Source: Bacillota bacterium
Lineage (GTDB): Bacteria > Bacillota > UBA4882 > UBA10575
Assembly (NCBI GenBank): GCA_036678685.1
Contig: JAZIHH010000001.1
Coordinates: forward strand, 81,614-145,613
Length of the DNA: 64,000 nt
Reading direction: 5' to 3'
Shown here: piece by piece, positions 1 through 64,000 of the stretch
Numbering within the stretch: the first letter of the stretch is position 1
Layout: every line of letters starts with the position of its first letter
The notes under the pieces: generated by a model
Database searches by the model: none
What the model was told of the DNA's origin: nothing
The model's input: only the letters and a program-made list of their open reading frames with translations
Translations under genes and position numbers: made by a program

Positions 1-147
1 GCTCCTACCAGACGGTTGCGGGGACGGCGGGCACCCCGGGCGACTGCTTCCATCTTCCCCTTGTCCCTGGTCAGCAGGGTGAGAACTTTATCCGCCTCGC
101 CCAGCGGACGGCTGCGAAGGACGATGCCTTCGCTCCGGTAAAGGTTC
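1..147 (-). CDS. recO: DNA repair protein RecO, N-terminal fragment (gene runs off the window start)
   Basis: Manual reverse-strand translation from ATG at 147 gives MNLYRSEGIVLRSRPLGEADKVLTLLTRDKGKMEAVARGARRPRNRLVG, a typical RecO OB-fold N-terminus. It is absent from the ORF track because the window edge truncates it. Confidence 0.75.
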
Positions 148-153
148 ATTGCT

Positions 154-381
154 TCACCTCCGGGAAAAAAGCGCCAGCAAGAGACTGAGCAGGATACTCA
201 AAAGCAAACAGGTGCCCAGAGGAAAATAAAAAGTGAATTTTTCCCTCCGGATCACAATATCCCCCGGAAGACGGCCGAGCCCCGGAATCTTCCCTCCCAA
301 AAAGAAGAGGACTCCGATGGCCAGTAACAAAAGTCCCGCGATAATCAATAACCGGCCTAAACTGGAAAAGTAGTTGTCCAT
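154..381 (-). CDS. DUF2905-family small membrane protein
   Basis: 75-aa ORF with two hydrophobic helices flanking GRLPGDIVIRREKFTFYFPLGT, the hallmark of DUF2905. Confidence 0.7.
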   Translation of the reverse strand: MDNYFSSLGRLLIIAGLLLLAIGVLFFLGGKIPGLGRLPGDIVIRREKFTFYFPLGTCLLLSILLSLLLALFSRR

Positions 382-433
382 TGGTCATACCTCCTTCACG
401 CCGGCTCCCCGCCGGGGTTAAAACCGGCCTCCA

Positions 434-976
434 TCAGCCTGGTTTATAATACCGTTCTTTTTCACTGTAAATGCACCCACAATAAGGCTGGCGATAAAGG
501 CCGAGTTCCCGGGAGAGTTCCCGGCTTTTTGGGTATCCCGGGCGCAAGTCTTCGCCGTAAAAGTTCAGACCGTGTTCACGGGCCAGTTCTTCTCCGGTGC
601 GGCGGATCGCCTCGATCTTTTGGTAGGGACTAATCAGCAGCGTGGTACCAAACCATTGGTACCCCAATTCCTTAGCTTTGACCGCCGTTTTCTCCAGGCG
701 CATGGCATAACAGAGGGCGCACCGTTCCTCTTCCCTGTATACCACCTGCCGGAGAAAACCGGTGAGGTCATAATCATCTTCAACGATAAGGGGAATCCCT
801 TTTTGCCCGGCAAAAAAGGCCAGGGTTTCTTCTCTTTTTTTCCATTCCCGGTAGGGATGGATGTTGGGGTTATAGAAATACATGACCGGGGCGAAACCTT
901 GTGTGGTCAAATGCTGGGTGGTATAGGTGGCGCAAGGTCCGCAACAGGTATGAAGTAAGATTTCCGTCTTTTCCAT
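434..976 (-). CDS. queH: epoxyqueuosine reductase QueH (DUF208)
   Basis: ORF 434..1057 trimmed to the ATG at 976 (MEKTEILLHTCCGPCATY...). It has the conserved CCGPC and C-terminal CGC cysteines of QueH. Confidence 0.8.
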   Translation of the reverse strand: MEKTEILLHTCCGPCATYTTQHLTTQGFAPVMYFYNPNIHPYREWKKREETLAFFAGQKGIPLIVEDDYDLTGFLRQVVYREEERCALCYAMRLEKTAVKAKELGYQWFGTTLLISPYQKIEAIRRTGEELAREHGLNFYGEDLRPGYPKSRELSRELGLYRQPYCGCIYSEKERYYKPG

Positions 977-1093
977 CCTTCTTTTTCCCGCCTCCTCTTC
1001 CCCCCGGCAACCCGGGGAACGGCGCGGCGCCTTAACAAGCTCAACATGGCTTAACATGTCTTAACATAATTAAACGGGGGTCCGGTTAAAAGG

Positions 1094-2134
1094 CTACAAA
1101 TTATCTTGCCATTTTAATTGTTCCTGGACTTTCCGGGATTTGGGAGTAATCCCCAGGTGTTCCATGCCCCGCCGGGTCACGACTCTTCCCCTGGGCGTCC
1201 GCTGTAAAAAACCGATTTGCAAAAGATAAGGTTCACATACGTCCTCAATGGTTTCCACCGCCTCTTGCGTGGCGGCGGCCAAGGTGTCGACGCCTACGGG
1301 ACCGCCGTCGAACTTATTGACAATGGTCTCCAGGAGCAAGCGGTCCACCCGGTCCAGGCCCATCCGGTCCACCTCCAGAAGATCCAGGGCCCAGCGGGCG
1401 ATGGCGGCGGTAATAACCCCTTCTCCTTTAACCTGGGCAAAATCCCGCACCCGTTTTAAAAGCCGGTTGGCGATCCGCGGCGTTCCCCGCGCCCTGGTCG
1501 CCAGTTCCCGGGCTCCCTCCCGTTCGATGGGAATCTCCAGAATGGAAGCGGCCCGGATGATGATCTCTTCCAACTCCTCCGAAGTATAGTATTCCAAACG
1601 GTCGATGATGCCAAACCGGTCGCGCAAAGGCGAGGAAAGGGCACCCGCCCGGGTAGTAGCTCCCACCAGGGTAAAACGGGGAAGGTCGATCCGCACTGAA
1701 CGGGCGCTCGGCCCCTTGCCAATAATGATATCGAGGGCGAATTCTTCCATGGCCGAGTATAAAATCTCCTCCACGGTTCTGTTCAACCGGTGAACTTCGT
1801 CGATAAACAGAACTTCATGGGATTCGAGGTTGGTGAGAATCGCCGCCAGGTCGCCGGCCCGCTCAATCACCGGTCCGGACGTCACCCGGATCGGTACTCC
1901 GAGCTCGGCGGCGATAATATGGGCCAGCGTAGTCTTGCCCAAACCCGGCGGGCCGTATAAAAGAACGTGATCCAGCGCTTCCCGCCGGTCGCGGGCGGCC
2001 TGGACAAAAATTTTCAGGTTCTCTTTCACCCGGCTCTGGCCGATGTATTCCGCCAAACTCCGCGGGCGAAGGGTAACGTCGAATTCCGCGTCCTCTTCAC
2101 GCCTTTCCGGGGCGACAACACGGAGCTCCTCCAT
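1094..2134 (-). CDS. ruvB: Holliday junction branch-migration ATPase RuvB
   Basis: 346 aa with Walker [10 protein letters not shown] and a full-length RuvB-like sequence. It sits in a ruvC-ruvA-ruvB arrangement. Confidence 0.97.
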
Positions 2135-2161
2135 TTAACATCACATCCTGTCCGGCCTTAT

Positions 2162-2761
2162 TTATAATTTAACATTCTTTGACAGTTTCTGTAAAGCACG
2201 GCGGATCAGATCCGGTACGCCCAGGTTGGGGTTGTCCTGCCATACTTCTTTCACCGCGCCGAACGCCGCCGAGGAAGTATAACCCAGGGCCACCAAGGCC
2301 GCGACGGCGTCATCAAACGGCAACCCGGGCAGGCCTGCCGTTTTCTCTCCCCCGTTTTCCTTAACGAAACGGGGCTTTAATTCCAGGATCAACCTTTGCG
2401 CCGTTTTCATTCCGATGCCCGGAACCGTGCGCAGGGTCTCGGTGTCCTCCGCCAGCACCGCCCGGCGGAAATCCTGGGACGAAAGGACGGCAAAAACCGC
2501 CAACGCCGTTTTGGGTCCGACCCCGGAGACGGTGATCATTTGGGTAAAAAGCTCCTTTTCCTCCGGATCAAGAAAACCGTAAAGCGTCATGCTGTCTTCT
2601 TTATGGTGCAAATAGGTGTAAAGTAAAACCTCGCCCTCCGCCTGGGAGAGTTTTTCCAGGGCGCGCAAAGGAACTAAAACTTGAAAACCCACGCCGTTGA
2701 CTTCCAAAATACAATGGTCTCCGGCCACCTGCCGGACGCGACCGCGTAAAGTCGCCAACAT
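2162..2761 (-). CDS. ruvA: Holliday junction DNA helicase subunit RuvA
   Basis: ORF 2162..2812 trimmed to the ATG at 2761 (MLATLRGRV...), which abuts the ruvC stop at 2764. HhH motifs GVGPKTA and GIGMKTAQR are present. Confidence 0.93.
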   Translation of the reverse strand: MLATLRGRVRQVAGDHCILEVNGVGFQVLVPLRALEKLSQAEGEVLLYTYLHHKEDSMTLYGFLDPEEKELFTQMITVSGVGPKTALAVFAVLSSQDFRRAVLAEDTETLRTVPGIGMKTAQRLILELKPRFVKENGGEKTAGLPGLPFDDAVAALVALGYTSSAAFGAVKEVWQDNPNLGVPDLIRRALQKLSKNVKL

Positions 2762-2763
2762 CG

Positions 2764-3258
2764 TCAATATCCCCCGCGTATGTTGATTTTTTGCCGGGAA
2801 TGGGCGTGACAAATTGCTACCGCCAGGGCATCGGCGGCATCATCCGGTTGGGGACGCCGGGTTAAGCCCAACAACACCCGGACCATCTCCTGGACCTGCC
2901 GCTTCTCGGCCCGCCCGTAACCAACCACCGCCATTTTCACCTGCAACGGGGTATATTCCTCGACCGGCAAGTTTTCCCGGGCGGCGGCCAGCATCACCAC
3001 CCCCCGCGCCTGACCGACCGCCAGCACCGTCCGGGAATTTTTGTTAAAAAACAACTCTTCCACCGCCATAACCTCCGGACGGTACCGGGCAATTAATTCG
3101 CTAACCTCCCGGTAGATCTGGAGCAAACGCTGGGAAGCCGGGATGTCCGGTGAGGTTCTAATCACACCGTATTGCAAAAGATGAAGACGGTTACCGGTCT
3201 GTTCCAAAAGGCCAAACCCGGTGCTCGCCGTTCCGGGGTCAATGCCTATAATCCTCAT
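2764..3258 (-). CDS. ruvC: crossover junction endodeoxyribonuclease RuvC
   Basis: 164 aa starting MRIIGIDPGTASTGFG, an RNase H-like RuvC fold signature. Confidence 0.93.
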   Translation of the reverse strand: MRIIGIDPGTASTGFGLLEQTGNRLHLLQYGVIRTSPDIPASQRLLQIYREVSELIARYRPEVMAVEELFFNKNSRTVLAVGQARGVVMLAAARENLPVEEYTPLQVKMAVVGYGRAEKRQVQEMVRVLLGLTRRPQPDDAADALAVAICHAHSRQKINIRGGY

Positions 3259-3451
3259 TATATCACCTGTTTCTCAATTCGTCACAAGAGCAAGTTAATC
3301 CTCCTCCCCGACGCCGGGGGAAACCGGGCACGGAAAGCGAAGAAAACCCGGCGAAACAGTGCTTTTGTTAAAAAGAGGGGTAAACAATTTTTTGTCGTAT
3401 TATTAAAATAGTTTTTACGTATCCCCATATTGTAAGAGGGAGGTTTTTTTC

Positions 3452-4585
3452 TTGCTTAACCATGTTAAAGTATTGGCCGAAGAGATTGGTCCCCGCGGTT
3501 CCTGTACCGCCGAAGAGAAAAAGGCCGCCGACTACATCAAGAACGAGTTATCGGCCATGGGCCTTCTTCCCCAACTGGAAAGCTTTAAAGCCGTCACTTC
3601 CTTTTCCTGGGCTTTTATCGGAATCTACCTGCTGTTTGTGGTGGCGGCGGTGGCCTTTCCCTTCCGGCCGGCCCTCGGGTTTGCCTTTGCCTTATTGGGA
3701 CTGGTCGCCTTTTATTTCGAATCCAACACCTTCCCCTTTTTTTCCCGGTTCATTCCGAAAAAACCCAGTCAAAACGTAGTGGCAACTATCCCCGCCCGGA
3801 GCAAGACCCTGCGCAAGGTGGTAGTGATGGCCCATTATGACTCTTCCCGGTCCGCTTGGAATTTCTCTCCCCAAATGGTGAAAAATTTCCGCCTCAGTTA
3901 TCTGTTGATGACCGGAGCCATGGTGTTGATGACTGTACTCTATGCCCTGGGAACCTGGAGTCCCATCTCCCCGTTCCTGCTGTGGCTTTTGTCCCTGCCC
4001 CCGGCCGTTTATCTTTTCATCACCCTGCTCTCCTTGGTCCACCGGGAGCTAAAAGGGGTCTATACCCCGGGAGCCAATGACAATGCTTCCGGCGTCGCCG
4101 TCCTCCTGGAAGTGGCGAAAATCCTCAAGAAGCATCCGCCCCTGACGACCCGGGTCACCCTGGTAGCTACCGGGGCGGAAGAATCCGGAACCAACGGGGT
4201 TTTGGCCTTTTTACGCCGGCACCGGCCGGCTAAAGACACCTTCTTTATTAACCTGGACAATCTCGGCATCGGCCGCACAGCCGTGATTACCCGCGAGGGA
4301 ATTTTAGGCGGTAAACCGGCTTCCCCGGAACTTCTTTTTCTGGCCCGCCAGGTTTGCCGGGAGAAAAAAATAGAGGCCTCCTTCCGCCCCTATTCCCTCT
4401 TGACCACCGACGGGACCGCCACTTTGTTCCGGGGGTACCGGACCGTAAGCATTATGGCTTTTGACGAAAAAGGACTACTCCCCCACTGGCACTGGCCGAC
4501 GGACCGGGCCGAACATGTCCGGGCCGAAAATCTCGAAACCGCCAAAGAACTGGTGATGGGCCTGATCAGGGGAATCGAATCTTAA
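3452..4585 (+). CDS. membrane-embedded M28-family metallopeptidase
   Basis: TTG start preceded by a GAGGGAGG RBS. Motifs MAHYDS, NDNASGVAVLLE, GAEESG and HWHWPTD are present, with several TM helices between the N-terminal and catalytic parts. Confidence 0.8.
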   Translation: MLNHVKVLAEEIGPRGSCTAEEKKAADYIKNELSAMGLLPQLESFKAVTSFSWAFIGIYLLFVVAAVAFPFRPALGFAFALLGLVAFYFESNTFPFFSRFIPKKPSQNVVATIPARSKTLRKVVVMAHYDSSRSAWNFSPQMVKNFRLSYLLMTGAMVLMTVLYALGTWSPISPFLLWLLSLPPAVYLFITLLSLVHRELKGVYTPGANDNASGVAVLLEVAKILKKHPPLTTRVTLVATGAEESGTNGVLAFLRRHRPAKDTFFINLDNLGIGRTAVITREGILGGKPASPELLFLARQVCREKKIEASFRPYSLLTTDGTATLFRGYRTVSIMAFDEKGLLPHWHWPTDRAEHVRAENLETAKELVMGLIRGIES

Positions 4586-5199
4586 TCCGGTTTTTCCACC
4601 TGTTCCTTTTCTACCTGAGAAACCGTTCCCCGCGGTTCGTCCGTATAGAGTTCTACGTAGGACTCCCCGCCTCCGAGATCCTGGGGGGATTCCGCCGTGC
4701 CGTATTTATAAACTTGCTGGAGGATATCCTCCCGGTCGATCCCCGGGTCGTCCCCGCCGCTCGCCGTAAGGTGCTTGACCAGAATGTCCTCCTCCACCGG
4801 ACGCCTGCCTTTTTCCGGGGAACGGGCCTTCTTTTCTTCCAGATTTTCCCTACAGGCGACACAACTTTCGGCATAAGGAAGGGCTTTCAACCTCGCCGGC
4901 GGGATTTCCTTTCCGCACATGACACAAAAGCCGTACCGGCCCCGGTCCATTTTCTCGAGGGCGTCCTTAATCTGTTGGTAGACCAGCCGTTTGGCATCGC
5001 GCAACCCTAGATCTTTCCCCCGCTCGTACGTTTCGGAGCCGAGATCCGCCGGATGGTTGTCGTAGGCAGAAAGCTCCTGGAGGGAGCCGGTCAGGCTCTC
5101 GCCGAATTCAAGGTATTTGTCGCCGAATTCTTTTTCCAGTCTCTTTTTTTCCGCCACCAATTCCCTTTGCAAAGCGCGCAACTCTTCCTTATCCAGCAT
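4582..5199 (-). CDS. TraR/DksA-type C4 zinc-finger protein (YteA-like)
   Basis: 205 aa with a coiled-coil N-terminus and CVMCGKEIPPARLKALPYAESCVAC. Confidence 0.75.
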   Translation of the reverse strand: MLDKEELRALQRELVAEKKRLEKEFGDKYLEFGESLTGSLQELSAYDNHPADLGSETYERGKDLGLRDAKRLVYQQIKDALEKMDRGRYGFCVMCGKEIPPARLKALPYAESCVACRENLEEKKARSPEKGRRPVEEDILVKHLTASGGDDPGIDREDILQQVYKYGTAESPQDLGGGESYVELYTDEPRGTVSQVEKEQVEKPD

Positions 5200-5232
5200 C
5201 GTCTTTCCCCCTTTTGAAAAATAAGTCCGGCT

Positions 5233-5550
5233 TTATCCGGGTAGCGTGGCCAGTTGTTCCTCCACCAGGCGGATGATTTCCGCTATGAACCTGCTGATCA
5301 GCGGCAGGTTCAAGCTGGCAATTCTGGTCATGACCGCCAGAAAAACAGCGGTTAACAGCGTTAAACCCAGGGCAATCCCGAATCCCCTGGCCAGGCCGGC
5401 CAGGAAATTCAGGTATAAAAGCCGGACAGGACTGTCCGGCAGCTTTCCCCAACGGTAGGGATGGGTTTGGAGCAACAGCCGGTTTACCATTGCCATCTGG
5501 TGGAGGAGGGCCCGCCTGTTGTTTATTTTCCGGCGGCGGTGAACCATCAT
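5233..5550 (-). CDS. DUF5665-like small membrane protein
   Basis: 105 aa containing LNFLAGLARGFGIALGLTLLTAV, a pattern typical of DUF5665. Confidence 0.55.
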   Translation of the reverse strand: MMVHRRRKINNRRALLHQMAMVNRLLLQTHPYRWGKLPDSPVRLLYLNFLAGLARGFGIALGLTLLTAVFLAVMTRIASLNLPLISRFIAEIIRLVEEQLATLPG

Positions 5551-5587
5551 CTCACCCCGGGATTTAATTTACTCCCTTTTCCCCGGT

Positions 5588-6589
5588 TCAACCCAAAACT
5601 TCCTGGTAAGCCTCATAGGTGAGCCGGGCGATTCGGTCCCAGGTGTAGTTGGCCAAAATATGCTCCCGCAGCCCGCTGGGGGCCGGACTATACAACGCCT
5701 GATGCAGTGCGTTCCGGATCGAGGCGGCGTCGGGCGAACAATACCAGGCCATATCGCCCAAATATTCACGGGCGGTGCCCCGGTCGGTGGTGACCACTTT
5801 ACACCCGGCCAGCGCCGCTTCAAGATTGACCAAACCCGGTGTATCGTACCAACTGACCAAAGCATGGAGGAGACAGGCGGCATAAGCCGAAGCCACCCAG
5901 GGGGGAGAGAGGGGGCCCAAATATTTGATTTTTCCCTGCCGCCGGCACTCCTGGTAATACTGGTAGTCATTGACCGGACCAATAAGCACCACGGTTTTTT
6001 CGAGTTCCGCCGCGGCTTTGATCAGTTCTTTCTGATTTTTCCGCCGGCAAATCCGGCCGACGGAAAGAATAAAGTCTTTGATCCCGAAACGGTTAAGAAA
6101 TTTATCCGGCTTGGCGTAATAAAAGAGGGGATCCGCGCCGTTGGGAATGATCCGGGCGGGAGTAATCAGGCTGTATTTCTCCACCAGCAGCCGGTATTCT
6201 TCTTCCCCGTTTGGCAATAATAATTCGACTCCGTCCAGAATCTCCTGACGCAGGTGATCGGTCTTCTCCAACCAGGTAAAAAAGGAATGTTGCTCTTTGT
6301 CTTCAACTTCAACGTGGCGGAGGAACTCGGAAGGATCCCAGTAAATAGGGGTTAAGACAATAGGTTTGTTCCACTTTTTGGCATGCCGGTAAAAGCGGTA
6401 AGTCTCTTCCACCGGGATGATGTTGAAAATGTGAACCAGGTCATATCGGGAAAGATCCGGCTCCGGCCGGGGATCAAAATCCACTTCCACCCCCAATTTT
6501 ACTAAAGCCTCACGCATCTTGGTCATTTGCACGGTATCCCCGGCCAGGACCCGCAGAGCCGTAGCCCGGTTTTGCATTAAAACCCTCAT
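5588..6589 (-). CDS. glycosyltransferase, GT4 (group 1) family
   Basis: ORF 5588..6886 trimmed to the ATG at 6589 (MRVLMQNRA...), because the upstream extension overlaps the neighbouring gene's 3' end. The C-terminal GT-B signature ...DTPGLVNLEAALAGCKVV... is present. Confidence 0.8.
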   Translation of the reverse strand: MRVLMQNRATALRVLAGDTVQMTKMREALVKLGVEVDFDPRPEPDLSRYDLVHIFNIIPVEETYRFYRHAKKWNKPIVLTPIYWDPSEFLRHVEVEDKEQHSFFTWLEKTDHLRQEILDGVELLLPNGEEEYRLLVEKYSLITPARIIPNGADPLFYYAKPDKFLNRFGIKDFILSVGRICRRKNQKELIKAAAELEKTVVLIGPVNDYQYYQECRRQGKIKYLGPLSPPWVASAYAACLLHALVSWYDTPGLVNLEAALAGCKVVTTDRGTAREYLGDMAWYCSPDAASIRNALHQALYSPAPSGLREHILANYTWDRIARLTYEAYQEVLG

Positions 6590-6764
6590 TATAAAACAGC
6601 CTCCTGTCCCGCAGCCCGCCGCGAAGGACCTTTTTGTTAAATATATATGGCTCCCGGGCGCGAAAATACCTGCGCCCAACGATGGGGTCCCTCGTATCCA
6701 CAAAAAAAACAGGCCTTGCCAAAGACCTGTTTTTTTTGCCAGGTGGGACATACGAGTAGACGTC

Positions 6765-8624
6765 CTAGAAGTAGTAAGGCGGGTAAGGAACAACCACCTG
6801 TACCTGGAGTTGCTGGGCTTCGGTGAGTTTGACGAATAACTCCAGCACCACCTTTTGCCGGAGCGTCGTGGAATCCAAGAGCTCAAAGAGGATAGTTTCT
6901 ATTTCCGGCTTGATCCGCACATCCATACCGGGGACGGCCCCGGGAATATCCACAAAGGTGCTGAACGGAACATCTTCACTTTGGTGAATTTCCAAATTGT
7001 TTTCATTGATGAAGAAGATCTGTTTGTGGACAATACCCTGAATAATGATCTTGTCTTCGATTACTTCCGCCATTAACCGTTCCACCCTGGCGACGATTTC
7101 TCTGATTTTAACCGCCGGCTGGGTAAGGGCAAGGGTGCTTTCAATCAGCAGTTGCGAGGTTTGTTCTCCGACCATGGTATCGAGTTTTAAAAGGGCTCCC
7201 GGTCCAAGGGCCACGTTAATCTGGACGCTCTCCGTAACTTTGACAAAAAATTCGACGACAATCTTTTGCAACACCGTCTTTTCATCCAAAAGTTCAAAAT
7301 GGATAAATTCAATGGTTGGTTCGGTTACAACGTCCATTCCCGGTTCCGCTCCGGGAATATCCACAAAGGTACTGAACTCCACCTCTTCTTCCTGGTGAAA
7401 CTCGACATTGTCATGGCCGATAAAGAAAATCTGCTTGTGTAAGACTCCCTGAAGGACAATTTTATCTTCCAGAACCTCTACGGTCAAATCAATGATCTCC
7501 GCGGTAATATCGTCGATTTTTACCGCAGGTACATGAAGTGTGACCATGTTTTCAATTAACTCCTGTTTGGTGGCTTCGCCAATCACCTGATCAACACGGA
7601 CCAGCGGACCGGTTCCTTCCAGAATATTGATTTGTGTGGGTTCCGTTACCTTAACAAAAAATTCGATAACTACTTTCTGATGAAGCAAGGTCGGGGTCAA
7701 CAGGGTAAACAGGATGGTCTCCACCGTGGGATGGATCTGAACATTCATACCGGGTTCGGCCCCAAAAACATCGGCAAAAGTGCTGAAAGGTACTTCCTCG
7801 GTTTGGTGATGAACAATATTGTCCTCGCCGACAAAAAACACCTGCTTATGCAGCAGACCCTGGATAATAACCTTATCCATAATTAACTCGCTGGTTAAGT
7901 CACGAATCTCCGCGGTAATATTCCTGATTTTAATCGCCGGTTTAGCCAGGGTGACATTGGTTTCAACCAGCAATTGTTTGGTTGCTTCGCCGATCACCAC
8001 CTCAGCCCGCACCAAAGGATCCATTAAGATCTCTCCTCCTTTCCTTGATTCTTCATTACCGGCCTTGCCGGATTCTCTCTTTTCTATGGCCGGTGCCACC
8101 GGGGTATCCAGCGGGCACAGACTTTCCGGAAAGCCGGTTTCCTGTTCTTCGCCGGGATCAACTCTCACCTCTTTTTCTTTCCTTTTTTTGGCCGGGGGTT
8201 CTTTTTCCGCCTTGTTCACCCCGGTTTTTTCCTCTCCCGCCGGCCGCTTTTCTTCTGCCGGTTCCCTTCGTTTTTCCACCAGCGGAGCAAGCCCGGGGCC
8301 GGGTAACGATCCGGTTGGAAGATGGTCTTCCCTCTCTTGCCTCCCCTCCCCTGTCCGTTTTGGAGGATCCCTACCGCCGGGTCCGGTGGTCGTCCGCTGA
8401 ATTAGCGCTTTTTTTTTAGTTTCGGCCGCGCTCTCCCGGATTTCTTCCGGCGGACCGGCCGTCTCTCCAGGCTCAACGTATGTCGGGGATATGATCTGTA
8501 CGGCTCTGGTTTTATGAAGGGAATACAACCAGAAGGTACTGAGCGCCAGCAGAGCAAGGAAGATTACTAACGCCAAAACCCCTGTATTTCCACAAAAATT
8601 CCCCCTTTGCCGCCGCCGGGTCAT
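6765..8624 (-). CDS. membrane-anchored protein with a P/E/K-rich linker and three DUF3794/SPOCS-like repeats
   Basis: 619 aa. It has an N-terminal TM helix (GVLALVIFLALLALSTFWLYSL), a low-complexity region at residues ~45-205, then three ~130-aa repeats of the type VIGEATKQ...DKVIIQG.LHKQ.FF...PFSTF.D.PGAEPGM. Confidence 0.75.
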   Translation of the reverse strand: MTRRRQRGNFCGNTGVLALVIFLALLALSTFWLYSLHKTRAVQIISPTYVEPGETAGPPEEIRESAAETKKKALIQRTTTGPGGRDPPKRTGEGRQEREDHLPTGSLPGPGLAPLVEKRREPAEEKRPAGEEKTGVNKAEKEPPAKKRKEKEVRVDPGEEQETGFPESLCPLDTPVAPAIEKRESGKAGNEESRKGGEILMDPLVRAEVVIGEATKQLLVETNVTLAKPAIKIRNITAEIRDLTSELIMDKVIIQGLLHKQVFFVGEDNIVHHQTEEVPFSTFADVFGAEPGMNVQIHPTVETILFTLLTPTLLHQKVVIEFFVKVTEPTQINILEGTGPLVRVDQVIGEATKQELIENMVTLHVPAVKIDDITAEIIDLTVEVLEDKIVLQGVLHKQIFFIGHDNVEFHQEEEVEFSTFVDIPGAEPGMDVVTEPTIEFIHFELLDEKTVLQKIVVEFFVKVTESVQINVALGPGALLKLDTMVGEQTSQLLIESTLALTQPAVKIREIVARVERLMAEVIEDKIIIQGIVHKQIFFINENNLEIHQSEDVPFSTFVDIPGAVPGMDVRIKPEIETILFELLDSTTLRQKVVLELFVKLTEAQQLQVQVVVPYPPYYF

Positions 8625-8740
8625 GAACCCGGGTCAACCGGTTTGGCAAGATGCCAAAAGAAAAATTTGGGACGGTCCTGGTTGCTAATATAATATATGA
8701 ATTGGTCCCCGCTTGTGCTCATGTGGACAGAGGTCATAAT

Positions 8741-8762
8741 AAAAAAAGGACCTTGCGGTCCT
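8741..8762 (-). terminator. intrinsic terminator after the upstream repeat-protein gene
   Basis: On the minus strand, AGGACC-GCAA-GGTCCT is followed by T7, 6 nt after the stop at 8769. Confidence 0.7.
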
Positions 8763-8768
8763 TGCAAC

Positions 8769-11213
8769 TCAGAAACGTACCGGTTCAAAAACGACATTGG
8801 TAACCACTTCCACCGGCACGGGTTCGGGAATACCGTCATCCACCACATCCAAAGAAACCACTGCTTTGTCCACCCGGAGGATTCCCGGCCCGGAGACATC
8901 GGTGACGACAAAGATCTCTTCCACCACCACCCCGGTCTCCCGCAGAACCGGCGCTCTGACCAGAATACGCTCGGTGACAATGCCCGGACCGGTTACATTG
9001 GTTACCACATCGAAAGGTTCAGGAGCGGACTCTTCACCCCGGACTTCGACCTGAAGGACAATAAGCTGCCGGAGGAAGCGGCCGTCGGGCGACAAGGCGA
9101 AGGAGATATTTTCGATCTCCACTTCAACACTGATAGGCGTATCCGGGACCAGACCGGGTACGTTCACCAAAACCGAGAAGGGAACATTTTCGGTCACCGC
9201 CCGGACCACGTTCTCCCGGTTGACGAAGAAGACCTGCTTGTGAACGAATCCTTCCACCAGAACCTTGTCGTTTGCGATAATGCGTGCCCTCAGATCAATG
9301 ATTTCGCCGCGTACTTCCCGGATTTTTATAGCTTTTTCCGGTAATTCCACCACATTTTCCACGATGATCTGCTGCCGGCCCACGACAACCGCGCCCGGGG
9401 GTACAATGCGGACCACCTCAACGGCCCGTACGATCTCCGGGATTTCTTCCACTTTCTCGACCAGCAGTTGCCGTATGCCCTCGCCGATAACCTGTTCCAG
9501 CTTGAAGAGGGAAAAGTCCCCGGTAACCAGTGGGATCTGAATGGTCTCGGTTACTACCACCCGGGCCTGGAGAATCACTTTTTGTTCCAGGATCCGCTCG
9601 TCAAGCAACTTAAAGAGGATCTGTTCGATCAGGATTTTCACCTTGGCGTTCAAGCCCGGGGCGGCTCCCGGGATGTCAATAAACAAGCTGAAGGGAATTT
9701 CCTCCAATTGGTGGCGTTCTATGTTATCCGTGCTGATAAAGAAGATTTGTTTATGCAAAATTCCCTGGATGATTACTTTATCCGGGATCACCTGGGCGCT
9801 TACATTCCTTACTTCACCCACAATCTCCCGGACTTTGAGCGCCGGCCTTTCCAGTTCGAGCAGGGATTCCTTTAACAACTGTTCCTGTCCCTCGCCGATC
9901 ACTTGTTCCACTTTGAACAAGGGACCGTCGCCCGTCCGGACATGTTCCTGAATAACCTCCGTAACCTTCACAAAAACTTCGATAATTACTTTTTCTCTTA
10001 CTTCCTCCGGTGACAGGAGTTCAAAGAAGATCTTTTCAATAACCGGATGCACCTGAACTTCCATTCCCGGTTCGGCGCCGGGAACATCCAGAAACAGACT
10101 AAAGGGAATCTCCTCTTCCTGGTGACGGGCGAGATTACGCCGGTCGACGAAAAAGATCTGTTTGTGGATAATGCCTTGGACAATTACTTTATCCGGAATA
10201 ATCTCCACCTGGAGATCCCGTAACTCGCCCCGGATTTCATCGACTTTTTCCGCCGGCGTATCCAGGACGACGATATTTTCCACCAAATGTTGTTTGGTTG
10301 CCTCGCCGATGACCGCCGGAAGCAGCAGCAGCGGACCTTCACCCATTTCCAAACCGGTCTGTATAAACTGGGTGACCTTGATAAATATTTCCAGAATTAT
10401 TTTCTGGCTCACCGACCGCCCGTCGTCGGCCAGGCGGAATAGGATTTTCTCAACTACCGGATGGACCTGTACGTTCATTCCCGGTTCCGCACCGGGAATT
10501 TCGATAAATGTACTGAAGGGAATATCCTCTGCCAAGTGCCGGATTACCCCGTCGGTTCCGACAAAGAAGACCTGCTTATGCAGGATACCCTGGACAATAA
10601 CTTTATCCGGAATAATTTCCGTGGTGATATCCCTAATCTCGCCGGTAATATTTCGTATTTTCACCGTCGGCACCGGCAGCCGGGTAACAGGGACAGCCGG
10701 CTCAACCCGGGTCCTCGCCTCGCCCACCTGCACCCGGGCGCCCCGCAAGTCCCTGACTACCCCGGGAGGATCTTCTTCTATTTCATCGGCAGCAGAACCG
10801 TTCATCGTAATCTTCACCACGTTGGGATTGTAGTCCCCGGCAAAATCCGGTTCTGTTGTTTCCCGTTCCGGTGAAGGCTCTTCTTCTTTCACCCGGACCT
10901 GAACTCTTGTGGGGAGTACAATGTTTTTTTCCGCCTCGCCAATTTCCCGGTCCTCTTCCCCCTCCAGTTCTTCCTTCTTTTTTCGCTCTTTTTTAACCGG
11001 CCCGCTCGTACTGTCATCGCCCGCCCGGCCGGATTCGCCGCTCTTTTTTCTGTTTTTCCTTTTCTTCTTTTTCCCGTTGTTCTCTTTCACCAGTTCCTGG
11101 CCGTCTTCAGGGGGTTTTATCTCTTCTTGTACCGTCCGGTTTACCGGGGTCTCTTTTACTTCATCGTCGCCGGGGTTTTGTTGCTGTCTCTCATCCCGTT
11201 CTTCGAATTCCAT
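8769..11213 (-). CDS. highly charged protein with four DUF3794/SPOCS-like repeats and a C-terminal mini-repeat tail
   Basis: ORF 8769..11285 trimmed to the ATG at 11213 (MEFEERDE...), which has an AGGAGGA RBS. About 160 aa of K/E-rich N-terminus are followed by four ~130-aa repeats homologous to those of gene 6765..8624. Confidence 0.75.
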   Translation of the reverse strand: MEFEERDERQQQNPGDDEVKETPVNRTVQEEIKPPEDGQELVKENNGKKKKRKNRKKSGESGRAGDDSTSGPVKKERKKKEELEGEEDREIGEAEKNIVLPTRVQVRVKEEEPSPERETTEPDFAGDYNPNVVKITMNGSAADEIEEDPPGVVRDLRGARVQVGEARTRVEPAVPVTRLPVPTVKIRNITGEIRDITTEIIPDKVIVQGILHKQVFFVGTDGVIRHLAEDIPFSTFIEIPGAEPGMNVQVHPVVEKILFRLADDGRSVSQKIILEIFIKVTQFIQTGLEMGEGPLLLLPAVIGEATKQHLVENIVVLDTPAEKVDEIRGELRDLQVEIIPDKVIVQGIIHKQIFFVDRRNLARHQEEEIPFSLFLDVPGAEPGMEVQVHPVIEKIFFELLSPEEVREKVIIEVFVKVTEVIQEHVRTGDGPLFKVEQVIGEGQEQLLKESLLELERPALKVREIVGEVRNVSAQVIPDKVIIQGILHKQIFFISTDNIERHQLEEIPFSLFIDIPGAAPGLNAKVKILIEQILFKLLDERILEQKVILQARVVVTETIQIPLVTGDFSLFKLEQVIGEGIRQLLVEKVEEIPEIVRAVEVVRIVPPGAVVVGRQQIIVENVVELPEKAIKIREVRGEIIDLRARIIANDKVLVEGFVHKQVFFVNRENVVRAVTENVPFSVLVNVPGLVPDTPISVEVEIENISFALSPDGRFLRQLIVLQVEVRGEESAPEPFDVVTNVTGPGIVTERILVRAPVLRETGVVVEEIFVVTDVSGPGILRVDKAVVSLDVVDDGIPEPVPVEVVTNVVFEPVRF

Positions 11214-11374
11214 GAAGGCGTCCTCCTTTCTCCAACCAGTTTTCCAGCCTTCCTGCTGGTAACCGCACCAGATCTGGATGGACATCCAGACTAGTACATT
11301 ATATGCCGGTGGGGAAGGAGGTGCTTATGGTCGAAAAACTCCCGCCGGAATTGCTTACAACAAAAACGTCAAAA

Positions 11375-11400
11375 CAAAAACGCCCGCCGGGGGCGTTTTT
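11375..11400 (-). terminator. bidirectional-type intrinsic terminator downstream of the CAP-domain gene
   Basis: Hairpin ACGCCC-loop-GGGCGT flanked by an A-run and a T-run (AAAAACGCCCGCCGGGGGCGTTTTT). Confidence 0.7.
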
Positions 11401-11446
11401 GCGGAGGAGCGGCGGTGCCGCTCCCCTTCCCGAAAAGGGAGTTTTT

Positions 11447-12184
11447 TTATCTACCCACAAATAATTGGGTGAACATATTGCCATAAGGTCCGCCGGAGAC
11501 GATTCCCACCCCAAGGTAATTGAACCTTGGGTTCAGGATATTGGCCCGATGGCCGGAACTGGCCATCAGATTGGCATGGGCCGCTTCGACGGTGGCAGCC
11601 CCGGCCAGGTTTTCACCGGCAGTGGAATACCTGATTCCGGCCTCCCGCATCATGTCAAAGGGTGAGCCGTAGGTTGGTGAATTATGACCGAAGTAGTTGC
11701 GGTCGATCATGTCCTGACTTTTTTTCCTGGCCAGTTCCACCAGGGACATGTCCACCCTCAACTGCTGTAAACCAGCCTTCGATCTTTCCTGGTTCACCAA
11801 GTTCACCATCTTCTGCTCGGCGGCGGTCAGGTTGCCGGACGGAGCAGGAGAAGGAGATGGTGGATTGTTGGCAACCGGAGGTTTGGGTTCCGGTACCGGA
11901 GCACTTGGTTGCTGCGGTATAATGATGCGATAGTAATTGCCTTGGCTGGTAGAATTATACTTTGTCGAGTAGTACGTCGAGTAGTTCGATGACTGGTAGA
12001 TTTTTACGTTGCTCCGTACGGTGCAGTACGTGCTTCCAGCACCAGAAGTGCGATAACAGGGGTTGACACCACCTGAGAAATAGTATACACCGGCTGTAGC
12101 TGGAAGAAGTACCGTAAAGACTAGAAGGACGGAGACAATGATACTACCAAGGAAACGGGCACGTAATGAAAGAAACCCGGACAT
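11447..12184 (-). CDS. secreted CAP/SCP-domain protein (YkwD-like)
   Basis: Trimmed to the ATG at 12184 with a GGAGAG RBS. It has a signal/TM segment, an S/Y/N/P-rich linker and a C-terminal CAP domain (NLVNQERSKAGL...GHNSPTYGSPFDMM...SSGHRANIL). Confidence 0.8.
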   Translation of the reverse strand: MSGFLSLRARFLGSIIVSVLLVFTVLLPATAGVYYFSGGVNPCYRTSGAGSTYCTVRSNVKIYQSSNYSTYYSTKYNSTSQGNYYRIIIPQQPSAPVPEPKPPVANNPPSPSPAPSGNLTAAEQKMVNLVNQERSKAGLQQLRVDMSLVELARKKSQDMIDRNYFGHNSPTYGSPFDMMREAGIRYSTAGENLAGAATVEAAHANLMASSGHRANILNPRFNYLGVGIVSGGPYGNMFTQLFVGR

Positions 12185-12354
12185 CGAATACTCTCCTTTC
12201 AGTACTGCCCTTTCCGGTGAAAGAGTTGCGGCAACGATTTCTTCATTGTCTGGAGAAACCGGTGGTTGTCCGCCCTGCACCTCCTTTTCAAGACAAAGCC
12301 GCAACCACTTCGGTTATTATTTTAATTCACTTCCCGGGGGAAAAACCCTTTATG

Positions 12355-12385
12355 TAAATAAATACAGCCCTGGTAATCAGGGCTG
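12355..12385 (-). terminator. probable terminator after the GerE-like gene
   Basis: On the minus strand, CAGCCCTG-ATTAC-CAGGGCTG (8-bp stem) is followed by TATTTATTTA. Confidence 0.45.
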
Positions 12386-12479
12386 CACTCAACTGCAGGC
12401 AAAAGGACCAATTCGCGGAGACCGGCCGTTTCTTCCCGGAGCCGGGAGAGGGGTTCCGGCCGGCTTTCCTGGTTGTAGC

Positions 12480-12725
12480 TCAAATTTCGTCCAGTTTAAT
12501 GATCCCCTCTTTTAAAGCAAAGAGGGCAATTTCGGTCCGGTTCTTTAGTTCCAGTTTTTTACGGATGCTGGTTACATAATTTTTGGCCGTTTTTTCACTG
12601 ATGAAGAGAAGTTTTCCGATTTCCCGGTTGTCTTTACCGGCGGCCACCAGAGGCAGGATCTCTTGTTCTCTGGGGCTTAATCGTTCAAGGAGACCGGGTC
12701 GATGAATGTTCGGTGACTGAGCCAT
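12480..12725 (-). CDS. single-domain LuxR/GerE-family HTH transcription regulator
   Basis: Trimmed to the ATG at 12725 with an AGGAGGA RBS. The 81-aa protein contains LSPREQEILPLVAAGKDNREIGKLLFISEKTAKNYVTSIRKKL. Size and architecture resemble GerE. Confidence 0.75.
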   Translation of the reverse strand: MAQSPNIHRPGLLERLSPREQEILPLVAAGKDNREIGKLLFISEKTAKNYVTSIRKKLELKNRTEIALFALKEGIIKLDEI

Positions 12726-12859
12726 CTGCCCATCCTCCTCTCCAGCCGTCCTTCCGGAATTCCGGCGGGACGGATTAATCTGGTACATGATATGACAAGC
12801 CGGAAAAAGAGGTGAAGGAAGATGGAGGGTGGACGGGAAGTACCGGCCGTCCTCCCGGT

Positions 12860-14653
12860 TTACCGGGACTCTATGGCATTAAACGGGCATTTTTCCATAC
12901 ACAACCCGCATTTTGTACATCTTTCCTGGTCAATGGTATACGGCTCCCGCCGTTCGCCGCTAATCGCCTGTACCGGACAGACACGGGCACAAAGGCCGCA
13001 GCCTTTGCATAACTCCGGAATAATCCGGTACTGTTTAAGAGCGCGGCAGACCCCGGCCGGGCATCTCTTTTCTTTAATATGCGCCTCATATTCGTCACGG
13101 AAGTTTTGCAAAGTGCTTAACACCGGATTCGGCGCCGATTGACCCAGCCCGCAGAGGGAAGAGGAACTAATCACCCGGGCCAGCTCTTCCAGGGTCGCAA
13201 GATCCCCTTCTTCTCCCTTCCCTTCGGTAATCCGGGTCAGAATTTCCAGCATGTGTTTGGTACCGACCCGGCAGGGTGTACACTTGCCGCAGGATTCATC
13301 CTGGGTAAACTCAAGAAAGAAACGGGCCACATCGACCATGCAGGTGTCTTCATCCATGACGATCAGCCCGCCGGAACCCATGATCGACCCGGCATTTTGC
13401 AAGGATTCGTAATCGACCGGCAAGTCCAAATGTTTTTCGGTCAGGCATCCGCCGGAGGGTCCGCCGGTTTGCGCGGCTTTAAATTTTTTCCCGTTGGGAA
13501 TGCCGCCGGCCAGATCAAAAATAATCTCCCTCAGGGTTGTTCCCATCGGCACTTCCAACAAACCGGTATTGTTGATATTGCCGGCGATGGCAAAGACCTT
13601 TGTCCCCTTGCTTTTTTCCGTCCCGATCCTGGCAAACCACGCGGCGCCCTTGAGGATAATCACCGGGATATTGGCATAAGTCTCCACGTTATTAAGCAAA
13701 GTAGGTTTTCCCCACAGACCCTGCACCGCCGGGAAAGGCGGCCGGGGCCTGGGTTCGCCCCTCTTCCCCTCAATCGACGCCAAAAGGGCCGTCTCTTCCC
13801 CGCAAACAAAAGCACCGGCACCGACCCGGATATCCAAATCAAAGGAGAAACCGGTGTTCAAGATGTTTTTTCCCAAAAGACCATACTCCCGGGCTTTCTC
13901 AATGGCCTGTTGCAGTCTGCTGACCGCCAGGGGATATTCGGCCCGCACGTAAACATATCCTTGCCCGGCACCCACCGCATAACCGGCAATGGTCATGGCC
14001 TCAATAATCGAATGCGGGTCTCCTTCAAGAATACTCCGGTCCATGAAGGCTCCGGGGTCACCCTCGTCGGCATTACAAACCACATATTTCTCGTCGCCCG
14101 GGGCTTTCTGGGTGAACTCCCACTTCAAACCGGTCGGGAAACCCGCACCCCCCCGGCCGCGCAGGCCGGAGTCTTTAATCTCCCGGATCACCTCTTCCGG
14201 AGTCATTTCGGTCAATGCTTTCCCCAGGGCAAAATAACCGTCCCTGGCAATATACTCCTCTATGGACTCGGGATTGATTAGTCCCACATTACGCAGGGCG
14301 ATCCGTACCTGGCGACGGAAAAAGTCAATGTCGCGGTAGGACAAAACCGGCGCGGACGAAAGAGGGGAACGGTAAATTTTCCTCTCCACATACCTCCCTT
14401 TAAGTAGGTGTTCTTCAACAATCTCGCGGACATCATCGGGAGATACGTGCTGGTAAAAAACGCCTTCCGGATAGATGATCACGATGGGACCCAAATCACA
14501 GGTGCCAACACATCCTGTTTCAATAACGCGGATTTCCTCTTCTAAACCGTGTTCTTTCAGTTGGCGAATGAATTCTTCCTTTACAGCCCGGCAACCTGAT
14601 GAAATACACCCGGCGCCTCCGCAAACCAAAACATGTGCGCGAAATATTTTCAT
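12860..14653 (-). CDS. NuoF-like NAD(P)H/FMN flavoprotein subunit (HydB/HndC type) with a C-terminal 2x[4Fe-4S] ferredoxin domain
   Basis: ATG at 14653 ([13 protein letters not shown]...). It has an N-terminal thioredoxin-like 2Fe-2S domain, [23 protein letters not shown], and two C-terminal CxxCxxCxxxCP motifs. Confidence 0.9.
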
Positions 14654-14664
14654 CTTGGCTTCCC

Positions 14665-15216
14665 TCACAATTCATGTTCTAAAAATTCCGCCAGTTCTTT
14701 TTTTACCTCCCGGCGCAGGTAGTTCAGTACCACCGGATTGGTGATGTCAACTTCTTCCAAAACCCTTTTTATTTCCCGCGTGTCAAGCTTGTACTCCTTG
14801 CCGTTTCGCCGGTGATGGTAGATAAAATCCACTTCCGGATTGCCGGCAATTAGCGTCAGGAGTGTCTCCGCCATATCTCCCAGCGGGGGCCTGTCCCAGT
14901 GCCGGAGACCAAAAACCGCGCTGATCCGGGTTCCCCCTCCGGAGACCGGCTCCACCACCAGGTGCCCTCCGGTCCGGCAGGCGGCGGCCTGGAATAGCGG
15001 GAGCCCGAGTCCCACCCGCCTGGTGGTACGGGTGGTGTAGAAAGGATCAAGGACCTTTTGTCTGTCGGCCGCAGGAATTCCTTTTCCGTTGTCTTTAATT
15101 TCCACTTGCAACAGGTCTTTCTCCGCTTGCTCGACAATGCTGATCTCCACCAACCGCGCCCCGGCCCGTAACGAATTTTGTACCAAGTCCAAGATATGGA
15201 GGGAAAGATCCTTCAT
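14665..15216 (-). CDS. stand-alone GHKL/HATPase_c domain protein (no DHp or His phospho-acceptor domain)
   Basis: 183 aa with an N-box [14 protein letters not shown]1 DNGKGI and G2 GLGLPL. It is wedged between the NuoE-like and NuoF-like genes. Confidence 0.75.
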
Positions 15217-15272
15217 TTTCCTGTCTCCGCCCGTGGTTTGTACTAATTTTCACAAACACCGGCCGAAAAAAA

Positions 15273-15764
15273 TCATTTGTAACGTGCCAAAATTTCGGGG
15301 ATTTTGTCCGGCGTCAACCGGCCGTAAACATCATCCCCGATGGTAATCACCGGGGCCAGTCCGCAGGCGCCCACGCAACGGGTGGTGTCCAGGGTAAAAA
15401 GACCGTCACGCGTGGTATTGCCGTCCGTAAGGTTCAAGGTTTCCTTAATCTTGTCTAAAATCGCGGACGCGCCTTTAACGTAACAGGCCGTCCCCAAACA
15501 GACACCGATCGTATATTTACCTCGCGGTTCCTGGGAGAAAAAGGAATAAAAAGTAATCACCCCGTAGACTTCACTCAAGGGAATGCCCAACCCTTCCGCG
15601 ATTCTCACCTGTACGTCCCGGGGCAAATGGCCAAAGAGCAATTGCGCCCGGTGGAGCACGGGGATTAAAGCGCCCGGCTTCCCTTTGTATTCTTGCAACA
15701 GGTTGTCAAGTTCGCGGTATTTATCTTCATGGCAACATCCCCGGCAAGCAACTTCTGTCATCAC
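15273..15764 (-). CDS. NuoE-like [2Fe-2S] subunit (HydC/HndA type)
   Basis: 163 aa containing ...GKYTIGVCLGTACYVKG...TTRCVGACGLAPV... Confidence 0.9.
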   Translation of the reverse strand: MMTEVACRGCCHEDKYRELDNLLQEYKGKPGALIPVLHRAQLLFGHLPRDVQVRIAEGLGIPLSEVYGVITFYSFFSQEPRGKYTIGVCLGTACYVKGASAILDKIKETLNLTDGNTTRDGLFTLDTTRCVGACGLAPVITIGDDVYGRLTPDKIPEILARYK

Positions 15765-15862
15765 CTTTGCCTCCTTACTTTTCTATACCGCTCCCAACTT
15801 AGATTATCACTTTTCACTGTTTGTTACAATTAAACTACGGTCATTACTTTGTTAGAAAATTG

Positions 15863-16570
15863 TTAAGGAACCGGGAGTAGTGACAACAACTGGTCCCAGC
15901 AGGCGGCTTCGAGGTTAAATACGGTTCTTCCGCGGCCGATTTCCTCGGGACGATGGGCATCCGACGAACAGATAAAACAATAGCCCGGAAACTTCGCTTG
16001 CAGTTCTGTTCCGTCGTCACCGGCGGAAATCTCCAGCACTTTCCGGGGAAAGCAAGCCGGCAGCATACCCAGTTGGGAGAGGAGACTAAAGGAAGGGCGC
16101 ATGATATGGGCGGGATAAACCAGACCGCCCAGGGCCGCGACTTGGGCCACCACTTCCTCCAAGGAAAATGCGGTAGAGTTTAAGAGCAGGATTTTCTCTT
16201 CACCGATACAATTTCCTTCTTCATCCACCAGCATTTGTTGGCCGAAGTACTCCGGGCGGTTGACTACCGGCGGCAAACTCTTTTTAACCATCTCCCCCCA
16301 AGCCATGGCCGGTTCCAGCGCGGGAAAGAGACAAACCAGATGAACCTCTTCCCTGGTCTGTACTTCCATCCCGGGAATAACCCACAGATCCGGCGGGGGA
16401 GACGATAAAAAAGCCGGCAGGTTTCCCGTACTGTTATGATCGGTGATGGCAATGATTTTCAAGCCGGCTTCCCGGGCCCGGGAAAATATCCGGGGCGGGT
16501 CCATTTCCCTCTCGGCGCACGGGGAAAGGGCGGTATGGATATGAAGGTCGGCCGGAAAAAACGGACTCAT
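15863..16570 (-). CDS. PHP-domain metal-dependent phosphoesterase
   Basis: 235 aa with ADLHIHTALSPCA and ITDHNS, which are PHP metal-ligand motifs. Its start overlaps the upstream stop by 4 nt. Confidence 0.75.
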   Translation of the reverse strand: MSPFFPADLHIHTALSPCAEREMDPPRIFSRAREAGLKIIAITDHNSTGNLPAFLSSPPPDLWVIPGMEVQTREEVHLVCLFPALEPAMAWGEMVKKSLPPVVNRPEYFGQQMLVDEEGNCIGEEKILLLNSTAFSLEEVVAQVAALGGLVYPAHIMRPSFSLLSQLGMLPACFPRKVLEISAGDDGTELQAKFPGYCFICSSDAHRPEEIGRGRTVFNLEAACWDQLLSLLPVP

Positions 16571-16911
16571 TTTCCTTCCTCTAATAACGCCCGGTAGAGG
16601 CGGCCGGCAGTCTCAAAGGTCGGCAAGGAAGTAGCCAGCAAGACAATGCCTTCCGCCCGCGCCCGTTCCACGGTGGAAGGATCGGGCGTACTCCCGGCGG
16701 TAAATAAAACAGCGGCCAAATTTAACAGCAAAGCTACGGCCGCTACGTTGGTGTGGGTCTGAATGGTCAACCAGACCTGCCCTTCTTCCGCATGCCCCAT
16801 GACGTCGCTGAGTAAATCGGAAACATATACTCCCCGGCAGACCCGGTCCATTTTATCTTCACCGGTAATAACCCGGGCGGCGGTTATTTCCACTACTTTT
16901 TGTAAATTCAC
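16567..16911 (-). CDS. DRTGG-like domain protein
   Basis: 114 aa, paralogous to gene 18712..19080. I recall this family accompanying hydrogenase regulatory clusters. It overlaps both neighbours by 4 nt. Confidence 0.55.
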   Translation of the reverse strand: MNLQKVVEITAARVITGEDKMDRVCRGVYVSDLLSDVMGHAEEGQVWLTIQTHTNVAAVALLLNLAAVLFTAGSTPDPSTVERARAEGIVLLATSLPTFETAGRLYRALLEEGK

Positions 16912-18263
16912 TTTTTTCCCTCCTTCTCCGTTTCCGGTCTCAAAGTCTGCGGCCGTTTTTGCGAAAAAATCAGTAACTTACGGGCCAACTCCTCCAGTTC
17001 CTCCCGCAAAATGAAGATACAGTCGGATAACTGGGCATTACCCTGGACAATATCTTCGGCCAAAGAACGACAGGTGGGAGAACCGCAGGCGCCGCAATCC
17101 AGCCCCGGCAGTTGGGTCATTAATTGGCCAATCTTCTCCATTTTCCGGATCGCCACACTTAAATCTTTATCCAGCTGCAAGGCGGGCCGGGCCGTCAATT
17201 CTTCCGTCCAGTAGAAAAAAGACTGCGGGTATAGTGTCCGGCCCAAAGCCGAAACCTCCGCCGGTAACTTCTTGTCGCCGGCCGCTTCCGCCAGTTTCCT
17301 GATTTTCACCCGGGCGACAAAAGGATTTTCCACGGTCAACGCTCCGCCCACACACCCTTCCTGGCAAGCCATGGCCTCAATATAATCGATATCGTTGAGC
17401 TTGTCCATTTCTATTTCTTCCAGAAGGGCGGCCACATTATGGATCCCGTCAACCGACAAGGCATTTTCCCATTTGACCGCGACACTCTCCCCTCCCGCCC
17501 GGGCCCAACCAATGCCCACCCCGGTACTTTTGGGCTCCACCTTTGCCTTTTCCCCGGTTTCCACTTGCTCCTGCAGCTTCCCGTAGAGAGAAACAAAGGG
17601 AAGAGCGCCGTCCACCCGGTAATCCTGTTGCACAGCGGTTTTAATCTCTGTGATCTTGGCCGGACAGGGGGTAATAAAAAATAAACCCACCTCTTCCGGG
17701 GGAAACTCCAGCTCGGGCAGGCGGTTACGGTAAAAAAGCTTCGCGGCGGTGACATACGGTGGATCAATGGGAATGATATGGGGAATCAAGCCCGGGAACC
17801 GGACCTGGATGAGGCGGACCACCGCCGGGCAGGAAGAAGAGATCAGAGGCAGGTTTCTCCGGCCGTTCCCCGCCGTATACTCTTTCAAGTACTCCCGTAC
17901 CGCATAGGTCGTCAACTCCGCCGCCGCCGCCACTTCATAGACTTCATCAAAGCCGATCCGGAGAAGCGCCGCCAAAACCTGGCGGGGGAGCACCCCTTTT
18001 TTAAATTGCCCGTAAAGACTGGGGGCGGGAAGCGCCACCCGGTAACGGAATTTTTTCAAGTCATCAAGCGTATCACTAAGCGCTTTCTTGGCGTGATGTT
18101 CACAGGTGCGAATGCATTCACCGCAATCGATACAACGCTCCGTTAAAATTACCGCTTTTCCTCCCCGCACCCTTATGGCCTCGGTGGGGCAGTTCTTAAT
18201 ACAATTGGTGCACCCCTGACATTTTTCTTCGGCTAGAACCACCGAATGGTACCTGGTCTCCAC
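16908..18263 (-). CDS. sensory-type [FeFe]-hydrogenase homologue (HydS-like): 2x[4Fe-4S], degenerate H-domain, C-terminal CX2CX4CX16C Fe-S domain
   Basis: 451 aa with CQGCTNCIKNCP and CIDCGECIRTCE. H-cluster-like motifs are SSSCPAVV, ITPCPAKITE and EAMACQEGCVGG. The C-terminal motif is LDCGACGSPTCRSLAEDIVQGNAQLSDC. Confidence 0.75.
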   Translation of the reverse strand: METRYHSVVLAEEKCQGCTNCIKNCPTEAIRVRGGKAVILTERCIDCGECIRTCEHHAKKALSDTLDDLKKFRYRVALPAPSLYGQFKKGVLPRQVLAALLRIGFDEVYEVAAAAELTTYAVREYLKEYTAGNGRRNLPLISSSCPAVVRLIQVRFPGLIPHIIPIDPPYVTAAKLFYRNRLPELEFPPEEVGLFFITPCPAKITEIKTAVQQDYRVDGALPFVSLYGKLQEQVETGEKAKVEPKSTGVGIGWARAGGESVAVKWENALSVDGIHNVAALLEEIEMDKLNDIDYIEAMACQEGCVGGALTVENPFVARVKIRKLAEAAGDKKLPAEVSALGRTLYPQSFFYWTEELTARPALQLDKDLSVAIRKMEKIGQLMTQLPGLDCGACGSPTCRSLAEDIVQGNAQLSDCIFILREELEELARKLLIFSQKRPQTLRPETEKEGKK

Positions 18264-18278
18264 CTTATCACCCCATGG

Positions 18279-18707
18279 TTATTTATTCAAAAACCGCATA
18301 ACCACCCTGGTGCCAAGATTTTTTTCGGATTCGATTATTATCTCGTCCGTGCATTTTTTCATGTTCGGCAAACCCATTCCGGCGCCGAATCCCATCTCCC
18401 TGGCCAAATCGGAAGCAGTGGAAAAGCCTTCTTGCATCGCCTGCTCGATATCGTCAATCCCCGGTCCTTCGTCTTCGGCGATGACCCGTATTTCGCCCTC
18501 TTCCACCTGAAGAACCAAACGCCCGCGGCGGGCGTGAAGAACAATGTTCATCTCCGCCTCGTAAGAAGCAATGGAAACCCGCCGGATCACGGCGGCGTCG
18601 ATCCCCAGTTGTCTTAAGGTTTTCTTTATTTTGCTCGCCGCTTCGCCGGCGGCGATGAAATCGCCGCCGGTCACCGGAAAATCCAAAGACATCCTGGGGG
18701 CCGACAT
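18279..18707 (-). CDS. RsbW/SpoIIAB-like anti-sigma-type serine kinase (HATPase_c)
   Basis: 142 aa with ...IAEDEGPGIDDIEQAMQEGFST...GFGAGMGLPNMKK... Confidence 0.75.
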   Translation of the reverse strand: MSAPRMSLDFPVTGGDFIAAGEAASKIKKTLRQLGIDAAVIRRVSIASYEAEMNIVLHARRGRLVLQVEEGEIRVIAEDEGPGIDDIEQAMQEGFSTASDLAREMGFGAGMGLPNMKKCTDEIIIESEKNLGTRVVMRFLNK

Positions 18708-18711
18708 CTTT

Positions 18712-19080
18712 TCACCTCCCGGTCAAACTCAAGCCGCTACAACCTTTCAACCCGGCCATGTACAAGAGGCCGCAGGTTTCATAAAGCGGTAACACGGTCG
18801 ACAAGAGGGGAAGATTGTTTTTCCGGGCCATCTCAATTACCTCCGGAGGGGGTTTCTTCCCGCGGACAAAAACGACGGCGCTGAGATCGATCATATCGGC
18901 GGTGCGAATGACCTGTGAATTGGTTAAGCCGGTCAATAAAAGGGTTTTTTCCTTGGTAAAAGTCAAGACGTCGCTCATCAAATCCGAACCGCAGACACAA
19001 CGCGGTTCGATCTGGTCCAAAACCTCTTCTCCCACTAAAACTTCGGCATTTAAAATTTTTTGTATTTCCCGTAAGTTCAT
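18712..19080 (-). CDS. DRTGG-like domain protein
   Basis: ORF 18712..19110 trimmed to the ATG at 19080 (MNLREIQKIL...), which has a GAGGTG RBS. It contains CGSDLMSDVL...LLLTGLTNSQVIRTA. Confidence 0.55.
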   Translation of the reverse strand: MNLREIQKILNAEVLVGEEVLDQIEPRCVCGSDLMSDVLTFTKEKTLLLTGLTNSQVIRTADMIDLSAVVFVRGKKPPPEVIEMARKNNLPLLSTVLPLYETCGLLYMAGLKGCSGLSLTGR

Positions 19081-19239
19081 GAAAGAAAACACCTCATTTT
19101 TTATTCCCATGCTTCCGGCTGTTTAAAAAACTGCCGTCGTTGGCAAAAAGTATTTATAAAAAAATAATACGACAATTCTCCGTTGATATCCTGCTCCACA
19201 GAGAACTGCCGTATAATATTTTGTTACTTAAGTAAAGGC

Positions 19240-19710
19240 TTATTCTTCTTTAATAAAAGCACTGAAACCTTTCTCGCTCAATTCTCTTTGCAACTGGTCG
19301 GCGTTCACCGGGTTGGCAAAAGCTCCGACCTGGACATAACAGGGGACCCCCGGGCTGACAAAGACCGGATAACCATAATCTTCAAGTTCCGCCGCGATGT
19401 TCATGGCTTCCGCTCTCTCCGGAAAAGGCCCCAGTTGGACTTTGTACCTTACGGACATCGTCTCCCCCGCGGTGTCCGGTCCCCAAAATACCTCCCCGTA
19501 ACCCCCCTCCGTTTCCGGAAATTCAAACGTCAACGGACTTTGGATCTCCTCATGCCAGCTTTGCACGGGAGTCATGGGTTCCTCCCGTACCCAGTCATTG
19601 AACAAGGTGCCAAATATTACTCCTACCGAAATAGCCAGAAAGGCCATGAAAACCAGCCCGGCAATTTTGGTCAGTAATGATGTTAACGCTTTTATCTGAC
19701 GTTTTTCCAT
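19240..19710 (-). CDS. membrane-anchored SPOR-domain protein
   Basis: 156 aa with an N-terminal TM helix and a C-terminal SPOR-like repeat (YKVQLGPFPERAEAMNIAAELEDYGYPVFV...VQVGAFANPVNADQLQRELSEKGF). Confidence 0.7.
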   Translation of the reverse strand: MEKRQIKALTSLLTKIAGLVFMAFLAISVGVIFGTLFNDWVREEPMTPVQSWHEEIQSPLTFEFPETEGGYGEVFWGPDTAGETMSVRYKVQLGPFPERAEAMNIAAELEDYGYPVFVSPGVPCYVQVGAFANPVNADQLQRELSEKGFSAFIKEE

Positions 19711-19905
19711 TATTATCCCTCCTTACTGTTAGAAAATAAACCCTCTCTTTATAAATGTTACGATCCCGCCCCAAAATTATTCCATAAACTTATCCACCGG
19801 CCCGCCGGCCCCGGAAAGCTTGTCCGCCATCCTCCGGGGGCGGTCCCAAGAAAAAAAGCCCGGGAGAGAGGGTTGGTTAAAGTACAGGCTTAAGGCAGGG
19901 ATGAT

Positions 19906-21237
19906 TTATTCGTCTTTCTCCTTTAGGTCTTTATCCTTTAATCGTTTAATTCTCGCCCCCAGTTTACCCAGTTTTTCTTCGATCTTCTCATAACCGCGGT
20001 CCAACAATTGGACATCTTCCACAATGGTCCTTCCTTTGGCCGCCAACCCGGCCAAAACCATGGCCGCTCCCGCCCGCAGGTCCGGGGCCACCACCGTGGC
20101 CCCGGTAAAGCCGGGTACACCCTTCACAATGGCGCTTCTTCCTTCCACCCTGATATTGGCGCCCATCCGGATTAATTCGTCAACATAACGGAAACGGCCG
20201 CTGAAAACGTTCTCCGTCAAGACGCTGGTCCCTTCCGCCAAGGAAAGAGTGGCCGCCATCTGCGGTTGCAGATCGGTGGGAAAACCCGGATAGGGCAGGA
20301 CAGTAACGTCCACCGCCCGCAACCGGCGCGGAGCTTTGACCCGGATCCTGTCTTCATCGGCCTCAACCTCCACCCCGGCCTCTTTCAGTTTGGCCATGAG
20401 CGACTCCAGATGTTCGGGGATAATATCTTTTAAGGTAATTTCTCCTCCGGAAATTACCGCCCCCAAAATATAGGTTCCCGCCTCAATCCGGTCCGGGATT
20501 ACCGTATAATCGATGGGGACGGAACGCAAGGATTTAACTCCCTCAATGCGGATCATATCCGTTCCGGCCCCGCGGATCCGGGCGCCCAGCCGGTTATAGA
20601 AGTTTTGTTCTTCGATAATCTCGGGTTCCTTGGCGGCATTACGGATCACGGTGGTTCCCTTAGCCAGGATCGCGGCGGCCATTATATTTTCTGTCGCCCC
20701 TACGCTGGGGAAATCCAGGTGGATGTCGGCGCCGGTTAATTCCCCGGCCCGGACATAGATGTAGCCGTGTTCTTCCACTACTTCCGCGCCCAGCATCTGA
20801 AAACCCTTCAAATGAAGATCAATGGGTCGTTGTCCGATAACGCAACCCCCGGGTTGAAACAGTTTCACCTTTTTGCTCCGGGAAAGTAAAGGGCCCATCA
20901 CCTGAACCGAAGCTCTCATCTTGCGGACCAGGTCATCGGGGGCGGAATAACCCAGGTCGTCATGGGGTTTAATCCTCAGGACCGCTTCGTCCGCCCAGGA
21001 GACTTCCGCGCCCAGGCTGCGCAATACTTCTATCATAGTCAAGACATCTTTAATCAGGGGAACATTTCTGATGATGCATTCATTCCGGGTTAAAAGCGCG
21101 GCGGCCATTAACTTTAAGACGGCATTCTTCGCCCCGCTGATTGATACTTCGCCCGCAAGAGGATAGCCACCATCGATCTGCAAGCGTTCCACCGGCGTCA
21201 CCTCCAAAGCCACTGGCAGGATAGGTATTTTCTTCAT
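19906..21237 (-). CDS. murA: UDP-N-acetylglucosamine 1-carboxyvinyltransferase
   Basis: 443 aa with ISGAKNA and other full-length MurA features. Confidence 0.95.
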   Translation of the reverse strand: MKKIPILPVALEVTPVERLQIDGGYPLAGEVSISGAKNAVLKLMAAALLTRNECIIRNVPLIKDVLTMIEVLRSLGAEVSWADEAVLRIKPHDDLGYSAPDDLVRKMRASVQVMGPLLSRSKKVKLFQPGGCVIGQRPIDLHLKGFQMLGAEVVEEHGYIYVRAGELTGADIHLDFPSVGATENIMAAAILAKGTTVIRNAAKEPEIIEEQNFYNRLGARIRGAGTDMIRIEGVKSLRSVPIDYTVIPDRIEAGTYILGAVISGGEITLKDIIPEHLESLMAKLKEAGVEVEADEDRIRVKAPRRLRAVDVTVLPYPGFPTDLQPQMAATLSLAEGTSVLTENVFSGRFRYVDELIRMGANIRVEGRSAIVKGVPGFTGATVVAPDLRAGAAMVLAGLAAKGRTIVEDVQLLDRGYEKIEEKLGKLGARIKRLKDKDLKEKDE

Positions 21238-21308
21238 TCTCCGGAGACAGTAGATATTCTATGCAATAACCGGGCTTTATGACAATAAGCCTGTCCAAAA
21301 AAGGAATT

Positions 21309-22409
21309 TCAAATCGTCCCTCCCGCCGCTTTGGAGATATTGAGCAAGATCCCGATGGAAATAAGGGTAATCCATAGTGATGAACCCCCGGCGCTTATCA
21401 ACGGCAGGGTAATTCCGGTGGCGGGTACGGTGGAGGTTACCACGGCAATATTAATCAACGCCTGGACAATCAACCACGAGGTTATTCCCACCGCCAGCAG
21501 GCTGCCGTAATGATCCCGCACCGACAAGGCGATTTTATAACCGCGCCAGGCGAGAAGGAAAAAGAGGAATAAAATGGTCAGGCTCCCGATTAAGCCAAGT
21601 TCCTCGCCGATAATGGCAAAAATGTAATCCGAATGGGGTTCCGGGAGGTAAAAAAACTTTTGTCTGCTTCGCCCCAGGCCGACACCGAAAAGGCCTCCGG
21701 AACCCAAAGCCATTAAACCCTGGATGATTTGCCACCCGTCCCCTTTCGGGTCGGCCATGGGGTCAAGGAAGGTAAGCAGCCGCCGCAGACGGTACGGTTC
21801 CTGAAAAATCAGGGCCAAGCCCGCCCCGGCGCAGACCAGTCCCACCAGGGACAGATGAAACAGGCGCGCCCCGGCGGTAAAAAGCATGATAAAGAAGATG
21901 CTGAAAACAACTACCGTCGTACCAAGATCGGGTTCCAAGATAATTAAACCCCCGATGACCAGGGTATAAAAGAAGGGCAGCAAAATTCCGGTGGCGAAGT
22001 TTTTCACTTCGGAGCCGATTTCCGAGAGGTAATGGGCTAAGACAAAGATCAGGCCCAGTTTGGCGAATTCGGAGGGTTGTATGGTCAAAAACCCCAGGTC
22101 AATCCAGCGCCGCACCCCGTGAATCGCTTCCCCGGCGTAAAGAACGGCAATCAGGAAGACCGGCGACAGGATGGCAAAGAGAGTTGTCAATTTACGCAAG
22201 CGGCGGTAGTCAATCTTGCTGGTGCCGATTAAGAGCATAATCCCCAACAAGGCGTAGACTGCCTGACGTTTCCCGTAAAAAAACGGATCCTTGCCGTCGG
22301 TTACACTCAGAGCCCTGGGCGCACTGGCGCTGGTCACCAGAATAACCCCTAAAATAACCAGAAAAAGAGTGCTTAAAAAGAGAAAATGATCCGGGCCTTG
22401 TTTTTTCAC
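21309..22409 (-). CDS. SEDS-family peptidoglycan polymerase FtsW/SpoVE
   Basis: 366 aa, 10-TM SEDS protein located in the dcw cluster. Confidence 0.9.
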   Translation of the reverse strand: MKKQGPDHFLFLSTLFLVILGVILVTSASAPRALSVTDGKDPFFYGKRQAVYALLGIMLLIGTSKIDYRRLRKLTTLFAILSPVFLIAVLYAGEAIHGVRRWIDLGFLTIQPSEFAKLGLIFVLAHYLSEIGSEVKNFATGILLPFFYTLVIGGLIILEPDLGTTVVVFSIFFIMLFTAGARLFHLSLVGLVCAGAGLALIFQEPYRLRRLLTFLDPMADPKGDGWQIIQGLMALGSGGLFGVGLGRSRQKFFYLPEPHSDYIFAIIGEELGLIGSLTILFLFFLLAWRGYKIALSVRDHYGSLLAVGITSWLIVQALINIAVVTSTVPATGITLPLISAGGSSLWITLISIGILLNISKAAGGTI

Positions 22410-22426
22410 CCTACCTCACCCCGGTT

Positions 22427-23404
22427 TTATAATTTATAACCGGCCAGCCCCAAAAGGGCCAGCAGGGCGCCGATGAGCCAAAACCTGACCACAATCTTGC
22501 TTTCAACCATACCGCCCAGTTCATAATGGTGATGCAACGGGCTCATCCGGAAAACCCTCTTCCCGGTTAAACGAAAAGAAATCACTTGAATGATCACAGA
22601 GAGGACTTCGGCCACAAAAATCCCCCCGACGACCAGCAGGAAAAGAGCGGTCCCGGAAAGAATGCCCATTGTCCCCAAGGCCGCTCCCAGGGCCAGCGAA
22701 CCGGTATCGCCCATAAACACTTGGGCCGGGGGGCAATTAAACCAGATAAAGCCGGCGCAGGCACCGACGAGGGCCGCGGCAAAAATCCCCAAATCGGGAT
22801 ACCCGGCCAGAACGGCCAAAACACCCATGGCCAAACCGGTGGTGACACAACTCCCGGCGGCCAGGCCGTCAAGGCCGTCCGTGAAATTGACGGCATTGGA
22901 GGTGCCGACCACCACGAAAATAACAAAGAACAGGGTGGTCAGGGGGTGCACAAAAGGCAGGTACCAAGAGAAAAAAGGGACCTGCAGGGTATCCATAATC
23001 CCCGCGCGGATGACATAAACAGCGAGCAGGCCGGCGAAAAAAATCTGGAACAGCAACTTGTACCGGGCTTTCAACCCCAGCGGGCGGCGGTGGATAATAA
23101 TCAACAGGTCGTCAAGGAAACCGATTAAGCCGTAAGAGAAAGTAAGAAAGAGGCACCACCGGACCGCCGGCGTCCACGGCCGGCCCATCCCGGCAAGGAT
23201 ACCGGCGGTCAAGCCGCCCAAAATCAGCACACCACCCATGGTGGGGGTTCCGGATTTACGCTGATGGGAACGGGGAGCGTCCGTCCGGACATTTTGCCCG
23301 GCCTTAATTGTTCTCAACAACCGGATGGTAAAGGGACCGGTGAAGACGACAAATAAAAAAGCAAGCAATCCCGCGGCCAGAAAATTAGTCCAGGGCACTC
23401 CCAT
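22427..23404 (-). CDS. mraY: phospho-N-acetylmuramoyl-pentapeptide transferase
   Basis: 325 aa with motifs KxGTPTMGG, NAVNFTDGLDGLA and HHHYE. Confidence 0.96.
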   Translation of the reverse strand: MGVPWTNFLAAGLLAFLFVVFTGPFTIRLLRTIKAGQNVRTDAPRSHQRKSGTPTMGGVLILGGLTAGILAGMGRPWTPAVRWCLFLTFSYGLIGFLDDLLIIIHRRPLGLKARYKLLFQIFFAGLLAVYVIRAGIMDTLQVPFFSWYLPFVHPLTTLFFVIFVVVGTSNAVNFTDGLDGLAAGSCVTTGLAMGVLAVLAGYPDLGIFAAALVGACAGFIWFNCPPAQVFMGDTGSLALGAALGTMGILSGTALFLLVVGGIFVAEVLSVIIQVISFRLTGKRVFRMSPLHHHYELGGMVESKIVVRFWLIGALLALLGLAGYKL

Positions 23405-24777
23405 TATTTGGTCTCCTCCCCCAACAGTTCCTCGACGATTTCTTCCATTTTCATCCCCCGGGACCCTTTCACCAAAACATGATCGCCGGGGGCAAGATAG
23501 TTTTTCAGATCGCGAATTAACCGTTTTTTATCCGCGTAATGGCGGCTAAAAACTCCGGCTTCGGCGGCGGCGGCAACGGTCTCCTCCGAGCGGGGGCCAT
23601 AGGCGAAAAGCGCCGTACAACCGTAATCCGCGACCATGTTCCCGGTTTCCCGGTGAGCTTGGCCGCTGATTTCCCCCAGTTCCAGCATGTCACCAAGGAC
23701 GGCAATTTTCCGGCCTTTCATCTTCCCCAGCACCTCGAGGGCTTTCTGGACCGAATCGGGGTCGGCATTATAAGTGTCGTCAATCACCGTTATCCCCCGG
23801 GTTTCCAGGATCCGTAAACGTTTATCCACCGGCGGCAGTTTCTTAAAACCCGCAGCCACCTGGCCGGGGGAAAGACCAAAGGATAAAGCTGTTGCCGCCG
23901 CCGCCAAGGCATTGGCCACATTATGACGTCCCGGCAGGGGAAGGAAGAATGTAAAAGGACCCCATTTCCCTGCAACCTCCACTTCTTGTCCGCCTCCGGC
24001 CGGGCGGACGGCCACGGCTCTCAGATCGGGTTCTGACTCTTCCTCAAAGCCGTAAAACACCGAACGCCCCGGGAAAAGTCCCTGCATGGCCCGTACGTAG
24101 GGGTCATCGGCGTTAAGCACCGCCAGCCCCTCCCGGTTCAGGGAAGCAATCAATTCCCCCTTCGCCCGGGCAATAGCCTCCCGGGAACCTAAAAGCTCCA
24201 TATGGCTGACGCCCACATTGGTCACCACTCCTACCGTGGGACGGGACAGACCGGCCAGATAAGCGATCTCCCCCTCGCCGCGCATGCCCATTTCCAAAAC
24301 CACCACTTCGGTAGGGGGTTTCATTTTTAACAAAGTCAGGGGCAGGCCAACTTCGTTATTATAATTCATGGCGCTCTTTAAGACTTTATACTTCTCCTCC
24401 AGCAGGGCGCCGATCATCTCTTTGGTAGTGGTTTTACCGTTGCTGCCGGTAACGCCGATCACCTGGACAGAAAAACGTTGGCGGTGGTAGGCGGCGAGTT
24501 TCCCCAAGGCCAAAAGGGTGCTGGCCACCCGGATCACCGCTACTCCGGGCGGAAAATCCATCTTTTTCTCGACGATCAGGGCGGAGGCGCCGGCGGCCAG
24601 CGCCTGCCCGGTAAAATCATGCCCGTCGTATTTTTCTCCCCGCAAGGCCAAAAACGCCTCGCCCCGCCGGAGGGTCCGGCTGTCGGTACTTACTCCTTGC
24701 ACCCGGGCCTCAAGAGGCCCGGTTAAAAGTTCCCCGCTGGTTGCCGTCAAAATTTCCTGCATAGTAAATTCAGCCAT
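23404..24777 (-). CDS. murF: UDP-N-acetylmuramoyl-tripeptide--D-alanyl-D-alanine ligase
   Basis: 457 aa with GVTGSNGKTTTKEM, a Mur ligase architecture. Confidence 0.94.
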   Translation of the reverse strand: MAEFTMQEILTATSGELLTGPLEARVQGVSTDSRTLRRGEAFLALRGEKYDGHDFTGQALAAGASALIVEKKMDFPPGVAVIRVASTLLALGKLAAYHRQRFSVQVIGVTGSNGKTTTKEMIGALLEEKYKVLKSAMNYNNEVGLPLTLLKMKPPTEVVVLEMGMRGEGEIAYLAGLSRPTVGVVTNVGVSHMELLGSREAIARAKGELIASLNREGLAVLNADDPYVRAMQGLFPGRSVFYGFEEESEPDLRAVAVRPAGGGQEVEVAGKWGPFTFFLPLPGRHNVANALAAAATALSFGLSPGQVAAGFKKLPPVDKRLRILETRGITVIDDTYNADPDSVQKALEVLGKMKGRKIAVLGDMLELGEISGQAHRETGNMVADYGCTALFAYGPRSEETVAAAAEAGVFSRHYADKKRLIRDLKNYLAPGDHVLVKGSRGMKMEEIVEELLGEETK

Positions 24778-26278
24778 GGTTTCTCTCCTTTAACGCCGCC
24801 GCTGCTGTTTCCCGGTCGTTAAAATAAAGAGTCCGGTCTTTAAAAATTTGATAGGTTTCGTGGCCTTTACCCGCGATGATCACCATATCTCCGGGACCGG
24901 CCAAATTGATTGCTTCCCGGATGGCTTGTTCCCGGTCGAGGATAATCCGGTACCGGCCGGCGGCGTCCGTTTTCTGGAAGCCTTCCGCGATTTCGCCGGC
25001 GATTGCCGCCGGGTCTTCCGAGCGCGGATTGTCACTGGTAACAATGGAAAAATCACTAAGAAGCGCGGCGATCCTGCCCATTTCCCGCCGTTTCCCCCGG
25101 TCCCGGTCCCCGCCGCAGCCAAAAACCACGAATACACGGTTTTTCGCCAAAGAACGGGCGGTACGCAAAACATTGGCAAGGCCGTCGGGGGTATGGGCGT
25201 AATCGACCACCACGGTGAAGTCTTTGCCGCCGGGGACAACTTCAAAACGTCCCGGTACCCCCGTCAGCTTTTCTACGCCCCGGCAGGCCGTGTCAAGTTC
25301 CACGTTCAAGGCCAAGCTTAGCCCCAGGGCGCCCAGGGCGTTATAGACATTGAATTTCCCGGGGAGGCTGAGTCTCAGCATCCTTTTCCCCCAGGGAGTA
25401 CAGGCTGTGAACGTACTCTCCTTCATCGTCATCGTGACCTCTTCGGCCCGGATGTCCGCCTCCGGTGCAAAACCGTAGGTAAGCTTCCGGGCCCGCGTAC
25501 AACGGATTATATAGGGCCCGTACGGGTCATCAATGTTGATGACGGCCGCCGCTTCCGGGGCAAGCCCCTTGAAAAAACTGCTTTTCACCTGCAAATACTC
25601 GTCGAAAGTCCCGTGAAAATCCAGGTGATCCCGGGTAATATTGGTGAAAAGGCCGCCGGCAAAAGAGAGGCCCTCCACTCTCCCCAAGGCCAAAGCATGG
25701 GAAGAAACCTCCATAACGGCGAATTTCACCTCATTCTTAACCATTTCCGCAAAAAGCCGCTGCAGATCCAGGGCTCCCGGGGTAGTATTACCGGCGGGTT
25801 CAGTCCTCTCGCCCAGGAGATGATGGATGGTTCCAATCAGTCCGGCTCGGTTAAAAGCCTCTTTGAGAATGGAATGAAGTAAAAAAGTGGAAGTCGTTTT
25901 CCCGTTGGTTCCCACCACACCCAGCAGGTTAAGGCGGGCGGCCGGATCCTGATAAAAAACTTTACCCACCAGGGGCAAGACTTTCCGGGTATCGGGTACC
26001 AGGATCAAATTAACCTGTCCTTCCAAGCCCCGGGTTTCTTCCGCCAGCACGGCAACGGCTCCCCGGGAAAGCGCTTCGCTCATATAATCATGGCCGTCGG
26101 CTTTGCTGCCGCGAAGGGCAATAAACAAAGCGCCGGGGCCGACCGCCCGTGAATCGTATTCCACGGCGGTAATCTCTGTGTTCCCGTCTCCCCAAAATTC
26201 TTTTACCGGCAACCGGAGCAATAAATCCTTGAGCCGCACCGTCCTCACCTGTTTTCTATTATTGCCACAATTTAGCAT
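24770..26278 (-). CDS. murE: UDP-N-acetylmuramoyl-L-alanyl-D-glutamate--2,6-diaminopimelate ligase (start codon uncertain)
   Basis: About 500 aa with GVVGTNGKTTSTF and a DNPR motif (TSDNPRSEDP). No good RBS precedes the ATG at 26278, so the true start may be an internal GTG. Confidence 0.9.
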   Translation of the reverse strand: MLNCGNNRKQVRTVRLKDLLLRLPVKEFWGDGNTEITAVEYDSRAVGPGALFIALRGSKADGHDYMSEALSRGAVAVLAEETRGLEGQVNLILVPDTRKVLPLVGKVFYQDPAARLNLLGVVGTNGKTTSTFLLHSILKEAFNRAGLIGTIHHLLGERTEPAGNTTPGALDLQRLFAEMVKNEVKFAVMEVSSHALALGRVEGLSFAGGLFTNITRDHLDFHGTFDEYLQVKSSFFKGLAPEAAAVINIDDPYGPYIIRCTRARKLTYGFAPEADIRAEEVTMTMKESTFTACTPWGKRMLRLSLPGKFNVYNALGALGLSLALNVELDTACRGVEKLTGVPGRFEVVPGGKDFTVVVDYAHTPDGLANVLRTARSLAKNRVFVVFGCGGDRDRGKRREMGRIAALLSDFSIVTSDNPRSEDPAAIAGEIAEGFQKTDAAGRYRIILDREQAIREAINLAGPGDMVIIAGKGHETYQIFKDRTLYFNDRETAAAALKERNHG

Positions 26279-26347
26279 TTTATAACCGGCGACGCTCCTG
26301 TCCCCCCTCCGGGCGCCAAATAATTTCCATCAAAGATTAAAAGCCGC

Positions 26348-28456
26348 CTACAAGTCGGTGTTCAGGAAATAAACGGTTACGGTCATCCCCGGACTCAAAC
26401 GTGTTCCCGGCGGGGGAATTTGGGCCACCGCCAGGCCGGTCCCGTGAGCCGTCAGCCGTAACCCCATTTCTTTCAGGATCTTTTCCGCCTTTTCCACGGA
26501 AAGTCCGGTTAAATCCGGGACCAGGACCGTAGATTCTTCTACATTATACTTTGCTTTTTCGTCGTAGTAAAGAAGGATTGCTGTTTTGGGCGGTACCATC
26601 GTCCCTGCTTTAGGATTCTGTTCCATCACATAATCTCCTGTTCCCAATTCCCGCCAGGCGAGGCCGGCTCTGGACAAGATCTGCCTTGCTTCTTCCTTGG
26701 TGAGCCGCAACAGGTTGGGGACGGGTTGTAAAGCGGCTTCGTATTCAGAGAGACCCGGTTCCGGCGTTGACGGCGGGACCCCCAGGTAGCGTAGGACGTC
26801 CCGTACGACGGCGGCGAAGACCGGAGCAGTGATTACTCCTCCGTATTTCACCGGGCCCTGCGGTTCATCCAAGATTACCAACGCCGCCACTTGCGGGTCT
26901 TCCACCGGGGCAAAACCAAGAAACGAGGCGATCCGTTCCGCGCCGTAGGCGCCGCCGACCGGCTTTTGGGCCGTGCCGGTTTTGCCGGCCACCCGGTAGC
27001 CCGGGATTTGGGCCCGGTTTCCCGACCCTTGGGTAACAACCGATTCCAGAATCAATTTTAATTCTTCCGCCGTTTTTTCCGACAAAACGCGGCGGACTAC
27101 TTTTTTCTCAAATCTTTTGATTACTTCACCATCAACCGTCCTTACCTCCCGTACCAGCCGGGGTTCAAGCAAAAAACCGCCATTGGCGATGACCGCCAAG
27201 GCCTGCAACAACTGGACGGGCGTTACGGAGATCCCCTGCCCGAAACCGATGGTGGCGAGTTCCACGTTTTTGATCCGGGACAACGGCGGGACAATGCCCC
27301 GGGCTTCCCCGGGGAAGTCGATCCCCGTCGGCGAACCAAAACCGAAAGCTTCGAGATAATGATAGAATTTTTCTTTCCCCAGGCGGAGGGCAAGGGTGGC
27401 GAAGACGGGATTACAAGAATTTTCCGTTGCCTCCACAAAGGTTTGACGGCCGTGGCCCCCGGCCCGCCAACAACCCAGCCGGGTGTTGTCAACCAGAAGA
27501 AAACCGGGATCAAAAAATACCGAATCCCGGCGGACCACACCTTCTTCCAGAGCGGCGGCGGCCGTAACAATTTTAAAAGTGGAACCCGGCTCAAACTGGT
27601 CGGTGACCGGCCAATTCCGCCAGGTATTTACCGGATAGTTTTGGTAATTGTTCGGGTCGAAAGTGGGATAAACCGCCATCGCCAAAATTTCACCGGTGAT
27701 GGGGTTCATGACAACTATACATCCGCGTTTGGCTCCCTCCTGCAAAACCGCTTTTTCCAATTCCCGTTCGGCAATATGTTGAATCCGCTCATCAAGCGTG
27801 AGCACCAAACTTACTCCGTCCCGGGGAGGCACATATCTCCTTTCCCCCAAGGGAATACTCTGCCCCCGGGAATCAAATTCCGCCTGTTGGCTGCCGGGCA
27901 CGCCCCGGAGATACTCGTCGTAATATTTTTCCAAACCCTCCAGCCCTTGATTGTCAATGCCGGCAAACCCCAGGACTTGCGCAGCCAGCTTACTTTGGGG
28001 GTAAAAACGCTGGGCTTTGGGAATCACCTCGATCCCGGGGAGGCGGGCCCGGCGAATCATTTCCGCTTCTTCGGGGAGAGCCTTTCTTTTCAGCCAGACA
28101 AAGGAAAGGTTGCGGGTTAAAAGGTTATAGACCGTCTCTTCCGGCATACTTAAAATCTCGGCAACGGTTTTTGCCGTTTTTGCCACATCCGTTACCTGCC
28201 GGGGAACGGCATAAACGCAATCGGCATCAAAACTGACGGCCAAAGGACGATGATTGCGGTCGAAAATCATTCCCCGCTTCGGCTCCAGGGGTATATCGCG
28301 TAAGCGTTGATTCTCGGCTATTTTCTGATAATACTCGGCTTTTAAAACTTGAAGGTAAAAAAGGCGACCGGTGAGGATCCCGGTAAACATAAAGATCATT
28401 AAAAAAAGGATGGTTATCCTTTTCTTAACGACCAGGAGTCGGTTGAAAATCCGCAC
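26348..28456 (-). CDS. class B penicillin-binding protein with two C-terminal PASTA domains (FtsI/SpoVD type)
   Basis: 702 aa with an N-terminal TM helix, a PBP dimerisation domain, transpeptidase motifs STFK, SNS-like and KTGT, and PASTA repeats at the C-terminus. Confidence 0.92.
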   Translation of the reverse strand: MRIFNRLLVVKKRITILFLMIFMFTGILTGRLFYLQVLKAEYYQKIAENQRLRDIPLEPKRGMIFDRNHRPLAVSFDADCVYAVPRQVTDVAKTAKTVAEILSMPEETVYNLLTRNLSFVWLKRKALPEEAEMIRRARLPGIEVIPKAQRFYPQSKLAAQVLGFAGIDNQGLEGLEKYYDEYLRGVPGSQQAEFDSRGQSIPLGERRYVPPRDGVSLVLTLDERIQHIAERELEKAVLQEGAKRGCIVVMNPITGEILAMAVYPTFDPNNYQNYPVNTWRNWPVTDQFEPGSTFKIVTAAAALEEGVVRRDSVFFDPGFLLVDNTRLGCWRAGGHGRQTFVEATENSCNPVFATLALRLGKEKFYHYLEAFGFGSPTGIDFPGEARGIVPPLSRIKNVELATIGFGQGISVTPVQLLQALAVIANGGFLLEPRLVREVRTVDGEVIKRFEKKVVRRVLSEKTAEELKLILESVVTQGSGNRAQIPGYRVAGKTGTAQKPVGGAYGAERIASFLGFAPVEDPQVAALVILDEPQGPVKYGGVITAPVFAAVVRDVLRYLGVPPSTPEPGLSEYEAALQPVPNLLRLTKEEARQILSRAGLAWRELGTGDYVMEQNPKAGTMVPPKTAILLYYDEKAKYNVEESTVLVPDLTGLSVEKAEKILKEMGLRLTAHGTGLAVAQIPPPGTRLSPGMTVTVYFLNTDL

Positions 28457-28483
28457 AGCTCACCTCCACCCTTTACCGGCCGT

Positions 28484-28969
28484 TCAATACCGGGTTCCGG
28501 CCAAAGTCCGTCCCACTCCGGACAGCCACCCCGCTATCCTTTCCATAACCCCCTGGTTTAAGCTTCCGGCCTCCGAACCTTGCATATACAAGGTAATCTC
28601 CGGTGTTTCCAGAACCGGCGGAGACAAAGCGGCAAGTTGTGTGTTGGTTATAATCCCGGTGGGTTTCATGCCCAGATTATTCAGGGCAATAGTTTCAATC
28701 CGGCCGCTGGAACTCAAATTGGCCAGGTCATACTGGAGATGGCCAATAATTTTTTCCACTTCTTTTATTTCGTTTTCAACTTTATGGAGTTGCTGTTGGG
28801 TCTGGGCCAGCAATGCTTGGACTAAAGTGTTGGCCGTCATCAAACAGAGCAAAAGGCCGGTAACCCGGATCAGGTTAACAAACTTTTTTTTGTTGAACCT
28901 CCGGACTCTCCGCACTCTTACCCTGCGCGGAGCCGGATAATACAAATCTTCGGCCTTTGCTGTTACCAT
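28484..28969 (-). CDS. ftsL: cell division protein FtsL-like (septum formation initiator)
   Basis: Trimmed to the ATG at 28969 with a GGAGGAGGAGG RBS. It has one TM helix plus a coiled coil, and sits between rsmH and the PBP gene. Confidence 0.7.
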   Translation of the reverse strand: MVTAKAEDLYYPAPRRVRVRRVRRFNKKKFVNLIRVTGLLLCLMTANTLVQALLAQTQQQLHKVENEIKEVEKIIGHLQYDLANLSSSGRIETIALNNLGMKPTGIITNTQLAALSPPVLETPEITLYMQGSEAGSLNQGVMERIAGWLSGVGRTLAGTRY

Positions 28970-28991
28970 TTTTATGCCTCCTCCTCCGGTA

Positions 28992-29933
28992 CTAGACCAA
29001 TTTACGAACAGCTCTAAGCTTGGCACTGCGGGAGCGGTTGTTGGTTTTTTTTTCCTCCGCTGAAGGAGTCACCGGACGGGGGGTGAGAATCTCGATGACG
29101 GGTCTCCCCTCGCAGCGGCAAACCGGTAATTCCGGCGGGCACTGACAAGAACGGGCTTTTTCCTGGAAAATTTTCTTCACAATCCGGTCTTCCAAAGAAT
29201 GAAAGGAAATCACCGCCATCCGGCCGCCCGGGGCCAGGCTGTTGATCCCGGCAACCAGGGCCTTTGTTAAGGCTTCCAACTCCCGGTTAACCGCAATGCG
29301 TAACGCCTGAAAAGTGCGCCGGGCCGGATGAGGCCCGCGGCGGCGGGCGCCGGCCGGGATAGCGGCTTTAATGACCTCCACCAAATGGCCGGTGGTAAGG
29401 ATAGACCGGCGTTGACGTTCCTCCACAATAAAGCGGGCGATCCGGGAAGCCCAAGCTTCTTCCCCATAATCCCGGATGATCCGGGTCAACTCTTCTTGGG
29501 TGGCACTGTTAACCAGCTCGGCGGCGGAAAACTTCTGCGAAACATCCATCCGCATATCCAGGGGAGCATCCTGCAAGTAGGAAAAGCCTCTTTGCCCCTC
29601 GTCAAGCTGAAGGGAGGAAACCCCAAGATCAAAGAGGATCCCGTCGGGGGCCGGCAGTTTTTCTTCTTGCAGAAAAGCGGCCAAATCTTCAAAGTTTCCC
29701 TGCCGCAAAAGCAAACGTCCGGGAAAAAAAGATAAATTTTCCCCGGCCATCACCAGGGCCGAGGCATCCAGATCGATCCCCAGCAGGGTCCCGGAAGGGC
29801 CCAGTCTTTCGGCAATCAAAGAAGCATGCCCGCCCATGCCGATTGTGGCGTCCACAAAGGTCTCCCCGGCCGCCGGGGCCAGGTATCTCAGGACTTCCGC
29901 GGGCAAGACAGGAATATGAACCGTCCTGTTCAT
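28992..29933 (-). CDS. rsmH: 16S rRNA (cytosine1402-N4)-methyltransferase
   Basis: Trimmed to the ATG at 29933 (MNRTVHIPVLPAEVL...), with DATIGMGGH and DLGVSS motifs. Confidence 0.94.
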   Translation of the reverse strand: MNRTVHIPVLPAEVLRYLAPAAGETFVDATIGMGGHASLIAERLGPSGTLLGIDLDASALVMAGENLSFFPGRLLLRQGNFEDLAAFLQEEKLPAPDGILFDLGVSSLQLDEGQRGFSYLQDAPLDMRMDVSQKFSAAELVNSATQEELTRIIRDYGEEAWASRIARFIVEERQRRSILTTGHLVEVIKAAIPAGARRRGPHPARRTFQALRIAVNRELEALTKALVAGINSLAPGGRMAVISFHSLEDRIVKKIFQEKARSCQCPPELPVCRCEGRPVIEILTPRPVTPSAEEKKTNNRSRSAKLRAVRKLV

Positions 29934-29968
29934 ATCCTCTTCCTCCTCGCCGGGCTCAGAGTGAGTGT

Positions 29969-30394
29969 TTAAATACCGAGACCAATAATCTTCTCCGCCA
30001 GGGTCTCGTAAGATTCTTCCGCCTTCTTGGCATATTCGTCCCAAACTTCGCGGGCCCAAATTTCAATCCGGGTGGCAACTCCCAAAATATATAAATCCTT
30101 TTTAATCCGGGCATGTTCCCGGAGGTGAGGCGGGATGGAGATCCGGCCTTGCTTGTCCGGTTCACACTCCACGGCGCCGGAAAAAAACAAGCGGACAAAA
30201 GCTCTGGCATCCGCCTGCGTCGTGGGAAGGGCCTTCATTTTTTCTTCGATGTTTTTCCATTCCGAAAGCGGGTAAACAAATAACGAGTGTTCCAGCCCGC
30301 GGGTGAGAACAAACTGCTCCCCCAGACCGTCCCGGAATTTCGCCGGGATAATCACACGGCCTTTTTCGTCCAGGGAATGCTGGTACTCACCCAT
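29969..30394 (-). CDS. mraZ: transcriptional regulator MraZ
   Basis: MGEYQHSLDEKGRVIIPAKFR plus a second SpoVT/AbrB-like repeat. The start is either the ATG at 30394 or the TTG at 30400, which would give the classical MFMGEY. Confidence 0.92.
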   Translation of the reverse strand: MGEYQHSLDEKGRVIIPAKFRDGLGEQFVLTRGLEHSLFVYPLSEWKNIEEKMKALPTTQADARAFVRLFFSGAVECEPDKQGRISIPPHLREHARIKKDLYILGVATRIEIWAREVWDEYAKKAEESYETLAEKIIGLGI

Positions 30395-30600
30395 AAACAA
30401 CGGACCGTCACCCCATTTTCTTTCTTCCACTTCACTCCACTTTGCTCCACTTGCCGCCCCCTACTAATCATAATGCTCCATTTTTTCTGATTTGTCAAGG
30501 TTTTTTTATATTTTTTCCCATGGCCGGGCAAAAAATAAAAACCCCCAGCTCTAAGGGGGCACAATTTTTAAATTCTCTCAATTTTTAATATCGTTATTTT

Positions 30601-30774
30601 TTAGAATTTTTTCTCATTTGTGATTATTCCCAACAAGATTAGCAAACCGGTCAGGATGAGAACATCCAGGGCATTGGGTAAAAACAAGCATTTAACCAGT
30701 ACCAGCCCGGTAACAACCAGTAAAATACCTTTTTCCAACTGTTTAAAATCAAAAAAAGGTTTCCGGGGTTGCAA
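30601..30774 (-). CDS. possible 57-aa two-helix membrane micro-protein (not in ORF track)
   Basis: Manual translation from the TTG at 30774, which follows GGAGGAAGGGT, gives LQPRKPFFDFKQLEKGILLVVTGLVLVKCLFLPNALDVLILTGLLILLGIITNEKKF*. Confidence 0.3.
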   Translation of the reverse strand: MQPRKPFFDFKQLEKGILLVVTGLVLVKCLFLPNALDVLILTGLLILLGIITNEKKF

Positions 30775-30939
30775 ACCCTTCCTCCCCTTCCGGCATTTCT
30801 CCCGGGATATTATATGTAAAAGATAAAAAAAAAGACCGGTTAACCGATTATCTGTCTTAATGACTTATTTTTTACATAAAAGGTAGGATTTTAAATAAAC
30901 TTGTCGAAAATTTTTGGTAAAATTTAAGGAGGATAAATT

Positions 30940-31443
30940 ATGAAAAAAATCTCTATCTTATTTTTAACCTTTTTATTCTTATTGAGCACGGCAGGGATGG
31001 CCTCGGCCGTTGATTTTTCTTTGACTATTGGAACTATAGGCGTTCGTCCAACTATTGAGGCCGGGTTGCATCTCGGCGATCGTTTCGAAGCAACCGTTGG
31101 CTTTGATTTTCTTAGTGTGTCTAAATCATTTTCTTCAGTTTATAAAGCGAGTGGTCATAAAATTACGATTTCTCCCGGAATACGGTATTACTACAAGAAA
31201 GCCGGCAAAGTGGACTCCTTTTTCTTTGGCCGGCTGAAAAAGGAATTATATGGCGGTGATCTTCTTCCTCCTGAGGAAAGTATATTTGAGTTTACCGGCG
31301 GCTTGGGTTTTGCCTACAATATTGACCCCCGGTTCGCCGTCCTTACCGAAGCCGGATTACTATGGTATTCTGAGAAGCTCCATGATTACTCGCATACCGA
31401 AACAGTTACCATTTATTCTGTTGGTTTTAAATGCCTCCTCTAA
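30940..31443 (+). CDS. secreted small protein with beta-barrel-like alternating pattern (OmpX/OmpW-like?)
   Basis: ATG preceded by an AAGGAGGA RBS. The signal peptide MKKISILFLTFLFLLSTAGMASA has an AxA site. The mature part (~144 aa) shows repeated amphipathic beta-strand patterns (TVGFDFLSV, ITISPGIRYYY, GGLGFAYNI, VTIYSVGF). Confidence 0.6.
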   Translation: MKKISILFLTFLFLLSTAGMASAVDFSLTIGTIGVRPTIEAGLHLGDRFEATVGFDFLSVSKSFSSVYKASGHKITISPGIRYYYKKAGKVDSFFFGRLKKELYGGDLLPPEESIFEFTGGLGFAYNIDPRFAVLTEAGLLWYSEKLHDYSHTETVTIYSVGFKCLL

Positions 31444-31527
31444 ATTCCCGGCCACACAATAACGAAAAAGCCCCGGCTGAACACGGAGCTTTTTAAGGGG
31501 CTAAGATTATGCCGGTATATATAATAA

Positions 31528-31559
31528 GAAAGAACCGAGGTTTCCCGGTTCTTTTTTTT
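31528..31559. terminator. bidirectional intrinsic terminator shared by pnp (minus) and the beta-barrel-like gene (plus)
   Basis: AGAACCG-loop-CGGTTCT is followed by T8 on the plus strand. On the minus strand the same hairpin is followed by TTTCTTATTAT. Confidence 0.7.
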
Positions 31560-33681
31560 ACTTGGCTTTCTTGGCTTTGGCTTTATTTTCGTTCTCCAGC
31601 AATACGGCTTTGCGGGAAAGATTTATTCTCCCCATGCGGTCGATTTCGATCACTTTGACCAGAATCTCATCGCCCGGTTTTACCACATCCTCTACCCTGG
31701 CCACCCGCTCCTTGGCCAGTTGTGAAATGTGGACCAACCCTTCTTTGCCGGGAAGCACCTCGACAAAAGCGCCGAAGTTCATCAACCTTACCACTTTGCC
31801 AAGATAGATTTGGCCTACCTCCACGTCGCTGGTTAATTTTTCAATGATGCTTTTGGCTTTCTCCCCGGCTTCCTGATCCAGGGCGGTGATGAAGACCCGT
31901 CCGTCATCTTCAATATCGATTTCCACCCCGGTTTCTTCGATTATTTTCCGGATGATCTTTCCGCCCGGGCCAATCACATCCCGGATCCGGTCGGGGTCAA
32001 TCTCCATGGTGATCATGCGGGGGGCGTAAGGGGAGAGATCAGGGCGGGGTTCCGCGATCGCCTCTTCCATTTTGTCGAGGATGAAAAACCGGCCTTTTTT
32101 AGCCTGTTCCAAGGCGAGTTGGAGTATTTCTTTGGTAATGCCGACAATCTTAATATCCATCTGGAGCGCTGTGATCCCGTCCCGGGTCCCGGCGACCTTA
32201 AAATCCATATCCCCCAGACGATCTTCCAGCCCTTGAATATCGGAGAGAATGACAAAATCGTCCTCCTGTTTTACCAAGCCCATGGCAATACCGGCAACAT
32301 GTTTCTTGATCTTCACCCCGGCATCCATCAACGCCAGGGAACTACCGCAAACACTCGCCTGGGAACTGGACCCGTTGGATTCCAGGATTTCCGAAACCAC
32401 TCTTATGGTATACGGGAATTCCTCCTCCGGGGGGATGAGGGGCAACAAAGCCCGTTCCGCCAACGCCCCGTGGCCAATGTCCCGGCGGCCGGGGCTGCGC
32501 ATGGGGCGCACCTCGCCGACACAGAAGGGGGGGAAATTATAATGGTGAATATACCGCTTGGACTCTTCCTCGCCCAAACCGTCCAGGATCTGTTCCTCGC
32601 TGATCCGGCCAAGGGTGACCACGGACAAGGCCTGGGTTTGCCCGCGGGTAAAAAGGGCCGAGCCGTGAGTGCGGGGCAATAAACCCACCTGGCAGGTTAC
32701 CGGCCTGATTTCGTCCGGTTTTCTTCCGTCCACCCGGATCCTTTCGTTAAAGATCATCTTTCTTACTTCGTCCTTGATCACAGTATCCAGGATTTCCTCT
32801 ATCGCCTTGACTTTTAACTCATATTCTTCTTCACCCAATTTTTCCTGGAAATACGCTTTGGTTTCTTCCTTGGCCTGTTCCAGGTTGTTCTCGCGTTCGA
32901 GTTTCTCCGAGGTTTTTAAGGCGGCAAGCAGTTTGGGAAGGGCATACTCTTTCACGGCCTCCGCCAGTTCCGGATCGACCGCCTCCTCCTCCACCTCAAT
33001 TTTCGGCTTCCCTTCGGCCTCCTGGATCGCTTCCTGAAAAGCGACGATTTTTTTAATCTCTTCGTGGGCGAAGAAGATTGCCTCCAGAATTATCTCTTCC
33101 GGCACCTCTTTCGCTCCGGCCTCAACCATCGTCACGGCATCTTTGGTCCCGGCAATGATCAGATCCATCTCGCTTTTGCTGCTCTGTTCCGAGGTGGGAT
33201 TGATGATAAACCGGCCGTCAACCCTCCCGAGATGAACCGCAGCCACCGGTCCGGCAAAAGGAATCTCCGACACGCCAACCGCCAAGGAAGCCCCGATCAA
33301 GGCCATGGTATCCGAAGGGTTGTCCGGATCCACCGATAAAACGGTAACCACCACCTGGATATCCCGGGTAAAATTTTCCGGAAAGAGCGGCCGGAGCGAG
33401 CGGTCAATGGCGCGCGCGGCTAAAATCGCACTTTCGGTAGGCTTGCCTTCCCGCCGCAGGAAACTGCCGGGAATTTTACCGACGGAATAAAGCCTTTCCT
33501 CATAGTCGACCAGAAGAGGCAGAAAATCCACTCCCTCCCTGGGTTGCTTGGCGACAACAGCCGTGACCAGTAAAACCGTGTCTCCGTACCGGACCAGTAC
33601 CGAACCGTTTGCCTGTTTGGCCACTTCATTTACTTCAAAAACCAGGGGCCGGCCGGCCAGTTCAGTTTGGTATTTCCCCAA
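31558..33681 (-). CDS. pnp: polyribonucleotide nucleotidyltransferase (PNPase)
   Basis: 707 aa with two RNase PH domains, a KH domain and an S1 domain. Confidence 0.97.
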
Positions 33682-33770
33682 ATTATAACCTCCTTTTTAC
33701 TGTTTTTACTGTATTATCCAATTGCAACAAACTGTCAATGTTCTTTTGATCCTTCTTGGACCGGAAGGCA

Positions 33771-33799
33771 GACAAAGAAAAGCGGGGGATCGCCCGCTT
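33771..33799 (-). terminator. rpsO terminator / pnp leader hairpin
   Basis: On the minus strand, AGCGGG-CGATCC-CCCGCT is followed by TTTCTTTG, immediately after the rpsO stop. Confidence 0.65.
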
Positions 33800-33806
33800 T
33801 TCCGCC

Positions 33807-34076
33807 TTATTTTCGCAGTCCAAGGCGTTCGACTATTGCCCGGTACCGTTGGATGTCTTTTCTCTGCAGATAGTTGAGCAAGCCCCGGCGTTGACCCACC
33901 ATTTTCAATAAACCTCTACGGGAATGGAAATCTTTCTTATGGACCTTTAAATGTTCAGTCAGGTAATTAATCCGCTGGGTTAATATGGCAATTTGCACCT
34001 CGGGAGAACCGGTATCATTCTCATGAATCCGGTACTCCTCAATCACCTGCTGTTTGTCGGTCTGGGTTAAAGCCAT
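33807..34076 (-). CDS. rpsO: 30S ribosomal protein S15
   Basis: 89 aa, [57 protein letters not shown]... Confidence 0.98.
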
Positions 34077-34170
34077 CTCTTCACCTCCTCATTCTTTTTC
34101 CTCCCTTACCCGCGACAACCGCCGGAGGAACGGTAATCCCAGGCAAGGGTGACGGATAACCACAAAGTAA

Positions 34171-34199
34171 ATTTTATCATAGTTCCTGGGCAGTGTAAA
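34171..34199 (-). promoter_or_regulatory. sigma-A type promoter of rpsO
   Basis: On the minus strand, TTTACA, a 17-nt spacer and TAAAAT lie ~95 nt upstream of the rpsO ATG. Confidence 0.5.
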
Positions 34200-34235
34200 T
34201 ATTTAGATTATTCCACACCCCGGGAATAACCCGGT

Positions 34236-35207
34236 TCACCGGCTTTTCTCCCCGTTTCTCTCCACGCGGATCAGGCCGGAACAGGGAATAATTTCAATCC
34301 CGGCCGCGGAGAGGTGGTCAAGGAAAAGATTCATCCCCAGGGAATCACTGGCCATATGACCGGCAATGACAATCCGGACATGATTTTCCTGGGCCGCCTT
34401 GCGGTTCTTCTCACTGATATGCATGCACACCAGGGTACCAACCCCGGCTTTGGCCCACTCGGCAAACATCTCCGGGGAGCCGCCCGTACCGCCCGTCATT
34501 TCCACCACAATCTTCCCGGCCTTCATATTTTTATTCCCGGGTTCCAACAACTGGGGACCGGCGCTCACTTTGGCCGCTTCTTGATATTCGGGGATCGTCA
34601 GCAAAGCATCGACAATCTCCCCGACGGTTTTCGGTTTTTCCCGGTCCAAAAATTCCTGCAGGTAAGCGGTGACACAATTGTCGGCCGGGGTATGCACACA
34701 CATCATCATGTAGTCCAGAAGCCGGGCGGCATCAACGGCCCGGTTGTGATTCTGCGGCATCAAGGCTCTTCTTACTTCCTGAATCCGTTCGGCCAGAACT
34801 CCTTCGGCGACGTTAATCGGCACCCCGTATCCGGCCATAAATTCTTCCTGTAACGGCATGACCTCATGCAGCCGTGCCAGCGCCTTCCCCTGCGGGTGGT
34901 GGGAAAGCAAGAGGTCCACCGGTTGGCCTCTTTCCTTCAGGCGTTCAGCCAGGAGAACTTCGCCCACACCCAGGTCGATGCCGGACAAAATCCTTTTCAC
35001 TTCCCTCTCCCCGTCACCCGTCAGGATGCGGGTGTCGGCATAGGGGTTTTCCAGGCTGTCCAGGTCAAAATAATCTTTCTGCGGCGGCTTGCTCTCCTCC
35101 CACTTTTTTTTGGCTTCCTCGAGGACCCGCTGAATTTCTTCCCGGGGGCGAGGATCCTTTTCCATGCCAATTTTAATCGCCAGTTTGTATATGTCGTTCA
35201 GTTTCAA
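34236..35207 (-). CDS. NIF3-family (DUF34) dinuclear-metal-centre protein
   Basis: 323 aa with LLLSHHP and other NIF3-like motifs, and a C-terminal IAGHMASD. Confidence 0.65.
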   Translation of the reverse strand: MKLNDIYKLAIKIGMEKDPRPREEIQRVLEEAKKKWEESKPPQKDYFDLDSLENPYADTRILTGDGEREVKRILSGIDLGVGEVLLAERLKERGQPVDLLLSHHPQGKALARLHEVMPLQEEFMAGYGVPINVAEGVLAERIQEVRRALMPQNHNRAVDAARLLDYMMMCVHTPADNCVTAYLQEFLDREKPKTVGEIVDALLTIPEYQEAAKVSAGPQLLEPGNKNMKAGKIVVEMTGGTGGSPEMFAEWAKAGVGTLVCMHISEKNRKAAQENHVRIVIAGHMASDSLGMNLFLDHLSAAGIEIIPCSGLIRVERNGEKSR

Positions 35208-35286
35208 CTACATCGCCTCCTTAATCGTGATCCTTCTCTTGATTCATTTTTACTCTTACGTAAAACCAAAAATCAAGATTTCCGTT

Positions 35287-36132
35287 TCAGCGTAAAAATC
35301 CCTTTCCCCGCTCCGGTTGACTTTTGCCACAAACCGGACAGGGTTTGACGGGAAAGGCCGGAACCGGATCCGGCCATACCTGGCAGTTGGTGCCAGTAAA
35401 CGGCGTCTTGGCATCCCAGACACAGCGGCGGTAAAAAAGGTGGTAGCCCTCAAAGGTTTGACATCCGTCGCTGATGCGTCCACAAGCAGTACACTGGTAA
35501 CATGGAAAGTGAAAGAGGCCTTTTTTTTTCATCCCCTCGTAACGGACTACGCCGCCGCAGGCCACACAGGTACTCCCGTCCAAATCCTCATACTTAATAT
35601 TACGCAACTGGATCCCTTCCGGGGTCAGGAAAAGCCGGGGTACCGTCGCCGGCAACACTTGTTCCTGCAAGAAATAGAAAAAAGGGGTGATCTTTAAGAC
35701 GTCTTCCGCCAATTCCGATTCAGAAAGGGGTTTTTGCAGCGGGTCCCAGGGGATGGAAGCCATAAGTAAAAGGATTAACACCCATACGACCAAAATTTTT
35801 AAACCGCCGAAGAGGGCCCCCGCCACGCCGTCAATAAAAAAAACCGAAGTGGCTCTGGTCATCTCCTGCCAGCGGGAACCCAAGTAAGCCATTATGGAGC
35901 TTATGCCGACAACCAGTATAATAAAAGCGATGATATTGCCCAGATTTTCTGAGATATTAAGCCATCCCGCCAGGGCGGTTCCCAGTTCGGGATAGTAACG
36001 AAAAGCCAGAACAAGAGCGAGAATTGAACCGAACAACCCGAAAAGCTGCTGAATAAAACCGGTTTTAAAACCGCGGTAAATAAAAATAAGCAGGGAGATA
36101 ATGATCGCCCAGTCCAAACCGTTCATTTTCAT
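35287..36132 (-). CDS. CvpA-family membrane protein fused to a C-terminal Cys-rich (zinc-ribbon-like) domain
   Basis: Trimmed to the ATG at 36132 (MKMNGLDWAIIISLLIFIYRGFKTGF...). It has four TM helices of CvpA type. The C-terminal ~95 aa carry CVAC..CYQCTAC..C..C..C..CPVC. Confidence 0.75.
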   Translation of the reverse strand: MKMNGLDWAIIISLLIFIYRGFKTGFIQQLFGLFGSILALVLAFRYYPELGTALAGWLNISENLGNIIAFIILVVGISSIMAYLGSRWQEMTRATSVFFIDGVAGALFGGLKILVVWVLILLLMASIPWDPLQKPLSESELAEDVLKITPFFYFLQEQVLPATVPRLFLTPEGIQLRNIKYEDLDGSTCVACGGVVRYEGMKKKGLFHFPCYQCTACGRISDGCQTFEGYHLFYRRCVWDAKTPFTGTNCQVWPDPVPAFPVKPCPVCGKSQPERGKGFLR

Positions 36133-36168
36133 TGTTGTTCCCCCTTGCTGCCGGGAAACCCTGAGCAA

Positions 36169-36459
36169 TTATTTTGCTTCTTGTAGTAATTTTTCCAATT
36201 TTTCATGTTCCATGCGAAGCTGTTGCAATTCGTCGGTTACTTGCAAGGCAACAAGGACAGCCAATTGGAGTTTTGATAACTTGGCGTCACCGTGCGCCTC
36301 AGAAACGGCATTAATTCTCCTTTCTATCTCCTTGATCAACCCGTCAATGTACTCGGGCGACTCGGAACCGATAATTGTATACTCCTCGCCCATTATTTTT
36401 ACGGTGACACGACTTTTCTCCTTTCCATCCTTTCTTCTGGTTACCAATTTCTCCACCAC
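36169..36459 (-). CDS. zapA: cell division protein ZapA
   Basis: 96 aa with SRVTVKIMGEEYTIIGSESPEYIDGLIKEIERRI followed by a coiled coil. The GTG start is uncertain. Confidence 0.8.
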   Translation of the reverse strand: MVEKLVTRRKDGKEKSRVTVKIMGEEYTIIGSESPEYIDGLIKEIERRINAVSEAHGDAKLSKLQLAVLVALQVTDELQQLRMEHEKLEKLLQEAK

Positions 36460-36627
36460 CTGCCGCCGGAATGATGAAAAACCCGGCGGCTTTATACATA
36501 TTAGCCAAAAAGAATTGATCTCCTGCTTCTCTTTTATGGGGTTTTATCTTTCTCAAAGATAAGGGCAAAATTCAAGCAGGCGGCGAAAAACCGGGGGCGG
36601 ATGTGCTCCATGGGGAAAAACCGGCTT

Positions 36628-37047
36628 TTACCGGGTAAGATATCTCCCGGCCAGACACCCGACGACACTGCCGGGGATACTTAATAAGACACAGACAACA
36701 CTTTTTTGCACCGCCAGAAGTTGTAGCCAACCGGTCTCCCGGACCAGGCCGCAGAAGGCGGGGAGAAGAATAACCAGCAGACAAAGGATCCCCGCGAGAA
36801 AAAGGGAAAAGAAGGTGATTTTTAAAGCCTTGGGGGTGGAAGAAGAAAAAACTCCCGTGACCAAACCGGACAGCAGCCCGCCGGCAACAGGTAACAAGCC
36901 GGTTATATTTTGAAAAAAACCGCCCCATAAATACCCGGGTAATACCGAGATGACAAAGAGGTTTCCGGCGATGACACCGGCGGCGGCCGCCAAAAAAAGG
37001 GACGGAAGGCTCCTCTTCTGCCGGTTCTTCCAGGGAAAAAACTTCAT
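36628..37047 (-). CDS. hypothetical 4-TM membrane protein, last gene of the ABC operon
   Basis: 139 aa, glycine-rich and hydrophobic. Its start overlaps the upstream stop by 4 nt. Confidence 0.6.
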   Translation of the reverse strand: MKFFPWKNRQKRSLPSLFLAAAAGVIAGNLFVISVLPGYLWGGFFQNITGLLPVAGGLLSGLVTGVFSSSTPKALKITFFSLFLAGILCLLVILLPAFCGLVRETGWLQLLAVQKSVVCVLLSIPGSVVGCLAGRYLTR

Positions 37048-37535
37048 GGCCCCTCTTCCACCTTGGAAAAAGTATGTCTCTTGAGAAATGAGTCTTTTAC
37101 GTATCCCGGAATTTCAAAATGACCAAACAACTCCACCCTCCAATGGTCAACCTCCGGACGCCCGTTCGGATCCCGGGCGGGAAGGGGAATCCGGACCGTC
37201 TCTGTGAAACCGCCGGCCGCACTGAAGGCCGGCGGATCCATCAGCCAGTCATAATTTTTGGCCCCCCGGTATTGACCGTCGGCAAAAACCACCACCCGTA
37301 AATAAGGCAGCCGGATCTCCAGCGGGGTCGCGGAGGTGAAAGCGACTGTAAACTCCAACTCCCGGCCGATCCGGCAGTCTTCGCTGACCTGCACGGTAAA
37401 GCTGTGCAACGCCTTGCTGACTTTCAGGTAATTTCCGGCCGTGGAAAAAAGCATGGCCAGCGAAGATAGCAAACCGGCCAGTAAGAAGATTTCCTTTGAG
37501 GCCCAAAAACCGCCTTTCATCCGCCGGTTCACCAT
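37044..37535 (-). CDS. hypothetical N-terminally anchored protein (beta-sandwich-like ectodomain)
   Basis: 163 aa with one TM helix followed by a beta-rich domain. It starts 3 nt after the ABC ATPase stop. Confidence 0.6.
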   Translation of the reverse strand: MVNRRMKGGFWASKEIFLLAGLLSSLAMLFSTAGNYLKVSKALHSFTVQVSEDCRIGRELEFTVAFTSATPLEIRLPYLRVVVFADGQYRGAKNYDWLMDPPAFSAAGGFTETVRIPLPARDPNGRPEVDHWRVELFGHFEIPGYVKDSFLKRHTFSKVEEGP

Positions 37536-37538
37536 CCC

Positions 37539-38537
37539 TCAGGCGCCGGGAAAATGGCACAAAACCTCATGCCCGGCGCCGGTTTTGACCACTTCCGGTT
37601 CTTTTTCCCGGCAAATCTCCACCGCCCGCGGACACCGCGGGTGCAGACGGCAGCCGGAAGGGATCTCCGCGGCGCTGGTGATTTCCCCTTTCATGCCCGG
37701 ATCGAGCCGGCGTTTTTCCGGGTTAGGAACCAAGACCGCCCGGATTAATGCCTGGGTATAGGGATGCATGGGGTTTTTAATGACCTCATCAACCGGGCCT
37801 TGCTCCACAATTTTCCCCAAATACATTACGGCGACGCGGTCACAAATATGCCGCGCGGTGGCCAGATCGTGGGTGATGTATAAAAAACTGACCCCGCGTT
37901 CCCTGGTTAAATTGAGCATCAGGTTCAGGATTCCACCGCGGATCGAAACGTCAAGCATGGAAACGGGTTCATCGGCCACGATAAACTCGGGGTTCAAGAT
38001 TAAAGCCCGGGCTATGGCCGCCCGTTGCCGCTGCCCGCCCGATAATTCATGGGGGTAACGGCCGGTATATTCCTCCACCGGTGTTAGATCCACTTCTTCC
38101 AATACTTTATATACCAATTCTTTTCTTTCCTTTTCCGCGGGGGCAACCCCCTGAATAAGCAACGGCTCGGCTACGATATCAAAGATGTTCATCCGCGGGT
38201 TCATCGCGTCATAGGGATCCTGAAAAACAATCTGGATCTTGCGCCGGAACGGTTTCATCTCCTGTTCGGTAAGAGCGGTAATATCCTCGCCCTGATAAAA
38301 GATCCGGCCGCCCGTGGGTTCCAGCAGTTTGATCATCACACGGCCGGTGGTGGTTTTCCCGGACCCGGATTCTCCAACCAAACCCAGGATTTCACCGGCT
38401 TTGATCTGCAGGGATATACCGTCTATTGCTTTCAGGATCGGTTTCCGCTTCCCTTTCCACCGCCCGAGCAGGGTTTGGCGTAAAGGAAAATGCTTGACCA
38501 AATTTTCAACGGCCATGACTACCTGCTTATCCTTCAT
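37539..38537 (-). CDS. Opp/Dpp-type ABC transporter ATP-binding protein (OppF-like)
   Basis: Trimmed to the ATG at 38537, which forms an ATGA overlap with the upstream stop. Motifs are GESGSGKTT, LSGGQRQR, and a C-terminal oligopeptide-ABC Cys motif CRLHPRCP. Confidence 0.9.
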   Translation of the reverse strand: MKDKQVVMAVENLVKHFPLRQTLLGRWKGKRKPILKAIDGISLQIKAGEILGLVGESGSGKTTTGRVMIKLLEPTGGRIFYQGEDITALTEQEMKPFRRKIQIVFQDPYDAMNPRMNIFDIVAEPLLIQGVAPAEKERKELVYKVLEEVDLTPVEEYTGRYPHELSGGQRQRAAIARALILNPEFIVADEPVSMLDVSIRGGILNLMLNLTRERGVSFLYITHDLATARHICDRVAVMYLGKIVEQGPVDEVIKNPMHPYTQALIRAVLVPNPEKRRLDPGMKGEITSAAEIPSGCRLHPRCPRAVEICREKEPEVVKTGAGHEVLCHFPGA

Positions 38538-39529
38538 TGTACCGCCTCCCATTCCAAGGCCCCGGCTTCCTCCGTCCGGTGACAAGCCACTACCCGGTTG
38601 CTCCCCGGCGTCACCGGTTTTAGCACCGGCTCCAACCGGCGGCAGGTTTCCACCGCCAACGGGCACCGGGGATGAAACCGGCAACCGGCAGGCGGTTCCA
38701 GCAGATTGGGAGCATAGCCGGGAATTGTTTTGATCGGCGAACGTTCGGCCGTAATATCCGGAAAAGCTTTTAAAAGACCCCTGGTATAGGGATGACGGGG
38801 TTCCTTATAAATCTCCACCGCTTCCCCGTATTCAACCAGTTTGCCGGCGTACATGACAGCGATCTCGTCACAAGTCTGGGCGATCACCGAAAGGTCGTGA
38901 CTGATCAGGATCATGGCCAGGCCGAATTTCTTTCTCAGGTTTTCCACGGCGGATAGAACCTGGGCCTGAACCATAACATCAAGGGCGGTGGTGGGTTCGT
39001 CGGCAATAACCAGGGTCGGATGACAGGCTAAAGCCATGGCGATCACCACCCGCTGTTTCATCCCGCCGCTGAACTCATGGGGATAATCATGGTAGCGGCC
39101 GGGATCAATCCCTACCATCGCCAAGAGTTCTTTCGTCCGGGCCACCGCCTCCTCTTTCGTGGTTTCCCCGGTGTTGACAATGGCTTCGGCAATCTGATCG
39201 CCGATGCGCAGCACTGGATTTAAGGCATTCATTGCGCCCTGGAATATAATGGATATCTTCTTCCAGCGTATATTCTTCCGGAATTCTTCTTCGCTCAGGG
39301 CCAGGATATCCACCCCGTCAAAAAAGATGGACCCGCCGGCGATCCGGCCGTTGGCCGGCAACAATCTAAGCAGGGTAGTAGCCATACTGGATTTTCCGCA
39401 CCCGGATTCACCGGCCAGCCCTAAAGCCCGGCCCGGTTCCAGGCGGAAACTGACATCGTCAACGGCTCTAACCTCTCCTCTTAATGTTTTATAATACATC
39501 TTCAGATTTTTTACTTCCAACAAGGCCAT
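38534..39529 (-). CDS. Opp/Dpp-type ABC transporter ATP-binding protein (OppD-like)
   Basis: 331 aa with GESGCGKSS, FSGGMKQR and CRFHPRCP. Confidence 0.9.
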   Translation of the reverse strand: MALLEVKNLKMYYKTLRGEVRAVDDVSFRLEPGRALGLAGESGCGKSSMATTLLRLLPANGRIAGGSIFFDGVDILALSEEEFRKNIRWKKISIIFQGAMNALNPVLRIGDQIAEAIVNTGETTKEEAVARTKELLAMVGIDPGRYHDYPHEFSGGMKQRVVIAMALACHPTLVIADEPTTALDVMVQAQVLSAVENLRKKFGLAMILISHDLSVIAQTCDEIAVMYAGKLVEYGEAVEIYKEPRHPYTRGLLKAFPDITAERSPIKTIPGYAPNLLEPPAGCRFHPRCPLAVETCRRLEPVLKPVTPGSNRVVACHRTEEAGALEWEAVQ

Positions 39530-39530
39530 A

Positions 39531-40931
39531 TCACGTTCTCTCCCTGTGCTTGGGATTTAAAATATCATCCACCGTATTGCCGATTAAAACAAAGGACAAA
39601 CTAAGCAAGGTGATCGAGAGTCCCGGCGGTAAAATCCACCACCAGGCCAACTCGGTAAAAGCGCCAAATCCCCTGGCGTTATGGAGCATTCTTCCCCACG
39701 TGGCGGTCATGGGATCGCCAAGACCCAGGAAACTTAAGGTCGCTTCATAAATGATCGCCACCGGAATCAACAACACCATGGAAGCGAAAACCAGGGGAAG
39801 TACATTGGGCAGGATATGCCGTAACATGATATAAACGTCGCTGGCCCCGGAAGCTCTCGCCACTTCGACAAAACTCCGTTCTTTTAAGGAAAGGGTTTGC
39901 GAGCGCACGATCCGGGCCGGTCCCATCCAGGTAAAGACGGCGACCAGAATCACAATGTTCCAGACACTCTTCCCCAAAAGCCCGGCCAGGATGATCAAAA
40001 TAGGCAAGGTTGGGATCGAAAGCATGACATCGGCCACCCGCATGAGAAACTCGTCCACCACCCCGCGAAGGTAACCGCTTAAAATCCCTACGCCTGTACC
40101 GATTACTACGGCGATGAAAGCGCTTAAGACACCGATCATCAAGGAGATCCGGGTGCCGTAAACCAGTTGGGACCAGAGATCGGACCCCAGGTGGTCCGCG
40201 CCTAACACCCCATGCAGGCGTCCGAGGATACGTAAGTTCAAATTCTGAACATCAATCCGTCCTTTTCCCGGCCCCAACCCGTCACCGGCAAAGGCCGCCG
40301 ACAGCTGCAGCCTGTACTCGCCGCTACCGGTGAAAATCTCGGTGGCCACCTCGGCAAAGGGACTCAATTGCAACCGGCGTTTAAGCATTTGGTCCCGGGA
40401 GTCGATGCGGACCGGGAGCCAGCTCCGGCTGCCTGTATATTCCCCGGACCACAGCTCAAAAACCTTTCCTTCCGGATTGATAATGCTTAAGGCAAGACGG
40501 CCGGTAAGATTTTCCGGCAGTTCCGGCTTAACCTGCATAGTCAAAATAAAGGTGCGCGGGGACTTCTGTTCATACAAAAACGCCTGTTCCAAAAGGATCT
40601 TCTCCTCTCCCCGCCCCTTTTCCTCGAGGAGAAAAGTGATAGTACTGTTCTCTTCCTCTTTGTGAAAAGTCGTCTTGATTCCCGGCCCGCCGGGGGTTTC
40701 CCACTCTTCCCTTGTGGTCATCAAGTCGACGGTGGTCGGCATCTCCCGGTATTTGGGGAGAATCCGCATCCAGACCGGCCGGGCCATCCGGTCCGCCAGG
40801 TACCGGTCATGTTGAGGATCATAGGAGGTGAGAAGCGGGGCAAAAACCGCAACTAACAAAAAGAACAAAAAGATAAAAAGGCCGGTCATTCCCTGCGGGC
40901 TTCGCCGGTAACGTTGCCAAAATTCTTTCAT
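39531..40931 (-). CDS. Opp/Dpp-type ABC permease (OppC-like) with a ~195-aa extracytoplasmic insertion after TM1
   Basis: 466 aa. It has TM1, then a long hydrophilic segment (residues ~42-238), then the canonical LGADHLGSDLWSQLVYGTRISL and permease core. Confidence 0.85.
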   Translation of the reverse strand: MKEFWQRYRRSPQGMTGLFIFLFFLLVAVFAPLLTSYDPQHDRYLADRMARPVWMRILPKYREMPTTVDLMTTREEWETPGGPGIKTTFHKEEENSTITFLLEEKGRGEEKILLEQAFLYEQKSPRTFILTMQVKPELPENLTGRLALSIINPEGKVFELWSGEYTGSRSWLPVRIDSRDQMLKRRLQLSPFAEVATEIFTGSGEYRLQLSAAFAGDGLGPGKGRIDVQNLNLRILGRLHGVLGADHLGSDLWSQLVYGTRISLMIGVLSAFIAVVIGTGVGILSGYLRGVVDEFLMRVADVMLSIPTLPILIILAGLLGKSVWNIVILVAVFTWMGPARIVRSQTLSLKERSFVEVARASGASDVYIMLRHILPNVLPLVFASMVLLIPVAIIYEATLSFLGLGDPMTATWGRMLHNARGFGAFTELAWWWILPPGLSITLLSLSFVLIGNTVDDILNPKHRERT

Positions 40932-41923
40932 CCCCTGTCACCTCCCTCGCCCACGCGGATCCGTGGGTCAACCCACCCGTAGGTAAGGTCGGCCATAAAA
41001 TTGCAAATCAAAACGGCCAGGGCAATCAAGTAAAAAGCACCTTGGGCCGCCGGATAATCCTGTTTCAAAACGGCATCCAGCAGATACCGTCCAATCCCGT
41101 ACCAGGAGAAAATGGTTTCCGTAACCACCGCGCCGCTGATCACGGACGGGAGTTGGAGGAAAAACAGGGTGACAATCGGCGGCAGGATGCTCCGGAAGGC
41201 ATGTCCGTAAAGAACCCGGTTTTTGGTTAACCCTTTGGCCTTGGCCGTGACAATATAATCCTGGGAAAGGGCGTCCAGCATGGCGTTTCTGGTGTAAAGC
41301 GCCCAGTAGCCGATATTAATAATTACCAGGCTGGTAACAGGTAAAATCAAGTGATAAATCCGGTCCAGGAGCAACGCCAAACCGCCCGGCGGGGGGGGTA
41401 CACTCATGGTCCCCCGGATGGGAAAGATGGGAAGGTAATATCCGAAGGCAAGCAACAACAGAAGTTGTAAAAAAAAGGCCGGTACCGCATAAGCAAAGAG
41501 TCCCGAACCGGTGACCAGGGCTTCCAGAAAAGACCCACGGCGCGAAGCGGCGAATACGCCGGTGATGATCCCCGTCCCCATGGTGATGAAGAGGGCCAGC
41601 CCTAAGAGGAGCAAAGAATTGGGGAGCCGGTCCATTATTTCTTGTTTCACCGGCAGCCTGGTGGAGAAAGAGTAACCGAAGTCAAAACGGAGCAGGTTGC
41701 GCATATACAACAGATACTGTTTTTCCAGGGGCTCATCCAGGCCGAACTGTTCCCGCAACAACAACTTGGCTTCCGGGGTCAGCTTCGGGTCCATAATGCT
41801 TCGTACCGGATCCCCCGGCATCAGCCGGAAGATTACAAAATTCAAGGAGAGGATGATAAAGAGGACGATAATCGTATAAATGGTTCTCCGCAGGATGTAG
41901 CTTCCGTAGCCCAAACCTTTCAC
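40928..41923 (-). CDS. Opp/Dpp-type ABC permease (OppB-like)
   Basis: 331 aa, starting ILRRTIYTIIVLFIILSLNFVIFRLMPGDP..., with an EAA-loop region. Confidence 0.9.
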   Translation of the reverse strand: MKGLGYGSYILRRTIYTIIVLFIILSLNFVIFRLMPGDPVRSIMDPKLTPEAKLLLREQFGLDEPLEKQYLLYMRNLLRFDFGYSFSTRLPVKQEIMDRLPNSLLLLGLALFITMGTGIITGVFAASRRGSFLEALVTGSGLFAYAVPAFFLQLLLLLAFGYYLPIFPIRGTMSVPPPPGGLALLLDRIYHLILPVTSLVIINIGYWALYTRNAMLDALSQDYIVTAKAKGLTKNRVLYGHAFRSILPPIVTLFFLQLPSVISGAVVTETIFSWYGIGRYLLDAVLKQDYPAAQGAFYLIALAVLICNFMADLTYGWVDPRIRVGEGGDRG

Positions 41924-42006
41924 CTCGCAAATAAGCGCCGCTGCGCCCCTTTAATGCGCAGCGGCGCAGCGGCGTTCGTCAACTTCCCTTCCTGTAATTT
42001 TCCTTC

Positions 42007-43689
42007 CTATTTCTTATCGTACCAGTAATCTTCAAACCGGACCAGGCGCACGTATTCACCGGGCACATATTCATCGAAGACATAAGGTCCGGTTCCGATC
42101 AACTGGGTCAGGCCCTCAACTTCCGGGTGGGGTTCGAGCCAGCACTGGAATTGCTGATAATCGTCGACCTTTTCGTAGATGTGCTTGGGAATCTGCGGCA
42201 GGTCGCTAATCTTAATCAAGTACCAGTAACTGATCTTGTCAAAGTAAACCTCCAGGGTGTACGGATCCGGTACATTGGTCCTGACCACATCCTGAACGTC
42301 ACTGTAATAAAGGGGTATCTTGTTGTCTTTGATGAATTTAATGGCGAAGGCCACATCTTCCGCGGTAAATTCGTGCCCGTCATGCCACTTGACCCCTTTC
42401 CGGAGCTTGAAGATGAGCTTCGTAGCCTCGCGGCCCGGCTCCGGTTCCCAGGTCTCAACCTTCCACTCCGTGGCCAGCCAGGGCACATTCTCCAGCGTCT
42501 CCGGATCGACTTCGATCAGGGGTTCCATCGCCCGGAAGAAGACTTCCGCCGCATAAGCACTGTTGTTGGTGAGGAAATTCAACGACTGGGGCTCTTCCGG
42601 CAACAGCCAGCGGATCTCCTCGCCCTCAAGAGGCCGGATCCCGATTTTCGTCCAGTTATTCCTGTACTGGGCGGCTCCGTAGCCGAGCATCGGCACATAG
42701 CCCGTTACTTTGTCGGTACGGAAAGCGTCCATGTACGGACGGGAGTACAAGGGGATATACGGCAATTCCTCGGCCAGGATCTGTTGGGCCTTGGAAGCAT
42801 ATTCCCGCGCCGTCTCTTCGTCCGGAGCGTAATAAATTCCTTCCAGCAGTTCATCCAGTTCCGGATTACGGATCCCGGGGTAATTGTAGCCGCCCTCTAC
42901 ATCCTGGGAGGAATGGAAGAAGTCATACAGGAAAGTGGGGATCCGTCCCAGACTCCAGGCGAGGGCATACAGGTCGAAATCATGCATATCGAGCCTGTCC
43001 AGCATGACCGGGAAATCCAAAGGTTCGTTTTTGATCGGAATGCCGATGCTTTGCGCCGCTTCCGCAATAATCTTGCCCAACTCGGCGGAGGTGGGCGCCA
43101 CTTCATAGGTGGGCGTCATAAAGATCATCTCCCGCAACGGTTTACCGGTCGCGGGGTTAATCCGGATACCCGTCGCCTCGTCCAAGACATAACCGGCCTC
43201 GTCCAGTATGGCTTGGGCCCGTTCCGGATCGTAGGCAAAAACCGGCGCCGTGTCGTCATGGTAAGGAGAAGACGGGGGAACAAAATGGGCCAGGGGGAGC
43301 ATGTAACCCTCAAACAAGGAATTGATAATCTCCTCCCTGTTCACCATATGGGCAATGGCCTGCCGTAAAACTTTGGCGTTTAGCGGGTCACGCCGCATGT
43401 TTATGCCCACATAAAAAAAGTGGAAGCCCAAATCCATCGTGATCTCAATATTTTCTTGATCCTTCAAGGCATTAATATCCGCCGCCCTGACCAGACCGGG
43501 ATAAATATGAATATCACCGCGTTGAATCGCGATCAACTGGGCTTCGGTATCCTTGATAATCGGCATCAGGATCACCCGGGCTTTTGTTTCCCGCTCTGCC
43601 GCGGGGCGGAAAAAGGCGAAAAAGACCGCGGCCGCTATGATAAGAACGGCCAACACAATACAGGCAATAAGTAACCCCTTCTTTTTCAA
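42007..43689 (-). CDS. family-5 (Opp/Dpp/Nik type) solute-binding protein with a circularly permuted domain order
   Basis: TTG start with an AAGGAGG RBS. There is an N-terminal hydrophobic anchor. The canonical N-terminal signature ([19 protein letters not shown] ... [26 protein letters not shown]) lies at the C-terminus of the ORF. Confidence 0.85.
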   Translation of the reverse strand: [560 protein letters not shown]

Positions 43690-44072
43690 GGCATTAACCT
43701 CCTTGCATATTAATTGATTTAACCCCGGTAACTTATAATAGCCTAGCTTATAAAAGCGTGTAATAGTGGAAAATTAATGTTTAATTAATGTTTGCTTTCC
43801 ACCCCCTTTTTTTAATAATTCCGGGTAATATTGGCAAGAAAATAAAATCTCCTTTCATTATTCGCCGGTGGTTGTTACTTTCCTGCAAAAAAATTATAAC
43901 TTATCAAGCCATAAACGTCATACTTATATGTGCAAGGTTGGGTGGAGCATTGAAAAAGCCGCAACGTTCCTGGGAAAAACTCGCGTGGGGCAGTCCTCCG
44001 CTACGGGCACGGGAAAGGATGACGGGAAGCAAGGAACGCCTCCCCGGGGCAAACGATGATTAACCTCCTTCG

Positions 44073-44588
44073 TTAAGATCCTTCAAAACGATCAAGGGAG
44101 TATATTTCCTCGAGCCTTTTGCGGGTCTTGGGTCTGGCCTCGTCAGCCGGATAACCGAGGGTCATGAGTTGAACAATTTTATATTTTTCCGGAACACCCA
44201 GAATCTCTTGGACCCTTTTCTGGCTGAACGCCCCAATCCAGCAGGTGCCGAGACCCCGCGCCGTCGCCACCAGGGTAATATTGCTCATGGCAATGGCCAA
44301 ATCCACGGCGTAGGCGGGCACTTCACAGCTCATGATCCGACCGGGGTTGAGGGAGATCCCGGCAATAACAACCGGCGCCGTGCCGACGAAGGGCTGTCCG
44401 GCTGCTTCGGCCAGTCTGCGCCGTTGTTCCGCATCTCTGACGACGACAAAGTGCCAATCTTGCCGGTTGTTGGCGGACGGAGCCAGACGGACGGCCTCCA
44501 GTATTTCCGCCAAAATTTCCTCGGGAACAGGACGTGCCTGGTAGCGGCGAACGCTTCTCCGTTCCTTAATTGCTTCCATGACATCCAT
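44073..44588 (-). CDS. nitroreductase-family FMN oxidoreductase
   Basis: Trimmed to the ATG at 44588 with a GGGGAGGAG RBS. It contains MDVMEAIKERRSVRRY...LAPSANNRQDWHFVVV. Confidence 0.85.
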   Translation of the reverse strand: MDVMEAIKERRSVRRYQARPVPEEILAEILEAVRLAPSANNRQDWHFVVVRDAEQRRRLAEAAGQPFVGTAPVVIAGISLNPGRIMSCEVPAYAVDLAIAMSNITLVATARGLGTCWIGAFSQKRVQEILGVPEKYKIVQLMTLGYPADEARPKTRKRLEEIYSLDRFEGS

Positions 44589-44700
44589 TGTTTTCTCCTC
44601 CCCGCTCTTGGTTGCCAAAAAGCTCCGTGTAAGCGCGCCTGTAAATCATTGATGGTTAATTTCTACACAAAACAGCAAAATCCTTGTCGGTCAACTTTTT

Positions 44701-45576
44701 TTAACCGGGTACGGGCAAACCCCAGAAGGCGGTGGGCAAAAGAAGAAGCAGCAGACTGCCGGCGAAAATCAGCAGGTGCTCCCATCGCCAGGGAAGAAGG
44801 GAGGAAGCGAGCAAAAAACGGCGGTAATGCGTTAACACTACTATTTCTTGGGCGATATCCCCGGTCGGCGAAAAGGCAAGAGTATAAAGGGTATCCAGCT
44901 TCCCCGTCACTTCACGGCATCCGGTCTCCGCCGCTTTCCGGAGCCGGGCCTGGAAGCGCAGGAGAGGCAGGAAAAAAAAGATCAGAATCAAGAGGGCCGC
45001 ACTCCGACAGTAAAAAGACCAATCAAAAATGTAATAGACATTTAATGCAAAAAGTCCCAGCAAGATGAGGAAGATAAAATAAACGGTCAGCTTGAGATGG
45101 GCAGCCAATCCTCTTTCCGCCGCGTAAAATCTTTGCCCGGGCGAAGAGAGATCATAACCGAACGGGTGCGGCTTAAAAAGAAGTTCGTAAAGGATCCGGA
45201 CGGCGAATTCAAGGATAATCCCGGAAAAAACTGCGGCAACCAGAAAATCAATCATAAACAGGCCGGCCAGGTGCCACTGGTCGACCGTTGGCCGCGCCCA
45301 AAAAAGAACCGCCCGTCCGGCAAAGACCGTGCCAAAACCGGCAACCAAAACTTTTGGGTTCCGGCAGGCGGGGAAGAAATAATACCTGCCGCCGTAGACC
45401 AGAAGAAAAAAAAGAAACCGTAAACCGTAATCCCAGGGAAAATGGGATAAAAATAAAAGCGGGTTCAGACAGGAGCGGGCCCATAAAGCCCAGATCTGTA
45501 AGAGCCCCAACAGACAAAGGGCCAACCGCTCCTTTTTGCCGGGAGAAAAAGAAAAAATAAAAACCCCCTCCTTCAA
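44701..45576 (-). CDS. hypothetical polytopic membrane protein
   Basis: 291 aa with about 8 hydrophobic helices. No family recognised. Confidence 0.55.
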   Translation of the reverse strand: MKEGVFIFSFSPGKKERLALCLLGLLQIWALWARSCLNPLLFLSHFPWDYGLRFLFFLLVYGGRYYFFPACRNPKVLVAGFGTVFAGRAVLFWARPTVDQWHLAGLFMIDFLVAAVFSGIILEFAVRILYELLFKPHPFGYDLSSPGQRFYAAERGLAAHLKLTVYFIFLILLGLFALNVYYIFDWSFYCRSAALLILIFFFLPLLRFQARLRKAAETGCREVTGKLDTLYTLAFSPTGDIAQEIVVLTHYRRFLLASSLLPWRWEHLLIFAGSLLLLLLPTAFWGLPVPG

Positions 45577-45629
45577 TAATCTGGTAAACCTTATGAAAAA
45601 GGAGGGGGGCTTAGAACAAGGGCGGGTTT

Positions 45630-48041
45630 TCAGCGGCGGACAACGGCCTTAAATTCGGTCGCCAGTTTCGCAATCATTTCTTCCAGTTTCTCATTGACCT
45701 CCTCGTCCTGCAAGGTACGATCCATCATCCGGAAGACGAGGGAAAAAGCGAGGCTGCGGTGGCCGGGCGGTATTTGTCCACCGCTGTAGACATCAAAGAG
45801 ATCCACTTTTTCCAGCACTTCGCCGCCGGTCTCAACCAAAAGGCAGACGATTTCTTCCACCCGTACTTGTTCCGGCGCCACCACCGCCAGATCCCGCAAA
45901 ACCGGCGGGTATTTGGGCAAAGGTTTAACATTTATGGTTTCCTTCTCCGCCGCCGTCCAGAGGGCTTCCACATCCAGTTCAAAGAGGACAACCGGGGAAG
46001 CGAGGTCATACCGTTCTTTGACATCCGGATGAACTTCACCGACCACCCCGGCTTTCCTGCCGTTCAGTTCCAAACAGGCCGTCCGTCCCGGGTGCAGGGC
46101 AGGATGTTCATCCCGCCGCCAAACCGCCCCCGGAATCCGCAAATCGGTCAAGAGCGATTCCACCAAACCCTTGCCATCGTAAAAATCCACGGGGGCGTCC
46201 GGCTGGTTCCAGCCTCTTTCCGCGGCCCGGCCCATTAATCCACCGGCCAAATGAAGATTTTCCCCGGGGAGTTGTTTTTCTTCACCGGACGGTAAATAAA
46301 CCCTTGCCAGCTCATAAATGCTCAGATCGTCCTGTCTCCGTTTGGCATTGTAGCTTAAAACATCCAAGATCCCGCCGAGCAAAGTGGTACGCATCATAGA
46401 ATATTCTTCGCTTAGCGGAACCTTTAACCGGACAGTATTCCGTAAGGGATGCGCGCCTGATAAATTCAGGCGGTCAAAGACTTTCTCCCCGTGAAAACTA
46501 TAGGTCACCACTTCGGATAAGCCATAACCCTGCATTAAAATCCGTAATTTTTTCTCAAATTGTTGCCGCGGAGTTAAAGCGCCGGGCCGCTTCGCCGCCG
46601 GATAGGTGGTGGGTATCTTGTCATACCCGTGAATTCTGGCCACTTCCTCGGCCAGATCCGCTTCGTATTCAATGTCCCGGCGGTAGGAAGGAACGGTTAC
46701 GGTTACCCGGTTTTCCGGCGCTTCTTCAATTCCGAACTGAAGACGCCGGAGGATTTCTTTTATATAACCGGGGTCAAGGGCGGTACCGAGCAGAGAATTG
46801 ATTTTATCCGGACGGAGACTGATTTTTTTCGCCGGAACCGGCACGGGGTAATAGTCGATCATCCCTTGGCAGACCTTTCCGATCCCCAGCTTGTTCAGGA
46901 GAAAAGCCGCGCGGTTGAGGCCGGCTTTTACTCCCTCCGGGTCGATCCCTTTTCCGAAACGCAGGGCCGCTTCCGACCTGATGGCCTGGGCCTGGGCTGT
47001 CCGCCGGATACTGACCGGGGAAAAATAGGCGGCTTCCAGAAAAACCCTCCGGGTATTGGCCGTCACTTCACTGGACCCTCCCCCCATTACCCCGGCAATC
47101 CCTTGGGCTTTTTCGGCATCGGCAATCACCAGCTGGTCCGGTTCCAGTTTTCTTTCCACATCATCCAGGGTGACAAGGGTTTCACCGGGCCGGGCCCGGC
47201 GGACGATAATTTTCGGCCCTGCCAGCCGGTCCAAATCAAAGGCGTGCAGGGGCTGGTTCAATTCCCACATCACATAATTGGTGAGATCCACCACATTGTT
47301 GACCGGCCGCATCCCCGCAGCCAGCAACCGGGTTTTTAACCAAAGCGGGGATTCGCCAACCTCTAGATCAAAGAAAACCCTGCCCATGTAACGCGGACAA
47401 AGATCCGGATCCTGGAGTTCCACGCTGATAAAATCCTCCATTTTTTCTTTGCTTTCTTCGCGAACCTCAAGGGCGGGCGGGTTTAACGGACAACCGGTCA
47501 GGGCGGCGACCTCCCGGGCCACGCCGAGCATCCCGTAGCAATCCGCCCGGTTGGGTGTCAACTCCAGGACCAAGACCGGCGCATTAAGCTCCAGGATCTC
47601 GATAAAATCATCTTCCAGGCGGGTTTGGGCGGGTAACACCATAATCCCGCCGGCCTGGCGGCTTAAACCCAACTCCTCTTCGGAACAGAGCATCCCCTGG
47701 GAAAGGACGCCCTTAAAAACGGTCTCTTCAATCAACCGCCCATCGGGCAGGCGGGTACCGGCCAACGCCACCGGTACTTTATCCCCCGTCCGCAGATTTC
47801 GTGCGGCCGTAATAACAGTGATCTCCCCGTCCGACAAGCGTACGCGACAGACCAACAACTTCTCCGTTTCCGGGTGGGGTTTTAACTCCGTCACCTCGCC
47901 CACACGAAGGCTCCGGTAAGGGGCGCCGGGATCAACCAGTTCCTCGACGGCAATCCCGGCCATGGTCAATTTCTCCGCCAGTTCCTCCGGTTCTAATTCC
48001 ACCGGAACATATTCCCGTAACCAATTATAAGGAACGCGCAT
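45630..48041 (-). CDS. pheT: phenylalanine--tRNA ligase beta subunit
   Basis: 803 aa, MRVPYNWLREYV..., with B3/4, B5 and FDX-ACB domains. Confidence 0.97.
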   Translation of the reverse strand: MRVPYNWLREYVPVELEPEELAEKLTMAGIAVEELVDPGAPYRSLRVGEVTELKPHPETEKLLVCRVRLSDGEITVITAARNLRTGDKVPVALAGTRLPDGRLIEETVFKGVLSQGMLCSEEELGLSRQAGGIMVLPAQTRLEDDFIEILELNAPVLVLELTPNRADCYGMLGVAREVAALTGCPLNPPALEVREESKEKMEDFISVELQDPDLCPRYMGRVFFDLEVGESPLWLKTRLLAAGMRPVNNVVDLTNYVMWELNQPLHAFDLDRLAGPKIIVRRARPGETLVTLDDVERKLEPDQLVIADAEKAQGIAGVMGGGSSEVTANTRRVFLEAAYFSPVSIRRTAQAQAIRSEAALRFGKGIDPEGVKAGLNRAAFLLNKLGIGKVCQGMIDYYPVPVPAKKISLRPDKINSLLGTALDPGYIKEILRRLQFGIEEAPENRVTVTVPSYRRDIEYEADLAEEVARIHGYDKIPTTYPAAKRPGALTPRQQFEKKLRILMQGYGLSEVVTYSFHGEKVFDRLNLSGAHPLRNTVRLKVPLSEEYSMMRTTLLGGILDVLSYNAKRRQDDLSIYELARVYLPSGEEKQLPGENLHLAGGLMGRAAERGWNQPDAPVDFYDGKGLVESLLTDLRIPGAVWRRDEHPALHPGRTACLELNGRKAGVVGEVHPDVKERYDLASPVVLFELDVEALWTAAEKETINVKPLPKYPPVLRDLAVVAPEQVRVEEIVCLLVETGGEVLEKVDLFDVYSGGQIPPGHRSLAFSLVFRMMDRTLQDEEVNEKLEEMIAKLATEFKAVVRR

Positions 48042-48107
48042 CTTCTCCGACCTCCTGCCTAATCCACCAGAAATTTCTTAACGACTTAACCGCGGGGCGG
48101 TTCCCGT

Positions 48108-49130
48108 TTACCGGAATTGCTCCAGAAAACGGAGATCATTTTCGTAAAAATTACGTATGTCCGTTATGCCATGGCGTAAAATAGCGATCCGTTCCACACC
48201 CATCCCAAAAGCAAAGCCGGAGTATTTTTCCGGATCATAACCGGCCATGGCCAAGACCCGGGGATGGACCGATCCCGAACCAAGGATCTCGAGCCAGCCG
48301 GTGTTTTTGCAGATCCGGCATCCCTCTCCCCGGCAACTGCAGGAAACATCCACCTCCGCACTGGGCTCGGTAAACGGAAAGAAACTGGGACGGAAACGAA
48401 CCTCCCGGTCCTCGCCGAATATTTTCCGGGCAAAAATCGTCAACACTCCTTTTAAATCACCAAAGGTGATCCCTTCGTCCACCAGCAGGCCTTCAATCTG
48501 ATAAAACATGGGTGAATGGGTGGCATCAAGCGCATCCCGGCGGTAGACGCGGCCGGGGGCAATAATCCGCACCGGATTGGGGCGGAGTTTTTCCATAGTC
48601 CGGATTTGGACCGGGGAAGTATGGGTCCGTAAGAGCATCTCCCCGGTGATATAAAGGGTGTCATGCATTTCCCGGGCCGGATGTTCCGGGGGTATATTTA
48701 AAGCCTCAAAGTTATAATAATCCCATTCCACCTCCGGTCCTTCCGCCACGTCAAAACCCATGCCAATGAAAATATCGGTTATTTCTTGAATGAGACTAAG
48801 GAGAGGGTGGGGGCGACCCCGCCGGCGTCTTCTCCCCGGCAGTTCCACATCGATCGTTTCCTGCTCCAGGCGGGCGTTTTTTTCCTTGGTCACCAACGCC
48901 CGTTCTTTTTCCTCTAAAAGCCCGGTCAATTCCTGGCGCAACTCATTGACCAGTCGTCCAAAGACCGGCCGTTCCTCCGGGGAGAGTTCTTTTAAGGCCC
49001 GGGAAAGCCCGGTAACAACCCCTTTTTTCCCAAACAATTCGATCCGTACCCGTTCAAGACCGGCCGTCGAAGCAGCCTCCGCAATCTTTCTTCGTCCTTC
49101 TTCCGCCAACTTTTGCAATTCTTCCTGCAT
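48108..49130 (-). CDS. pheS: phenylalanine--tRNA ligase alpha subunit
   Basis: 340 aa with class II aaRS motifs (...[16 protein letters not shown]..., [12 protein letters not shown]). Confidence 0.97.
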
Positions 49131-49207
49131 AAGCCCAACCTCCCTGTCCCCCGCCTGTCCGGGGCCTTTCCCTCTCTTTTGGCCCGGCCAGGACGGAAAA
49201 ATCAGAT

Positions 49208-49445
49208 ATAAAAAAAACTTTCATCCGGTAAGGGACGAAAGTTTCTTCCGCGGTACCACCCTTTTTAGCCTTTGAAGGCTCTCCTTAATAACACGAAACC
49301 GAAGCGTCTTCGGCTCGTCTCCGGTAACGGCGGAGTTCCGGCACAACCTACTGCCAGTTCAGTCGGCGGCTCCAGAGTGAACTTCTACCGGACCGGCGGG
49401 GAATGCTCGCACCTGGCCATTCCTCTCTGTACCGCTTAACCCGGT
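49208..49445 (-). promoter_or_regulatory. T-box riboswitch leader (Phe, UUC specifier) controlling pheST
   Basis: All on the minus strand. The T-box core AAAAAGGGTGGTACCGCG lies at 49250..49266. The terminator AAACTTTC-loop-GAAAGTTT plus T8 lies at 49210..49246. Stem I has AGAGAGG and a GGTGCGA distal loop. The specifier loop GAAG-TTC-A has its codon at 49379..49381. Confidence 0.85.
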
Positions 49446-49481
49446 ATACTCTCTCCTTCCTTGCCTTTGCTTTTTATGAAA

Positions 49482-49580
49482 TTAATTTATTTTCTCTATA
49501 AGTTCCTTGTAGACTAAATAGGCTGAAATCGACCCGGTAATCTTAAAAAGATTCCAAAAAAATTCGGCGGAAAGGCTCAT
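49482..49580 (-). CDS. YqzL-like 32-aa micro-protein (not in ORF track)
   Basis: Manual translation from the ATG at 49580, which follows GAAGGGGAGGGACATC, gives MSLSAEFFWNLFKITGSISAYLVYKELIEKIN*. It resembles the YqzL family as I remember it (..W..F..TG.I..YLL.KE). Confidence 0.5.
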   Translation of the reverse strand: MSLSAEFFWNLFKITGSISAYLVYKELIEKIN

Positions 49581-49721
49581 GATGTCCCTCCCCTTCTTTC
49601 GTACTATGCGTACTTGGTCGAACCACCTTTACTATTGTGTTAACATTATATCATAAGCGTTCCGGCTTTACAAGCCCCCTTCTTGTACCAAAAATGCTCT
49701 CTCCTGCGCGATGATATGTAT

Positions 49722-49749
49722 AAAAAAACAGGTTTTAAACCTGTTTTTT
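49722..49749 (-). terminator. bidirectional-type intrinsic terminator after tRNA-Val
   Basis: A7-ACAGGTT-TTA-AACCTGT-T6. Confidence 0.7.
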
Positions 49750-49767
49750 CTCCAGATGATAAATAAA

Positions 49768-49844
49768 TGGTGGGGGAGAGCGGAGTCGAACCGCTGACCT
49801 CTACGATGTCAACGTAGCACTCTAACCAGCTGAGCTACTCCCCC
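49768..49844 (-). tRNA. tRNA-Val (anticodon GAC), CCA encoded
   Basis: The reverse complement GGGGGAGTAGCTCAGCTGGTTAGAGTGCTACGTTGACATCGTAGAGGTCAGCGGTTCGACTCCGCTCTCCCCCACCA folds into a cloverleaf. The 7-bp acceptor, anticodon loop TTGACAT and T-loop TTCGACT are all present. Confidence 0.95.
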
Positions 49845-49857
49845 GTTGTTTCTTTCT

Positions 49858-49886
49858 ATTCTACCACAAGATTTTCCCTCCGTCAA
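49858..49886 (-). promoter_or_regulatory. sigma-A promoter of tRNA-Val
   Basis: On the minus strand, TTGACG, a 17-nt spacer and TGgTAGAAT (extended -10) lie ~13 nt upstream of the tRNA 5' end. Confidence 0.65.
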
Positions 49887-50029
49887 GAGGGACAAACCGG
49901 GCGGGCGTGACCCGGCGGCTCCCCTCTAATTGGAAAAAGTAACAGCCACCCCTTAAAGACTTGAAGGGGGAATCGGTTTTTCCTGCTCTTTGGTGTAAGT
50001 TAATCCCGCACAAGAGCGGCCACTCCCGC

Positions 50030-51463
50030 CTAGGAACTAAGCCCGTTTCCTTTTCCCACCCGTACCCGCGCATATTTCCATTCCCCGGAACGGAACCGTA
50101 AGAAAATCACCGTCGAACGGGTATATTGATCCAGGACAAAGGCGACCCACGCCCCAACCAGCCCCCAGCGGAAGACATGAACAAAAAGATAAGACCCAAA
50201 AACCCGGAAGGTCCAGATCCCCGAGGCGCAAGCGATCAAAGGGTAGACCGTATCACCGGCTCCCCGTAAGGCGCCCGCCAGGGTAAGCTGGGTGGACTGA
50301 CCCGGTAAGGAAAGGGCAAAGATTTTTAGAATGGTGCCGGCCATGGCGGCAACCGTCAAATCTGAGGTATACAACCGGGCGAAAAAATGCGAAAACAGAA
50401 TAAAGATCAGCCCGGCAAAACCGGCGACGGTCACGGCCATTTTATGAACCGTATGCGCGTACTTCTCCGCTTTTGTCACTTCATTGGCGCCAAGGCTCTG
50501 CCCGACCAGGGTCGTGGCAGCGATCGAAAAGGCCATGCTGGGGGCGAATGATAAGCCGCTGATATTGATTCCGATCTGATGGGCGGCAAAACTTAAAGTC
50601 CCCAGTCCGGCAACGTTACGGGCGAACATCATAATACCGCTCTGTAAGACAAACTGTTCTAAAGCGGCCGGCATGCCGATGGAGAATACTTTCCTGACCG
50701 TTTGCGGATAAAGCCGGTAATCATCTTTCAACCGCAAGGAAATTTTTGTATGCCGCGAACAGTAAAGGATAGCTAATCCTGCCAGACAGGCCAAAAAACG
50801 GGCGCAGGTTGTCGAGAGCGCGGCGCCGGCCACCTCTAACCGAGGAAAGCCAAATTTTCCGTAGATTAAAACGTAATTGCCGAAAACATTCAGGAGGTTG
50901 CTCCCGACATTATAGAGCATCGGAATTCTGGTTTCTCCCGCCCCCCGGAGCGCCGCGCTGATTCCCATCGCCATCGCCTGAAATAATAACCCGCCCGCCA
51001 CAATCTGGAAGTAGGCCACGGCCATCCCCATCGTATCCGGATCGGCGCCCATAAACCGGACCACCGGACGGGCGCAGCCCACCCCCACCCCGCTCAGTAA
51101 GAGCCCTAACAACAGGTTGACCACGATACTTTGGCGGGTAACGGAACGGGCTTCCTTTAAGTTTCCGGCTCCCACATTCCAGGCGACCAAGGTGGTGGTC
51201 CCGATATTGACCGCGGCAAAAATCGCCAGGAGCAACATAAAGGGCTGACGGGTTAGTCCGACGGCGGCAATCGCCGCAGGACCCAAGCCCCCCACCATCA
51301 TCATATCCACCATCTCAAACAAGGTTGACATGACCAGTTCCACAAAGGCCGGAGCGGTAATGGCAATAATCTCTTTCCATAACGGTTGCGAACGAAAACC
51401 GAAACGTGCCTTGATTTTTCCTTTTAACCCTGGTTGTTTCAATCTGCTTTCCTCCGTTGTCAA
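50030..51463 (-). CDS. MATE-family multidrug/sodium efflux transporter
   Basis: 477 aa, 12 TM helices, with a typical MATE N-terminus (LWKEIIAITAPAFVELVMSTLFEMVDMMMVG). Confidence 0.9.
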   Translation of the reverse strand: MTTEESRLKQPGLKGKIKARFGFRSQPLWKEIIAITAPAFVELVMSTLFEMVDMMMVGGLGPAAIAAVGLTRQPFMLLLAIFAAVNIGTTTLVAWNVGAGNLKEARSVTRQSIVVNLLLGLLLSGVGVGCARPVVRFMGADPDTMGMAVAYFQIVAGGLLFQAMAMGISAALRGAGETRIPMLYNVGSNLLNVFGNYVLIYGKFGFPRLEVAGAALSTTCARFLACLAGLAILYCSRHTKISLRLKDDYRLYPQTVRKVFSIGMPAALEQFVLQSGIMMFARNVAGLGTLSFAAHQIGINISGLSFAPSMAFSIAATTLVGQSLGANEVTKAEKYAHTVHKMAVTVAGFAGLIFILFSHFFARLYTSDLTVAAMAGTILKIFALSLPGQSTQLTLAGALRGAGDTVYPLIACASGIWTFRVFGSYLFVHVFRWGLVGAWVAFVLDQYTRSTVIFLRFRSGEWKYARVRVGKGNGLSS

Positions 51464-51696
51464 TGATCGTTGTCAAGGATCGACTGAATACCCGGTTCCA
51501 GCATTATCATTATCATTATATCATATCATCTTTGCTTTCCCCTGGTGCTTTGTTTCTCTTCGCGCCACTTCCAGTTAACCACATTTGTTGATTTACGTTG
51601 CACCGCCGGCGTTGCCCAAGATAATTTGACCAACGCTCTCCGGGCGAATTTTCGCCCCCGGATAAATAATTCAAAAAAATTTTTTTTAAAAATAGC

Positions 51697-51725
51697 TTGC
51701 AATATAACATTAAATGTGTTACAAT
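51697..51725 (+). promoter_or_regulatory. near-consensus sigma-A promoter with an A/T-rich UP-like element, driving the candidate sRNA
   Basis: TTGCAA (51697..51702), a 17-nt spacer and TGtTACAAT (-10 at 51720..51725), preceded by A7/T8 tracts at 51673..51692. Confidence 0.65.
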
Positions 51726-51731
51726 ATTAAT

Positions 51732-51877
51732 TGTCTTGAAATATATTTCAAGGCCGAGCATTGCCGTGACGCCAGGCGCCTGAGACTAGGTGGATGCTCA
51801 CCTCTCTTGACCACGCCGGCAGTCAGAGAGGAAAAAAAGATTTATCCTTGACCACCCAAAAATGGTGGTCTTTTTTC
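51732..51877 (+). ncRNA. candidate ~145-nt stand-alone structured small RNA (family not recognised)
   Basis: It lies between the promoter above and the intrinsic terminator GACCACC-CAAAAAT-GGTGGTC plus T6 (51850..51876). Internal helices are CUUGAAA/UUUCAAG (51736..51753), GAGCAU/AUGCUC (51756..51799) and CCUCUCU-GAC/GUC-AGAGAGG (51801..51830). There is no credible downstream plus-strand CDS. Confidence 0.45.
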
Positions 51878-51947
51878 TGTTCTTTTTTAAATTTAAATAT
51901 ATTCCCCTCTGTTCTTTCCCCGCTTAAAGAAGAGGTGCAAAAAGGAA

Positions 51948-51982
51948 AGAAAAAAGCCCCGGCACCCGCGGGGCTTTCTTCT
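51948..51982 (-). terminator. intrinsic terminator of the hydA operon (bidirectional type)
   Basis: On the minus strand, AGCCCCG-CGGGTGC-CGGGGCT is followed by TTTTTTCTTTCC. Confidence 0.7.
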
Positions 51983-52063
51983 TTTTCCACCCGTTCCGGC
52001 ATTCTGAACGCCGTTTACACAACGGACATCTTTTGCCTTCCCGTTTCGCTCGTATTGAGCCTC

Positions 52064-53812
52064 TTATTGAGCGGCTGCCGCCTTCTCCGGGTATTTCCCG
52101 CGTTCGGTGTAATGCGTGTGTAAGAGGCGATAGGATTTTTCTCCCAGCGGCTCACCGAGGAATTCTTCGTAAAGGGTCTTAACCGCCGGGTTTTCGTGGG
52201 ATTTACGCAACGGCATCCCGGCATCCGCCCGGTAAATCGCTTCAATCCTCTTCTGCCGGATCTCGTTGGTCGTGGGGATGGGCTGACCGCCGCCGCCGAT
52301 GCACCCGCCCGGGCAGCACATAATCTCAATGAAGTGGTAATCCGCTTTCCCTTCCTTAATCAGGTCCAGCAATTTCCGGGCGTTCCCCAGCCCGTGGGCG
52401 ACCGCCACTTTAACCTTTGTCCCTTTCAAATCGACTTCCGCCTCTTTTATGCCCTCCAACCCGCGGACATCAACAAAATCCACCGACTCCAGGGTTTCCC
52501 CGGTGACAACTTCATAGACGGTACGTAAAGCCGCTTCCATCACCCCGCCGGTGGCGCCGAAGATCACTCCGGCGCCGGTGGAAATGCCAAGGGGGTCGTC
52601 ATATTCTTCCTCGGGCAAGTCGCTGAAGCGGATACCGGCCTCCCGGAGCATCCGTCCCAGTTCCCTCGTGGTTAAAACCGCATCAACATCCGGGTATCCC
52701 GAATCCGTCATTTCCGGCCTGCTGCATTCAAATTTCTTCGCCGTGCACGGCATGATGGAGACCACATAAATATCGGCCGGGTTAATCCCGGTTTTTTCCG
52801 CGTAATAGGTTTTGGCTAAAGCGCCGAACATCTGCTGCGGCGATTTACACGTGGAAAGATGAGCAAGCAGTTCGGGATAGAAATGTTCAATATACTTAAT
52901 CCAGCCGGGACTGCAAGAGGTGATCATGGGCAGGGTTTCCCCGTTCTTCAACCGTTTCAGCAGTTCGTGACCTTCCTCAATAATGGTTAGGTCGGCACTG
53001 AAATCAGTATCAAAGACCCGGTCAAAACCCAGCCGGCGCAGGGCGGCCACCAGTTGCCCGGTAGTCACTTCACCCGGTTCCAGGCCCATCTCCTCGCCGA
53101 TGGAAACGCGGATGGCGGGCGCCGTCTGTACCACCACGTGTTTCTTGGGATCGGCCAAAGCCGCCCAGACCCGTTCGGTATGGTCCTGTTCGTAAATGGC
53201 TCCTACCGGACAAACCAGCGAGCACTGGCCGCATTGCACACAGGCCACATCCGCCAGATCCACTCCCCCGGCCGGGGCAATGGTGGTGGCAAATCCCCTC
53301 TCTACCGGGTACAACGCCCCTACTCCCTGGATCTGGTGACAAACCTCCACGCACCGCCGGCAAAGAATGCATTTGGCCGGGTCGCGCACCAGCGCCGGCG
53401 TAGAAACATCTTTTTTCTCCGTTTTGATCTGATTCGGGAACCTTTGTTCCCGCACCCCCAACTGGTCGGCAAGGGTCTGCAGCTCACACCGTTGGTTCCG
53501 CACGCAGTTCAAGCAATCCTGGGGGTGATTGGAGAGTAAAAGTTCCACGTTGATCCGGCGGGCCTGCCGCACCCGGGGCGAATTGGTCCGGATGACCATT
53601 CCTTCCCTGACCGGCTGGGAACAGGCGGCCTGCAGGGTCCGGCTTCCTTCGACCTCCACCACACAGACCCGGCACATCCCTTTGGTGCCCAGGTCTTCAT
53701 TGTAACACAGGGTCGGTATTTCAATCCCGGCGGCCCGGGCCGCCGCGAGAATGGTACTGTCTTTCGGTACCTGTATTTCCCGGCCGTCAATCGTCACTTT
53801 AACCTGTTCCAT
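52064..53812 (-). CDS. hydA: [FeFe]-hydrogenase catalytic subunit HydA (M3-type plus C-terminal extension), with atypical H-cluster motifs
   Basis: 582 aa with an N-terminal 2Fe-2S domain, an HPQDC His-ligated cluster and 2x[4Fe-4S]. H-domain motifs are TSCSPGW, MPCTAKKFE and EIMCCPGGCIGGGGQP. Confidence 0.92.
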   Translation of the reverse strand: MEQVKVTIDGREIQVPKDSTILAAARAAGIEIPTLCYNEDLGTKGMCRVCVVEVEGSRTLQAACSQPVREGMVIRTNSPRVRQARRINVELLLSNHPQDCLNCVRNQRCELQTLADQLGVREQRFPNQIKTEKKDVSTPALVRDPAKCILCRRCVEVCHQIQGVGALYPVERGFATTIAPAGGVDLADVACVQCGQCSLVCPVGAIYEQDHTERVWAALADPKKHVVVQTAPAIRVSIGEEMGLEPGEVTTGQLVAALRRLGFDRVFDTDFSADLTIIEEGHELLKRLKNGETLPMITSCSPGWIKYIEHFYPELLAHLSTCKSPQQMFGALAKTYYAEKTGINPADIYVVSIMPCTAKKFECSRPEMTDSGYPDVDAVLTTRELGRMLREAGIRFSDLPEEEYDDPLGISTGAGVIFGATGGVMEAALRTVYEVVTGETLESVDFVDVRGLEGIKEAEVDLKGTKVKVAVAHGLGNARKLLDLIKEGKADYHFIEIMCCPGGCIGGGGQPIPTTNEIRQKRIEAIYRADAGMPLRKSHENPAVKTLYEEFLGEPLGEKSYRLLHTHYTERGKYPEKAAAAQ

Positions 53813-53849
53813 GCTGTCACATCCCTTTCTTTATATTAATTACTTTATC

Positions 53850-55496
53850 TTAAATAACTTTCGCCCGAAGTTTCGGGGAAAGGCCCCGGCAAACCCCGGC
53901 CGGGCATTCCCCGGCGGCATGCCGGTAAATTTCATCTTCAAAATACTGCAGGGCGGTAACAACCGAATTCGGAGCGGATTGGCCCAAACCGCATAAGGAC
54001 GAAAGCTGCATGGCTTGGCAAAGTTCCCGGATAAGCCGGATCTCATTTCTCCCGGCTTCACCTAACGTAAGGGCGTGCAACAGATCATAAAGACGCGCCG
54101 TTCCCTCACGGCAGGGCGTGCACTGTCCGCAAGATTCATGCCGGAAAAACTTCATGAAACAACAAAGGATATCAACGATACAATGGGAATCATCAATGAT
54201 TAACAAGGCCCCGGAACCCAGCGCAGATCCGGCTTCGGCCAGTGTGTCGTAATCCATGGGCAAGTCAAGGAATTCTTTCGGCAGGCATCCCCCGGAAGTT
54301 CCGCCGGTTTGGGCCAACTTGAACCCCTTCCCGCCCGGAATTCCTCCTCCCACGCCGTAAATAACTTTACGAAGGGTTATCCCCATGGGCACTTCAATCA
54401 AACCTTGATTATTAATATCCCCCAGCATGGTGAAGACCTTGGTGCCCGGGGTCGTTTCCGTTCCGATACTGCGGAACCATTCCGCTCCCTTCAGGATAAT
54501 GGGAGGAATATTGGCCAGGGTCTCCACATTATTAACGACCGTCGGTTTCCCCCACAAACCGGCCACCCCGGGATAAGGGGGTTTAATCCGCGGTTCTCCC
54601 CTTTTCCCTTCCAAAGATTCGATCAGCGCGGTCTCTTCGCCGCAAACATAGGCGCCGGCGCCGGTCCGGATCGTAATGTCAAAATTGAAATCCGTGCCGA
54701 AGATCCCCTCTCCCAGGAGCCCGAGTTCTTTAGCCCGGGCGACGGCCTTCCGCAAACGCTCGATGGAGAGGGTATACTCCCCGCGAATATAGACGATGCC
54801 TTGACTGGCGCCGACCGCATAGCCGGCGATGGCCATGGCTTCAATTATTGAGTGGGGATCGCCTTCCAAAATCAAGCGGTCTTTAAAGGTCCCCGGTTCT
54901 CCTTCGTCCGCATTACATATAATATACTTATGGTCCGCCTCCACACCGGCCGTAAACGACCACTTGAGCCCGGTGGGGAAACCGGCCCCTCCCCGGCCGC
55001 GGAGGCCGGAATCTTTGACCATCGCCACTACCTGCTCCGGGGTAAGGGAGGTCAAAACTTTTCCCAAGGCTTCATAGCCGTCATTGGCAATATATTCTTC
55101 AATGGAATCGGGATCAATGCGTCCACAATTACGAAGGACAATCCGCTGTTGCCGGTCCAGGTATCCTTTTTCCTCCAAAGAAACAACGGGCCTGGCCTCC
55201 CCCGCCTTTTCCCGGTAAACCAAATCCTCGACGACCCGGCCTTTTAACAGATGTTCCTGGACTATCCGGGATATGTCTTCCGGTTTTAGTTTACTGTACA
55301 TTACCCCTTCCGGGTAAACTATTATAACCGGACCTTCGTCGCAAGGGCCGAGACATCCGGTTTCCACCACGCGTATCTCATCTCCCAAACCGGCCCGGTC
55401 GATTTCCCGGCCCAGAGCGTCCTTTACCGCACCGGCGCCCTTTAACATACAGGGAGTTCCTACACAAACCAGGACGTGGGCGCGAAAATAACTCAT
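53850..55496 (-). CDS. hydB: NuoF-like flavoprotein subunit HydB, lacking the C-terminal 2x[4Fe-4S] domain
   Basis: 548 aa with an N-terminal thioredoxin-like domain, [13 protein letters not shown] and ESCGQCTPCR. It ends ...ECPAGVCRGLSPKLRAKVI. Confidence 0.9.
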   Translation of the reverse strand: MSYFRAHVLVCVGTPCMLKGAGAVKDALGREIDRAGLGDEIRVVETGCLGPCDEGPVIIVYPEGVMYSKLKPEDISRIVQEHLLKGRVVEDLVYREKAGEARPVVSLEEKGYLDRQQRIVLRNCGRIDPDSIEEYIANDGYEALGKVLTSLTPEQVVAMVKDSGLRGRGGAGFPTGLKWSFTAGVEADHKYIICNADEGEPGTFKDRLILEGDPHSIIEAMAIAGYAVGASQGIVYIRGEYTLSIERLRKAVARAKELGLLGEGIFGTDFNFDITIRTGAGAYVCGEETALIESLEGKRGEPRIKPPYPGVAGLWGKPTVVNNVETLANIPPIILKGAEWFRSIGTETTPGTKVFTMLGDINNQGLIEVPMGITLRKVIYGVGGGIPGGKGFKLAQTGGTSGGCLPKEFLDLPMDYDTLAEAGSALGSGALLIIDDSHCIVDILCCFMKFFRHESCGQCTPCREGTARLYDLLHALTLGEAGRNEIRLIRELCQAMQLSSLCGLGQSAPNSVVTALQYFEDEIYRHAAGECPAGVCRGLSPKLRAKVI

Positions 55497-55570
55497 GGAA
55501 ACCCCTCCTTAGATATAATCGGTTCGCGATCACAATTTATATAAACCGCCGTCTCCTCTGCTTCTTAAAA

Positions 55571-56050
55571 TCAGGAATATTCCTCTAAAATCTCTTTCAC
55601 CCGCTCCGGGGTGAGATTGCCGTAAACACGGTCGTCGATCACCATGGCGGGCGCCACCCCGCACACGCCGAGACAACTGGTAAGCTCCAGGGTAAATTTT
55701 TTATCTTTCGTGGTCTCACCGGGGTTGATGCCCAAAAGTTCCTGAAGTGTTTCCAGAACATTGACCGCACCACGGATATGGCAGGGCGGGCTTTCGCAAA
55801 CTCTGATAATATACTTGCCTTTGGGTTCCGTGGCCAGCAGAGTATAAAAAGTAGCCACCCCGTACACACGGCTGGCTGGGATATTCAACCCGTCGGCAAC
55901 TTCTTCTATGATATCTTTTGACAAATAACCATGGACTTCTTGAATGTCACGGAGGATCTCCAAGAGCGCCCCCGGGTCGGCTTTATACTCCCTGATTACT
56001 TGACCCACGTTCATCGTGGCTGTTTCCGCTGCCGAAGACTTTACCGCCAT
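55571..56050 (-). CDS. hydC: NuoE-like [2Fe-2S] subunit HydC
   Basis: ORF 55571..56068 trimmed to the ATG at 56050, which follows GGAGGTGG. It contains CESPPCHIRG...CLGVCGVAPA. Confidence 0.88.
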   Translation of the reverse strand: MAVKSSAAETATMNVGQVIREYKADPGALLEILRDIQEVHGYLSKDIIEEVADGLNIPASRVYGVATFYTLLATEPKGKYIIRVCESPPCHIRGAVNVLETLQELLGINPGETTKDKKFTLELTSCLGVCGVAPAMVIDDRVYGNLTPERVKEILEEYS

Positions 56051-56073
56051 TAAAGTCACCACCTCCATTTAGA

Positions 56074-56439
56074 TTAACGGTTGATAACCCACTCGCCGAC
56101 AATATTGCCATTGACCACATGCCGGGCAATAATCTGCCGGGCTTTGTCGGCGGAAACCTTGCCGTAAGTAACCTCCGGCCCGCCGGGCATTTTCACTTCC
56201 ACAATGGGTTCTTGTTCACAAAGGCCTAAACAACCGGTCTGGGTCACCAAGACGTTACCAAGGTTCCTTTTTTCCAGTTCTTGCAGAATCGCGCCCATTG
56301 TTTCACGGGCGCCGGCCGCAATACCACAGGTGCCCATGCCAACAACGATCTTAATCTTGCCGGCGTCTTCACCTTCGCGAATTTCCGTCATTTTTCTGGT
56401 TTCTTCTCTAATTTTGGCCAGGTCTTCGAGGGACTTCAA
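56074..56439 (-). CDS. thioredoxin-like [2Fe-2S] ferredoxin, first gene of the hydrogenase operon
   Basis: 121 aa, TTG start after AGGAGG, with GMGTCGIAAGA...GCLGLCEQEP. Confidence 0.8.
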   Translation of the reverse strand: MKSLEDLAKIREETRKMTEIREGEDAGKIKIVVGMGTCGIAAGARETMGAILQELEKRNLGNVLVTQTGCLGLCEQEPIVEVKMPGGPEVTYGKVSADKARQIIARHVVNGNIVGEWVINR

Positions 56440-56565
56440 TGATGAACCTCCTTTATCAATAATTTGTTCTATATTTCACAAACTTGTGTTGAAAAAAACA
56501 GGTTCCCGTCCACCCCCCTTTTTCAAGGAAAGATGAACGTTTACCCAAAAAAGCAGGTCAATTCA

Positions 56566-56594
56566 ATTATAGCTTTTTGTTTGGTATTGGTCAA
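56566..56594 (-). promoter_or_regulatory. consensus sigma-A promoter of the hydrogenase operon
   Basis: On the minus strand, TTGACC, a 17-nt spacer and TATAAT lie ~125 nt upstream of the ferredoxin start. Confidence 0.65.
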
Positions 56595-56722
56595 TGCCGA
56601 TCTGGCCACCAACCATAAGGGCTTGCGGAAAAACCCTTTTTCTGTCGGTCTTTCGACCGTACCGGGTAAAATATAAATATTTTGTAACATTTTTATCCGC
56701 TGTTACGTTGCATTTTTCACTT

Positions 56723-57763
56723 TTATCTCTTCACCCCGACGGCTATTTTTTTGATGGTTTGTAACGCCGTTTTAATCTGGGGAAGAGAAACATCCTTATG
56801 GGTAACGAAGCGGACGGTGTATTTCCCAAAGGGAACACCGAGCACTCCCTCTTCCTTCATCACGGCTAAAAACTCTCCGGCCGTCATCTTGAGCCCTTCC
56901 ACAGAAAAAAGGATTATATTCGTTTGCACGGTGGCGGGATCAAGGGACAGTCCTGGTATTTCCGCCAGTCCTTCCGCTAGAAACCGGGCATGTTCATGGT
57001 CTTCCACTAGGCGGTCGACCATCTCTTCCAAGGCCACAAGTCCGGCGGCGGCCAGGACACCCGCCTGCCGCATCCCGCCGCCCAGCAGTTTCCGGTATTT
57101 TCTGGCTTTTTTAATAAACTCACTGCTTCCGGCCAAAAGGGAGCCAACCGGCGCACCCAGTCCTTTGGAAAGGCAAAACATCACCGAATCAACCGGACGG
57201 GTCAGTTCTCCGGGTTTCACCCCCAGCCGGCAGGCGGCGTTAAAAATTCTGGCGCCGTCCAAATGTACCGGTATCCCGTTTTCCCTGGCTACGGCGGCCA
57301 TGAGTTCCGTTTCTTCCGGCGTAAGAACCGTCCCTCCCGCCCGGTTATGGGTATTTTCCAGGCAAAGGAGGCCGGTGCGCGGTTGATGGATATCCTTTTC
57401 CCGCACGGCTTGTCTGAGGAGTTCCGGTTCCATAAACCCGTTTTTCCCCGGAATAACACGCGTCTGGACGCCGGAAAGAAAGGCCAGTCCGCCTGCTTCA
57501 TAGTAAAAAATGTGGGAATCCGCCTCGACGAGAACTTCGTCGCCGCGGGAAACATGGGCTAAAACAGCAATCTGGTTGCCCATGGTCCCGCTGGGCACAA
57601 AAAGGGCGGCCTCCTTGCCAACCATGGCCGCACCCGTCTCTTCCAGCCGGCGGACAGTGGGGTCCTCGCCATAAACATCATCACCCACCTCGGCGGTGGC
57701 CATGGCTTTTCTCATGTTTTCCGTCGGCCGGGTAACCGTATCGCTTCGTAGATCAATCACCAT
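56723..57763 (-). CDS. ltaE: low-specificity L-threonine aldolase (PLP)
   Basis: 346 aa, starting [37 protein letters not shown]... Confidence 0.88.
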
Positions 57764-57897
57764 TCTCTTCTCCCCTCTGGATTACAATTTGGCCCAAGGC
57801 CCTTAAAATCCGGCAGGTGTCTGCGGCTCACTGCCGGGACCCGGCGTTCTAGCCGTGCGCGGCAGGCAGACACCGGCCTGATTTTTCTCCTTTTTTA

Positions 57898-58383
57898 TTA
57901 TTTGTTCCGCCGGAGGCAGGCGGAGAAAGTATCCTTTTTGGTCGCGTAAATTTTTTGCCAGGAAACGCCGGTTTCCGGGTGAACGCCATCCGGCATGATT
58001 TCCACCAGCGGAAGCACGACAAACGAGCGTTCCGCCAGCCGCGGATGGGGAACGGTGAGCCAATGGGATTTGAGCACCCAGTCGCTATAGAATAAAAGAT
58101 CGAGATCGATCAAGCGCGGTCCGAAGCGCGGTCCGGGAACCCGCCCCATCTCCTCCTCGATTTCTTTTAAAGCAAAAAGCAGGCGCAAGGGGGGAAGGGC
58201 GGTCCGGCCCACACATACCTGATTTAAAAACCAGGGCTGGTCGGGATAACCAACCGGTTCGCTCTCGTAGAGGGAAGAATATCGGGCGCCGGTCACCAGT
58301 TTGGACAAACGTTCCCCGGCCTTTTTCAGATTCTCTTCCCGCGAACCCAAGTTGGAACCTAGACCGATCCCTACGGTATACAT
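57898..58383 (-). CDS. folK: 2-amino-4-hydroxy-6-hydroxymethyldihydropteridine diphosphokinase
   Basis: 161 aa, starting MYTVGIGLGSNLGSREENL, with ...RFGPRLIDLDLL...PHPR... Confidence 0.92.
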   Translation of the reverse strand: MYTVGIGLGSNLGSREENLKKAGERLSKLVTGARYSSLYESEPVGYPDQPWFLNQVCVGRTALPPLRLLFALKEIEEEMGRVPGPRFGPRLIDLDLLFYSDWVLKSHWLTVPHPRLAERSFVVLPLVEIMPDGVHPETGVSWQKIYATKKDTFSACLRRNK

Positions 58384-58392
58384 AATAATCTC

Positions 58393-59631
58393 CTACCCCC
58401 GGCGGCGAATAATCGCATCGGTCATCCTGGCCACCCTGGCCATTTCTTTAACATTGTGCACCCGGATGATATCCGCGCCCTTGGTTATTCCCACCGCCAC
58501 AGTAGCCGCTGTTCCCTCCAGCCGGTCCGTCACCGGCAAATCAAGGGTGAGACCGATTACTGATTTACGGGACGTGCCCAACAAAACCGGACGGCCCAAT
58601 GCTCTTAATTCTTCGAAACGGGCCAGAATCTCAAGGTTATTTTCGTAGGTCTTGCCAAAACCAATCCCCGGATCAACGATTATTTTCTCCCGTGGCAAAC
58701 CGGCTGCTTCCGCCAGCCTGATGCTCTGCCGCAGAAACTCCGTGATTTCCCCCATCAAATCCCCGTAAACCGCCCCTCTTTTATTATGGACGACAATCAC
58801 CGGGGCCTGAAAGCGGGCAACAACCGCCGCCATTTCCGGATCCCGCTGCAGTCCCCAAATATCATTTATCATATCGGCCCCGGCCTCCAAAGCCGCCCGC
58901 GCCACCGCCGCCTTGTATGTATCCACGGAAAGCGGCAGGGGGGAAAGCTTGGCCAATCTTTTGATCACCGGACAGATCCGTTTTATCTCTTCTTCGGCGG
59001 AGACCGCCTCGCCGCCGGACGGCGCCGGGCCCGTTGAAAAATAATTGCCGGCTGTTCCCGGCCGGGTCGATTCGCCCCCGATATCCAGGATATCGGCGCC
59101 TTCCTCCATAAATCTTTCCGCCTGCCGGAGGGCGGCGTCGACCGGGTCGGCCTCCTTGTGGAGACCGTCCTGGGAAAAGGAGTCCGGGGTAAGGTTGATA
59201 ATCCCCATAATATAAGTTCGCCGGCCCCAGAGAAATTCCCGCCCCTTGACGGTCAGTGAAGCCGGCGGCCGGTTATAGGCCTCGAGCACGGCTGCCAGTT
59301 CCTGGGCCAAATCCGGTAGACTGAACGGTTGCCGGGGAAGAATGGCCAACAAACGCCGGTATTGGGCTCTCGTGCCCATGATGATCGCCGGTCCCGGTTC
59401 ACCCTGTAAACGGGCATGCTCCCAGCCTACCGCCACCTCCCCCCCCTTGGCTAGCATCTCCTGTTTAAGTATATTGGCGGCCTGGGGCGACAAACCGTCA
59501 ACTTTTACCAAAAGAAATTCGCCTTTTTCTTTCATGATCTCTATGCCTTCGGGACTGACGTTAATCTTTTTAAACTCTTCGGCGAGTTCATCCTGGTTTA
59601 GCCCGGAAAGGACACGGGGGTTAAAACTCAC
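58393..59631 (-). CDS. folP: dihydropteroate synthase with a ~135-aa N-terminal extension
   Basis: 412 aa. The pterin-binding domain begins at YIMGIINLTPDSFSQDG, with GADILDIGGESTRPG and GADIIRVHNV. The preceding 135 aa are not part of canonical DHPS. Confidence 0.9.
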   Translation of the reverse strand: MSFNPRVLSGLNQDELAEEFKKINVSPEGIEIMKEKGEFLLVKVDGLSPQAANILKQEMLAKGGEVAVGWEHARLQGEPGPAIIMGTRAQYRRLLAILPRQPFSLPDLAQELAAVLEAYNRPPASLTVKGREFLWGRRTYIMGIINLTPDSFSQDGLHKEADPVDAALRQAERFMEEGADILDIGGESTRPGTAGNYFSTGPAPSGGEAVSAEEEIKRICPVIKRLAKLSPLPLSVDTYKAAVARAALEAGADMINDIWGLQRDPEMAAVVARFQAPVIVVHNKRGAVYGDLMGEITEFLRQSIRLAEAAGLPREKIIVDPGIGFGKTYENNLEILARFEELRALGRPVLLGTSRKSVIGLTLDLPVTDRLEGTAATVAVGITKGADIIRVHNVKEMARVARMTDAIIRRRG

Positions 59632-59865
59632 GCCTCAGTTTCCTCCCATCGCAAAAATACTTTCCTTGTTTAAGCTTTCCCGGGTCGCCATCTTTTCCCT
59701 GGCCGCCCGGGTCAACAGATCCGGCGCCATTGCTCTTAATTATATAACATTATACCGTGCTTGACAGGAAAGATAAAGTTCTGCGGCCTTCTTGGTTTTC
59801 TTATGGTAAACATTTTGGTCCTCATCATGGCCGCATCTTCCACTGTTACGCCGCCTTTGTTGAAT

Positions 59866-60546
59866 TCAGGCCGGTTTTCCTACCGTCGGAAAATCCGGCG
59901 GCGTCTCGTGGGGGCGCCCATTCTCCCCTGCCAGGGCCAAACGGTACCCGGTTATTTCCAGCGCCAATAAAAGCGCTTTATTAATCGGGTAACGCGTTTG
60001 CCCCAGGGAGGGGTTGAGGAGGGGGATTCTTCTTGCATAGAAGGAATTAATTGGTACAGGCAAACCGTTCTCCACCAGCGCTTGAAGCCTCTCCCGCAGC
60101 CCGGGAGTGGTCTGCGTAAGCCGGCGGCAGAGGACTGGAACCAGCCGTCCGTATTTATCCTCCACTGCGGAAAAACCGAATAAACGGCATAACAACGGTC
60201 GCCAGGCATAGAACCGGCATCCCCCTTCCGGCTGCAGCAGGGCATCGTCATTAAGCAGGACACATGGCGCGTCCGGCGCCGCCCCGGCCGCCCTGGCCAG
60301 CCAGAATTCGGCCTTCCCCGTCTGCCAAAGATGAATGCTCAACGGTAACAATTCAAAGATTGAGACCTCGATGTTAACCGCGGGTGTCCGGCAACATTCC
60401 CGGCAAGAACCCAAGCAGTCCACTTTTCCCTCTCTTTTGAACCTGTCCGTTACCGAATCGATCTCCCGGTAAAGAGCCAGGAGGGCGTCCAAGCCTTCAA
60501 ATAATAAGCCAGAGGTATTATTATCCGCTTGATTGATAATAAACAT
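59866..60546 (-). CDS. YkgJ-family (CxxCxxCC) cysteine-cluster protein
   Basis: 226 aa with CLGSCRECCRTP and additional conserved Cys residues. Confidence 0.65.
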   Translation of the reverse strand: MFIINQADNNTSGLLFEGLDALLALYREIDSVTDRFKREGKVDCLGSCRECCRTPAVNIEVSIFELLPLSIHLWQTGKAEFWLARAAGAAPDAPCVLLNDDALLQPEGGCRFYAWRPLLCRLFGFSAVEDKYGRLVPVLCRRLTQTTPGLRERLQALVENGLPVPINSFYARRIPLLNPSLGQTRYPINKALLLALEITGYRLALAGENGRPHETPPDFPTVGKPA

Positions 60547-60717
60547 GGTGTCACCTTCCGGTCATAATTATACCGGGGGCGGATATAGAAAAACAAGAAC
60601 CTGAAAGCAAAAAAACCGGCGGCTCCGCCGGCTTATGTTTAGTTTGGTTTAATTCAGTAACGATTTTACCAGAAACTTTTTAATTCATGACACGTATAGA
60701 CAAAAGGGGGGATCACT

Positions 60718-61872
60718 ATGAAAAGCGGTAAAATAATAGTGCTCAGTTGTCTTGCTCTTTTTCTTTTGTTATTCTTATTAACTACTGTTACGCCGGCAAC
60801 CGGCAATTTACCTGAGGAAAACCCGGTGGCCGCCGAACTGAAAGTAAGGGTGAATCTCCTGGAAAAAGCTCTAAGGCCGCGGGATCCGGCGGCAACGGCC
60901 AAAGCATGGGCGGAGGGAGTAAAAGCCAGAAACGGCGCTTGGCAATACGCTCTCCTTGCCCCGGAGTTAAAAGCGGAGTATTACGAAAAGTTGGCGGCGA
61001 TGAACTGGTCGACCGGAACGTCAAGCCCATGGGTGGAAAAGTATGAAGTAACCGAGAGGTACAGGGTGAATGACGAACTCTACCGGTATGAGGTGAAATT
61101 CACCTATAAGGATTCAACCGCATCCACCTTTACCACGAAAGATTATATTACTGTACGCCGTTACGAGGATGCCTGGTTGATCGCGAAGGTCGAAAAGATG
61201 GAGGCGGAGGGTAAAATCACTAAATCGCCGGACGGGGAAACGGAGCAGACGATCATCTTGCTTGCCAATGAAAGCGCGGACTGGGGCGGCTATGACCGGG
61301 TGAATGTAGTTATCGGCAACGAAACAAAAATCTATAAAGGCCATACCGATCAGGAGTTGACCGTTGATGACCTGCAGGAGGGCGACAGGGTGGAGGTAGC
61401 CTTCACCGACGAGCCCAGGCTTATGATCTATCCGGTAACCGCCAAAGCAGAAACCATCCGTAAGATGGAGCCGGGAAATGGAGACCTGGTTTATGAAAAC
61501 ACCCAATACAAACTAGCCTTTTCCTTGCCCGGGACCTGGGAGGGTTACCGGGTGGTAACGGAAGAATGGGAAGGCCGGACCCCGGACGGAGAGATTGTCG
61601 AAACCGGGCCGGTTATTAAGATCAGGCATCCGGGATGGACGGTCGAGAACCCGCGGCAGGATATTCCGATCCTGGTCTTTACGCTTCGGCAATGGGAAAT
61701 GATACAAAAGGAAAAGTTTAATATTAGCGCCGCGCCCATCGGCCCAAAGGAACTCGGGCGGAATAAGCAATATGTTTTTGCCCTGCCGGCCCGGTATAAC
61801 TATGCTTTTCCTCCCGGTTACGAGGAAGTGGAGGAGATATTGACGGACAACCCGCTCCTGCCGCTTTTTTAA
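60718..61872 (+). CDS. secreted or membrane-anchored hypothetical protein
   Basis: 384 aa with an AAAGGGGGG RBS and the signal/anchor LSCLALFLLLFLLTTVTPATG. No family recognised. Confidence 0.65.
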   Translation: MKSGKIIVLSCLALFLLLFLLTTVTPATGNLPEENPVAAELKVRVNLLEKALRPRDPAATAKAWAEGVKARNGAWQYALLAPELKAEYYEKLAAMNWSTGTSSPWVEKYEVTERYRVNDELYRYEVKFTYKDSTASTFTTKDYITVRRYEDAWLIAKVEKMEAEGKITKSPDGETEQTIILLANESADWGGYDRVNVVIGNETKIYKGHTDQELTVDDLQEGDRVEVAFTDEPRLMIYPVTAKAETIRKMEPGNGDLVYENTQYKLAFSLPGTWEGYRVVTEEWEGRTPDGEIVETGPVIKIRHPGWTVENPRQDIPILVFTLRQWEMIQKEKFNISAAPIGPKELGRNKQYVFALPARYNYAFPPGYEEVEEILTDNPLLPLF

Positions 61873-61932
61873 CCGCCGGGCCCCTCTTGCCAGAAAGTAC
61901 CCGGGAAGTACCGGGCGCGCGCTTTTGGCCGG

Positions 61933-62694
61933 TCATCCGTCTTCCCGTAACATCGACCGCAGGGTTTTAAGGGCCATTTTCTCCAAACGGCTGACATGAA
62001 CCTGGGAGACTCCGATTTCCCTGGCAATCTCTTCCTGGGTTTTTTCGCGGAAAAAACGCGCTTCCACGATTAATTTTAAGCGCGGCTCCAAGCGGGCCAA
62101 CGCTTCCCGCAGGGAAAACTCGTCCATCCATTTTTCTTCCGGTTCTTCACCGACACGGTCCGCCAGGGTGAGCGGGACTCCGTCCTCCTCAAGGACGACT
62201 TCCTGAAGGGAAGAGACGGGCCTGGCGATTTCCAGGGCGGCGGCAATTTCCTCCCGGCTAAGTTTTGTCTCGTTTTCCAGTTCGGAGATGGTCGGTTCTT
62301 TTCCGTAACGGGCAAAAAACTCCCGGCGCGCCTTATATATCCGGAGGGCACGGTCTTTTAAACCCCTGTCGGCTTTGATCACGCCGTCTTCCCGGAGATA
62401 TTGTTTTACCTCTCCCATGATGGCCGGCACCGCATAAGTGGAAAACTTTACTTTTTTCGCAAGATCGAAGCGTTCGATGGCCTTCAGCAGACCCAGGGAA
62501 CCAATTTGCAACAAATCGTCAAATTCCACTCCCCGGCCGGTGAAACGCGCCACGATACTCCGTACCAGGCGAAAATTATGTTGCAACAGTTTCTCCTTGG
62601 CCCCCTGATCTCCCCCCTGGGCCAGAGCAATCAGGGACCGGGTCTCTTCATCGGACAAGAGACGGGCTCCGGCATCAATCCCCGGGTTTGTCAT
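61933..62694 (-). CDS. sigF: sporulation sigma factor SigF
   Basis: 253 aa with sigma-70 regions 2-4. It is the third gene after spoIIAA and spoIIAB. Confidence 0.93.
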   Translation of the reverse strand: MTNPGIDAGARLLSDEETRSLIALAQGGDQGAKEKLLQHNFRLVRSIVARFTGRGVEFDDLLQIGSLGLLKAIERFDLAKKVKFSTYAVPAIMGEVKQYLREDGVIKADRGLKDRALRIYKARREFFARYGKEPTISELENETKLSREEIAAALEIARPVSSLQEVVLEEDGVPLTLADRVGEEPEEKWMDEFSLREALARLEPRLKLIVEARFFREKTQEEIAREIGVSQVHVSRLEKMALKTLRSMLREDG

Positions 62695-63118
62695 GGTCTT
62701 TACCCCGTTCCGGGTTTTTTTTCATCACCACCCGGGTCCCTTTTCCCGGTTCCGACTCAATCGTCATCTCGTCCATAAATGATTCCATAAAAACAAGCCC
62801 TAATCCCATCCGCTCCGGATCCGTGGAATAAGCGGGCGTCCTCGCCAAAGCAAGGTCGTCAATGCCGCAGCCGTAATCAATCACCACGATCTCCAGAGTT
62901 CCGTCTTTGATCGCCAGTTCCAAGCGGATTTCTCCGGTGGTGTCACGGTAGCCGTGAATAACACAGTTGGATACAGCTTCGGAAACCGCCACCCTTATCT
63001 CCTCCAACTCGCTAAGGGTAAAATCCAACTGGGCGGCAAAAGAAGCAACAATCACCCGTGAAAGACTGATATTCTCCGGTAAACTGGGAAATTCAACCCG
63101 TAAATAATTGGTTTTCAT
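62675..63118 (-). CDS. spoIIAB: anti-sigma F factor (serine kinase) SpoIIAB
   Basis: Trimmed to the ATG at 63118 (MKTNYLRVEFPSLPENISLSRVIVASFAAQLDF...), with GHKL motifs. Confidence 0.92.
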   Translation of the reverse strand: MKTNYLRVEFPSLPENISLSRVIVASFAAQLDFTLSELEEIRVAVSEAVSNCVIHGYRDTTGEIRLELAIKDGTLEIVVIDYGCGIDDLALARTPAYSTDPERMGLGLVFMESFMDEMTIESEPGKGTRVVMKKNPERGKDHDKPGD

Positions 63119-63135
63119 CTTTTCGGCAGGCCTCC

Positions 63136-63474
63136 TCAAAGTGTGTTGAGGGCGTCCTGGGCTGTAGGACAAATGGTCATGATTTTTAACAAACCGGACA
63201 AGGCAAACAACTTTTCCAAATGCGGCGGGACATTGACGGCGATCATTTTTCCGCCCCGTTGCGAAATGCTCTTAAAACGCCCGAGAATGACACCCAAACC
63301 GGAACTGTCGATAAAAGATGTCTCGCCCAGATCCAGGATGAGGTGACGAAAACTTTCAAAGTGTTTCAATTCTTCTTCTATTTTGTCGCGGAAAACAGGT
63401 GAAGTGGATAAATCCAATTCGCCGCTGACCTTGACTACCAAAGCGCTGCCGGCCCGGGTCACCTCAATATTCAA
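63136..63474 (-). CDS. spoIIAA: anti-sigma F factor antagonist SpoIIAA (STAS)
   Basis: Trimmed to the TTG at 63474, which follows a GGGGGA RBS. It reads (M)NIEVTRAGSALVVKVSGELDL...FIDSSGLGVILG, containing the phosphorylatable DSSG serine. Confidence 0.9.
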   Translation of the reverse strand: MNIEVTRAGSALVVKVSGELDLSTSPVFRDKIEEELKHFESFRHLILDLGETSFIDSSGLGVILGRFKSISQRGGKMIAVNVPPHLEKLFALSGLLKIMTICPTAQDALNTL

Positions 63475-63494
63475 CCAACTTCCCCCTTCACTTG

Positions 63495-63540
63495 CATCTT
63501 TTGGAATTAGTTTTCGGCATTTTTTCTTTTTCTCCTGCCC
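63495..63540 (-). promoter_or_regulatory. possible sigma-H-type promoter with an overlapping Spo0A box for the spoIIA operon
   Basis: On the minus strand, GCAGGAGAA (-35 like RNAGGAWWW), an 11-nt spacer and GCCGAAA (-10 like RNNGAAT, one mismatch). TGCCGAA at 63513..63519 matches the 0A box TGNCGAA. Confidence 0.3.
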
Positions 63541-63663
63541 CAAAAGGCCGGGACAAAAGAAAAAATATCCATGCCCCTTGGCTGTTCTTCATCTTCTGGA
63601 AGAGGTTGAAAGGTATAGAAAATATAAAACCGGCCCCGGGCCGGAAAGTAAATTTCATCTGCA

Positions 63664-63706
63664 CAACAGAGAAAACCCGCCGGCGAACCGGTCGCACAGG
63701 CGGGCG
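63664..63706 (-). terminator. terminator after dacF, with a second hairpin plus U-tract at 63618..63644
   Basis: On the minus strand, CCCGCC...GGCGGG is followed by TTTTCTCTGTT. Further downstream, CCGGCC-CGG-GGCCGG is followed by TTTTATATTTT. Confidence 0.55.
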
Positions 63707-63733
63707 GAGAGGTTCGGCCGGAAAGGTCGCGTT

Positions 63734-64000
63734 TCAGCCGGAAGCACTTAAAAAACTGGTGAAGAAATCTTTGGCTACCTGTAATAGAAAGCGGAAAAAC
63801 CCTACTTCCTTAACAGCGGCGTCGGCGACCAACTCTTGGCGGATTTTCACTTCGCCACCCATTTTTACCAGTATTTCCCCCACAGGTTGGCCCTGGGCGA
63901 TTGGCGCCTTGCTATTTGACGGCAGGATGACTTCCACTTCCGACTGCTCTTGTTCCTCCCTTTTGACGACCAGCGTCAAATCTTCCGGCACCATCACGTC
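63734..64000 (-). CDS. dacF: D-alanyl-D-alanine carboxypeptidase (DacF-like), C-terminal fragment continuing beyond the window end
   Basis: The ORF is open to the window edge. A PBP5 C-terminal beta-sandwich-like sequence (...PIAQGQPVGEILVKMGGEVKIRQELVA...) lies directly upstream of spoIIAA, as in the Bacillus dacF-spoIIA operon. Confidence 0.6.
   Translation of the reverse strand, partial: DVMVPEDLTLVVKREEQEQSEVEVILPSNSKAPIAQGQPVGEILVKMGGEVKIRQELVADAAVKEVGFFRFLLQVAKDFFTSFLSASG

Follow-up and report, generated by a model that had tools for sequence, protein, structure and literature searches.

A tandem pair of cysteine-free, LysM-less SPOCS (DUF3794) repeat proteins as candidate spore-envelope proteins of Hydrogenispora/Capillibacterium-like Bacillota

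SPOCS proteins are emerging as a common building block of the clostridial spore envelope, with SipL as an organiser and CsxA/CsxC as crystalline layers, and the members characterised so far are all from a small number of pathogens and model species. The namesake of the Pfam family PF12673, SipL (CD3567) of Clostridioides difficile, carries three tandem DUF3794 domains in one chain (PMC6436350). This protein contains few cysteines, is produced in the mother cell and has to be present for the coat to assemble (bioRxiv 10.64898/2026.09.03.749163; PMC3789822; PMC6436350), and its C-terminal LysM domain binds SpoIVA and is essential (PMC6436350). Localisation of the coat and the heat resistance of the spores depend on SipL. 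The same fold is found in CsxA/CsxC of Clostridium sporogenes, CdeC and CsA/CsB, which are structural spore-envelope proteins. Proteins of the CsxA/CsxC type self-assemble into ordered lattices by strand exchange between SPOCS units; in AlphaFold3 models a tripod is made of three subunits, each of which provides a single beta-barrel 'leg' of SPOCS type, and the proteins are cysteine-rich and cross-linked by disulphides (bioRxiv 10.64898/2026.09.03.749163). CotE and SpoVID of Bacillus subtilis are superfamily members that act as morphogenetic organisers of coat layers, CotE as a trimeric tripod (bioRxiv 10.64898/2026.09.03.749163; PMC11513918).

Layout of the gene pair and its modules

The window analysed here, a 64 kb stretch of DNA, contains two adjacent genes, A and B, which were both confirmed as open reading frames on the minus strand and follow each other in the order B then A in the direction of transcription. 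Their features are as follows.

8769..11213, minus strand: gene B, 814 aa, four SPOCS modules, predicted soluble (ORF, PF12673, AF2)
10743..11213, minus strand: charged low-complexity N-terminal region of B, aa 1-157 (E 19%, K 11%, KKKKRKNRKK patch)
10332..10742, minus strand: module B1 (module alignment)
9918..10328, minus strand: module B2 (module alignment)
9507..9917, minus strand: module B3 (module alignment)
9405..9506, minus strand: partial fifth module of B (FKLEQVIGEGIRQLLVEK...), 34 aa, first strand of the module only (sequence, AF2)
8994..9404, minus strand: module B4, the furthest diverged, with 35-38% identity to the other modules (module alignment)
8772..8993, minus strand: C-terminal beta-strand tail of B, 74 aa, with short VVT(N/D)V.GPGI repeats (sequence, AF2)
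8746..8763, minus strand: intrinsic-terminator-like hairpin 3' of B, AAGGACCGCAAGGTCCTT followed by a T-run (terminator scan)
6765..8624, minus strand: gene A, three SPOCS modules (ORF, PF12673, homologues, AF2)
8514..8576, minus strand: hydrophobic N-terminal membrane anchor of A (LALVIFLALLALSTFWLYSL, then HKTR; orthologue hydropathy, separate gene in the sister clade)
8013..8513, minus strand: linker of A, aa 38-204, E/P/G/K-rich, low complexity (composition; missing in 416-aa orthologues)
7602..8012, minus strand: module A1 (module alignment)
7191..7601, minus strand: module A2 (module alignment)
6780..7190, minus strand: module A3, with the conserved motif PY.PYYF after it at the C-terminus (P414 and Y415 invariant)
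6702..6730, minus strand: hairpin and T-run 3' of A, ACAGGTC-tttggcaa-GGCCTGT then T7 (by eye; absent from the list of the terminator scan)

The original prediction described three and four copies of a DUF3794/SPOCS-like module in the two genes, and the profile search agreed. Protein A scored 140.7 bits (E=1.7e-41, 3 stretches) and protein B 202.7 bits (E=7.8e-61, 4 stretches) with PF12673, whose gathering cut-off is 23.6 bits, and all seven modules match far above threshold. The module period of ~137 aa is exact throughout both proteins, the proposed motif DKVIxQG.LHKQxFF ... PFS.F.D.PGAEPGM is present in 7/7 modules, and the 144-bp gap between the genes does hold the predicted hairpin and T-run (8763..8746). 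In addition to its four modules, B has the 34-aa partial copy, which in the AF2 model is a strand (E415-438) leading into a loop of low confidence; B-type proteins score five PF12673 stretches. The Pfam scan found nothing besides PF12673 in A and B, with no LysM in either, and cysteine is absent from all seven modules and from the whole of B. Membership in the CsxC family (NCBIfam NF045794) was also considered and rejected, at 29.5 and 35.8 bits against a cut-off of 135. By their sequences, A and B are paralogues within the SPOCS (SpoVID-CotE-SipL, DUF3794) superfamily, both of the cysteine-free, LysM-less kind.

The start of B is backed by a strong Shine-Dalgarno sequence (GAAAGGAGGA, 11230..11221) located 7 nt 5' of the ATG, and more than 470 homologues are about 800 aa long. 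Its N-terminal region differs between orthologues in both length and sequence; the sole modelled part of it lies in the first three 10-residue blocks of the model (B aa 150-179), where pLDDT is 42-55. Sequence analysis of B detected no membrane segment, no signal peptide and no export signal. For A, translation could begin at an ATG (8624), giving at most 619 aa, or at a TTG (8576), giving 603 aa, the start taken by the gene callers; because of this ambiguity the topology of A in this genome is ambiguous as well. In orthologues whose called start covers the anchor, hydropathy reaches 2.0-3.0 (19-residue window) within the first ~25 residues, and a CTFW..LH motif is conserved in the segment. 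In the sister (Hydrogenispora-type) clade, the anchor is a separate upstream gene of ~80 aa and the A core is a gene of its own, of 416-420 aa. The suggestion that one paralogue is membrane-anchored and the other is not was borne out, A having a conserved N-terminal anchor and B none; the two-component layered assembly suggested on that basis is hypothetical. In the subclade of this genome, translation of the conserved anchor depends on a -1 shift in frame or on a non-canonical start.

The AF2 models of A (pLDDT 85.4) and B (88.5) are all-beta, each 137-aa module being made up of six long strands at a pLDDT of 85-97. These modelled six-strand modules fit the published description of the SPOCS fold as two three-stranded sheets (bioRxiv 10.64898/2026.09.03.749163). 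The pTM values are low, 0.43 (A) and 0.55 (B), and the models do not fix the arrangement of the modules as a tripod or a rod. A Foldseek search with both models returned no similar solved structure.

Module divergence and conservation of the pair

Pairwise comparison of the modules gave 35-60% identity for protein and 46-61% for DNA in register, the latter below the 60-75% estimated by eye. The pair of stretches given as an example, 6931..6965 and 7331..7365, is 11 nt out of register and 31% identical; the first of them matches 7342..7376 at 86% and represents the most conserved motif. Tandem Repeats Finder did not report the 411-nt period; the repeat is visible only at the protein level. For all seven modules, the best match in other species sits at the same position, with 57-93% identity; the arrays are therefore ancient, in line with the earlier view of an old and maintained array. 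The number of modules, which had been taken as unusual together with the 'giant' size of the proteins, turned out to be ordinary. When PF12673 proteins were searched exhaustively, the commonest number of matched stretches was three, and four to six were also found; 3-6 modules per protein are normal, SipL itself having three (PMC6436350), and one Halanaerobiales locus has 20 modules across seven adjacent genes. The layout of the pair is typical of the SPOCS family, and its copy number is unremarkable.

Among Hydrogenispora/Capillibacterium-like Bacillota, the B-then-A tandem was found in at least 18 genomes at species level, which supports the conservation expected for the pair. Hydrogenispora ethanolica, Capillibacterium sp. 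and many digester metagenome assemblies encode DUF3794/SPOCS proteins that are true orthologues (45-90% identity) and share module order, promoter footprint and synteny. The Hydrogenispora-type clade differs in that the A core and its anchor are split in two genes and the four-module gene lies elsewhere in the genome. Most records of homologous loci are labelled Bacillota, and a few Bacteroidota, Patescibacteria or Desulfovibrionaceae. Three neighbouring genes are relevant here.

12480..12725, minus strand: 81-aa stand-alone GerE/LuxR-type helix-turn-helix protein (PF00196 GerE)
11447..12184, minus strand: YkwD-family CAP-domain protein (TIGR02909, 176.5 against a cut-off of 171)
5588..6589, minus strand: family-1 glycosyltransferase, 3' of A (PF00534)

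The GerE and YkwD genes lie upstream of B, and the order GerE-YkwD-B is conserved across loci; YkwD also adjoins multi-SPOCS genes in distant Bacillota, and the linkage of A to the glycosyltransferase is kept in both clades. YteA (TIGR02890) and SpoVD (TIGR02214) are above cut-off in the window, YteA being located near A in tandem-pair loci, and the contig also carries SpoIIM. SpoVD, YkwD, YteA and SpoIIM place the pair in a genome with sporulation genes of endospore-forming Bacillota. The source lineage is probably an uncultured endospore-forming member of the Bacillota of anaerobic digesters (biogas reactor), Hydrogenispora/Capillibacterium-like, its ability to sporulate being deduced from gene content.

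Promoter-like footprints and the B leader

A footprint, AGCAC-N15-CATATAnT, precedes both A and B; these are the only two matches in the 64 kb, against 0.18 expected.

11297..11325, minus strand: B footprint, AGCACC (-35-like, 11325..11320) and CATATAATG (-10-like, 11305..11297) (motif scan, conservation)
8691..8719, minus strand: A footprint, AGCACA (8719..8714) and CATATATTA (8699..8691) (motif scan, conservation)
11214..11296, minus strand: 5' leader of B, two hairpins around an invariant GGUGCGGUU, then the Shine-Dalgarno sequence (folding, covariation)

The B footprint is kept in 16/16 tandem-pair sequences (the window and 15 loci), with a variable spacer sequence, and in 16 of the 17 loci with a stand-alone B. 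The A footprint is present in the window and 15 loci, with no match at loci L007 and L009, and an A-type footprint is also found upstream of the small anchor gene of the sister clade. The signature of sigma-K is a -10 CATAnnnT with AC at -35, whereas sigma-E has ATA at -35 (PMC3789822; PMC9562818). Compared with the Bacillus sigma-K consensus MWCM-N16-CATANNNTD (PMC9562818), the -10 elements (CATATAATG, CATATATTA) and the -35 elements (CACC, CACA) fit, with a spacer of 14 instead of 16. As the AC-to-CATA gap is 2 bp under that of the consensus, their assignment to a mother-cell sigma-K promoter is by resemblance only. On the sequence evidence, A and B form separate transcription units, each with a promoter-like footprint and a predicted terminator. 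The leader of B folds at -30.3 kcal/mol (z=-1.9), its hairpin 1 shows compensatory changes at 4/10 pairs (14 loci), and it has no Rfam match.

The mother-cell-type footprints, being conserved, and the GerE, YkwD, YteA, SpoVD and SpoIIM neighbours support the spore link that had been proposed. Surface proteins too include repetitive all-beta types with an anchor and charged linkers, and the pair could in principle be unrelated to spores and consist of beta-repeat proteins that are adhesin-like or belong to the vegetative cell envelope. This is highly improbable: B has no export signal, a scan of 6300..11700 found no sigma-70-type site upstream of A or B, only the CATATA-type footprint, and the synteny is with families of endospore formers (YkwD and GerE across loci, YteA in tandem-pair loci). 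Moreover, PF12673 itself tracks SpoIVA and SpoVK phyletically in sporulating Bacillota (PMC11513918).

The -35 element also bears on a second reading, in which one of the pair, most likely the three-module A, would be the functional equivalent of SipL/SpoVID, acting early in the basement layer as an adaptor between SpoIVA and the coat and targeted by its anchor in place of LysM. The A core shares the three-DUF3794 layout of SipL (PMC6436350) and is highly conserved (64-71% identical across clades), and cysteine-poor SPOCS proteins have been proposed as organisers and not bricks (bioRxiv 10.64898/2026.09.03.749163). LysM is present in 31/81 diverse other family representatives and absent in 50/81, hence other modes of targeting must exist. 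However, A has no LysM, which SipL needs for function and SpoIVA binding (PMC6436350), and expression of sipL depends on sigma-E, its -35 being ATA (PMC3789822), whereas the elements here have AGCAC, with the AC of sigma-K type. We consider this reading unlikely.

Proposed role and comparison with known SPOCS systems

As a whole, the data are best explained, with a probability of roughly 0.6, if A and B are late, mother-cell-made scaffold proteins of the spore envelope. A sigma-K-type RNA polymerase would transcribe both genes at a late stage in the mother cell, and the neighbouring GerE-like regulator would probably modulate this. Both proteins would remain in the mother-cell cytoplasm, since B lacks cysteines, membrane segments and any export signal and the positive charges of A come after its anchor. 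The N-terminal helix of A, with a flexible linker of ~170 aa, would tether the protein to a membrane, most plausibly the outer forespore membrane, and B would be soluble. By analogy with what has been proposed for CsxA/CsxC trimers and for a single-chain SipL tripod, the SPOCS modules may self-associate through inter-module beta-sheet extension and so build or organise one layer of the spore envelope, which the product of the adjacent glycosyltransferase gene may decorate.

Exosporia are commonly glycosylated, and the adjacent glycosyltransferase would suit a position outside the coat proper, with A and B building an outermost crystalline lattice, either exosporium-like or parasporal, on the model of CsxA/CsxC. 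The late type of the putative promoter and the weak matches to the NCBIfam CsxC_fam model point the same way, as does the self-assembly of SPOCS proteins into 2D and 3D lattices (bioRxiv 10.64898/2026.09.03.749163). However, the CsxC_fam scores fall far below the cut-off, CsxA/CsxC are cysteine-rich and disulphide-stabilised whereas the A/B modules are cysteine-free, and a membrane tether suits an inner position better, which makes such a lattice about as doubtful as the SipL-like role of A. Slightly less probable still, and offered as speculation, is a distinct mode of shell attachment, in which a cysteine-free A+B lattice would be held to the outer forespore membrane by the A helix in place of the LysM-SpoIVA route of SipL/SpoVID, the orphan strand of B would be donated to a neighbouring chain and polymerise the layer, and the start region of A would act as a regulatory device.

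The pair defines a well-conserved, unstudied branch of the SPOCS proteins, with multi-module chains, no LysM, no cysteine in the modules and sharply conserved promoter footprints, and with an anchored partner in which natural fusion/fission ties the anchor to the three-module core. It opens the question of how a SPOCS layer can be put in place and kept intact when disulphides or SpoIVA-LysM contacts are lacking, and the cultured relatives Hydrogenispora ethanolica and Capillibacterium (thermochitinicola) make it a tractable case. As a system, the A/B pair is of a known kind. In comparison with SipL, A stands out by its membrane anchor and long linker, and B by its four modules and a partial one. 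CotE and SpoVID have no sequence-level match to A or B in the Pfam scan and differ in domain count, SpoVID also carrying LysM and other regions. In contrast to the single leg per subunit of CsxA/CsxC, A and B unite three or four SPOCS units in a single chain.

Modules of genes A and B

The two co-oriented open reading frames of the tandem pair, here named A and B, are both real and lie on the minus strand:

11213 to 8769, minus strand: gene B, ORF of 814 aa
8624 to 6765, minus strand: gene A, ORF of at most 619 aa

The ATG of gene B is preceded, at a distance of 7 nt, by the Shine-Dalgarno-type sequence GAAAGGAGGA, and for gene A an in-frame TTG at 8576 was chosen by the gene callers on identical contigs, giving 603 aa. 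As had been proposed, the products carry three and four modules of the DUF3794/SPOCS (SpoVID-CotE-SipL) family: PF12673 ("SipL, SPOCS domain"; gathering score, 23.6 bits) has three hits in A (E=1.7e-41) and four in B (E=7.8e-61), and both are unambiguously SPOCS proteins. The module period, anchored on the DK[VI]..QG motif, is exactly 137 aa in both proteins, so that the PF12673 model, with only 78 positions, spans roughly half the true repeat unit. Pairwise identity among the seven modules is 35-60% for protein and 46-61% for DNA. The original prediction had set the DNA value too high, at 60-75%, and its example pair, 6931..6965 and 7331..7365, was 11 nt off register; the true partner of the former is 7342..7376, with 86% identity, and the two stretches cover the best-conserved motif. 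No 411-nt or other long period was found at the A-B repeats by Tandem Repeats Finder, as is expected at such a DNA identity.

With a pI of about 4.6-5.1 the modules are acidic, and they are devoid of cysteine. In addition to its four modules, protein B contains a 34-aa partial module that copies the first strand only (FKLEQVIGEG...), a valine-rich beta tail of 74 aa at the C-terminus, and an N-terminal stretch of 157 aa that is high in E and K. The 144-bp gap between B and A does contain the expected terminator hairpin with a T-run, and a similar hairpin and T-run was read by eye 3' of A.

The AF2 models of the A core (pLDDT 85.4) and of B residues 150-814 (pLDDT 88.5, up to 95-97 over modules B1-B3) are confident and entirely beta, with six long strands of 15-27 residues in each module, and there is almost no gap between the closing strand of a module and the opening strand of its successor. 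The pTM values of 0.43 (A) and 0.55 (B) are too low to fix the mutual arrangement of the modules. A Foldseek search of the PDB with both models gave no match at E<=0.001 (TM-scores of 0.20 or less), whole-chain multi-module models probably being poor queries, and a search of PDB sequences with an A-core sequence profile gave nothing meaningful (best E=0.095).

Conservation of the arrays and the membrane anchor of A

At E<=1e-10, more than 470 homologues of B and more than 550 of A were found, nearly all in uncultured Bacillota of digesters; the named ones, among them those of Hydrogenispora ethanolica and Capillibacterium, are annotated merely as "DUF3794/SPOCS domain-containing protein". The sequence of the window is present in anaerobic-digester, biogas, sludge, compost, soil and biofilm metagenomes, all of them DNA data sets, and in no RNA run. 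An HMM made from the seven modules of the window was run across 76 related loci. The conservation of the gene pair was borne out, with at least 18 species-level genomes in which a three-module gene comes directly after a four-module gene. In the sister clade of Hydrogenispora-type relatives the two genes are unlinked, and tandems of 3+3 modules occur in Dethiobacter and Syntrophomonadaceae. All seven modules find their best orthologue match at the same position (57-93% identity), so the duplications are older than these lineages, and no sign of homogenisation among the modules of the window was seen; the array is thus indeed old and maintained.

The size and copy number, initially regarded as unusual, proved to be typical for the family. 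When 1.84 billion representatives were searched exhaustively with a profile, 878 clusters were obtained at E<=0.001, in which proteins most often have three matched stretches, with counts of four to six seen as well. In Halanaerobiales as many as seven SPOCS genes lie side by side; in L034, a locus of Candidatus Frackibacter sp. WG13, seven co-oriented genes (793..13160) hold 2, 1, 5, 3, 4, 3 and 2 modules, 20 in all. Five-module genes are present in two further Halanaerobiales loci, L036 and L041.

The suggestion that one paralogue is membrane-anchored and the other is not was upheld. The N-terminus of A comprises a hydrophobic helix, basic residues and a linker of ~170 aa rich in E, P, G and K, and B has neither a hydrophobic segment nor a signal peptide. 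The helix is kept across the clade (…ALIALCTFW..LH(R/K)…), and the positive charges C-terminal to it argue that the SPOCS part of A would remain cytoplasmic. Sister-clade genomes encode the three-module core (416-420 aa) in a gene of its own, directly preceded by a gene of ~80 aa that encodes a single helix and a short tail, as in the following locus and likewise in L037, L040-L049, L054 and L066:

L039, 7704..7955: anchor gene
L039, 7995..9254: core gene

This two-gene arrangement is the split form of the fused gene A of the window, and such natural fusion/fission functionally links anchor and core.

The start region of A is peculiar. In the subclade of the window and loci L001, L002 and L011, a Shine-Dalgarno sequence AAAGGGGGA (8608..8600, minus strand) is conserved and is followed by a GTG (8593) in the window and by a TTG in the relatives, which opens an ORF of only eight codons (MEIQGFWR* in the window, MEPQ(E/G)LSG* in the relatives) in a frame different from the anchor/SPOCS frame. 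The anchor frame is itself open and conserved in this subclade (window 8567..8608); in L001, L002 and L011 a TAA shuts it just upstream, leaving the anchor without a canonical start codon. The anchor might be translated by re-initiation, from a non-canonical start or through a -1 frame change. Several gene callers omitted the anchor in genomes of this subclade.

Promoter footprints and gene neighbourhood

A footprint AGCAC-N15-CATATA(A/T)T lies ahead of both A and B, and these are the sole two matches in 64 kb (0.18 expected). Across relatives both boxes are kept and the spacer sequence varies, a clear phylogenetic footprint. The footprint was found 5' of B in 16/16 tandem-pair sequences (the window and 15 loci), 5' of A in the window and 15 loci (no match in L007 and L009), and in 16 of the 17 loci with a stand-alone B; it is also found in Halanaerobiales, and an AC-N15-CATATATTAT form precedes the sister clade's small gene for the anchor. 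Both boxes match the Bacillus sigma-K consensus, MWCM-N16-CATANNNTD (PMC9562818), but the spacer is 14 instead of 16, and we therefore call the footprint, as a putative promoter, sigma-K-like. A sigma-E promoter was rejected, as an ATA element was not found at a suitable distance.

The 5' leader of B (11214..11296, minus strand; ~83 nt) is also conserved, and opens with a hairpin at its predicted 5' end, after which come an invariant GGUGCGGUU, another hairpin and the Shine-Dalgarno sequence. Compensatory changes affect 4/10 pairs of the first hairpin (14 loci), and the second is variable in sequence and retains its pairing. No Rfam family matched within 6500..12900, which includes this leader; it may be mRNA-stabilising or regulatory. 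Upstream of the GT1 gene, a CCATATATAT element (6625..6660, minus strand) follows a GC-rich hairpin (GGGCGC...GCGCCC) and may be a further mother-cell-type -10 box, though an AC at the appropriate spacing is missing.

The neighbourhood runs from a GerE-type regulator through YkwD, B, A, the GT1 glycosyltransferase and DUF5665 to YteA. The YkwD and YteA scores exceed those required by the respective families, which were described for endospore formers; SpoVD (TIGR02214 score 710, cut-off 688) lies inside the window, and SpoIIM on the same contig just past the window end. The GerE-YkwD-B linkage is retained even where A is elsewhere, and that of A with GT1 in both clades. The gene of the YkwD family, a CAP-domain protein (11447..12184, minus strand), adjoins multi-SPOCS genes in very distant Bacillota (L034, L036, L041 and L055-L076, including Halanaerobiales, Dethiobacter and Syntrophomonadaceae), which suggests an undescribed functional partnership. 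Weighed against these neighbours and the footprints, a function of A and B unrelated to spores appears highly improbable.

In many relatives, the A-type gene and that of the glycosyltransferase are separated by one for a protein of ~675-680 aa without a Pfam match, which the window does not encode (L004 12499..14520; L039 9378..11432). Kinship of this protein to SPOCS was not detectable, its resemblance to the module being faint and non-significant. Elsewhere in the window, a cluster at 12860..18263 (minus strand) encodes NuoF-like 51-kDa subunit, 2Fe-2S thioredoxin-like, [FeFe]-hydrogenase large-subunit-like, histidine-kinase-like ATPase and DRTGG domain proteins, and resembles a multimeric hydrogenase, possibly an electron-bifurcating one, that has sensory components. 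A cell-wall/division cluster (MurA, FtsW/SpoVE, MraY, MurF, MurE, SpoVD and RsmH) occupies 19906..30059 (minus strand), and PNPase 31558..33681.

Proposed role and comparison with characterised SPOCS proteins

With a probability of roughly 0.6, A and B serve as scaffolds or organisers of the spore envelope and are produced by the mother cell at a late stage. A would be held at a membrane and B would be soluble; the two would assemble by module-to-module beta-sheet contacts, giving a layer that the adjacent glycosyltransferase might glycosylate.

SipL has three DUF3794 domains, as many as A has modules, and a LysM that is essential and binds SpoIVA (PMC6436350), whereas A and B lack LysM and have an AC-type -35; an early adaptor equivalent to SipL is accordingly unlikely. 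LysM was detected in 31 and SPOCS alone in 50 of 81 diverse family representatives (out of 150) that were scanned with Pfam, so the LysM-less branch is large and uncharacterised. CsxA and CsxC are cysteine-rich trimers that form crystalline exosporium and parasporal lattices, and a single-chain pseudo-trimer has been predicted for SipL (bioRxiv 10.64898/2026.09.03.749163). An exosporium-like or parasporal lattice is a similarly doubtful role for A and B, whose modules contain no cysteine and which score far under the CsxC family cut-off. A and B represent a modest novelty, an uncharacterised architectural variant of the known SPOCS superfamily, to which a membrane anchor backed by gene fusion/fission and conserved promoter footprints are added.

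Follow-up and report, generated by a model that had tools for sequence, protein, structure and literature searches.

Which partner do the two electron-input subunits serve that are encoded next to a putative hydrogenase sensor in a Bacillota genome, in an operon devoid of catalytic hydA? ORF calling and Pfam/NCBIfam domain annotation of a 64,000-nucleotide stretch of contig JAZIHH010000001.1 (hereafter, the window) delineated eight co-directional minus-strand genes (12860-19080/19110, locus 1) encoding, in order, DRTGG1, an RsbW-like kinase, HydS, DRTGG2, a PHP phosphoesterase, NuoE1/HydC, a GHKL-only ATPase and NuoF1/HydB. The initial annotation, which described a sensor module joined to NuoE/NuoF-like subunits without hydA, was thus correct on gene content. 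The genes are densely packed, with 4-nt overlaps at three junctions (16908-16911, 16567-16570 and 14665-14668) and 98 nt between PHP and NuoE1. The 5' boundary of the operon is set by a strong intrinsic terminator with a downstream U-run (19157-19210, minus strand; -26.9 kcal/mol, z = -7.5), which belongs to the SPOR-domain gene upstream and whose inverted repeat is found in five related loci (L001-L005). On the 3' side lie genes for the GerE-type regulator already noted (12480-12788) and for a CAP-domain protein (11447-12304), and ORF and domain annotation revealed neither hydA nor a hydA remnant after NuoF1, where the space is too short. This operon is also missing the small 2Fe-2S gene usually inserted between those for the GHKL ATPase and NuoF, a detail overlooked in the first reading.

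The first part of locus 1, DRTGG1 to PHP with the GHKL-only ATPase, represents the widespread Group D putative H2-sensor module. DRTGG1 (18712-19110, minus strand; PF07085, 1.4e-10), whose likelier start, also the one initially proposed, is position 19080, preceded by a GAGGTG ribosome-binding site, is a candidate partner or substrate of the neighboring RsbW/SpoIIAB-like GHKL Ser/Thr kinase (HATPase_c_2; 18279-18707, minus strand; PF13581, with TIGR01925 under cutoff). The two are fused, with DRTGG1 N-terminal, in L008-L010, L016 and L017. DRTGG2 (16567-16911, minus strand; PF07085, 2.5e-9) has a counterpart fused to HydS in one homologue (P0070). The PHP-family phosphoesterase (15863-16570, minus strand; PF13263 above the Pfam cut-off, PF02811 just under it at 25.9 versus 26.4) is the candidate phosphatase of the relay. 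A small HATPase_c_2 kinase encoded in one operon with a small putative substrate and a phosphatase recalls RsbW/SpoIIAB partner switching; by contrast, the window operon encodes neither STAS-domain antagonist nor sigma factor, with DRTGG proteins as candidate substrates and a PHP-type rather than a PP2C phosphatase. Matches of the GHKL-only ATPase (14665-15216, minus strand; PF02518, 2.3e-16), a 'hisK'-like protein typical of hydABC operons, are restricted to histidine-kinase catalytic domains; the hisK product of the A. mobile NiFe-HydABCSL operon is outside the holoenzyme (PMC9304861, Fig. 1 legend).

HydS (16908-18263, minus strand) comprises 2x[4Fe-4S], Fe_hyd_lg_C and PF04060 FeS domains, and Pfam/NCBIfam searches found no PAS domain in it. 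Its SSSCP, TPCPAK and AMACQEGC motifs retain all four cluster-ligand Cys, the relay Cys is replaced by Ser within SSSCP, and the PF04060 Cys motif is C-terminal. These domains and motifs assign it to the putative sensory [FeFe]-hydrogenases of Group D (M2e, TamHydS-type). Indeed, TamHydS-type enzymes (PMC8163306; PMC13104023) likewise have two N-terminal [4Fe-4S] clusters, an H-domain with four ligand Cys, no relay Cys299, a hydroxyl residue in place of Met353 (Thr in the window), a C-terminal Cys4 cluster motif and no PAS, and their loci include an adjacent GHKL ATPase gene and downstream HydC/HydB-type genes. The window differs in that M497 is retained (AMAC; Leu in TamHydS), that no AraC-type regulator is adjacent, and that hydA and the small 2Fe-2S gene do not follow HydB, both being located 33 kb away. 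In keeping with the earlier remark that the signaling logic has not been worked out biochemically, the literature still calls the signaling partners of Group D enzymes unidentified (PMC13104023, PMC8163306).

The second part of locus 1 would encode HydC and HydB of an electron-bifurcating Bfu-type [FeFe]-hydrogenase. NuoE1 (15273-15764, minus strand; PF01257, 2.7e-52) is the thioredoxin-like [2Fe-2S] subunit HydC/BfuC, and domains, conserved columns and PDB matches identify NuoF1 (12860-14668, minus strand) as a full-length HydB/BfuB. With N-terminal 2Fe-2S, FMN, SLBB, NuoF 4Fe-4S and C-terminal 2x[4Fe-4S] domains, NuoF1 has every domain and cluster ligand defining the Bfu family (Schut et al. 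2022, PMC9304861), and it matches A. woodii HydB (7Q4V_B, 944 bits) and A. mobile HydB (7T2R_B) over their full length, with 944-948 bits. Both subunits therefore resemble those of the bifurcating HydABC of Acetobacterium woodii, Thermoanaerobacter kivui and Thermotoga maritima (7Q4V, 8A6T, 7P5H), to whose HydA1 subunits the window's HydA2 is closest in the PDB; unlike in these systems, the window genes are distributed over two loci, and an extra truncated HydB/HydC pair adjoins HydA. All seven hydA-less NuoF1 proteins retain 25/25 Cys/His columns at least 90% conserved among 35 hydA-linked HydB, together with 197/205 invariant columns, and of all proteins encoded by the operon NuoF1 shows the highest conservation between the window and L001 (84%). 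In neighbor-joining (NJ) trees, the only type of tree built here, NuoF1 of the hydA-less clade is monophyletic (89% bootstrap) and nested within the [FeFe]-linked HydB clade, its sisters L014 and L021 both having hydA. We conclude that conserved positions do not distinguish the NuoF1 of hydA-less loci from hydA-linked HydB.

The only catalytic-type hydA of the window is located, as initially reported, about 33 kb away in a separate operon with its own NuoE/NuoF paralogues (52064-56439, locus 2), upstream of locus 1 and on the same strand. This operon encodes, in order, Fd2 (56074-56439), the second HydC paralogue NuoE2 (55571-56068), the HydB paralogue NuoF2 (53850-55496) and HydA2 (52064-53812; NF040763, 946 bits, and PDB matches), all on the minus strand. 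Fd2, a small thioredoxin-like [2Fe-2S] protein whose gene is absent between the GHKL ATPase and NuoF1 genes at locus 1, is presumably the HndB/HydD-like subunit of tetrameric NAD(P)-linked [FeFe]-hydrogenases, such as Desulfovibrio fructosovorans Hnd (HndABCD) and Caldanaerobacter (Thermoanaerobacter) tengcongensis HydABCD; unlike in that type, the window's HydD-like gene comes first in locus 2. By its sequence HydA2 is a multimeric-type HydA: in the PDB it scores highest against HydA1 from the bifurcating complexes of T. kivui (692 bits) and A. woodii (685 bits), whereas monomeric CpI reaches about 497 bits. A HydA of M3 architecture can in principle act alone with ferredoxin, as CpI does. 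The alignment of NuoF2 with A. woodii HydB, a protein of 599 residues, spans residues 1-541 of the latter, and NuoF2 lacks eight C-terminal Cys, and hence the C-terminal 2x[4Fe-4S] domain possessed by all Bfu-type HydB. It resembles in this respect the non-bifurcating, NADH-dependent Syntrophomonas wolfei Hyd1ABC and Syntrophus aciditrophicus HydAB (Losey et al. 2020, PMC7311640); however, clusters B2-B5 are reported to be absent from the non-bifurcating homologues (PMC9304861), and NuoF2 retains the N-terminal [2Fe-2S] Cys and H530/C536/C541.

Gene neighborhoods were compared across 80 species-level loci, selected from at least 589 for their highest similarity to the query, which biases the frequencies towards relatives. 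Among the 46 loci informative for the neighbor of NuoF (complete NuoE to NuoF, with downstream room), 40 have both the small HydD-like 2Fe-2S gene and, directly 3' of NuoF, hydA, including those of Thermoanaerobacterium sp. (L008), Tepidanaerobacter sp. (L017) and Acetivibrio mesophilus (L036). Their order, NuoE1-GHKL ATPase-Fd2-NuoF1-HydA, is one that we take to be hndA-B-C-D with the GHKL gene inserted. The view that hydA normally follows the module directly thus stood, and the hydA-less state is not common: the six remaining loci, lacking both genes, all belong to a single clade including the window, a clade which also takes in the cultured Capillibacterium thermochitinicola. Fd2 and HydA are exactly the genes absent at locus 1 in the window, L001-L006 and L081, and within this clade they share a second, syntenic locus located 25-33 kb upstream. 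The two loci share one 107,682-bp contig in C. thermochitinicola (L081 and L082, 25.1 kb apart) and one contig in the Hydrogenispora sp. DUQQ01 MAG (L005 and L084, 25.3 kb apart). In both, as in L083 and L088, locus 2 consists of Fd2-HydA without its own NuoE/NuoF, so that the two loci complement each other exactly. Since the genomes shown to be without NuoE2/NuoF2 (L005, Capillibacterium) form a derived subclade with L004 in the NuoF1 NJ tree (100% bootstrap), the comparison points to a secondary loss that would have left HydA dependent on NuoE1/NuoF1.

The two loci also have an operator in common. A position weight matrix (PWM) built from six non-window locus-2 sites gave its best match in the window to a Rex-box-like operator 25-42 nt upstream of Fd2 (TTGTGAAATATAGAACAA, 56464-56481; 23.8 bits) and its second-best to one in the spacer between NuoE1 and the GHKL ATPase gene (TTGTGAAAATTAGTACAA, 15238-15255; 22.5 bits), compared with a maximum of 20.3 bits in 50 shuffles. 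The former is conserved about 40 nt 5' of Fd2 in L082, L084, L085, L087, L088 and L089, and the spacer site is the top match of the whole locus in 7/7 hydA-less relatives (L001-L006, L081). The same Rex-like operator at both loci suggests that they are probably repressed and derepressed jointly according to the NADH/NAD+ ratio, by a presumably Rex-like protein; the locus 1 site lies between NuoE1 and the GHKL ATPase rather than 5' of NuoE1.

Gene content, domain integrity, phylogeny, the complementary gene content of relatives and the common operator together lead us to favor, with a probability of about 0.6, the reading that NuoE1/NuoF1 and the locus 2 HydA and HydD-like Fd2 form an ordinary HydABC(D) whose genes are split over two loci. 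The comparative data thus favor one of the two initial proposals, cooperation of the diaphorase pair with the distant catalytic module, over its companion, a complex with HydS. Counting against the split enzyme are the spacer position of the locus 1 operator, the lineage of HydA2, the capacity in principle of an M3-type HydA to act alone with ferredoxin, and the lone HydA of L086, which has neither Fd2 nor NuoE/NuoF nearby. HydA2 clusters with HydAs adjoining a short NuoF2 elsewhere (91% bootstrap), while no replicate places it with the HydA adjacent to NuoF1 in the sister lineage (0%), so that its pairing with NuoF1 would be a cross-lineage combination. Nevertheless, conservation of HydA2 within the clade amounts to 80-84%, its H-cluster motifs are the same with or without NuoE2/NuoF2, and members of its lineage occur with NuoE2/NuoF2 only (L011, L015, L022), with NuoE1/NuoF1 only (Capillibacterium type) or with both (the window and L087, from the same MAG as L002).

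The same lineage argument would suit a partner outside the window, another hydA, a formate dehydrogenase or an Nfn-like subunit, with HydA2 working only with NuoE2/NuoF2, or alone in relatives. The hydA search covered the 64-kb window and the relatives' loci, and Schut et al. (PMC9304861) consider that BfuA of BfuA-less BfuBC cores may be encoded elsewhere. We nevertheless regard this as unlikely, given that NuoF1 lies within the [FeFe]-hydrogenase HydB clade with almost all invariant positions retained, that Capillibacterium and Hydrogenispora sp. carry a multimeric-type HydA with HydD and no diaphorase on the contig of locus 1, and that one operator is common to both loci. Quite improbable, in our view, is that NuoE1/NuoF1 have no BfuA at all and form a stand-alone NADH:ferredoxin oxidoreductase or a 'Type 4' Bfu-like core with a partner or third substrate unrelated to HydA. 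Such BfuBC cores, in clusters without a BfuA homologue, are a described class (BfuB clade 57; 47 members, many without an obvious third substrate; PMC9304861); however, the window's NuoF1 derives secondarily from hydA-linked HydB rather than from a separate clade, the replicon also encodes a multimeric-type HydA close by, relatives have the complementary Fd2-HydA locus, and GerE and CAP-domain genes stand where a rubrerythrin or other substitute subunit might be adjacent.

Binding of NuoE1/NuoF1 to HydS, as a sensor complex integrating H2 with the NADH/ferredoxin redox state, would fit the tight co-oriented packing (98 nt between PHP and NuoE1), the need of the N-terminal 2x[4Fe-4S] clusters of HydS for some redox partner and the fact that interaction partners of Group D enzymes are not known in the literature (PMC13104023). 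Yet we give it very little credence, as domain searches showed that HydS lacks the NuoG-like N-terminal domains (Fer2_4 and NADH-G_4Fe-4S_3) that are present in HydA2 and mark a HydB-binding HydA/BfuA-type subunit. Moreover, at least 22/68 informative loci have the sensor module but no NuoE1/NuoF1: four attached directly to the NuoE2/NuoF2 type, 11 with the module only and seven with a short module; in the checked loci (9/18 module-only), the downstream genes are unrelated, save a hydrogenase/MCP fusion in L057. Fusions among the surveyed homologues join DRTGG to the kinase or HydS to DRTGG, never to NuoE/NuoF, and NuoF1 displays no sequence shift relative to hydA-linked HydB. Finally, the loss of hydA and Fd2 from locus 1 relative to the canonical order could suggest decaying hydABC remnants or an assembly artefact, an explanation effectively refuted already: the arrangement recurs in the window and seven independent assemblies, one an isolate genome, the ORFs are intact with every cofactor ligand retained and 74-84% identity across the clade, and the NJ branches are not elongated.

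With the catalytic subunit encoded 33 kb from locus 1, the most likely reading is an enzyme of known type with divided genes, in which HydA2 and NuoE1/NuoF1 would assemble physically, and not a novel sensor complex. The HydS module would sense H2 and exert its effect in trans by way of DRTGG proteins phosphorylated on Ser/Thr, a relay that PHP would reset. The second, C-terminally truncated HydB/HydC pair beside HydA makes two alternative diaphorase modules possible, and the single HydA of the window may plausibly join either NADH-input module: NuoE1/NuoF1, which would be a full Bfu core using NADH and ferredoxin in bifurcating or confurcating mode, or the truncated NuoE2/NuoF2, which would probably use NADH only.

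The initial annotation described eight co-oriented genes at locus 1, and ORF listing together with Pfam and NCBIfam scans recovered all of them on the minus strand. In transcription order, they encode DRTGG1 (18712-19110, or more likely from a start at 19080, as first annotated, where GAGGTG precedes the start codon), an RsbW/SpoIIAB-like HATPase_c_2 kinase (18279-18707), HydS, a hydrogenase-like protein of 451 aa (16908-18263), DRTGG2 (16567-16911), a PHP phosphoesterase (15863-16570), the NuoE-like NuoE1 (15273-15764), a GHKL-only ATPase (HATP, 14665-15216), and the NuoF-like NuoF1 of 602 aa (12860-14668), with 4-nt overlaps at three junctions. Locus 1 is set off from the upstream dcw/SPOR genes by a strong intrinsic terminator that is conserved in relatives (19157-19210, -26.9 kcal/mol, z = -7.5). 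The dcw cluster (mraZ/PBP/mur, 19906-28456) adjoins the sensor module in the window's clade, and the module also lies beside a dcw cluster in a distant Atrimonadaceae genome (L076, 12436-15888; L numbers are handles for related genomic loci), which may be a coincidence. Downstream of NuoF1, no convincing terminator structure was detected (z = -1.6), and read-through into gerE may occur. The claim that no hydA follows the NuoF-like gene stood: genes for a GerE-type regulator and a CAP-domain protein start 71 nt past NuoF1, directly downstream, so that neither hydA nor a remnant of it can fit at locus 1, and the remnant was ruled out. GerE would be a sporulation gene, given its conservation (82-86% identity across the clade) and the SipL-domain genes next to it. 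Two adjacent SipL/SPOCS-domain paralogues of 619 and 838 aa (6765-11285) lie downstream of gerE (12480-12816), and the element CATATCAT upstream of gerE is presumably sigma-K-like. The paralogues and gerE are probably sporulation genes, unrelated to the hydrogenase operon.

In HydS, Fer4 families match residues 8-61, an N-terminal 2x[4Fe-4S] domain, and are followed by an H-domain (Fe_hyd_lg_C, residues 76-308) and a C-terminal Cys motif (PF04060, residues 385-417, 3.9e-15); a Pfam scan returned no PAS match. The four [4Fe-4S]H-ligand Cys are present in the motifs SSSCP, TPCPAK, and AMACQEGC, and C144, C199, C299, and C303 are invariant across the alignment of 17 homologues, with Ser at the position of the CpI proton-relay C299 (SSSCP) and Thr at that of M353 (ITPCPAK). 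Group D enzymes are marked by a non-conserved CpI C299 relay Cys and by replacement of Met353 with Ser or Thr (Land 2020, PMC8163306), as well as by a C-terminal Cys4 [4Fe-4S] motif without a PAS domain (2026 TamHydS paper, PMC13104023). Because its features match these marks, we assign HydS to Group D (M2e, TamHydS-type) as a putative sensory [FeFe]-hydrogenase. No group A (bifurcating) hydrogenase is encoded in or downstream of its operon, which holds HydC (NuoE1) and HydB (NuoF1) only, hydA being 33 kb off.

The neighborhoods of HydS orthologues were compared in 80 species-level loci with 10-kb flanks, found via the alignment of the 17 HydS homologues and annotated by blastp against the window's proteins. 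Twelve were cut by contig ends, leaving 68 informative. There were at least 589 matches, of which these loci are the best 80, so that the frequencies lean toward the window's relatives. At 40 loci, including those of Thermoanaerobacterium (L008), Tepidanaerobacter (L017), and Acetivibrio mesophilus (L036), the sensor module is followed by the complete canonical string NuoE1-HATP-Fd2-NuoF1-HydA, where Fd2 is a HydD-like 2Fe-2S protein. The module is joined directly to a short type, PHP-HATP-Fd2-NuoE2-NuoF2-HydA, at 4 loci, the five-gene sensor module stands alone at 11, and DRTGG-kinase-HydS alone at 7. Linkage of Group D to a group A hydrogenase is frequent, not strict, since 18 of the 68 informative loci carry the module without such subunit genes downstream. 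Downstream genes were checked for nine of these 18 and were unrelated, save in L057 (11407-13320), where the Group D HydS is immediately followed by a second hydrogenase-like protein fused to an MCP domain (Fe_hyd_lg_C, PF04060, and MCPsignal), putatively making two H2 sensors in tandem. Elsewhere (L025, L034, L041, L048, L063-L065, L075), NuoF-like ORFs of 910-1083 aa precede hydA; they are predicted to be HydB with an extra domain, often in a second hydrogenase operon beside the sensor module.

The remaining six informative loci carry NuoE1-HATP-NuoF1 without Fd2 and without HydA, in agreement with the initial expectation that the hydA-less order is not the common one (6/68). Within the 80 best-matching loci, these six (L001-L006) are closest to the window, and L001-L005 even have GerE and CAP genes in the same downstream place. 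The cultured Capillibacterium thermochitinicola has an identical arrangement, and the NuoF1 of the hydA-less genomes form one clade (89% NJ bootstrap) inside hydA-linked HydB, with the hydA-bearing L014 and L021 as sisters. Taken together, these comparisons indicate that the hydA-less state is rare overall, lineage-specific, and conserved, and no artifact.

Since the module often stands alone among the surveyed loci, it appears to have no need of NuoE/NuoF. How it might signal is suggested by gene content and fusions. By contrast with RsbW-type partner switching, the locus-1 operon showed neither a STAS antagonist nor a target sigma factor in a Pfam scan, and DNA-binding domains were not seen either; the spoIIAA/AB/sigF-like set that relatives carry upstream of locus 2, the second hydrogenase operon, forms a sporulation operon of its own. 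DRTGG1 and the RsbW-like kinase make up a single fusion protein (269-270 aa) at five Thermoanaerobacterium/Tepidanaerobacter-type loci (L008, L009, L010, L016, and L017, about 9150-9970), and HydS is fused to a DRTGG domain in one homologue of 563 aa (P0070). Such Rosetta-stone fusions hint at physical interaction. Binding of an H-cluster, low turnover, and a change of conformation on exposure to H2 are further marks of Group D. H2 at the HydS H-cluster might change the conformation of HydS, as in TamHydS, where H2 induces a conformational change (PMC13104023). The contacts of HydS with DRTGG2 and of the kinase with DRTGG1 could shift as a result, along with the phosphorylation state; PHP would undo the phosphorylation, and the output would act in trans on hydrogenase expression or activity. 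Finding the interaction partners of Group D sensory hydrogenases has been called critical (2026 TamHydS paper, PMC13104023), and our search of the literature on DRTGG and hydrogenase found no study of such a relay.

Could the locus-1 diaphorase pair be decaying, or have taken on another role? The Bfu core consists of BfuB, with NuoF FMN, SLBB, NuoF 4Fe-4S, and ferredoxin-type 4Fe-4S domains, and BfuC, with a NuoE domain (PMC9304861), and these domains are found in NuoF1 (PF01512, PF10531, PF10589, Fer4 x2) and NuoE1 (PF01257), respectively. The bifurcating HydABC enzyme turns over H2 in dependence on NADH plus ferredoxin. NuoF1 matched A. woodii HydB (7Q4V_B) and A. mobile HydB (7T2R_B) over the whole length with 944-948 bits, as expected for a full-length HydB/BfuB. 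With 35 hydA-linked HydB sequences as reference, 25/25 conserved Cys/His columns are kept in the NuoF1 of the window and of its six relatives L001-L006, and 197/205 invariant columns in all seven hydA-less NuoF1. When the window is compared with L001, no operon protein is as conserved as NuoF1 (84%, versus 68-81% for the other seven), and the NuoF1 branches of the hydA-less clade are not elongated in NJ trees. Decay of NuoE1/NuoF1 is ruled out by the kept columns and normal branch lengths, and these data, with the conservation of NuoF1, argue against a changed role. Measured against the Bfu-core definition (Schut et al. 2022), NuoE1/NuoF1 lack only a neighboring BfuA, HydA2 lying 33 kb upstream; BfuA-less cores have been described, and BfuA may be encoded elsewhere (Schut et al. 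2022, PMC9304861). Type 4 (BfuA-less) Bfu have BfuB of the separate clade 57; NuoF1 nests among hydA-linked HydB in an NJ tree built without clade-57 references, which argues against its membership of that clade. No other BfuA-type partner was found in the window among the large ORFs checked (dcw cluster, PNPase, Opp, PheST, MatE, and SipL-domain).

As first annotated, the only hydA of the window lies elsewhere: the catalytic-type HydA2 gene (52064-53812) is the last of Fd2-NuoE2-NuoF2-HydA2 (locus 2). The best PDB matches of HydA2 were HydA1 subunits from two bifurcating complexes, those of T. kivui (692 bits) and A. woodii (685 bits), compared with about 497 bits for monomeric CpI. NuoF2 aligns to residues 1-541 only of the 599-residue A. 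woodii HydB, and the eight C-terminal Cys of two [4Fe-4S] clusters are absent. Set against the HydB of the non-bifurcating NADH-dependent hydrogenase, which is without clusters B2-B5, NuoF2 is without the two C-terminal clusters, but its N-terminal 2Fe-2S Cys remain, as do positions H530, C536, and C541. HydA2 (residues 292-298, 52919-52939) and all 56 HydA sequences sampled (L007-L089) carry a TSCSPGW motif, with Ser aligned where classical TSCCP has its second Cys, which we take to be ligand Cys300 of CpI; A. woodii HydA1 (7Q4V_A) has TSCSPGW too, and T. kivui HydA1 has TSCCP. The HydAs of the window's clade, except that of L089, also bear an extra Cys in L3 (EIMCCPGGC).

Locus 2 of relatives was retrieved by a HydA2 search, after which orthologues 77-84% identical were looked up. 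In Capillibacterium (L082) and Hydrogenispora sp. DUQQ01 (L084), the syntenic locus, flanked by a beta-eliminating lyase gene and pheST, consists of a 120-aa Fd2 homologue (63-66% identical) and HydA only, with no NuoE or NuoF. Loci 1 and 2 share one contig and strand, 25.1 kb apart in Capillibacterium, 25.3 kb in DUQQ01, and 33 kb in the window. L083 and L088 also have Fd2-HydA only, L086 has HydA alone, and the window-like Fd2-NuoE2-NuoF2-HydA occurs in L085, L087 (same MAG as L002), and L089. The two genes missing from the canonical order at locus 1 are therefore found together at locus 2, and for some members of the clade loci 1 and 2 together give exactly one each of HydA, HydB, HydC, and HydD; with Fd2 and HydA alone at locus 2 there, the loci are complementary. 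Near locus 2, pheS is preceded by a T-box leader (119.8 bits), and a gene for tRNA-Val(GAC) stands between pheST and locus 2 (49228-49470, 49768-49844). NuoF2 is in two pieces (406 and 133 aa) in L089 (3318-4959), and the GHKL-only ATPase gene forms two overlapping ORFs (138 and 70 aa) in the Capillibacterium thermochitinicola assembly (L081, 13065-13611); a frameshift, pseudogene formation, or a sequencing error could explain either case.

The two loci may also be linked by regulation. Operators of the Rex regulon, which precede redox and hydrogenase genes, have the inverted-repeat consensus TTGTGAA-N4-TTCACAA (PMC2883068), and a Rex-box-like inverted repeat, TTGTGAAAnnnnGnACAA, is found at both hydrogenase loci and kept across the clade (in the NuoE1-HATP spacer of L001-L006 and L081, and upstream of Fd2/HydA in L082-L089). 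The window sites lie 25-42 nt upstream of Fd2 at locus 2 (56464-56481) and in the 56-nt NuoE1-HATP spacer at locus 1 (15238-15255), both with a perfect left half (TTGTGAA) and three mismatches in the right half. The raw count of Rex-consensus matches in the window is at chance (3 versus 2.9 expected), and the sites owe their credibility to position, conservation, and PWM ranking instead. In six relatives, the locus-2 site is conserved: it follows a TTGACA-17-TATAAT promoter and precedes Fd2 by about 40 nt. When a PWM built from non-window sites was run over the 64 kb, with 50 shuffles as control, the locus-2 site ranked first (23.8 bits) and the locus-1 spacer site second (22.5 bits), above the shuffle maximum of 20.3 bits; the third match (31720-31737, 19.6 bits), inside the PNPase ORF, is probably due to chance. 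The NuoE1-HATP spacer holds the top match of the entire locus in 7/7 hydA-less relatives, and in sister lineages the best match is not in this spacer. This ranking and the conservation in relatives suggest that one DNA-binding protein, plausibly Rex, probably controls both hydrogenase loci.

In an NJ tree of HydA (100 bootstraps), the HydAs of the window's clade are monophyletic (99%) and group with HydAs that elsewhere adjoin the short NuoF2 (91%), grouping with the NuoF1-adjacent HydA of L014/L021 receiving 0%. The sister lineage has both sets in tandem, NuoE1-HATP-Fd2-NuoF1-HydA-NuoE2-NuoF2-HydA. In the simplest history, the HydA next to NuoF1 would have disappeared from the window's clade, the other staying on at a separate locus, with a later loss of NuoE2/NuoF2 in one subclade (L004, L005, and Capillibacterium, 100% bootstrap; absence checked for L005's MAG and Capillibacterium). 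This loss would have orphaned HydA unless it could already use NuoE1/NuoF1, and HydA displays no acceleration and identical H-cluster motifs in genomes with and without NuoE2/NuoF2. We favor, with a probability of about 0.6, a split enzyme, hydABC(D) being encoded at two loci. A bolder reading, which we consider rather unlikely, is that one catalytic HydA is common to two alternative diaphorase modules. The full Bfu-type HydB1/HydC1, encoded alongside the Group D sensor of H2 and the kinase/phosphatase relay, and the C-terminally truncated HydB2/HydC2, encoded beside HydA, would let the cell switch the same hydrogenase between a ferredoxin-coupled (bifurcating/confurcating) and an NADH-only mode, the sensor module biasing which diaphorase module is made or active. 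Among HydAs of the same lineage, some are accompanied by the short module alone (L011, L015, L022), some by the long alone (Capillibacterium), and some by both (window), a distribution that interchangeable modules would give.

New here are a hydABC(D) operon, linked to a sensor, whose split is conserved throughout a lineage, the complementary HydD-HydA locus, and, in the window, a truncated BC pair flanking the single HydA while the full BC pair remains with the sensor. Our search of the literature on Hydrogenispora hydrogenases found nothing relevant. The sensory hydrogenases of Group D still pose a problem, and the window's clade offers a natural dissection, with the sensor module apart from the catalytic subunit yet linked to HydB/HydC, sister genomes with one, the other, or both diaphorase modules, and a cultured member, Capillibacterium thermochitinicola. 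If only the operon is split, the lesson is one for annotation: before a new function is put forward for an 'orphan' HydBC/BfuBC core or an 'orphan' HydA of the multimeric type in a MAG, the two should be matched with each other. If the two BC modules are interchangeable, relatives that lost one would be natural 'single-mode' controls, and the system would represent a new tuning of H2-production thermodynamics, bifurcating versus NADH-only, and a direct test of the HydB features that confer bifurcation.

Follow-up and report, generated by a model that had tools for sequence, protein, structure and literature searches.

Organization of the locus

The window, i.e., the whole 64,000-nucleotide stretch of Bacillota bacterium DNA that was analysed, encodes on its minus strand an ABC solute-binding protein (SBP) of family 5 whose two parts appear in swapped order. 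The SBP gene is the first of a complete OppBCDF-type operon, and the features of the locus are as follows:

43893..43921, minus strand: sigma-70-like promoter match, ATGACG-17-TATAAT (10 of 12; a consensus match only)
42007..43689, minus strand: permuted family-5 (PF00496) SBP gene, 560 aa, TTG start
43609..43689, minus strand: basic N-terminus and ~22-residue hydrophobic helix (residues 1-27), from the AlphaFold2 (AF2) helix at 2-26 and homologue N-termini
42625..43584, minus strand: segment B, residues 36-355, the canonical middle and C-terminal part (DppA precursor 242-520), from sequence matches
42574..42651, minus strand: fusion, residues ~347-372, ancestral C-terminus joined to ancestral N-terminus, from PDB matches, pLDDT and dN/dS
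42010..42624, minus strand: segment A, residues 356-560, the canonical N-terminal part (DppA precursor ~29-236), from sequence matches
41935..41967, minus strand: 12-bp GC-rich hairpin, GCGCCGCTGCGC / GCGCAGCGGCGC, with a 9-nt loop, then TTATTTG, read from the sequence
40928..41923, minus strand: OppB/DppB-like permease, 331 aa (PF19300 and PF00528)
39531..40931, minus strand: OppC/DppC-like permease, 466 aa (PF12911 and PF00528)
40224..40769, minus strand: OppC residues 55-236, ~182-aa extracytoplasmic insertion in the TM1-TM2 loop, from comparison with DppC
38534..39529, minus strand: OppD-like ATPase, 331 aa (ABC_tran and oligo_HPY)
37539..38684, minus strand: OppF-like ATPase, maximal ORF (ABC_tran and oligo_HPY)

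The TTG start of the SBP gene lies 7 nt downstream of an AAGGAGG Shine-Dalgarno sequence. Since the OppF orthologue at locus L090 is 332 aa long, the true OppF start is probably near 38537. The hairpin, which sits between the SBP and oppB-like genes and went unflagged by the motif scan, may be a partial terminator or an mRNA stabiliser. The order SBP-OppB-OppC-OppD-OppF is kept in the window as well as in homologues from bacteria and archaea, and the OppB/OppC permeases and the OppD/OppF ATPases with their oligo_HPY C-terminal region are the partners that characterise family-5 SBPs. There was no second SBP gene beside the operon in the window, the window contains no rRNA gene, and no conserved flanking genes were found beyond the transporter, either in the window or at homologous loci.

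Residues 1-27 of the protein are an export signal or signal anchor, the hydrophobic helix at residues 2-26 serving in place of the signal peptide, lipobox or anchor expected of a family-5 SBP. Examination of 211 family N-termini showed that most homologues carry a cleavable AxA signal peptide at this place and that the hydrophobic helix is peculiar to the window SBP and its 86%-identical relative. Long C-terminal extensions occur in about half of all members, and some visibly end in a transmembrane anchor. The N-terminal membrane tether envisaged in the preliminary description of this DNA is thus not a general trait, as most bacterial members have ordinary AxA signal peptides and are not anchored N-terminally.

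The binding protein matches its family in swapped pieces

PF00496 matched the window SBP with 238 bits (E 2e-70; cut-off, 32.4) in two stretches. The best of these aligned residues 39-262 to profile positions 150-365 of 368, pairing the beginning of the protein with the end of the profile. The match is split, with the C-part before the N-part, and no colinear single-piece alignment was obtained. No NCBIfam model reached its cut-off with this protein. All solved family-5 SBPs likewise match it as two pieces in swapped order. In B. subtilis AppA (1xoc; 121 bits), query residues 427-557 correspond to chain residues 84-209 and query 42-316 to chain 219-488. With E. coli K-12 DppA, BLASTP paired query 40-332 with DppA 242-520 (E 5e-19) and query 391-559 with DppA 64-236 (E 2.5e-10), and phmmer agreed on the two swapped pieces. 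Per-segment E-values ranged from 1e-9 to 1e-26, far beyond chance, and no PDB chain gave a colinear match, by sequence or by fold (Foldseek). Two non-overlapping segments of the window SBP, in swapped order, together cover DppA, whereas the canonical family-5 order is colinear.

Judged by these alignments, the window SBP is genuinely circularly permuted and belongs to the cluster-C / family-5 ABC solute-binding proteins, in agreement with the preliminary description, whose quoted DppA motifs were all found in the real E. coli K-12 sequence. In the canonical order, A-B1-B2, segment A makes up the N-terminal portion of lobe 1 together with the extra domain. B1 supplies what remains of lobe 1 and opens lobe 2 with its first half; B2 contributes the second half and then, at the C-terminal end, returns to lobe 1. 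The window protein is ordered B1-B2-A. Segment A contains the PROSITE-like W-x-V… signature, and its last residues are …FEDYWYDKK. Compared with the canonical cluster-C SBPs AppA, DppA (1dpp) and NikA of E. coli and Thermotoga TM1223, the window SBP has segments that are both homologous to AppA and DppA, a predicted B-segment fold that matches, and the same partners (OppB, OppC and OppD/F with oligo_HPY tails). It differs from them in its order, in the covalent joining of the ancestral termini and in its new termini at DppA precursor 236/242. The ~100 solved cluster-C structures that we found have one chain order throughout. The earlier remark that no described permuted cluster-C SBP was known held up within the full-text literature searches and the sequence and fold comparisons with the PDB, which turned up none.

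Position of the cut, the fusion and the hinge

As the preliminary description had proposed, the new termini fall at the canonical ...DGYWG junction: they correspond to DppA ...FDGYWGT / KPQID / TLVFSIT (precursor 236/242). The chain would have been opened here in a surface loop of lobe 1 that links strand '...GYW' to strand 'KP.lD.i.f'. The junction of the old termini lies between query ~347 and ~358-372, since query 346 is residue 523 of the 525-residue OppA chain 8are, query 373 is residue 25 of 4pft, and query ~358-373 corresponds to canonical residues ~10-25; these matches bracket the fusion that had been placed at residues 355-362. Canonical N- and C-termini are adjacent in the sheet of domain I, i.e., lobe 1 (PMC10924461), and the junction accordingly joins parent termini that are close in space. 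As neighbours in the lobe-1 sheet, the two ancestral termini would thus have been connected by the short linker at residues ~347-372.

Segment B comprises the entire lobe 2 and the final part of lobe 1, and both hinge crossings fall within it. On DppA, whose domain boundaries are reportedly those of Dunten & Mowbray and of Nickitenko 1995, the cut maps ~50 residues ahead of the first inter-lobe crossing, and therefore inside lobe 1, the home of the canonical termini. The crossings, at query ~88 and ~318, both lie within the uninterrupted 36-355 segment. These positions, together with published lobe definitions, do not support two further proposals of the preliminary description, namely that the permutation re-routes the hinge strands and that it moves the membrane tether to the opposite lobe: both crossings stay inside one segment, and new and canonical termini are all in lobe 1.

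The AF2 model of the window SBP is compact and confident (pLDDT 91.7, pTM 0.84), and pLDDT remains at 90-93 across fusion residues ~347-372. Foldseek searches with this model recovered the family-5 fold (E 1e-23 to 1e-19) with the B segment only; the alignment to each family member spanned 290-350 columns at a TMq of ~0.45, and the restriction of the match to the contiguous B segment is what a permutant should give with an order-dependent aligner. From pTM/pLDDT and homology, segment A would pack in its canonical position. Permutation would then leave the overall three-dimensional fold, its two-strand hinge and the Venus-flytrap mechanism unchanged, and the ligand would consequently be bound between the lobes as usual.

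Distribution and conservation of the permuted order

The window order is shared by >100 clusters at 90% identity and by at least 120 clusters at 50% identity. It is present in P0001-P0106, P0111 and P0113, without exception to as low as ~29% identity. An exhaustive profile search of 1.84 billion representatives, which gave 94,011 family-5 hits, showed it in ~120 of the 150 best 50%-identity clusters, most of which were matched in one stretch at profile positions ~1-563. Hosts are Bacillota/Limnochordia metagenome-assembled genomes (MAGs) and several archaeal phyla, and they include Limnochordia-like Bacillota, Thermoproteota, Bathyarchaeia and Asgard archaea. Every member derives from a MAG or a metagenome, and the cluster-member look-up found no cultured host. 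The permutation is therefore common to orthologues, a point that the preliminary description had wished to see checked, and the order defines a large clade of bacteria and archaea that is apparently undescribed.

Across phyla the SBP is kept at 30-86% identity with 19 invariant columns. Comparison with the 86% orthologue gave a dN/dS of 0.12 overall, 0.12 at the junction, 0.14 in segment A and 0.09 in segment B. The SBP gene, including the junction, is under purifying selection, and the arrangement is thus inherited and selected.

A second permutation and the origin of the window order

Another circular order, B2-A-B1, has its cut within lobe 2 and is a conserved trait of 22+ clusters (e.g., L009 / P0121 of Geothermarchaeota, P0165, P0207 and P0212). 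Like the window type, these proteins are family-5 circular permutants with the ancestral termini fused likewise, and their genes adjoin OppBCDF genes. Unlike the window type, they have their chain break in lobe 2, following the '...EAGY.D.DGDG...' turn; on the tree they are placed apart from the window-type clan, and their OppC is of normal length.

The tree, a simple neighbor-joining (NJ) distance tree with capped distances, was built from 217 re-ordered and very divergent sequences. All but one (P0306) of the 144 non-redundant window-type members formed one clan, which fits a single old origin of the order, and the tree required 6 arrangement changes (bootstraps, 5-9) as compared to ~65 with shuffled labels. 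Tandem-duplicated intermediates had been suggested as something to look for, and in-frame tandem SBP fusions do exist; P0331, for example, has one lipoprotein signal and no second signal peptide. Such fusions are plausible intermediates. None of those detected is closely related to the permuted clade, so that they show plausibility and not the actual path. Most likely, the window order would have a single origin, in which tandem SBP genes fused in frame and the fusion product lost its outer segments; the permuted SBP would then have spread among Limnochordia-like Bacillota and several archaeal phyla.

Function of the permuted protein

Taken with the operon context, these results make it very likely that the window protein is a functional extracytoplasmic receptor of an Opp/Dpp-type (PepT family) ABC importer and a natural circular permutant of the cluster-C fold. 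Probably it still works as an ordinary substrate receptor, which would dock on OppB/OppC and then trigger ATP hydrolysis by OppD/OppF. In DppA, D436 of the precursor (D408, mature) and R383 (R355) clamp the peptide termini (PMC12136057, PMC8566422). The window SBP differs from DppA in not having this conserved Asp436/Arg383 clamp: D436 aligns to Gly248, a variable family column (S13 G7 D7 N2 T2), and no conserved Arg was found in the family at the R383 position, where the alignment is unreliable. Since a DppA-style Asp/Arg clamp is not conserved, a standard dipeptide seems unlikely as the ligand; an oligopeptide held in the manner of AppA, or an oligosaccharide, is possible.

Docking might not be entirely canonical, as is hinted by a strong but incomplete association with a long OppC. 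In the window, the OppC insertion stands in place of 3 residues (72-74) of E. coli DppC. OppC is 466-530 aa long, with an insertion of ~180-240 aa, in 8 of 9 window-type loci (the window, L090, L001, L003, L007, L008, L011 and L015), versus 264-370 aa in ~44 canonical-order loci, L076 being the one real exception, with an insertion of unrelated sequence. Apparent long OppCs in L048, L079 and L087 were longest-ORF artefacts in high-GC DNA. Conceivably, though we consider it doubtful, the permutation is functionally consequential and has co-evolved with an OppC ectodomain that touches lobe 1 in its re-wired form, at the new termini or at segment A. Such an ectodomain would give modified docking or retention, comparable to the way in which the MalF-P2 loop holds MalE. 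Bacterial and archaeal insertions are homologous to one another (phmmer E 1e-24 to 2e-4), and two loci of the second permutation type have a normal OppC of 298 and 309 aa. The insertion also occupies the same TM1-TM2 periplasmic region as the scoop motif of DppB, which enters the SBP cleft (PMC12136057). Against this, L091 (Methanomethylicia) combines a window-type operon with a normal OppC of 309 aa, and so the pairing is not obligate; the normal OppC of the second permutation type likewise rules out a long OppC as an obligate partner of permutation. Moreover, the association is phylogenetically non-independent and could reflect one subclade. As a database query, the insertion alone gave no matches; it had no significant match in Pfam, and its profile found nothing significant in the PDB (best, a CBM-like module, E 0.039). 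The single-sequence AF2 model of OppC had a pLDDT of only 47.6.

In the maltose transporter, the periplasmic P2 loop of MalF is a large extra permease-loop domain that contacts the binding protein. It is a possible analogue of the OppC insertion, both being large extra domains in a periplasmic loop of a permease; however, MalF belongs to a different permease family, its P2 is in the TM3-TM4 loop rather than TM1-TM2, and the two lack sequence similarity.

A sensor or enzyme that reuses the SBP fold, without a role as transport receptor, would accord with the lack of conservation of the DppA ligand-clamp residues, and SBP folds are known to have been recruited for other roles. Such a reading is improbable, however, considering that the gene is conserved in tight co-linearity with OppBCDF genes in bacteria and archaea and that bacterial members have no attached signalling or catalytic domain. 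Although tandem-gene fusion is the likely origin of the arrangement, it is highly improbable that the protein is a non-functional relic, i.e., the 3' part of one SBP gene fused to the 5' part of the next with no part in transport: dN/dS is low over all parts, the reading frame is unbroken and comes with an export signal and a strong ribosome-binding site, conservation extends across phyla, the AF2 model is confident and compact, and the gene always heads an intact permease/ATPase operon with no other SBP gene beside it in the window. Tandem SBP paralogues are frequent and can confuse assemblers, but an assembly chimera of two gene fragments mis-joined around 42620 is virtually ruled out, like a pseudogene fusion, by conservation, dN/dS and the confident model, as purifying selection acts on the junction and the same order and junction recur in hundreds of independently assembled contigs (NCBI, JGI, ENA and Logan), some of 0.4-1.7 Mb.

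Significance

Few transport receptors are as abundant or as well studied as the cluster-C binding proteins. The large permuted clade and the second clade cut elsewhere show that their fold tolerates opening at two or more specific loops with the ancestral termini joined. Engineered permutants and permuted halves of maltose- and ribose-binding proteins had already shown that periplasmic binding protein folds accept new termini and joined old ones. Those used in biosensor work (PMC9815098, PMC6335823) are laboratory constructs from other SBP clusters (class I/II sugar binders), whereas the window type is natural, ancient, selected and belongs to cluster C. It offers naturally pre-validated permutation sites in a cluster-C scaffold for biosensor design. 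For annotation, profile tools give split matches, NCBIfam equivalogs fail and PROSITE-style position rules break. The finding also bears on the evolution of bilobed binding proteins by tandem fusion and then trimming, fused forms having been found.

That an enlarged OppC recurs alongside the permuted SBP suggests that docking between SBP and permease varies in a testable way. Only tentatively, the family may comprise three natural circular orders (A-B1-B2, B1-B2-A and B2-A-B1), of which the window-type order co-evolved in most members with a lobe-gripping OppC domain; if true, this would represent an unrecognised docking architecture of Opp-type importers in Limnochordia-like Bacillota and in Thermoproteota, Bathyarchaeia and Asgard archaea.

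A circularly permuted family-5 solute-binding protein

The gene for the solute-binding protein (SBP), whose TTG start codon lies 7 nt downstream of an AAGGAGG ribosome-binding site, shares its strand with genes for two permeases and two ATPases:

42007..43689, (-), permuted family-5 SBP gene, 560-aa ORF
40928..41923, (-), OppB-like permease gene, 3' of the SBP gene
39531..40931, (-), OppC-like permease gene, 466 aa
40224-40769, (-), ~182-aa extracytoplasmic insertion of OppC, in place of 3 residues of E. coli DppC
38534..39529, (-), ATPase gene with oligo_HPY tail
37539..~38537, (-), ATPase gene with oligo_HPY tail

A preliminary description had read the ORF as a family-5 SBP with its segments out of order, and Pfam, PDB chains, and E. 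coli DppA confirmed this as written. Pfam assigned PF00496 (SBP_bac_5) at 238 bits in two stretches, the C-terminal part of the profile coming first; the best stretch matched residues 39-262 to profile positions 150-365 of 368, i.e., the front of the protein to the back of the profile. Among all PDB sequences, phmmer gave 104 family-5 matches, and every two-stretch match was out of order (e.g., B. subtilis AppA, where residues 427-557 matched chain positions 84-209 and residues 42-316 matched 219-488). Direct comparison was made with the genuine dppA of E. coli K-12, whose product contains all of the DppA motifs cited in the preliminary description. DppA 242-520 aligned to residues 40-332 (E 5e-19) and DppA 64-236 to residues 391-559 (E 2.5e-10), in swapped order and with HMMER concordant for both. 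The new termini map to the DppA loop FDGYWGT/KPQID/TLVFSIT, the GYWG junction originally proposed, and the ancestral termini are joined between residues ~347 and ~358-372, in agreement with a fusion placed at ~355-362. The protein is like cluster-C (PF00496) binding proteins in sequence, predicted fold, and operon; however, it lacks colinear order, an implicit feature of that family.

Conservation of the permuted order

Among 5.8 billion proteins searched, 238 relatives were found. Segments A (residues 356-560, canonically N-terminal) and B (residues 36-355) were located separately in each of 120 listed relatives, and orthologues were found to share the permutation: B preceded A in clusters P0001-P0106, P0111, and P0113, down to ~29% identity, and canonical A-then-B proteins first appeared in this list only at 28-32% identity. 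When 1.84 billion representatives at 50% identity were searched exhaustively with a profile, 94,011 family-5 proteins were found; among the best 150, at least ~120 had the window order, most as a single stretch over profile positions ~1-563, and this count is a lower bound since that order still predominated at the end of the 150. All relatives come from MAGs or metagenomes and carry generic public names. The named bacterial sources are Bacillota, Limnochordia/Limnochordales, and Clostridia MAGs, and the archaeal ones Geothermarchaeales, Thermoproteota, Bathyarchaeia, Methanomethylicia/Verstraetearchaeota, and one Promethearchaeota MAG.

Against an 86%-identical orthologue (locus L090), dN/dS was 0.12 overall, 0.09 in B, 0.14 in A, and 0.12 at the junction. 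Both an assembly join and a dead gene fusion are thereby excluded.

Three larger window-type SBPs (P0244, P0257, and P0273; 969-1133 aa) have segment A interrupted by an insertion of ~170-230 aa, so that HMM positions ~1-66 and ~66-202 lie far apart. In addition, the P0080 90% cluster unites a window-type SBP from a 'Sphingobacteriaceae bacterium' MAG with a Limnochordales protein; the Sphingobacteriaceae label of the public record probably stems from misbinning or a taxonomy error.

Origin of the permutation and a second permuted class

Segments A, B1 (38-187), and B2 (188-352) of 335 proteins were re-ordered canonically (A-B1-B2) and aligned, and the 217 sequences kept at <75% identity were used for a neighbour-joining tree. 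One clan held 143 of the 144 window-type (B1-B2-A) sequences, the outlier being P0306, and arrangement changed 6 times on the tree (5-9 in bootstraps) vs ~65 times with shuffled labels. On this simple distance tree, the window-type order fits a single old origin.

Permutants classically arise by tandem duplication or fusion followed by trimming, and the tandem intermediates that the preliminary description had asked about have counterparts among in-frame SBP fusions. P0331 (1016 aa) reads A-B1-B2-A-B1-B2; it has a single lipoprotein signal (lipobox) and lacks a second signal peptide. Larger in-frame tandem fusions are P0259, P0266, and P0283, and in P0260 two permuted units are joined in tandem. 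These four proteins and P0226, in whose 4308 aa 7 stretches are matched, range from 1844 to 4308 aa. Such fusions are plausible intermediates; since none is closely related to the permuted clade, they show feasibility only.

The genome scan also revealed a 770-aa Geothermarchaeota protein (L009:94-2406, +) with the order B2-A-B1. A search with this protein found the order in 22 clusters and the exhaustive search in 5 more, 27 in all (P0121-P0134, P0136, P0147/148/150/152, P0165, P0207, P0212, P0316, P0332, P0335, P0341, and P0359), spanning archaea and bacteria. Among them are bacterial-looking members of 536-575 aa that terminate exactly at '...EEAGYRWDDEGRI...', and the chain of this class opens inside lobe 2. 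On the tree the members of the class form several small groups outside the window-type clan, and the OppC proteins beside them are of normal length (298 and 309 aa). With A-B1-B2, B1-B2-A, and B2-A-B1 all found, every circular order possible for the three segments exists among family-5 proteins.

Predicted structure and ligand site

AlphaFold2, run with a 32-sequence family alignment, gave a model with mean pLDDT 91.7, pTM 0.84, and junction pLDDT >=90; such a pTM over 560 residues implies that, in the model, A and B are packed together as a single, well-defined unit. Foldseek, whose alignments depend on sequence order, matched the model to all solved family-5 proteins (E 1e-23 to 1e-18) over only 290-350 columns (TMq ~0.45), corresponding to segment B. 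No PDB chain gave a full-length match in this search, so the window-type clade is without a solved structure.

The cut at DppA precursor 236/242 (mature 208/214) falls ~50 residues ahead of the first lobe-2 crossing. In mature DppA, domain I reportedly comprises residues 1-33, 183-262, and 479-507, the extra domain 34-182, and lobe 2 263-478. On these limits, the two new termini belong to lobe 1, and the hinge is crossed twice (residues ~88 and ~318) within segment B, which is uninterrupted. The earlier suggestions that permutation re-routes the hinge and moves the membrane tether to the opposite lobe are therefore unsupported. The canonical termini are neighbours in the domain-I sheet, each leading into or out of one of its strands, and lobe 1 is built from the N-terminal half and the C-terminal tail (PMC10924461); this accounts for the tolerated fusion of the old termini.

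Most bacterial members begin with a typical cleavable AxA signal peptide, after which comes '...W-E-P-Y-G-P-x-V-D-x-I-I-M-P-I-I', what is left of the '...Y-W-G-x-K-P-x-l-D-x-i-f' junction of canonical proteins; only the window SBP and its closest relative have a long hydrophobic N-terminal helix. A C-terminal extension of >60 aa is present in 101 of 211 members, and several archaeal members show a transmembrane anchor at that end.

The DppA-specific ligand clamp (D436/R383) is not conserved. D436, which binds the peptide amino group (PMC12136057, PMC8566422), corresponds to Gly248, at a position that varies within the family, and the family alignment, unreliable around R383, shows no conserved Arg in its place. 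Among solved proteins, the nonapeptide binder AppA is the closest relative and has a 'W-S-L...P...Y-D-x-F-H-S-S-Q...G-x-N-Y' stretch in common with the window protein; Thermotoga oligosaccharide binders rank second.

Operon, function, and an enlarged OppC

The same five-gene order occurs in Limnochordales (L001), a Geothermarchaeales archaeon (L003), the nearest orthologue (L090), and Methanomethylicia (L091); at L007 the SBP gene points away from those of the permeases, and no conserved flanking genes were found between compared loci. The conserved Opp-type operon and homology suggest that the protein is most likely a usual transport receptor with unchanged mechanism: ligand would be bound between the lobes, and docking on OppBC would trigger ATP hydrolysis.

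The window OppC aligns to E. coli DppC at 1-54 (DppC 19-71) and 237-464 (DppC 75-300), with the insertion in the periplasmic loop that joins TM1 to TM2, flanked by the conserved motifs 'AP.W' and 'LGTD..G.D'. Of 9 window-type operons, 8 have homologous insertions (OppC of 466, 469, 491, 483, 477, 530, 495, and 509 aa), and most are detectably homologous to one another in bacteria and archaea alike. However, the Methanomethylicia window-type operon has a normal OppC (309 aa), and the link is therefore strong, not obligate. OppC measures 264-370 aa in about 44 canonical-order loci, the sole real exception being a Thermotogaceae MAG (L076:3701-5614, +) in which a 637-aa OppC with an unrelated, ~340-aa Lys-rich TM1-TM2 insertion adjoins a canonical-order SBP; large OppC ectodomains thus seem to have arisen more than once. 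Three further 'long' OppCs at canonical-order loci were ORF-calling artefacts.

The insertion, predicted with low confidence to be β-rich, gave no Pfam match and no significant PDB match. Since the TM1-TM2 region of E. coli DppB holds a scoop motif that inserts into the cleft of DppA (PMC12136057), contact between the extra domain, at the equivalent place in OppC, and the docked receptor is plausible, though less likely than not.

Other features were observed nearby:

41935-41967, (-), 12-bp GC-rich hairpin followed by TTATTTG, in the 83 nt that separate the SBP gene from the oppB-like gene
37044-37535, (-), 163-aa ORF directly downstream of oppF, no Pfam match
44701-45576, (-), 291-aa multi-pass membrane protein ORF between a nitroreductase gene and pheT, no Pfam match
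45630..48041, pheT-like ORF of the pheS/pheT region
49228-49470, (-), T-box leader (119.8 bits) upstream of the pheS/pheT region
49771-49844, (-), tRNA gene

The hairpin might serve as a partial terminator or stabiliser and so increase the amount of SBP relative to permease. L090 carries, at the equivalent place after oppF, unannotated ORFs of 152 aa and 138 aa.

Novelty and significance

The preliminary description knew of no permuted cluster-C SBP. Likewise, no natural permutation in family-5 SBPs was found in the searchable full-text literature, in which subscription journals are partly covered and an earlier mention is possible; the matches were engineered permutants of other binding-protein classes only. 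Real and widespread, the window-type clade appears to be undescribed, and it helps thinking on the evolution, annotation, and engineering of SBPs.
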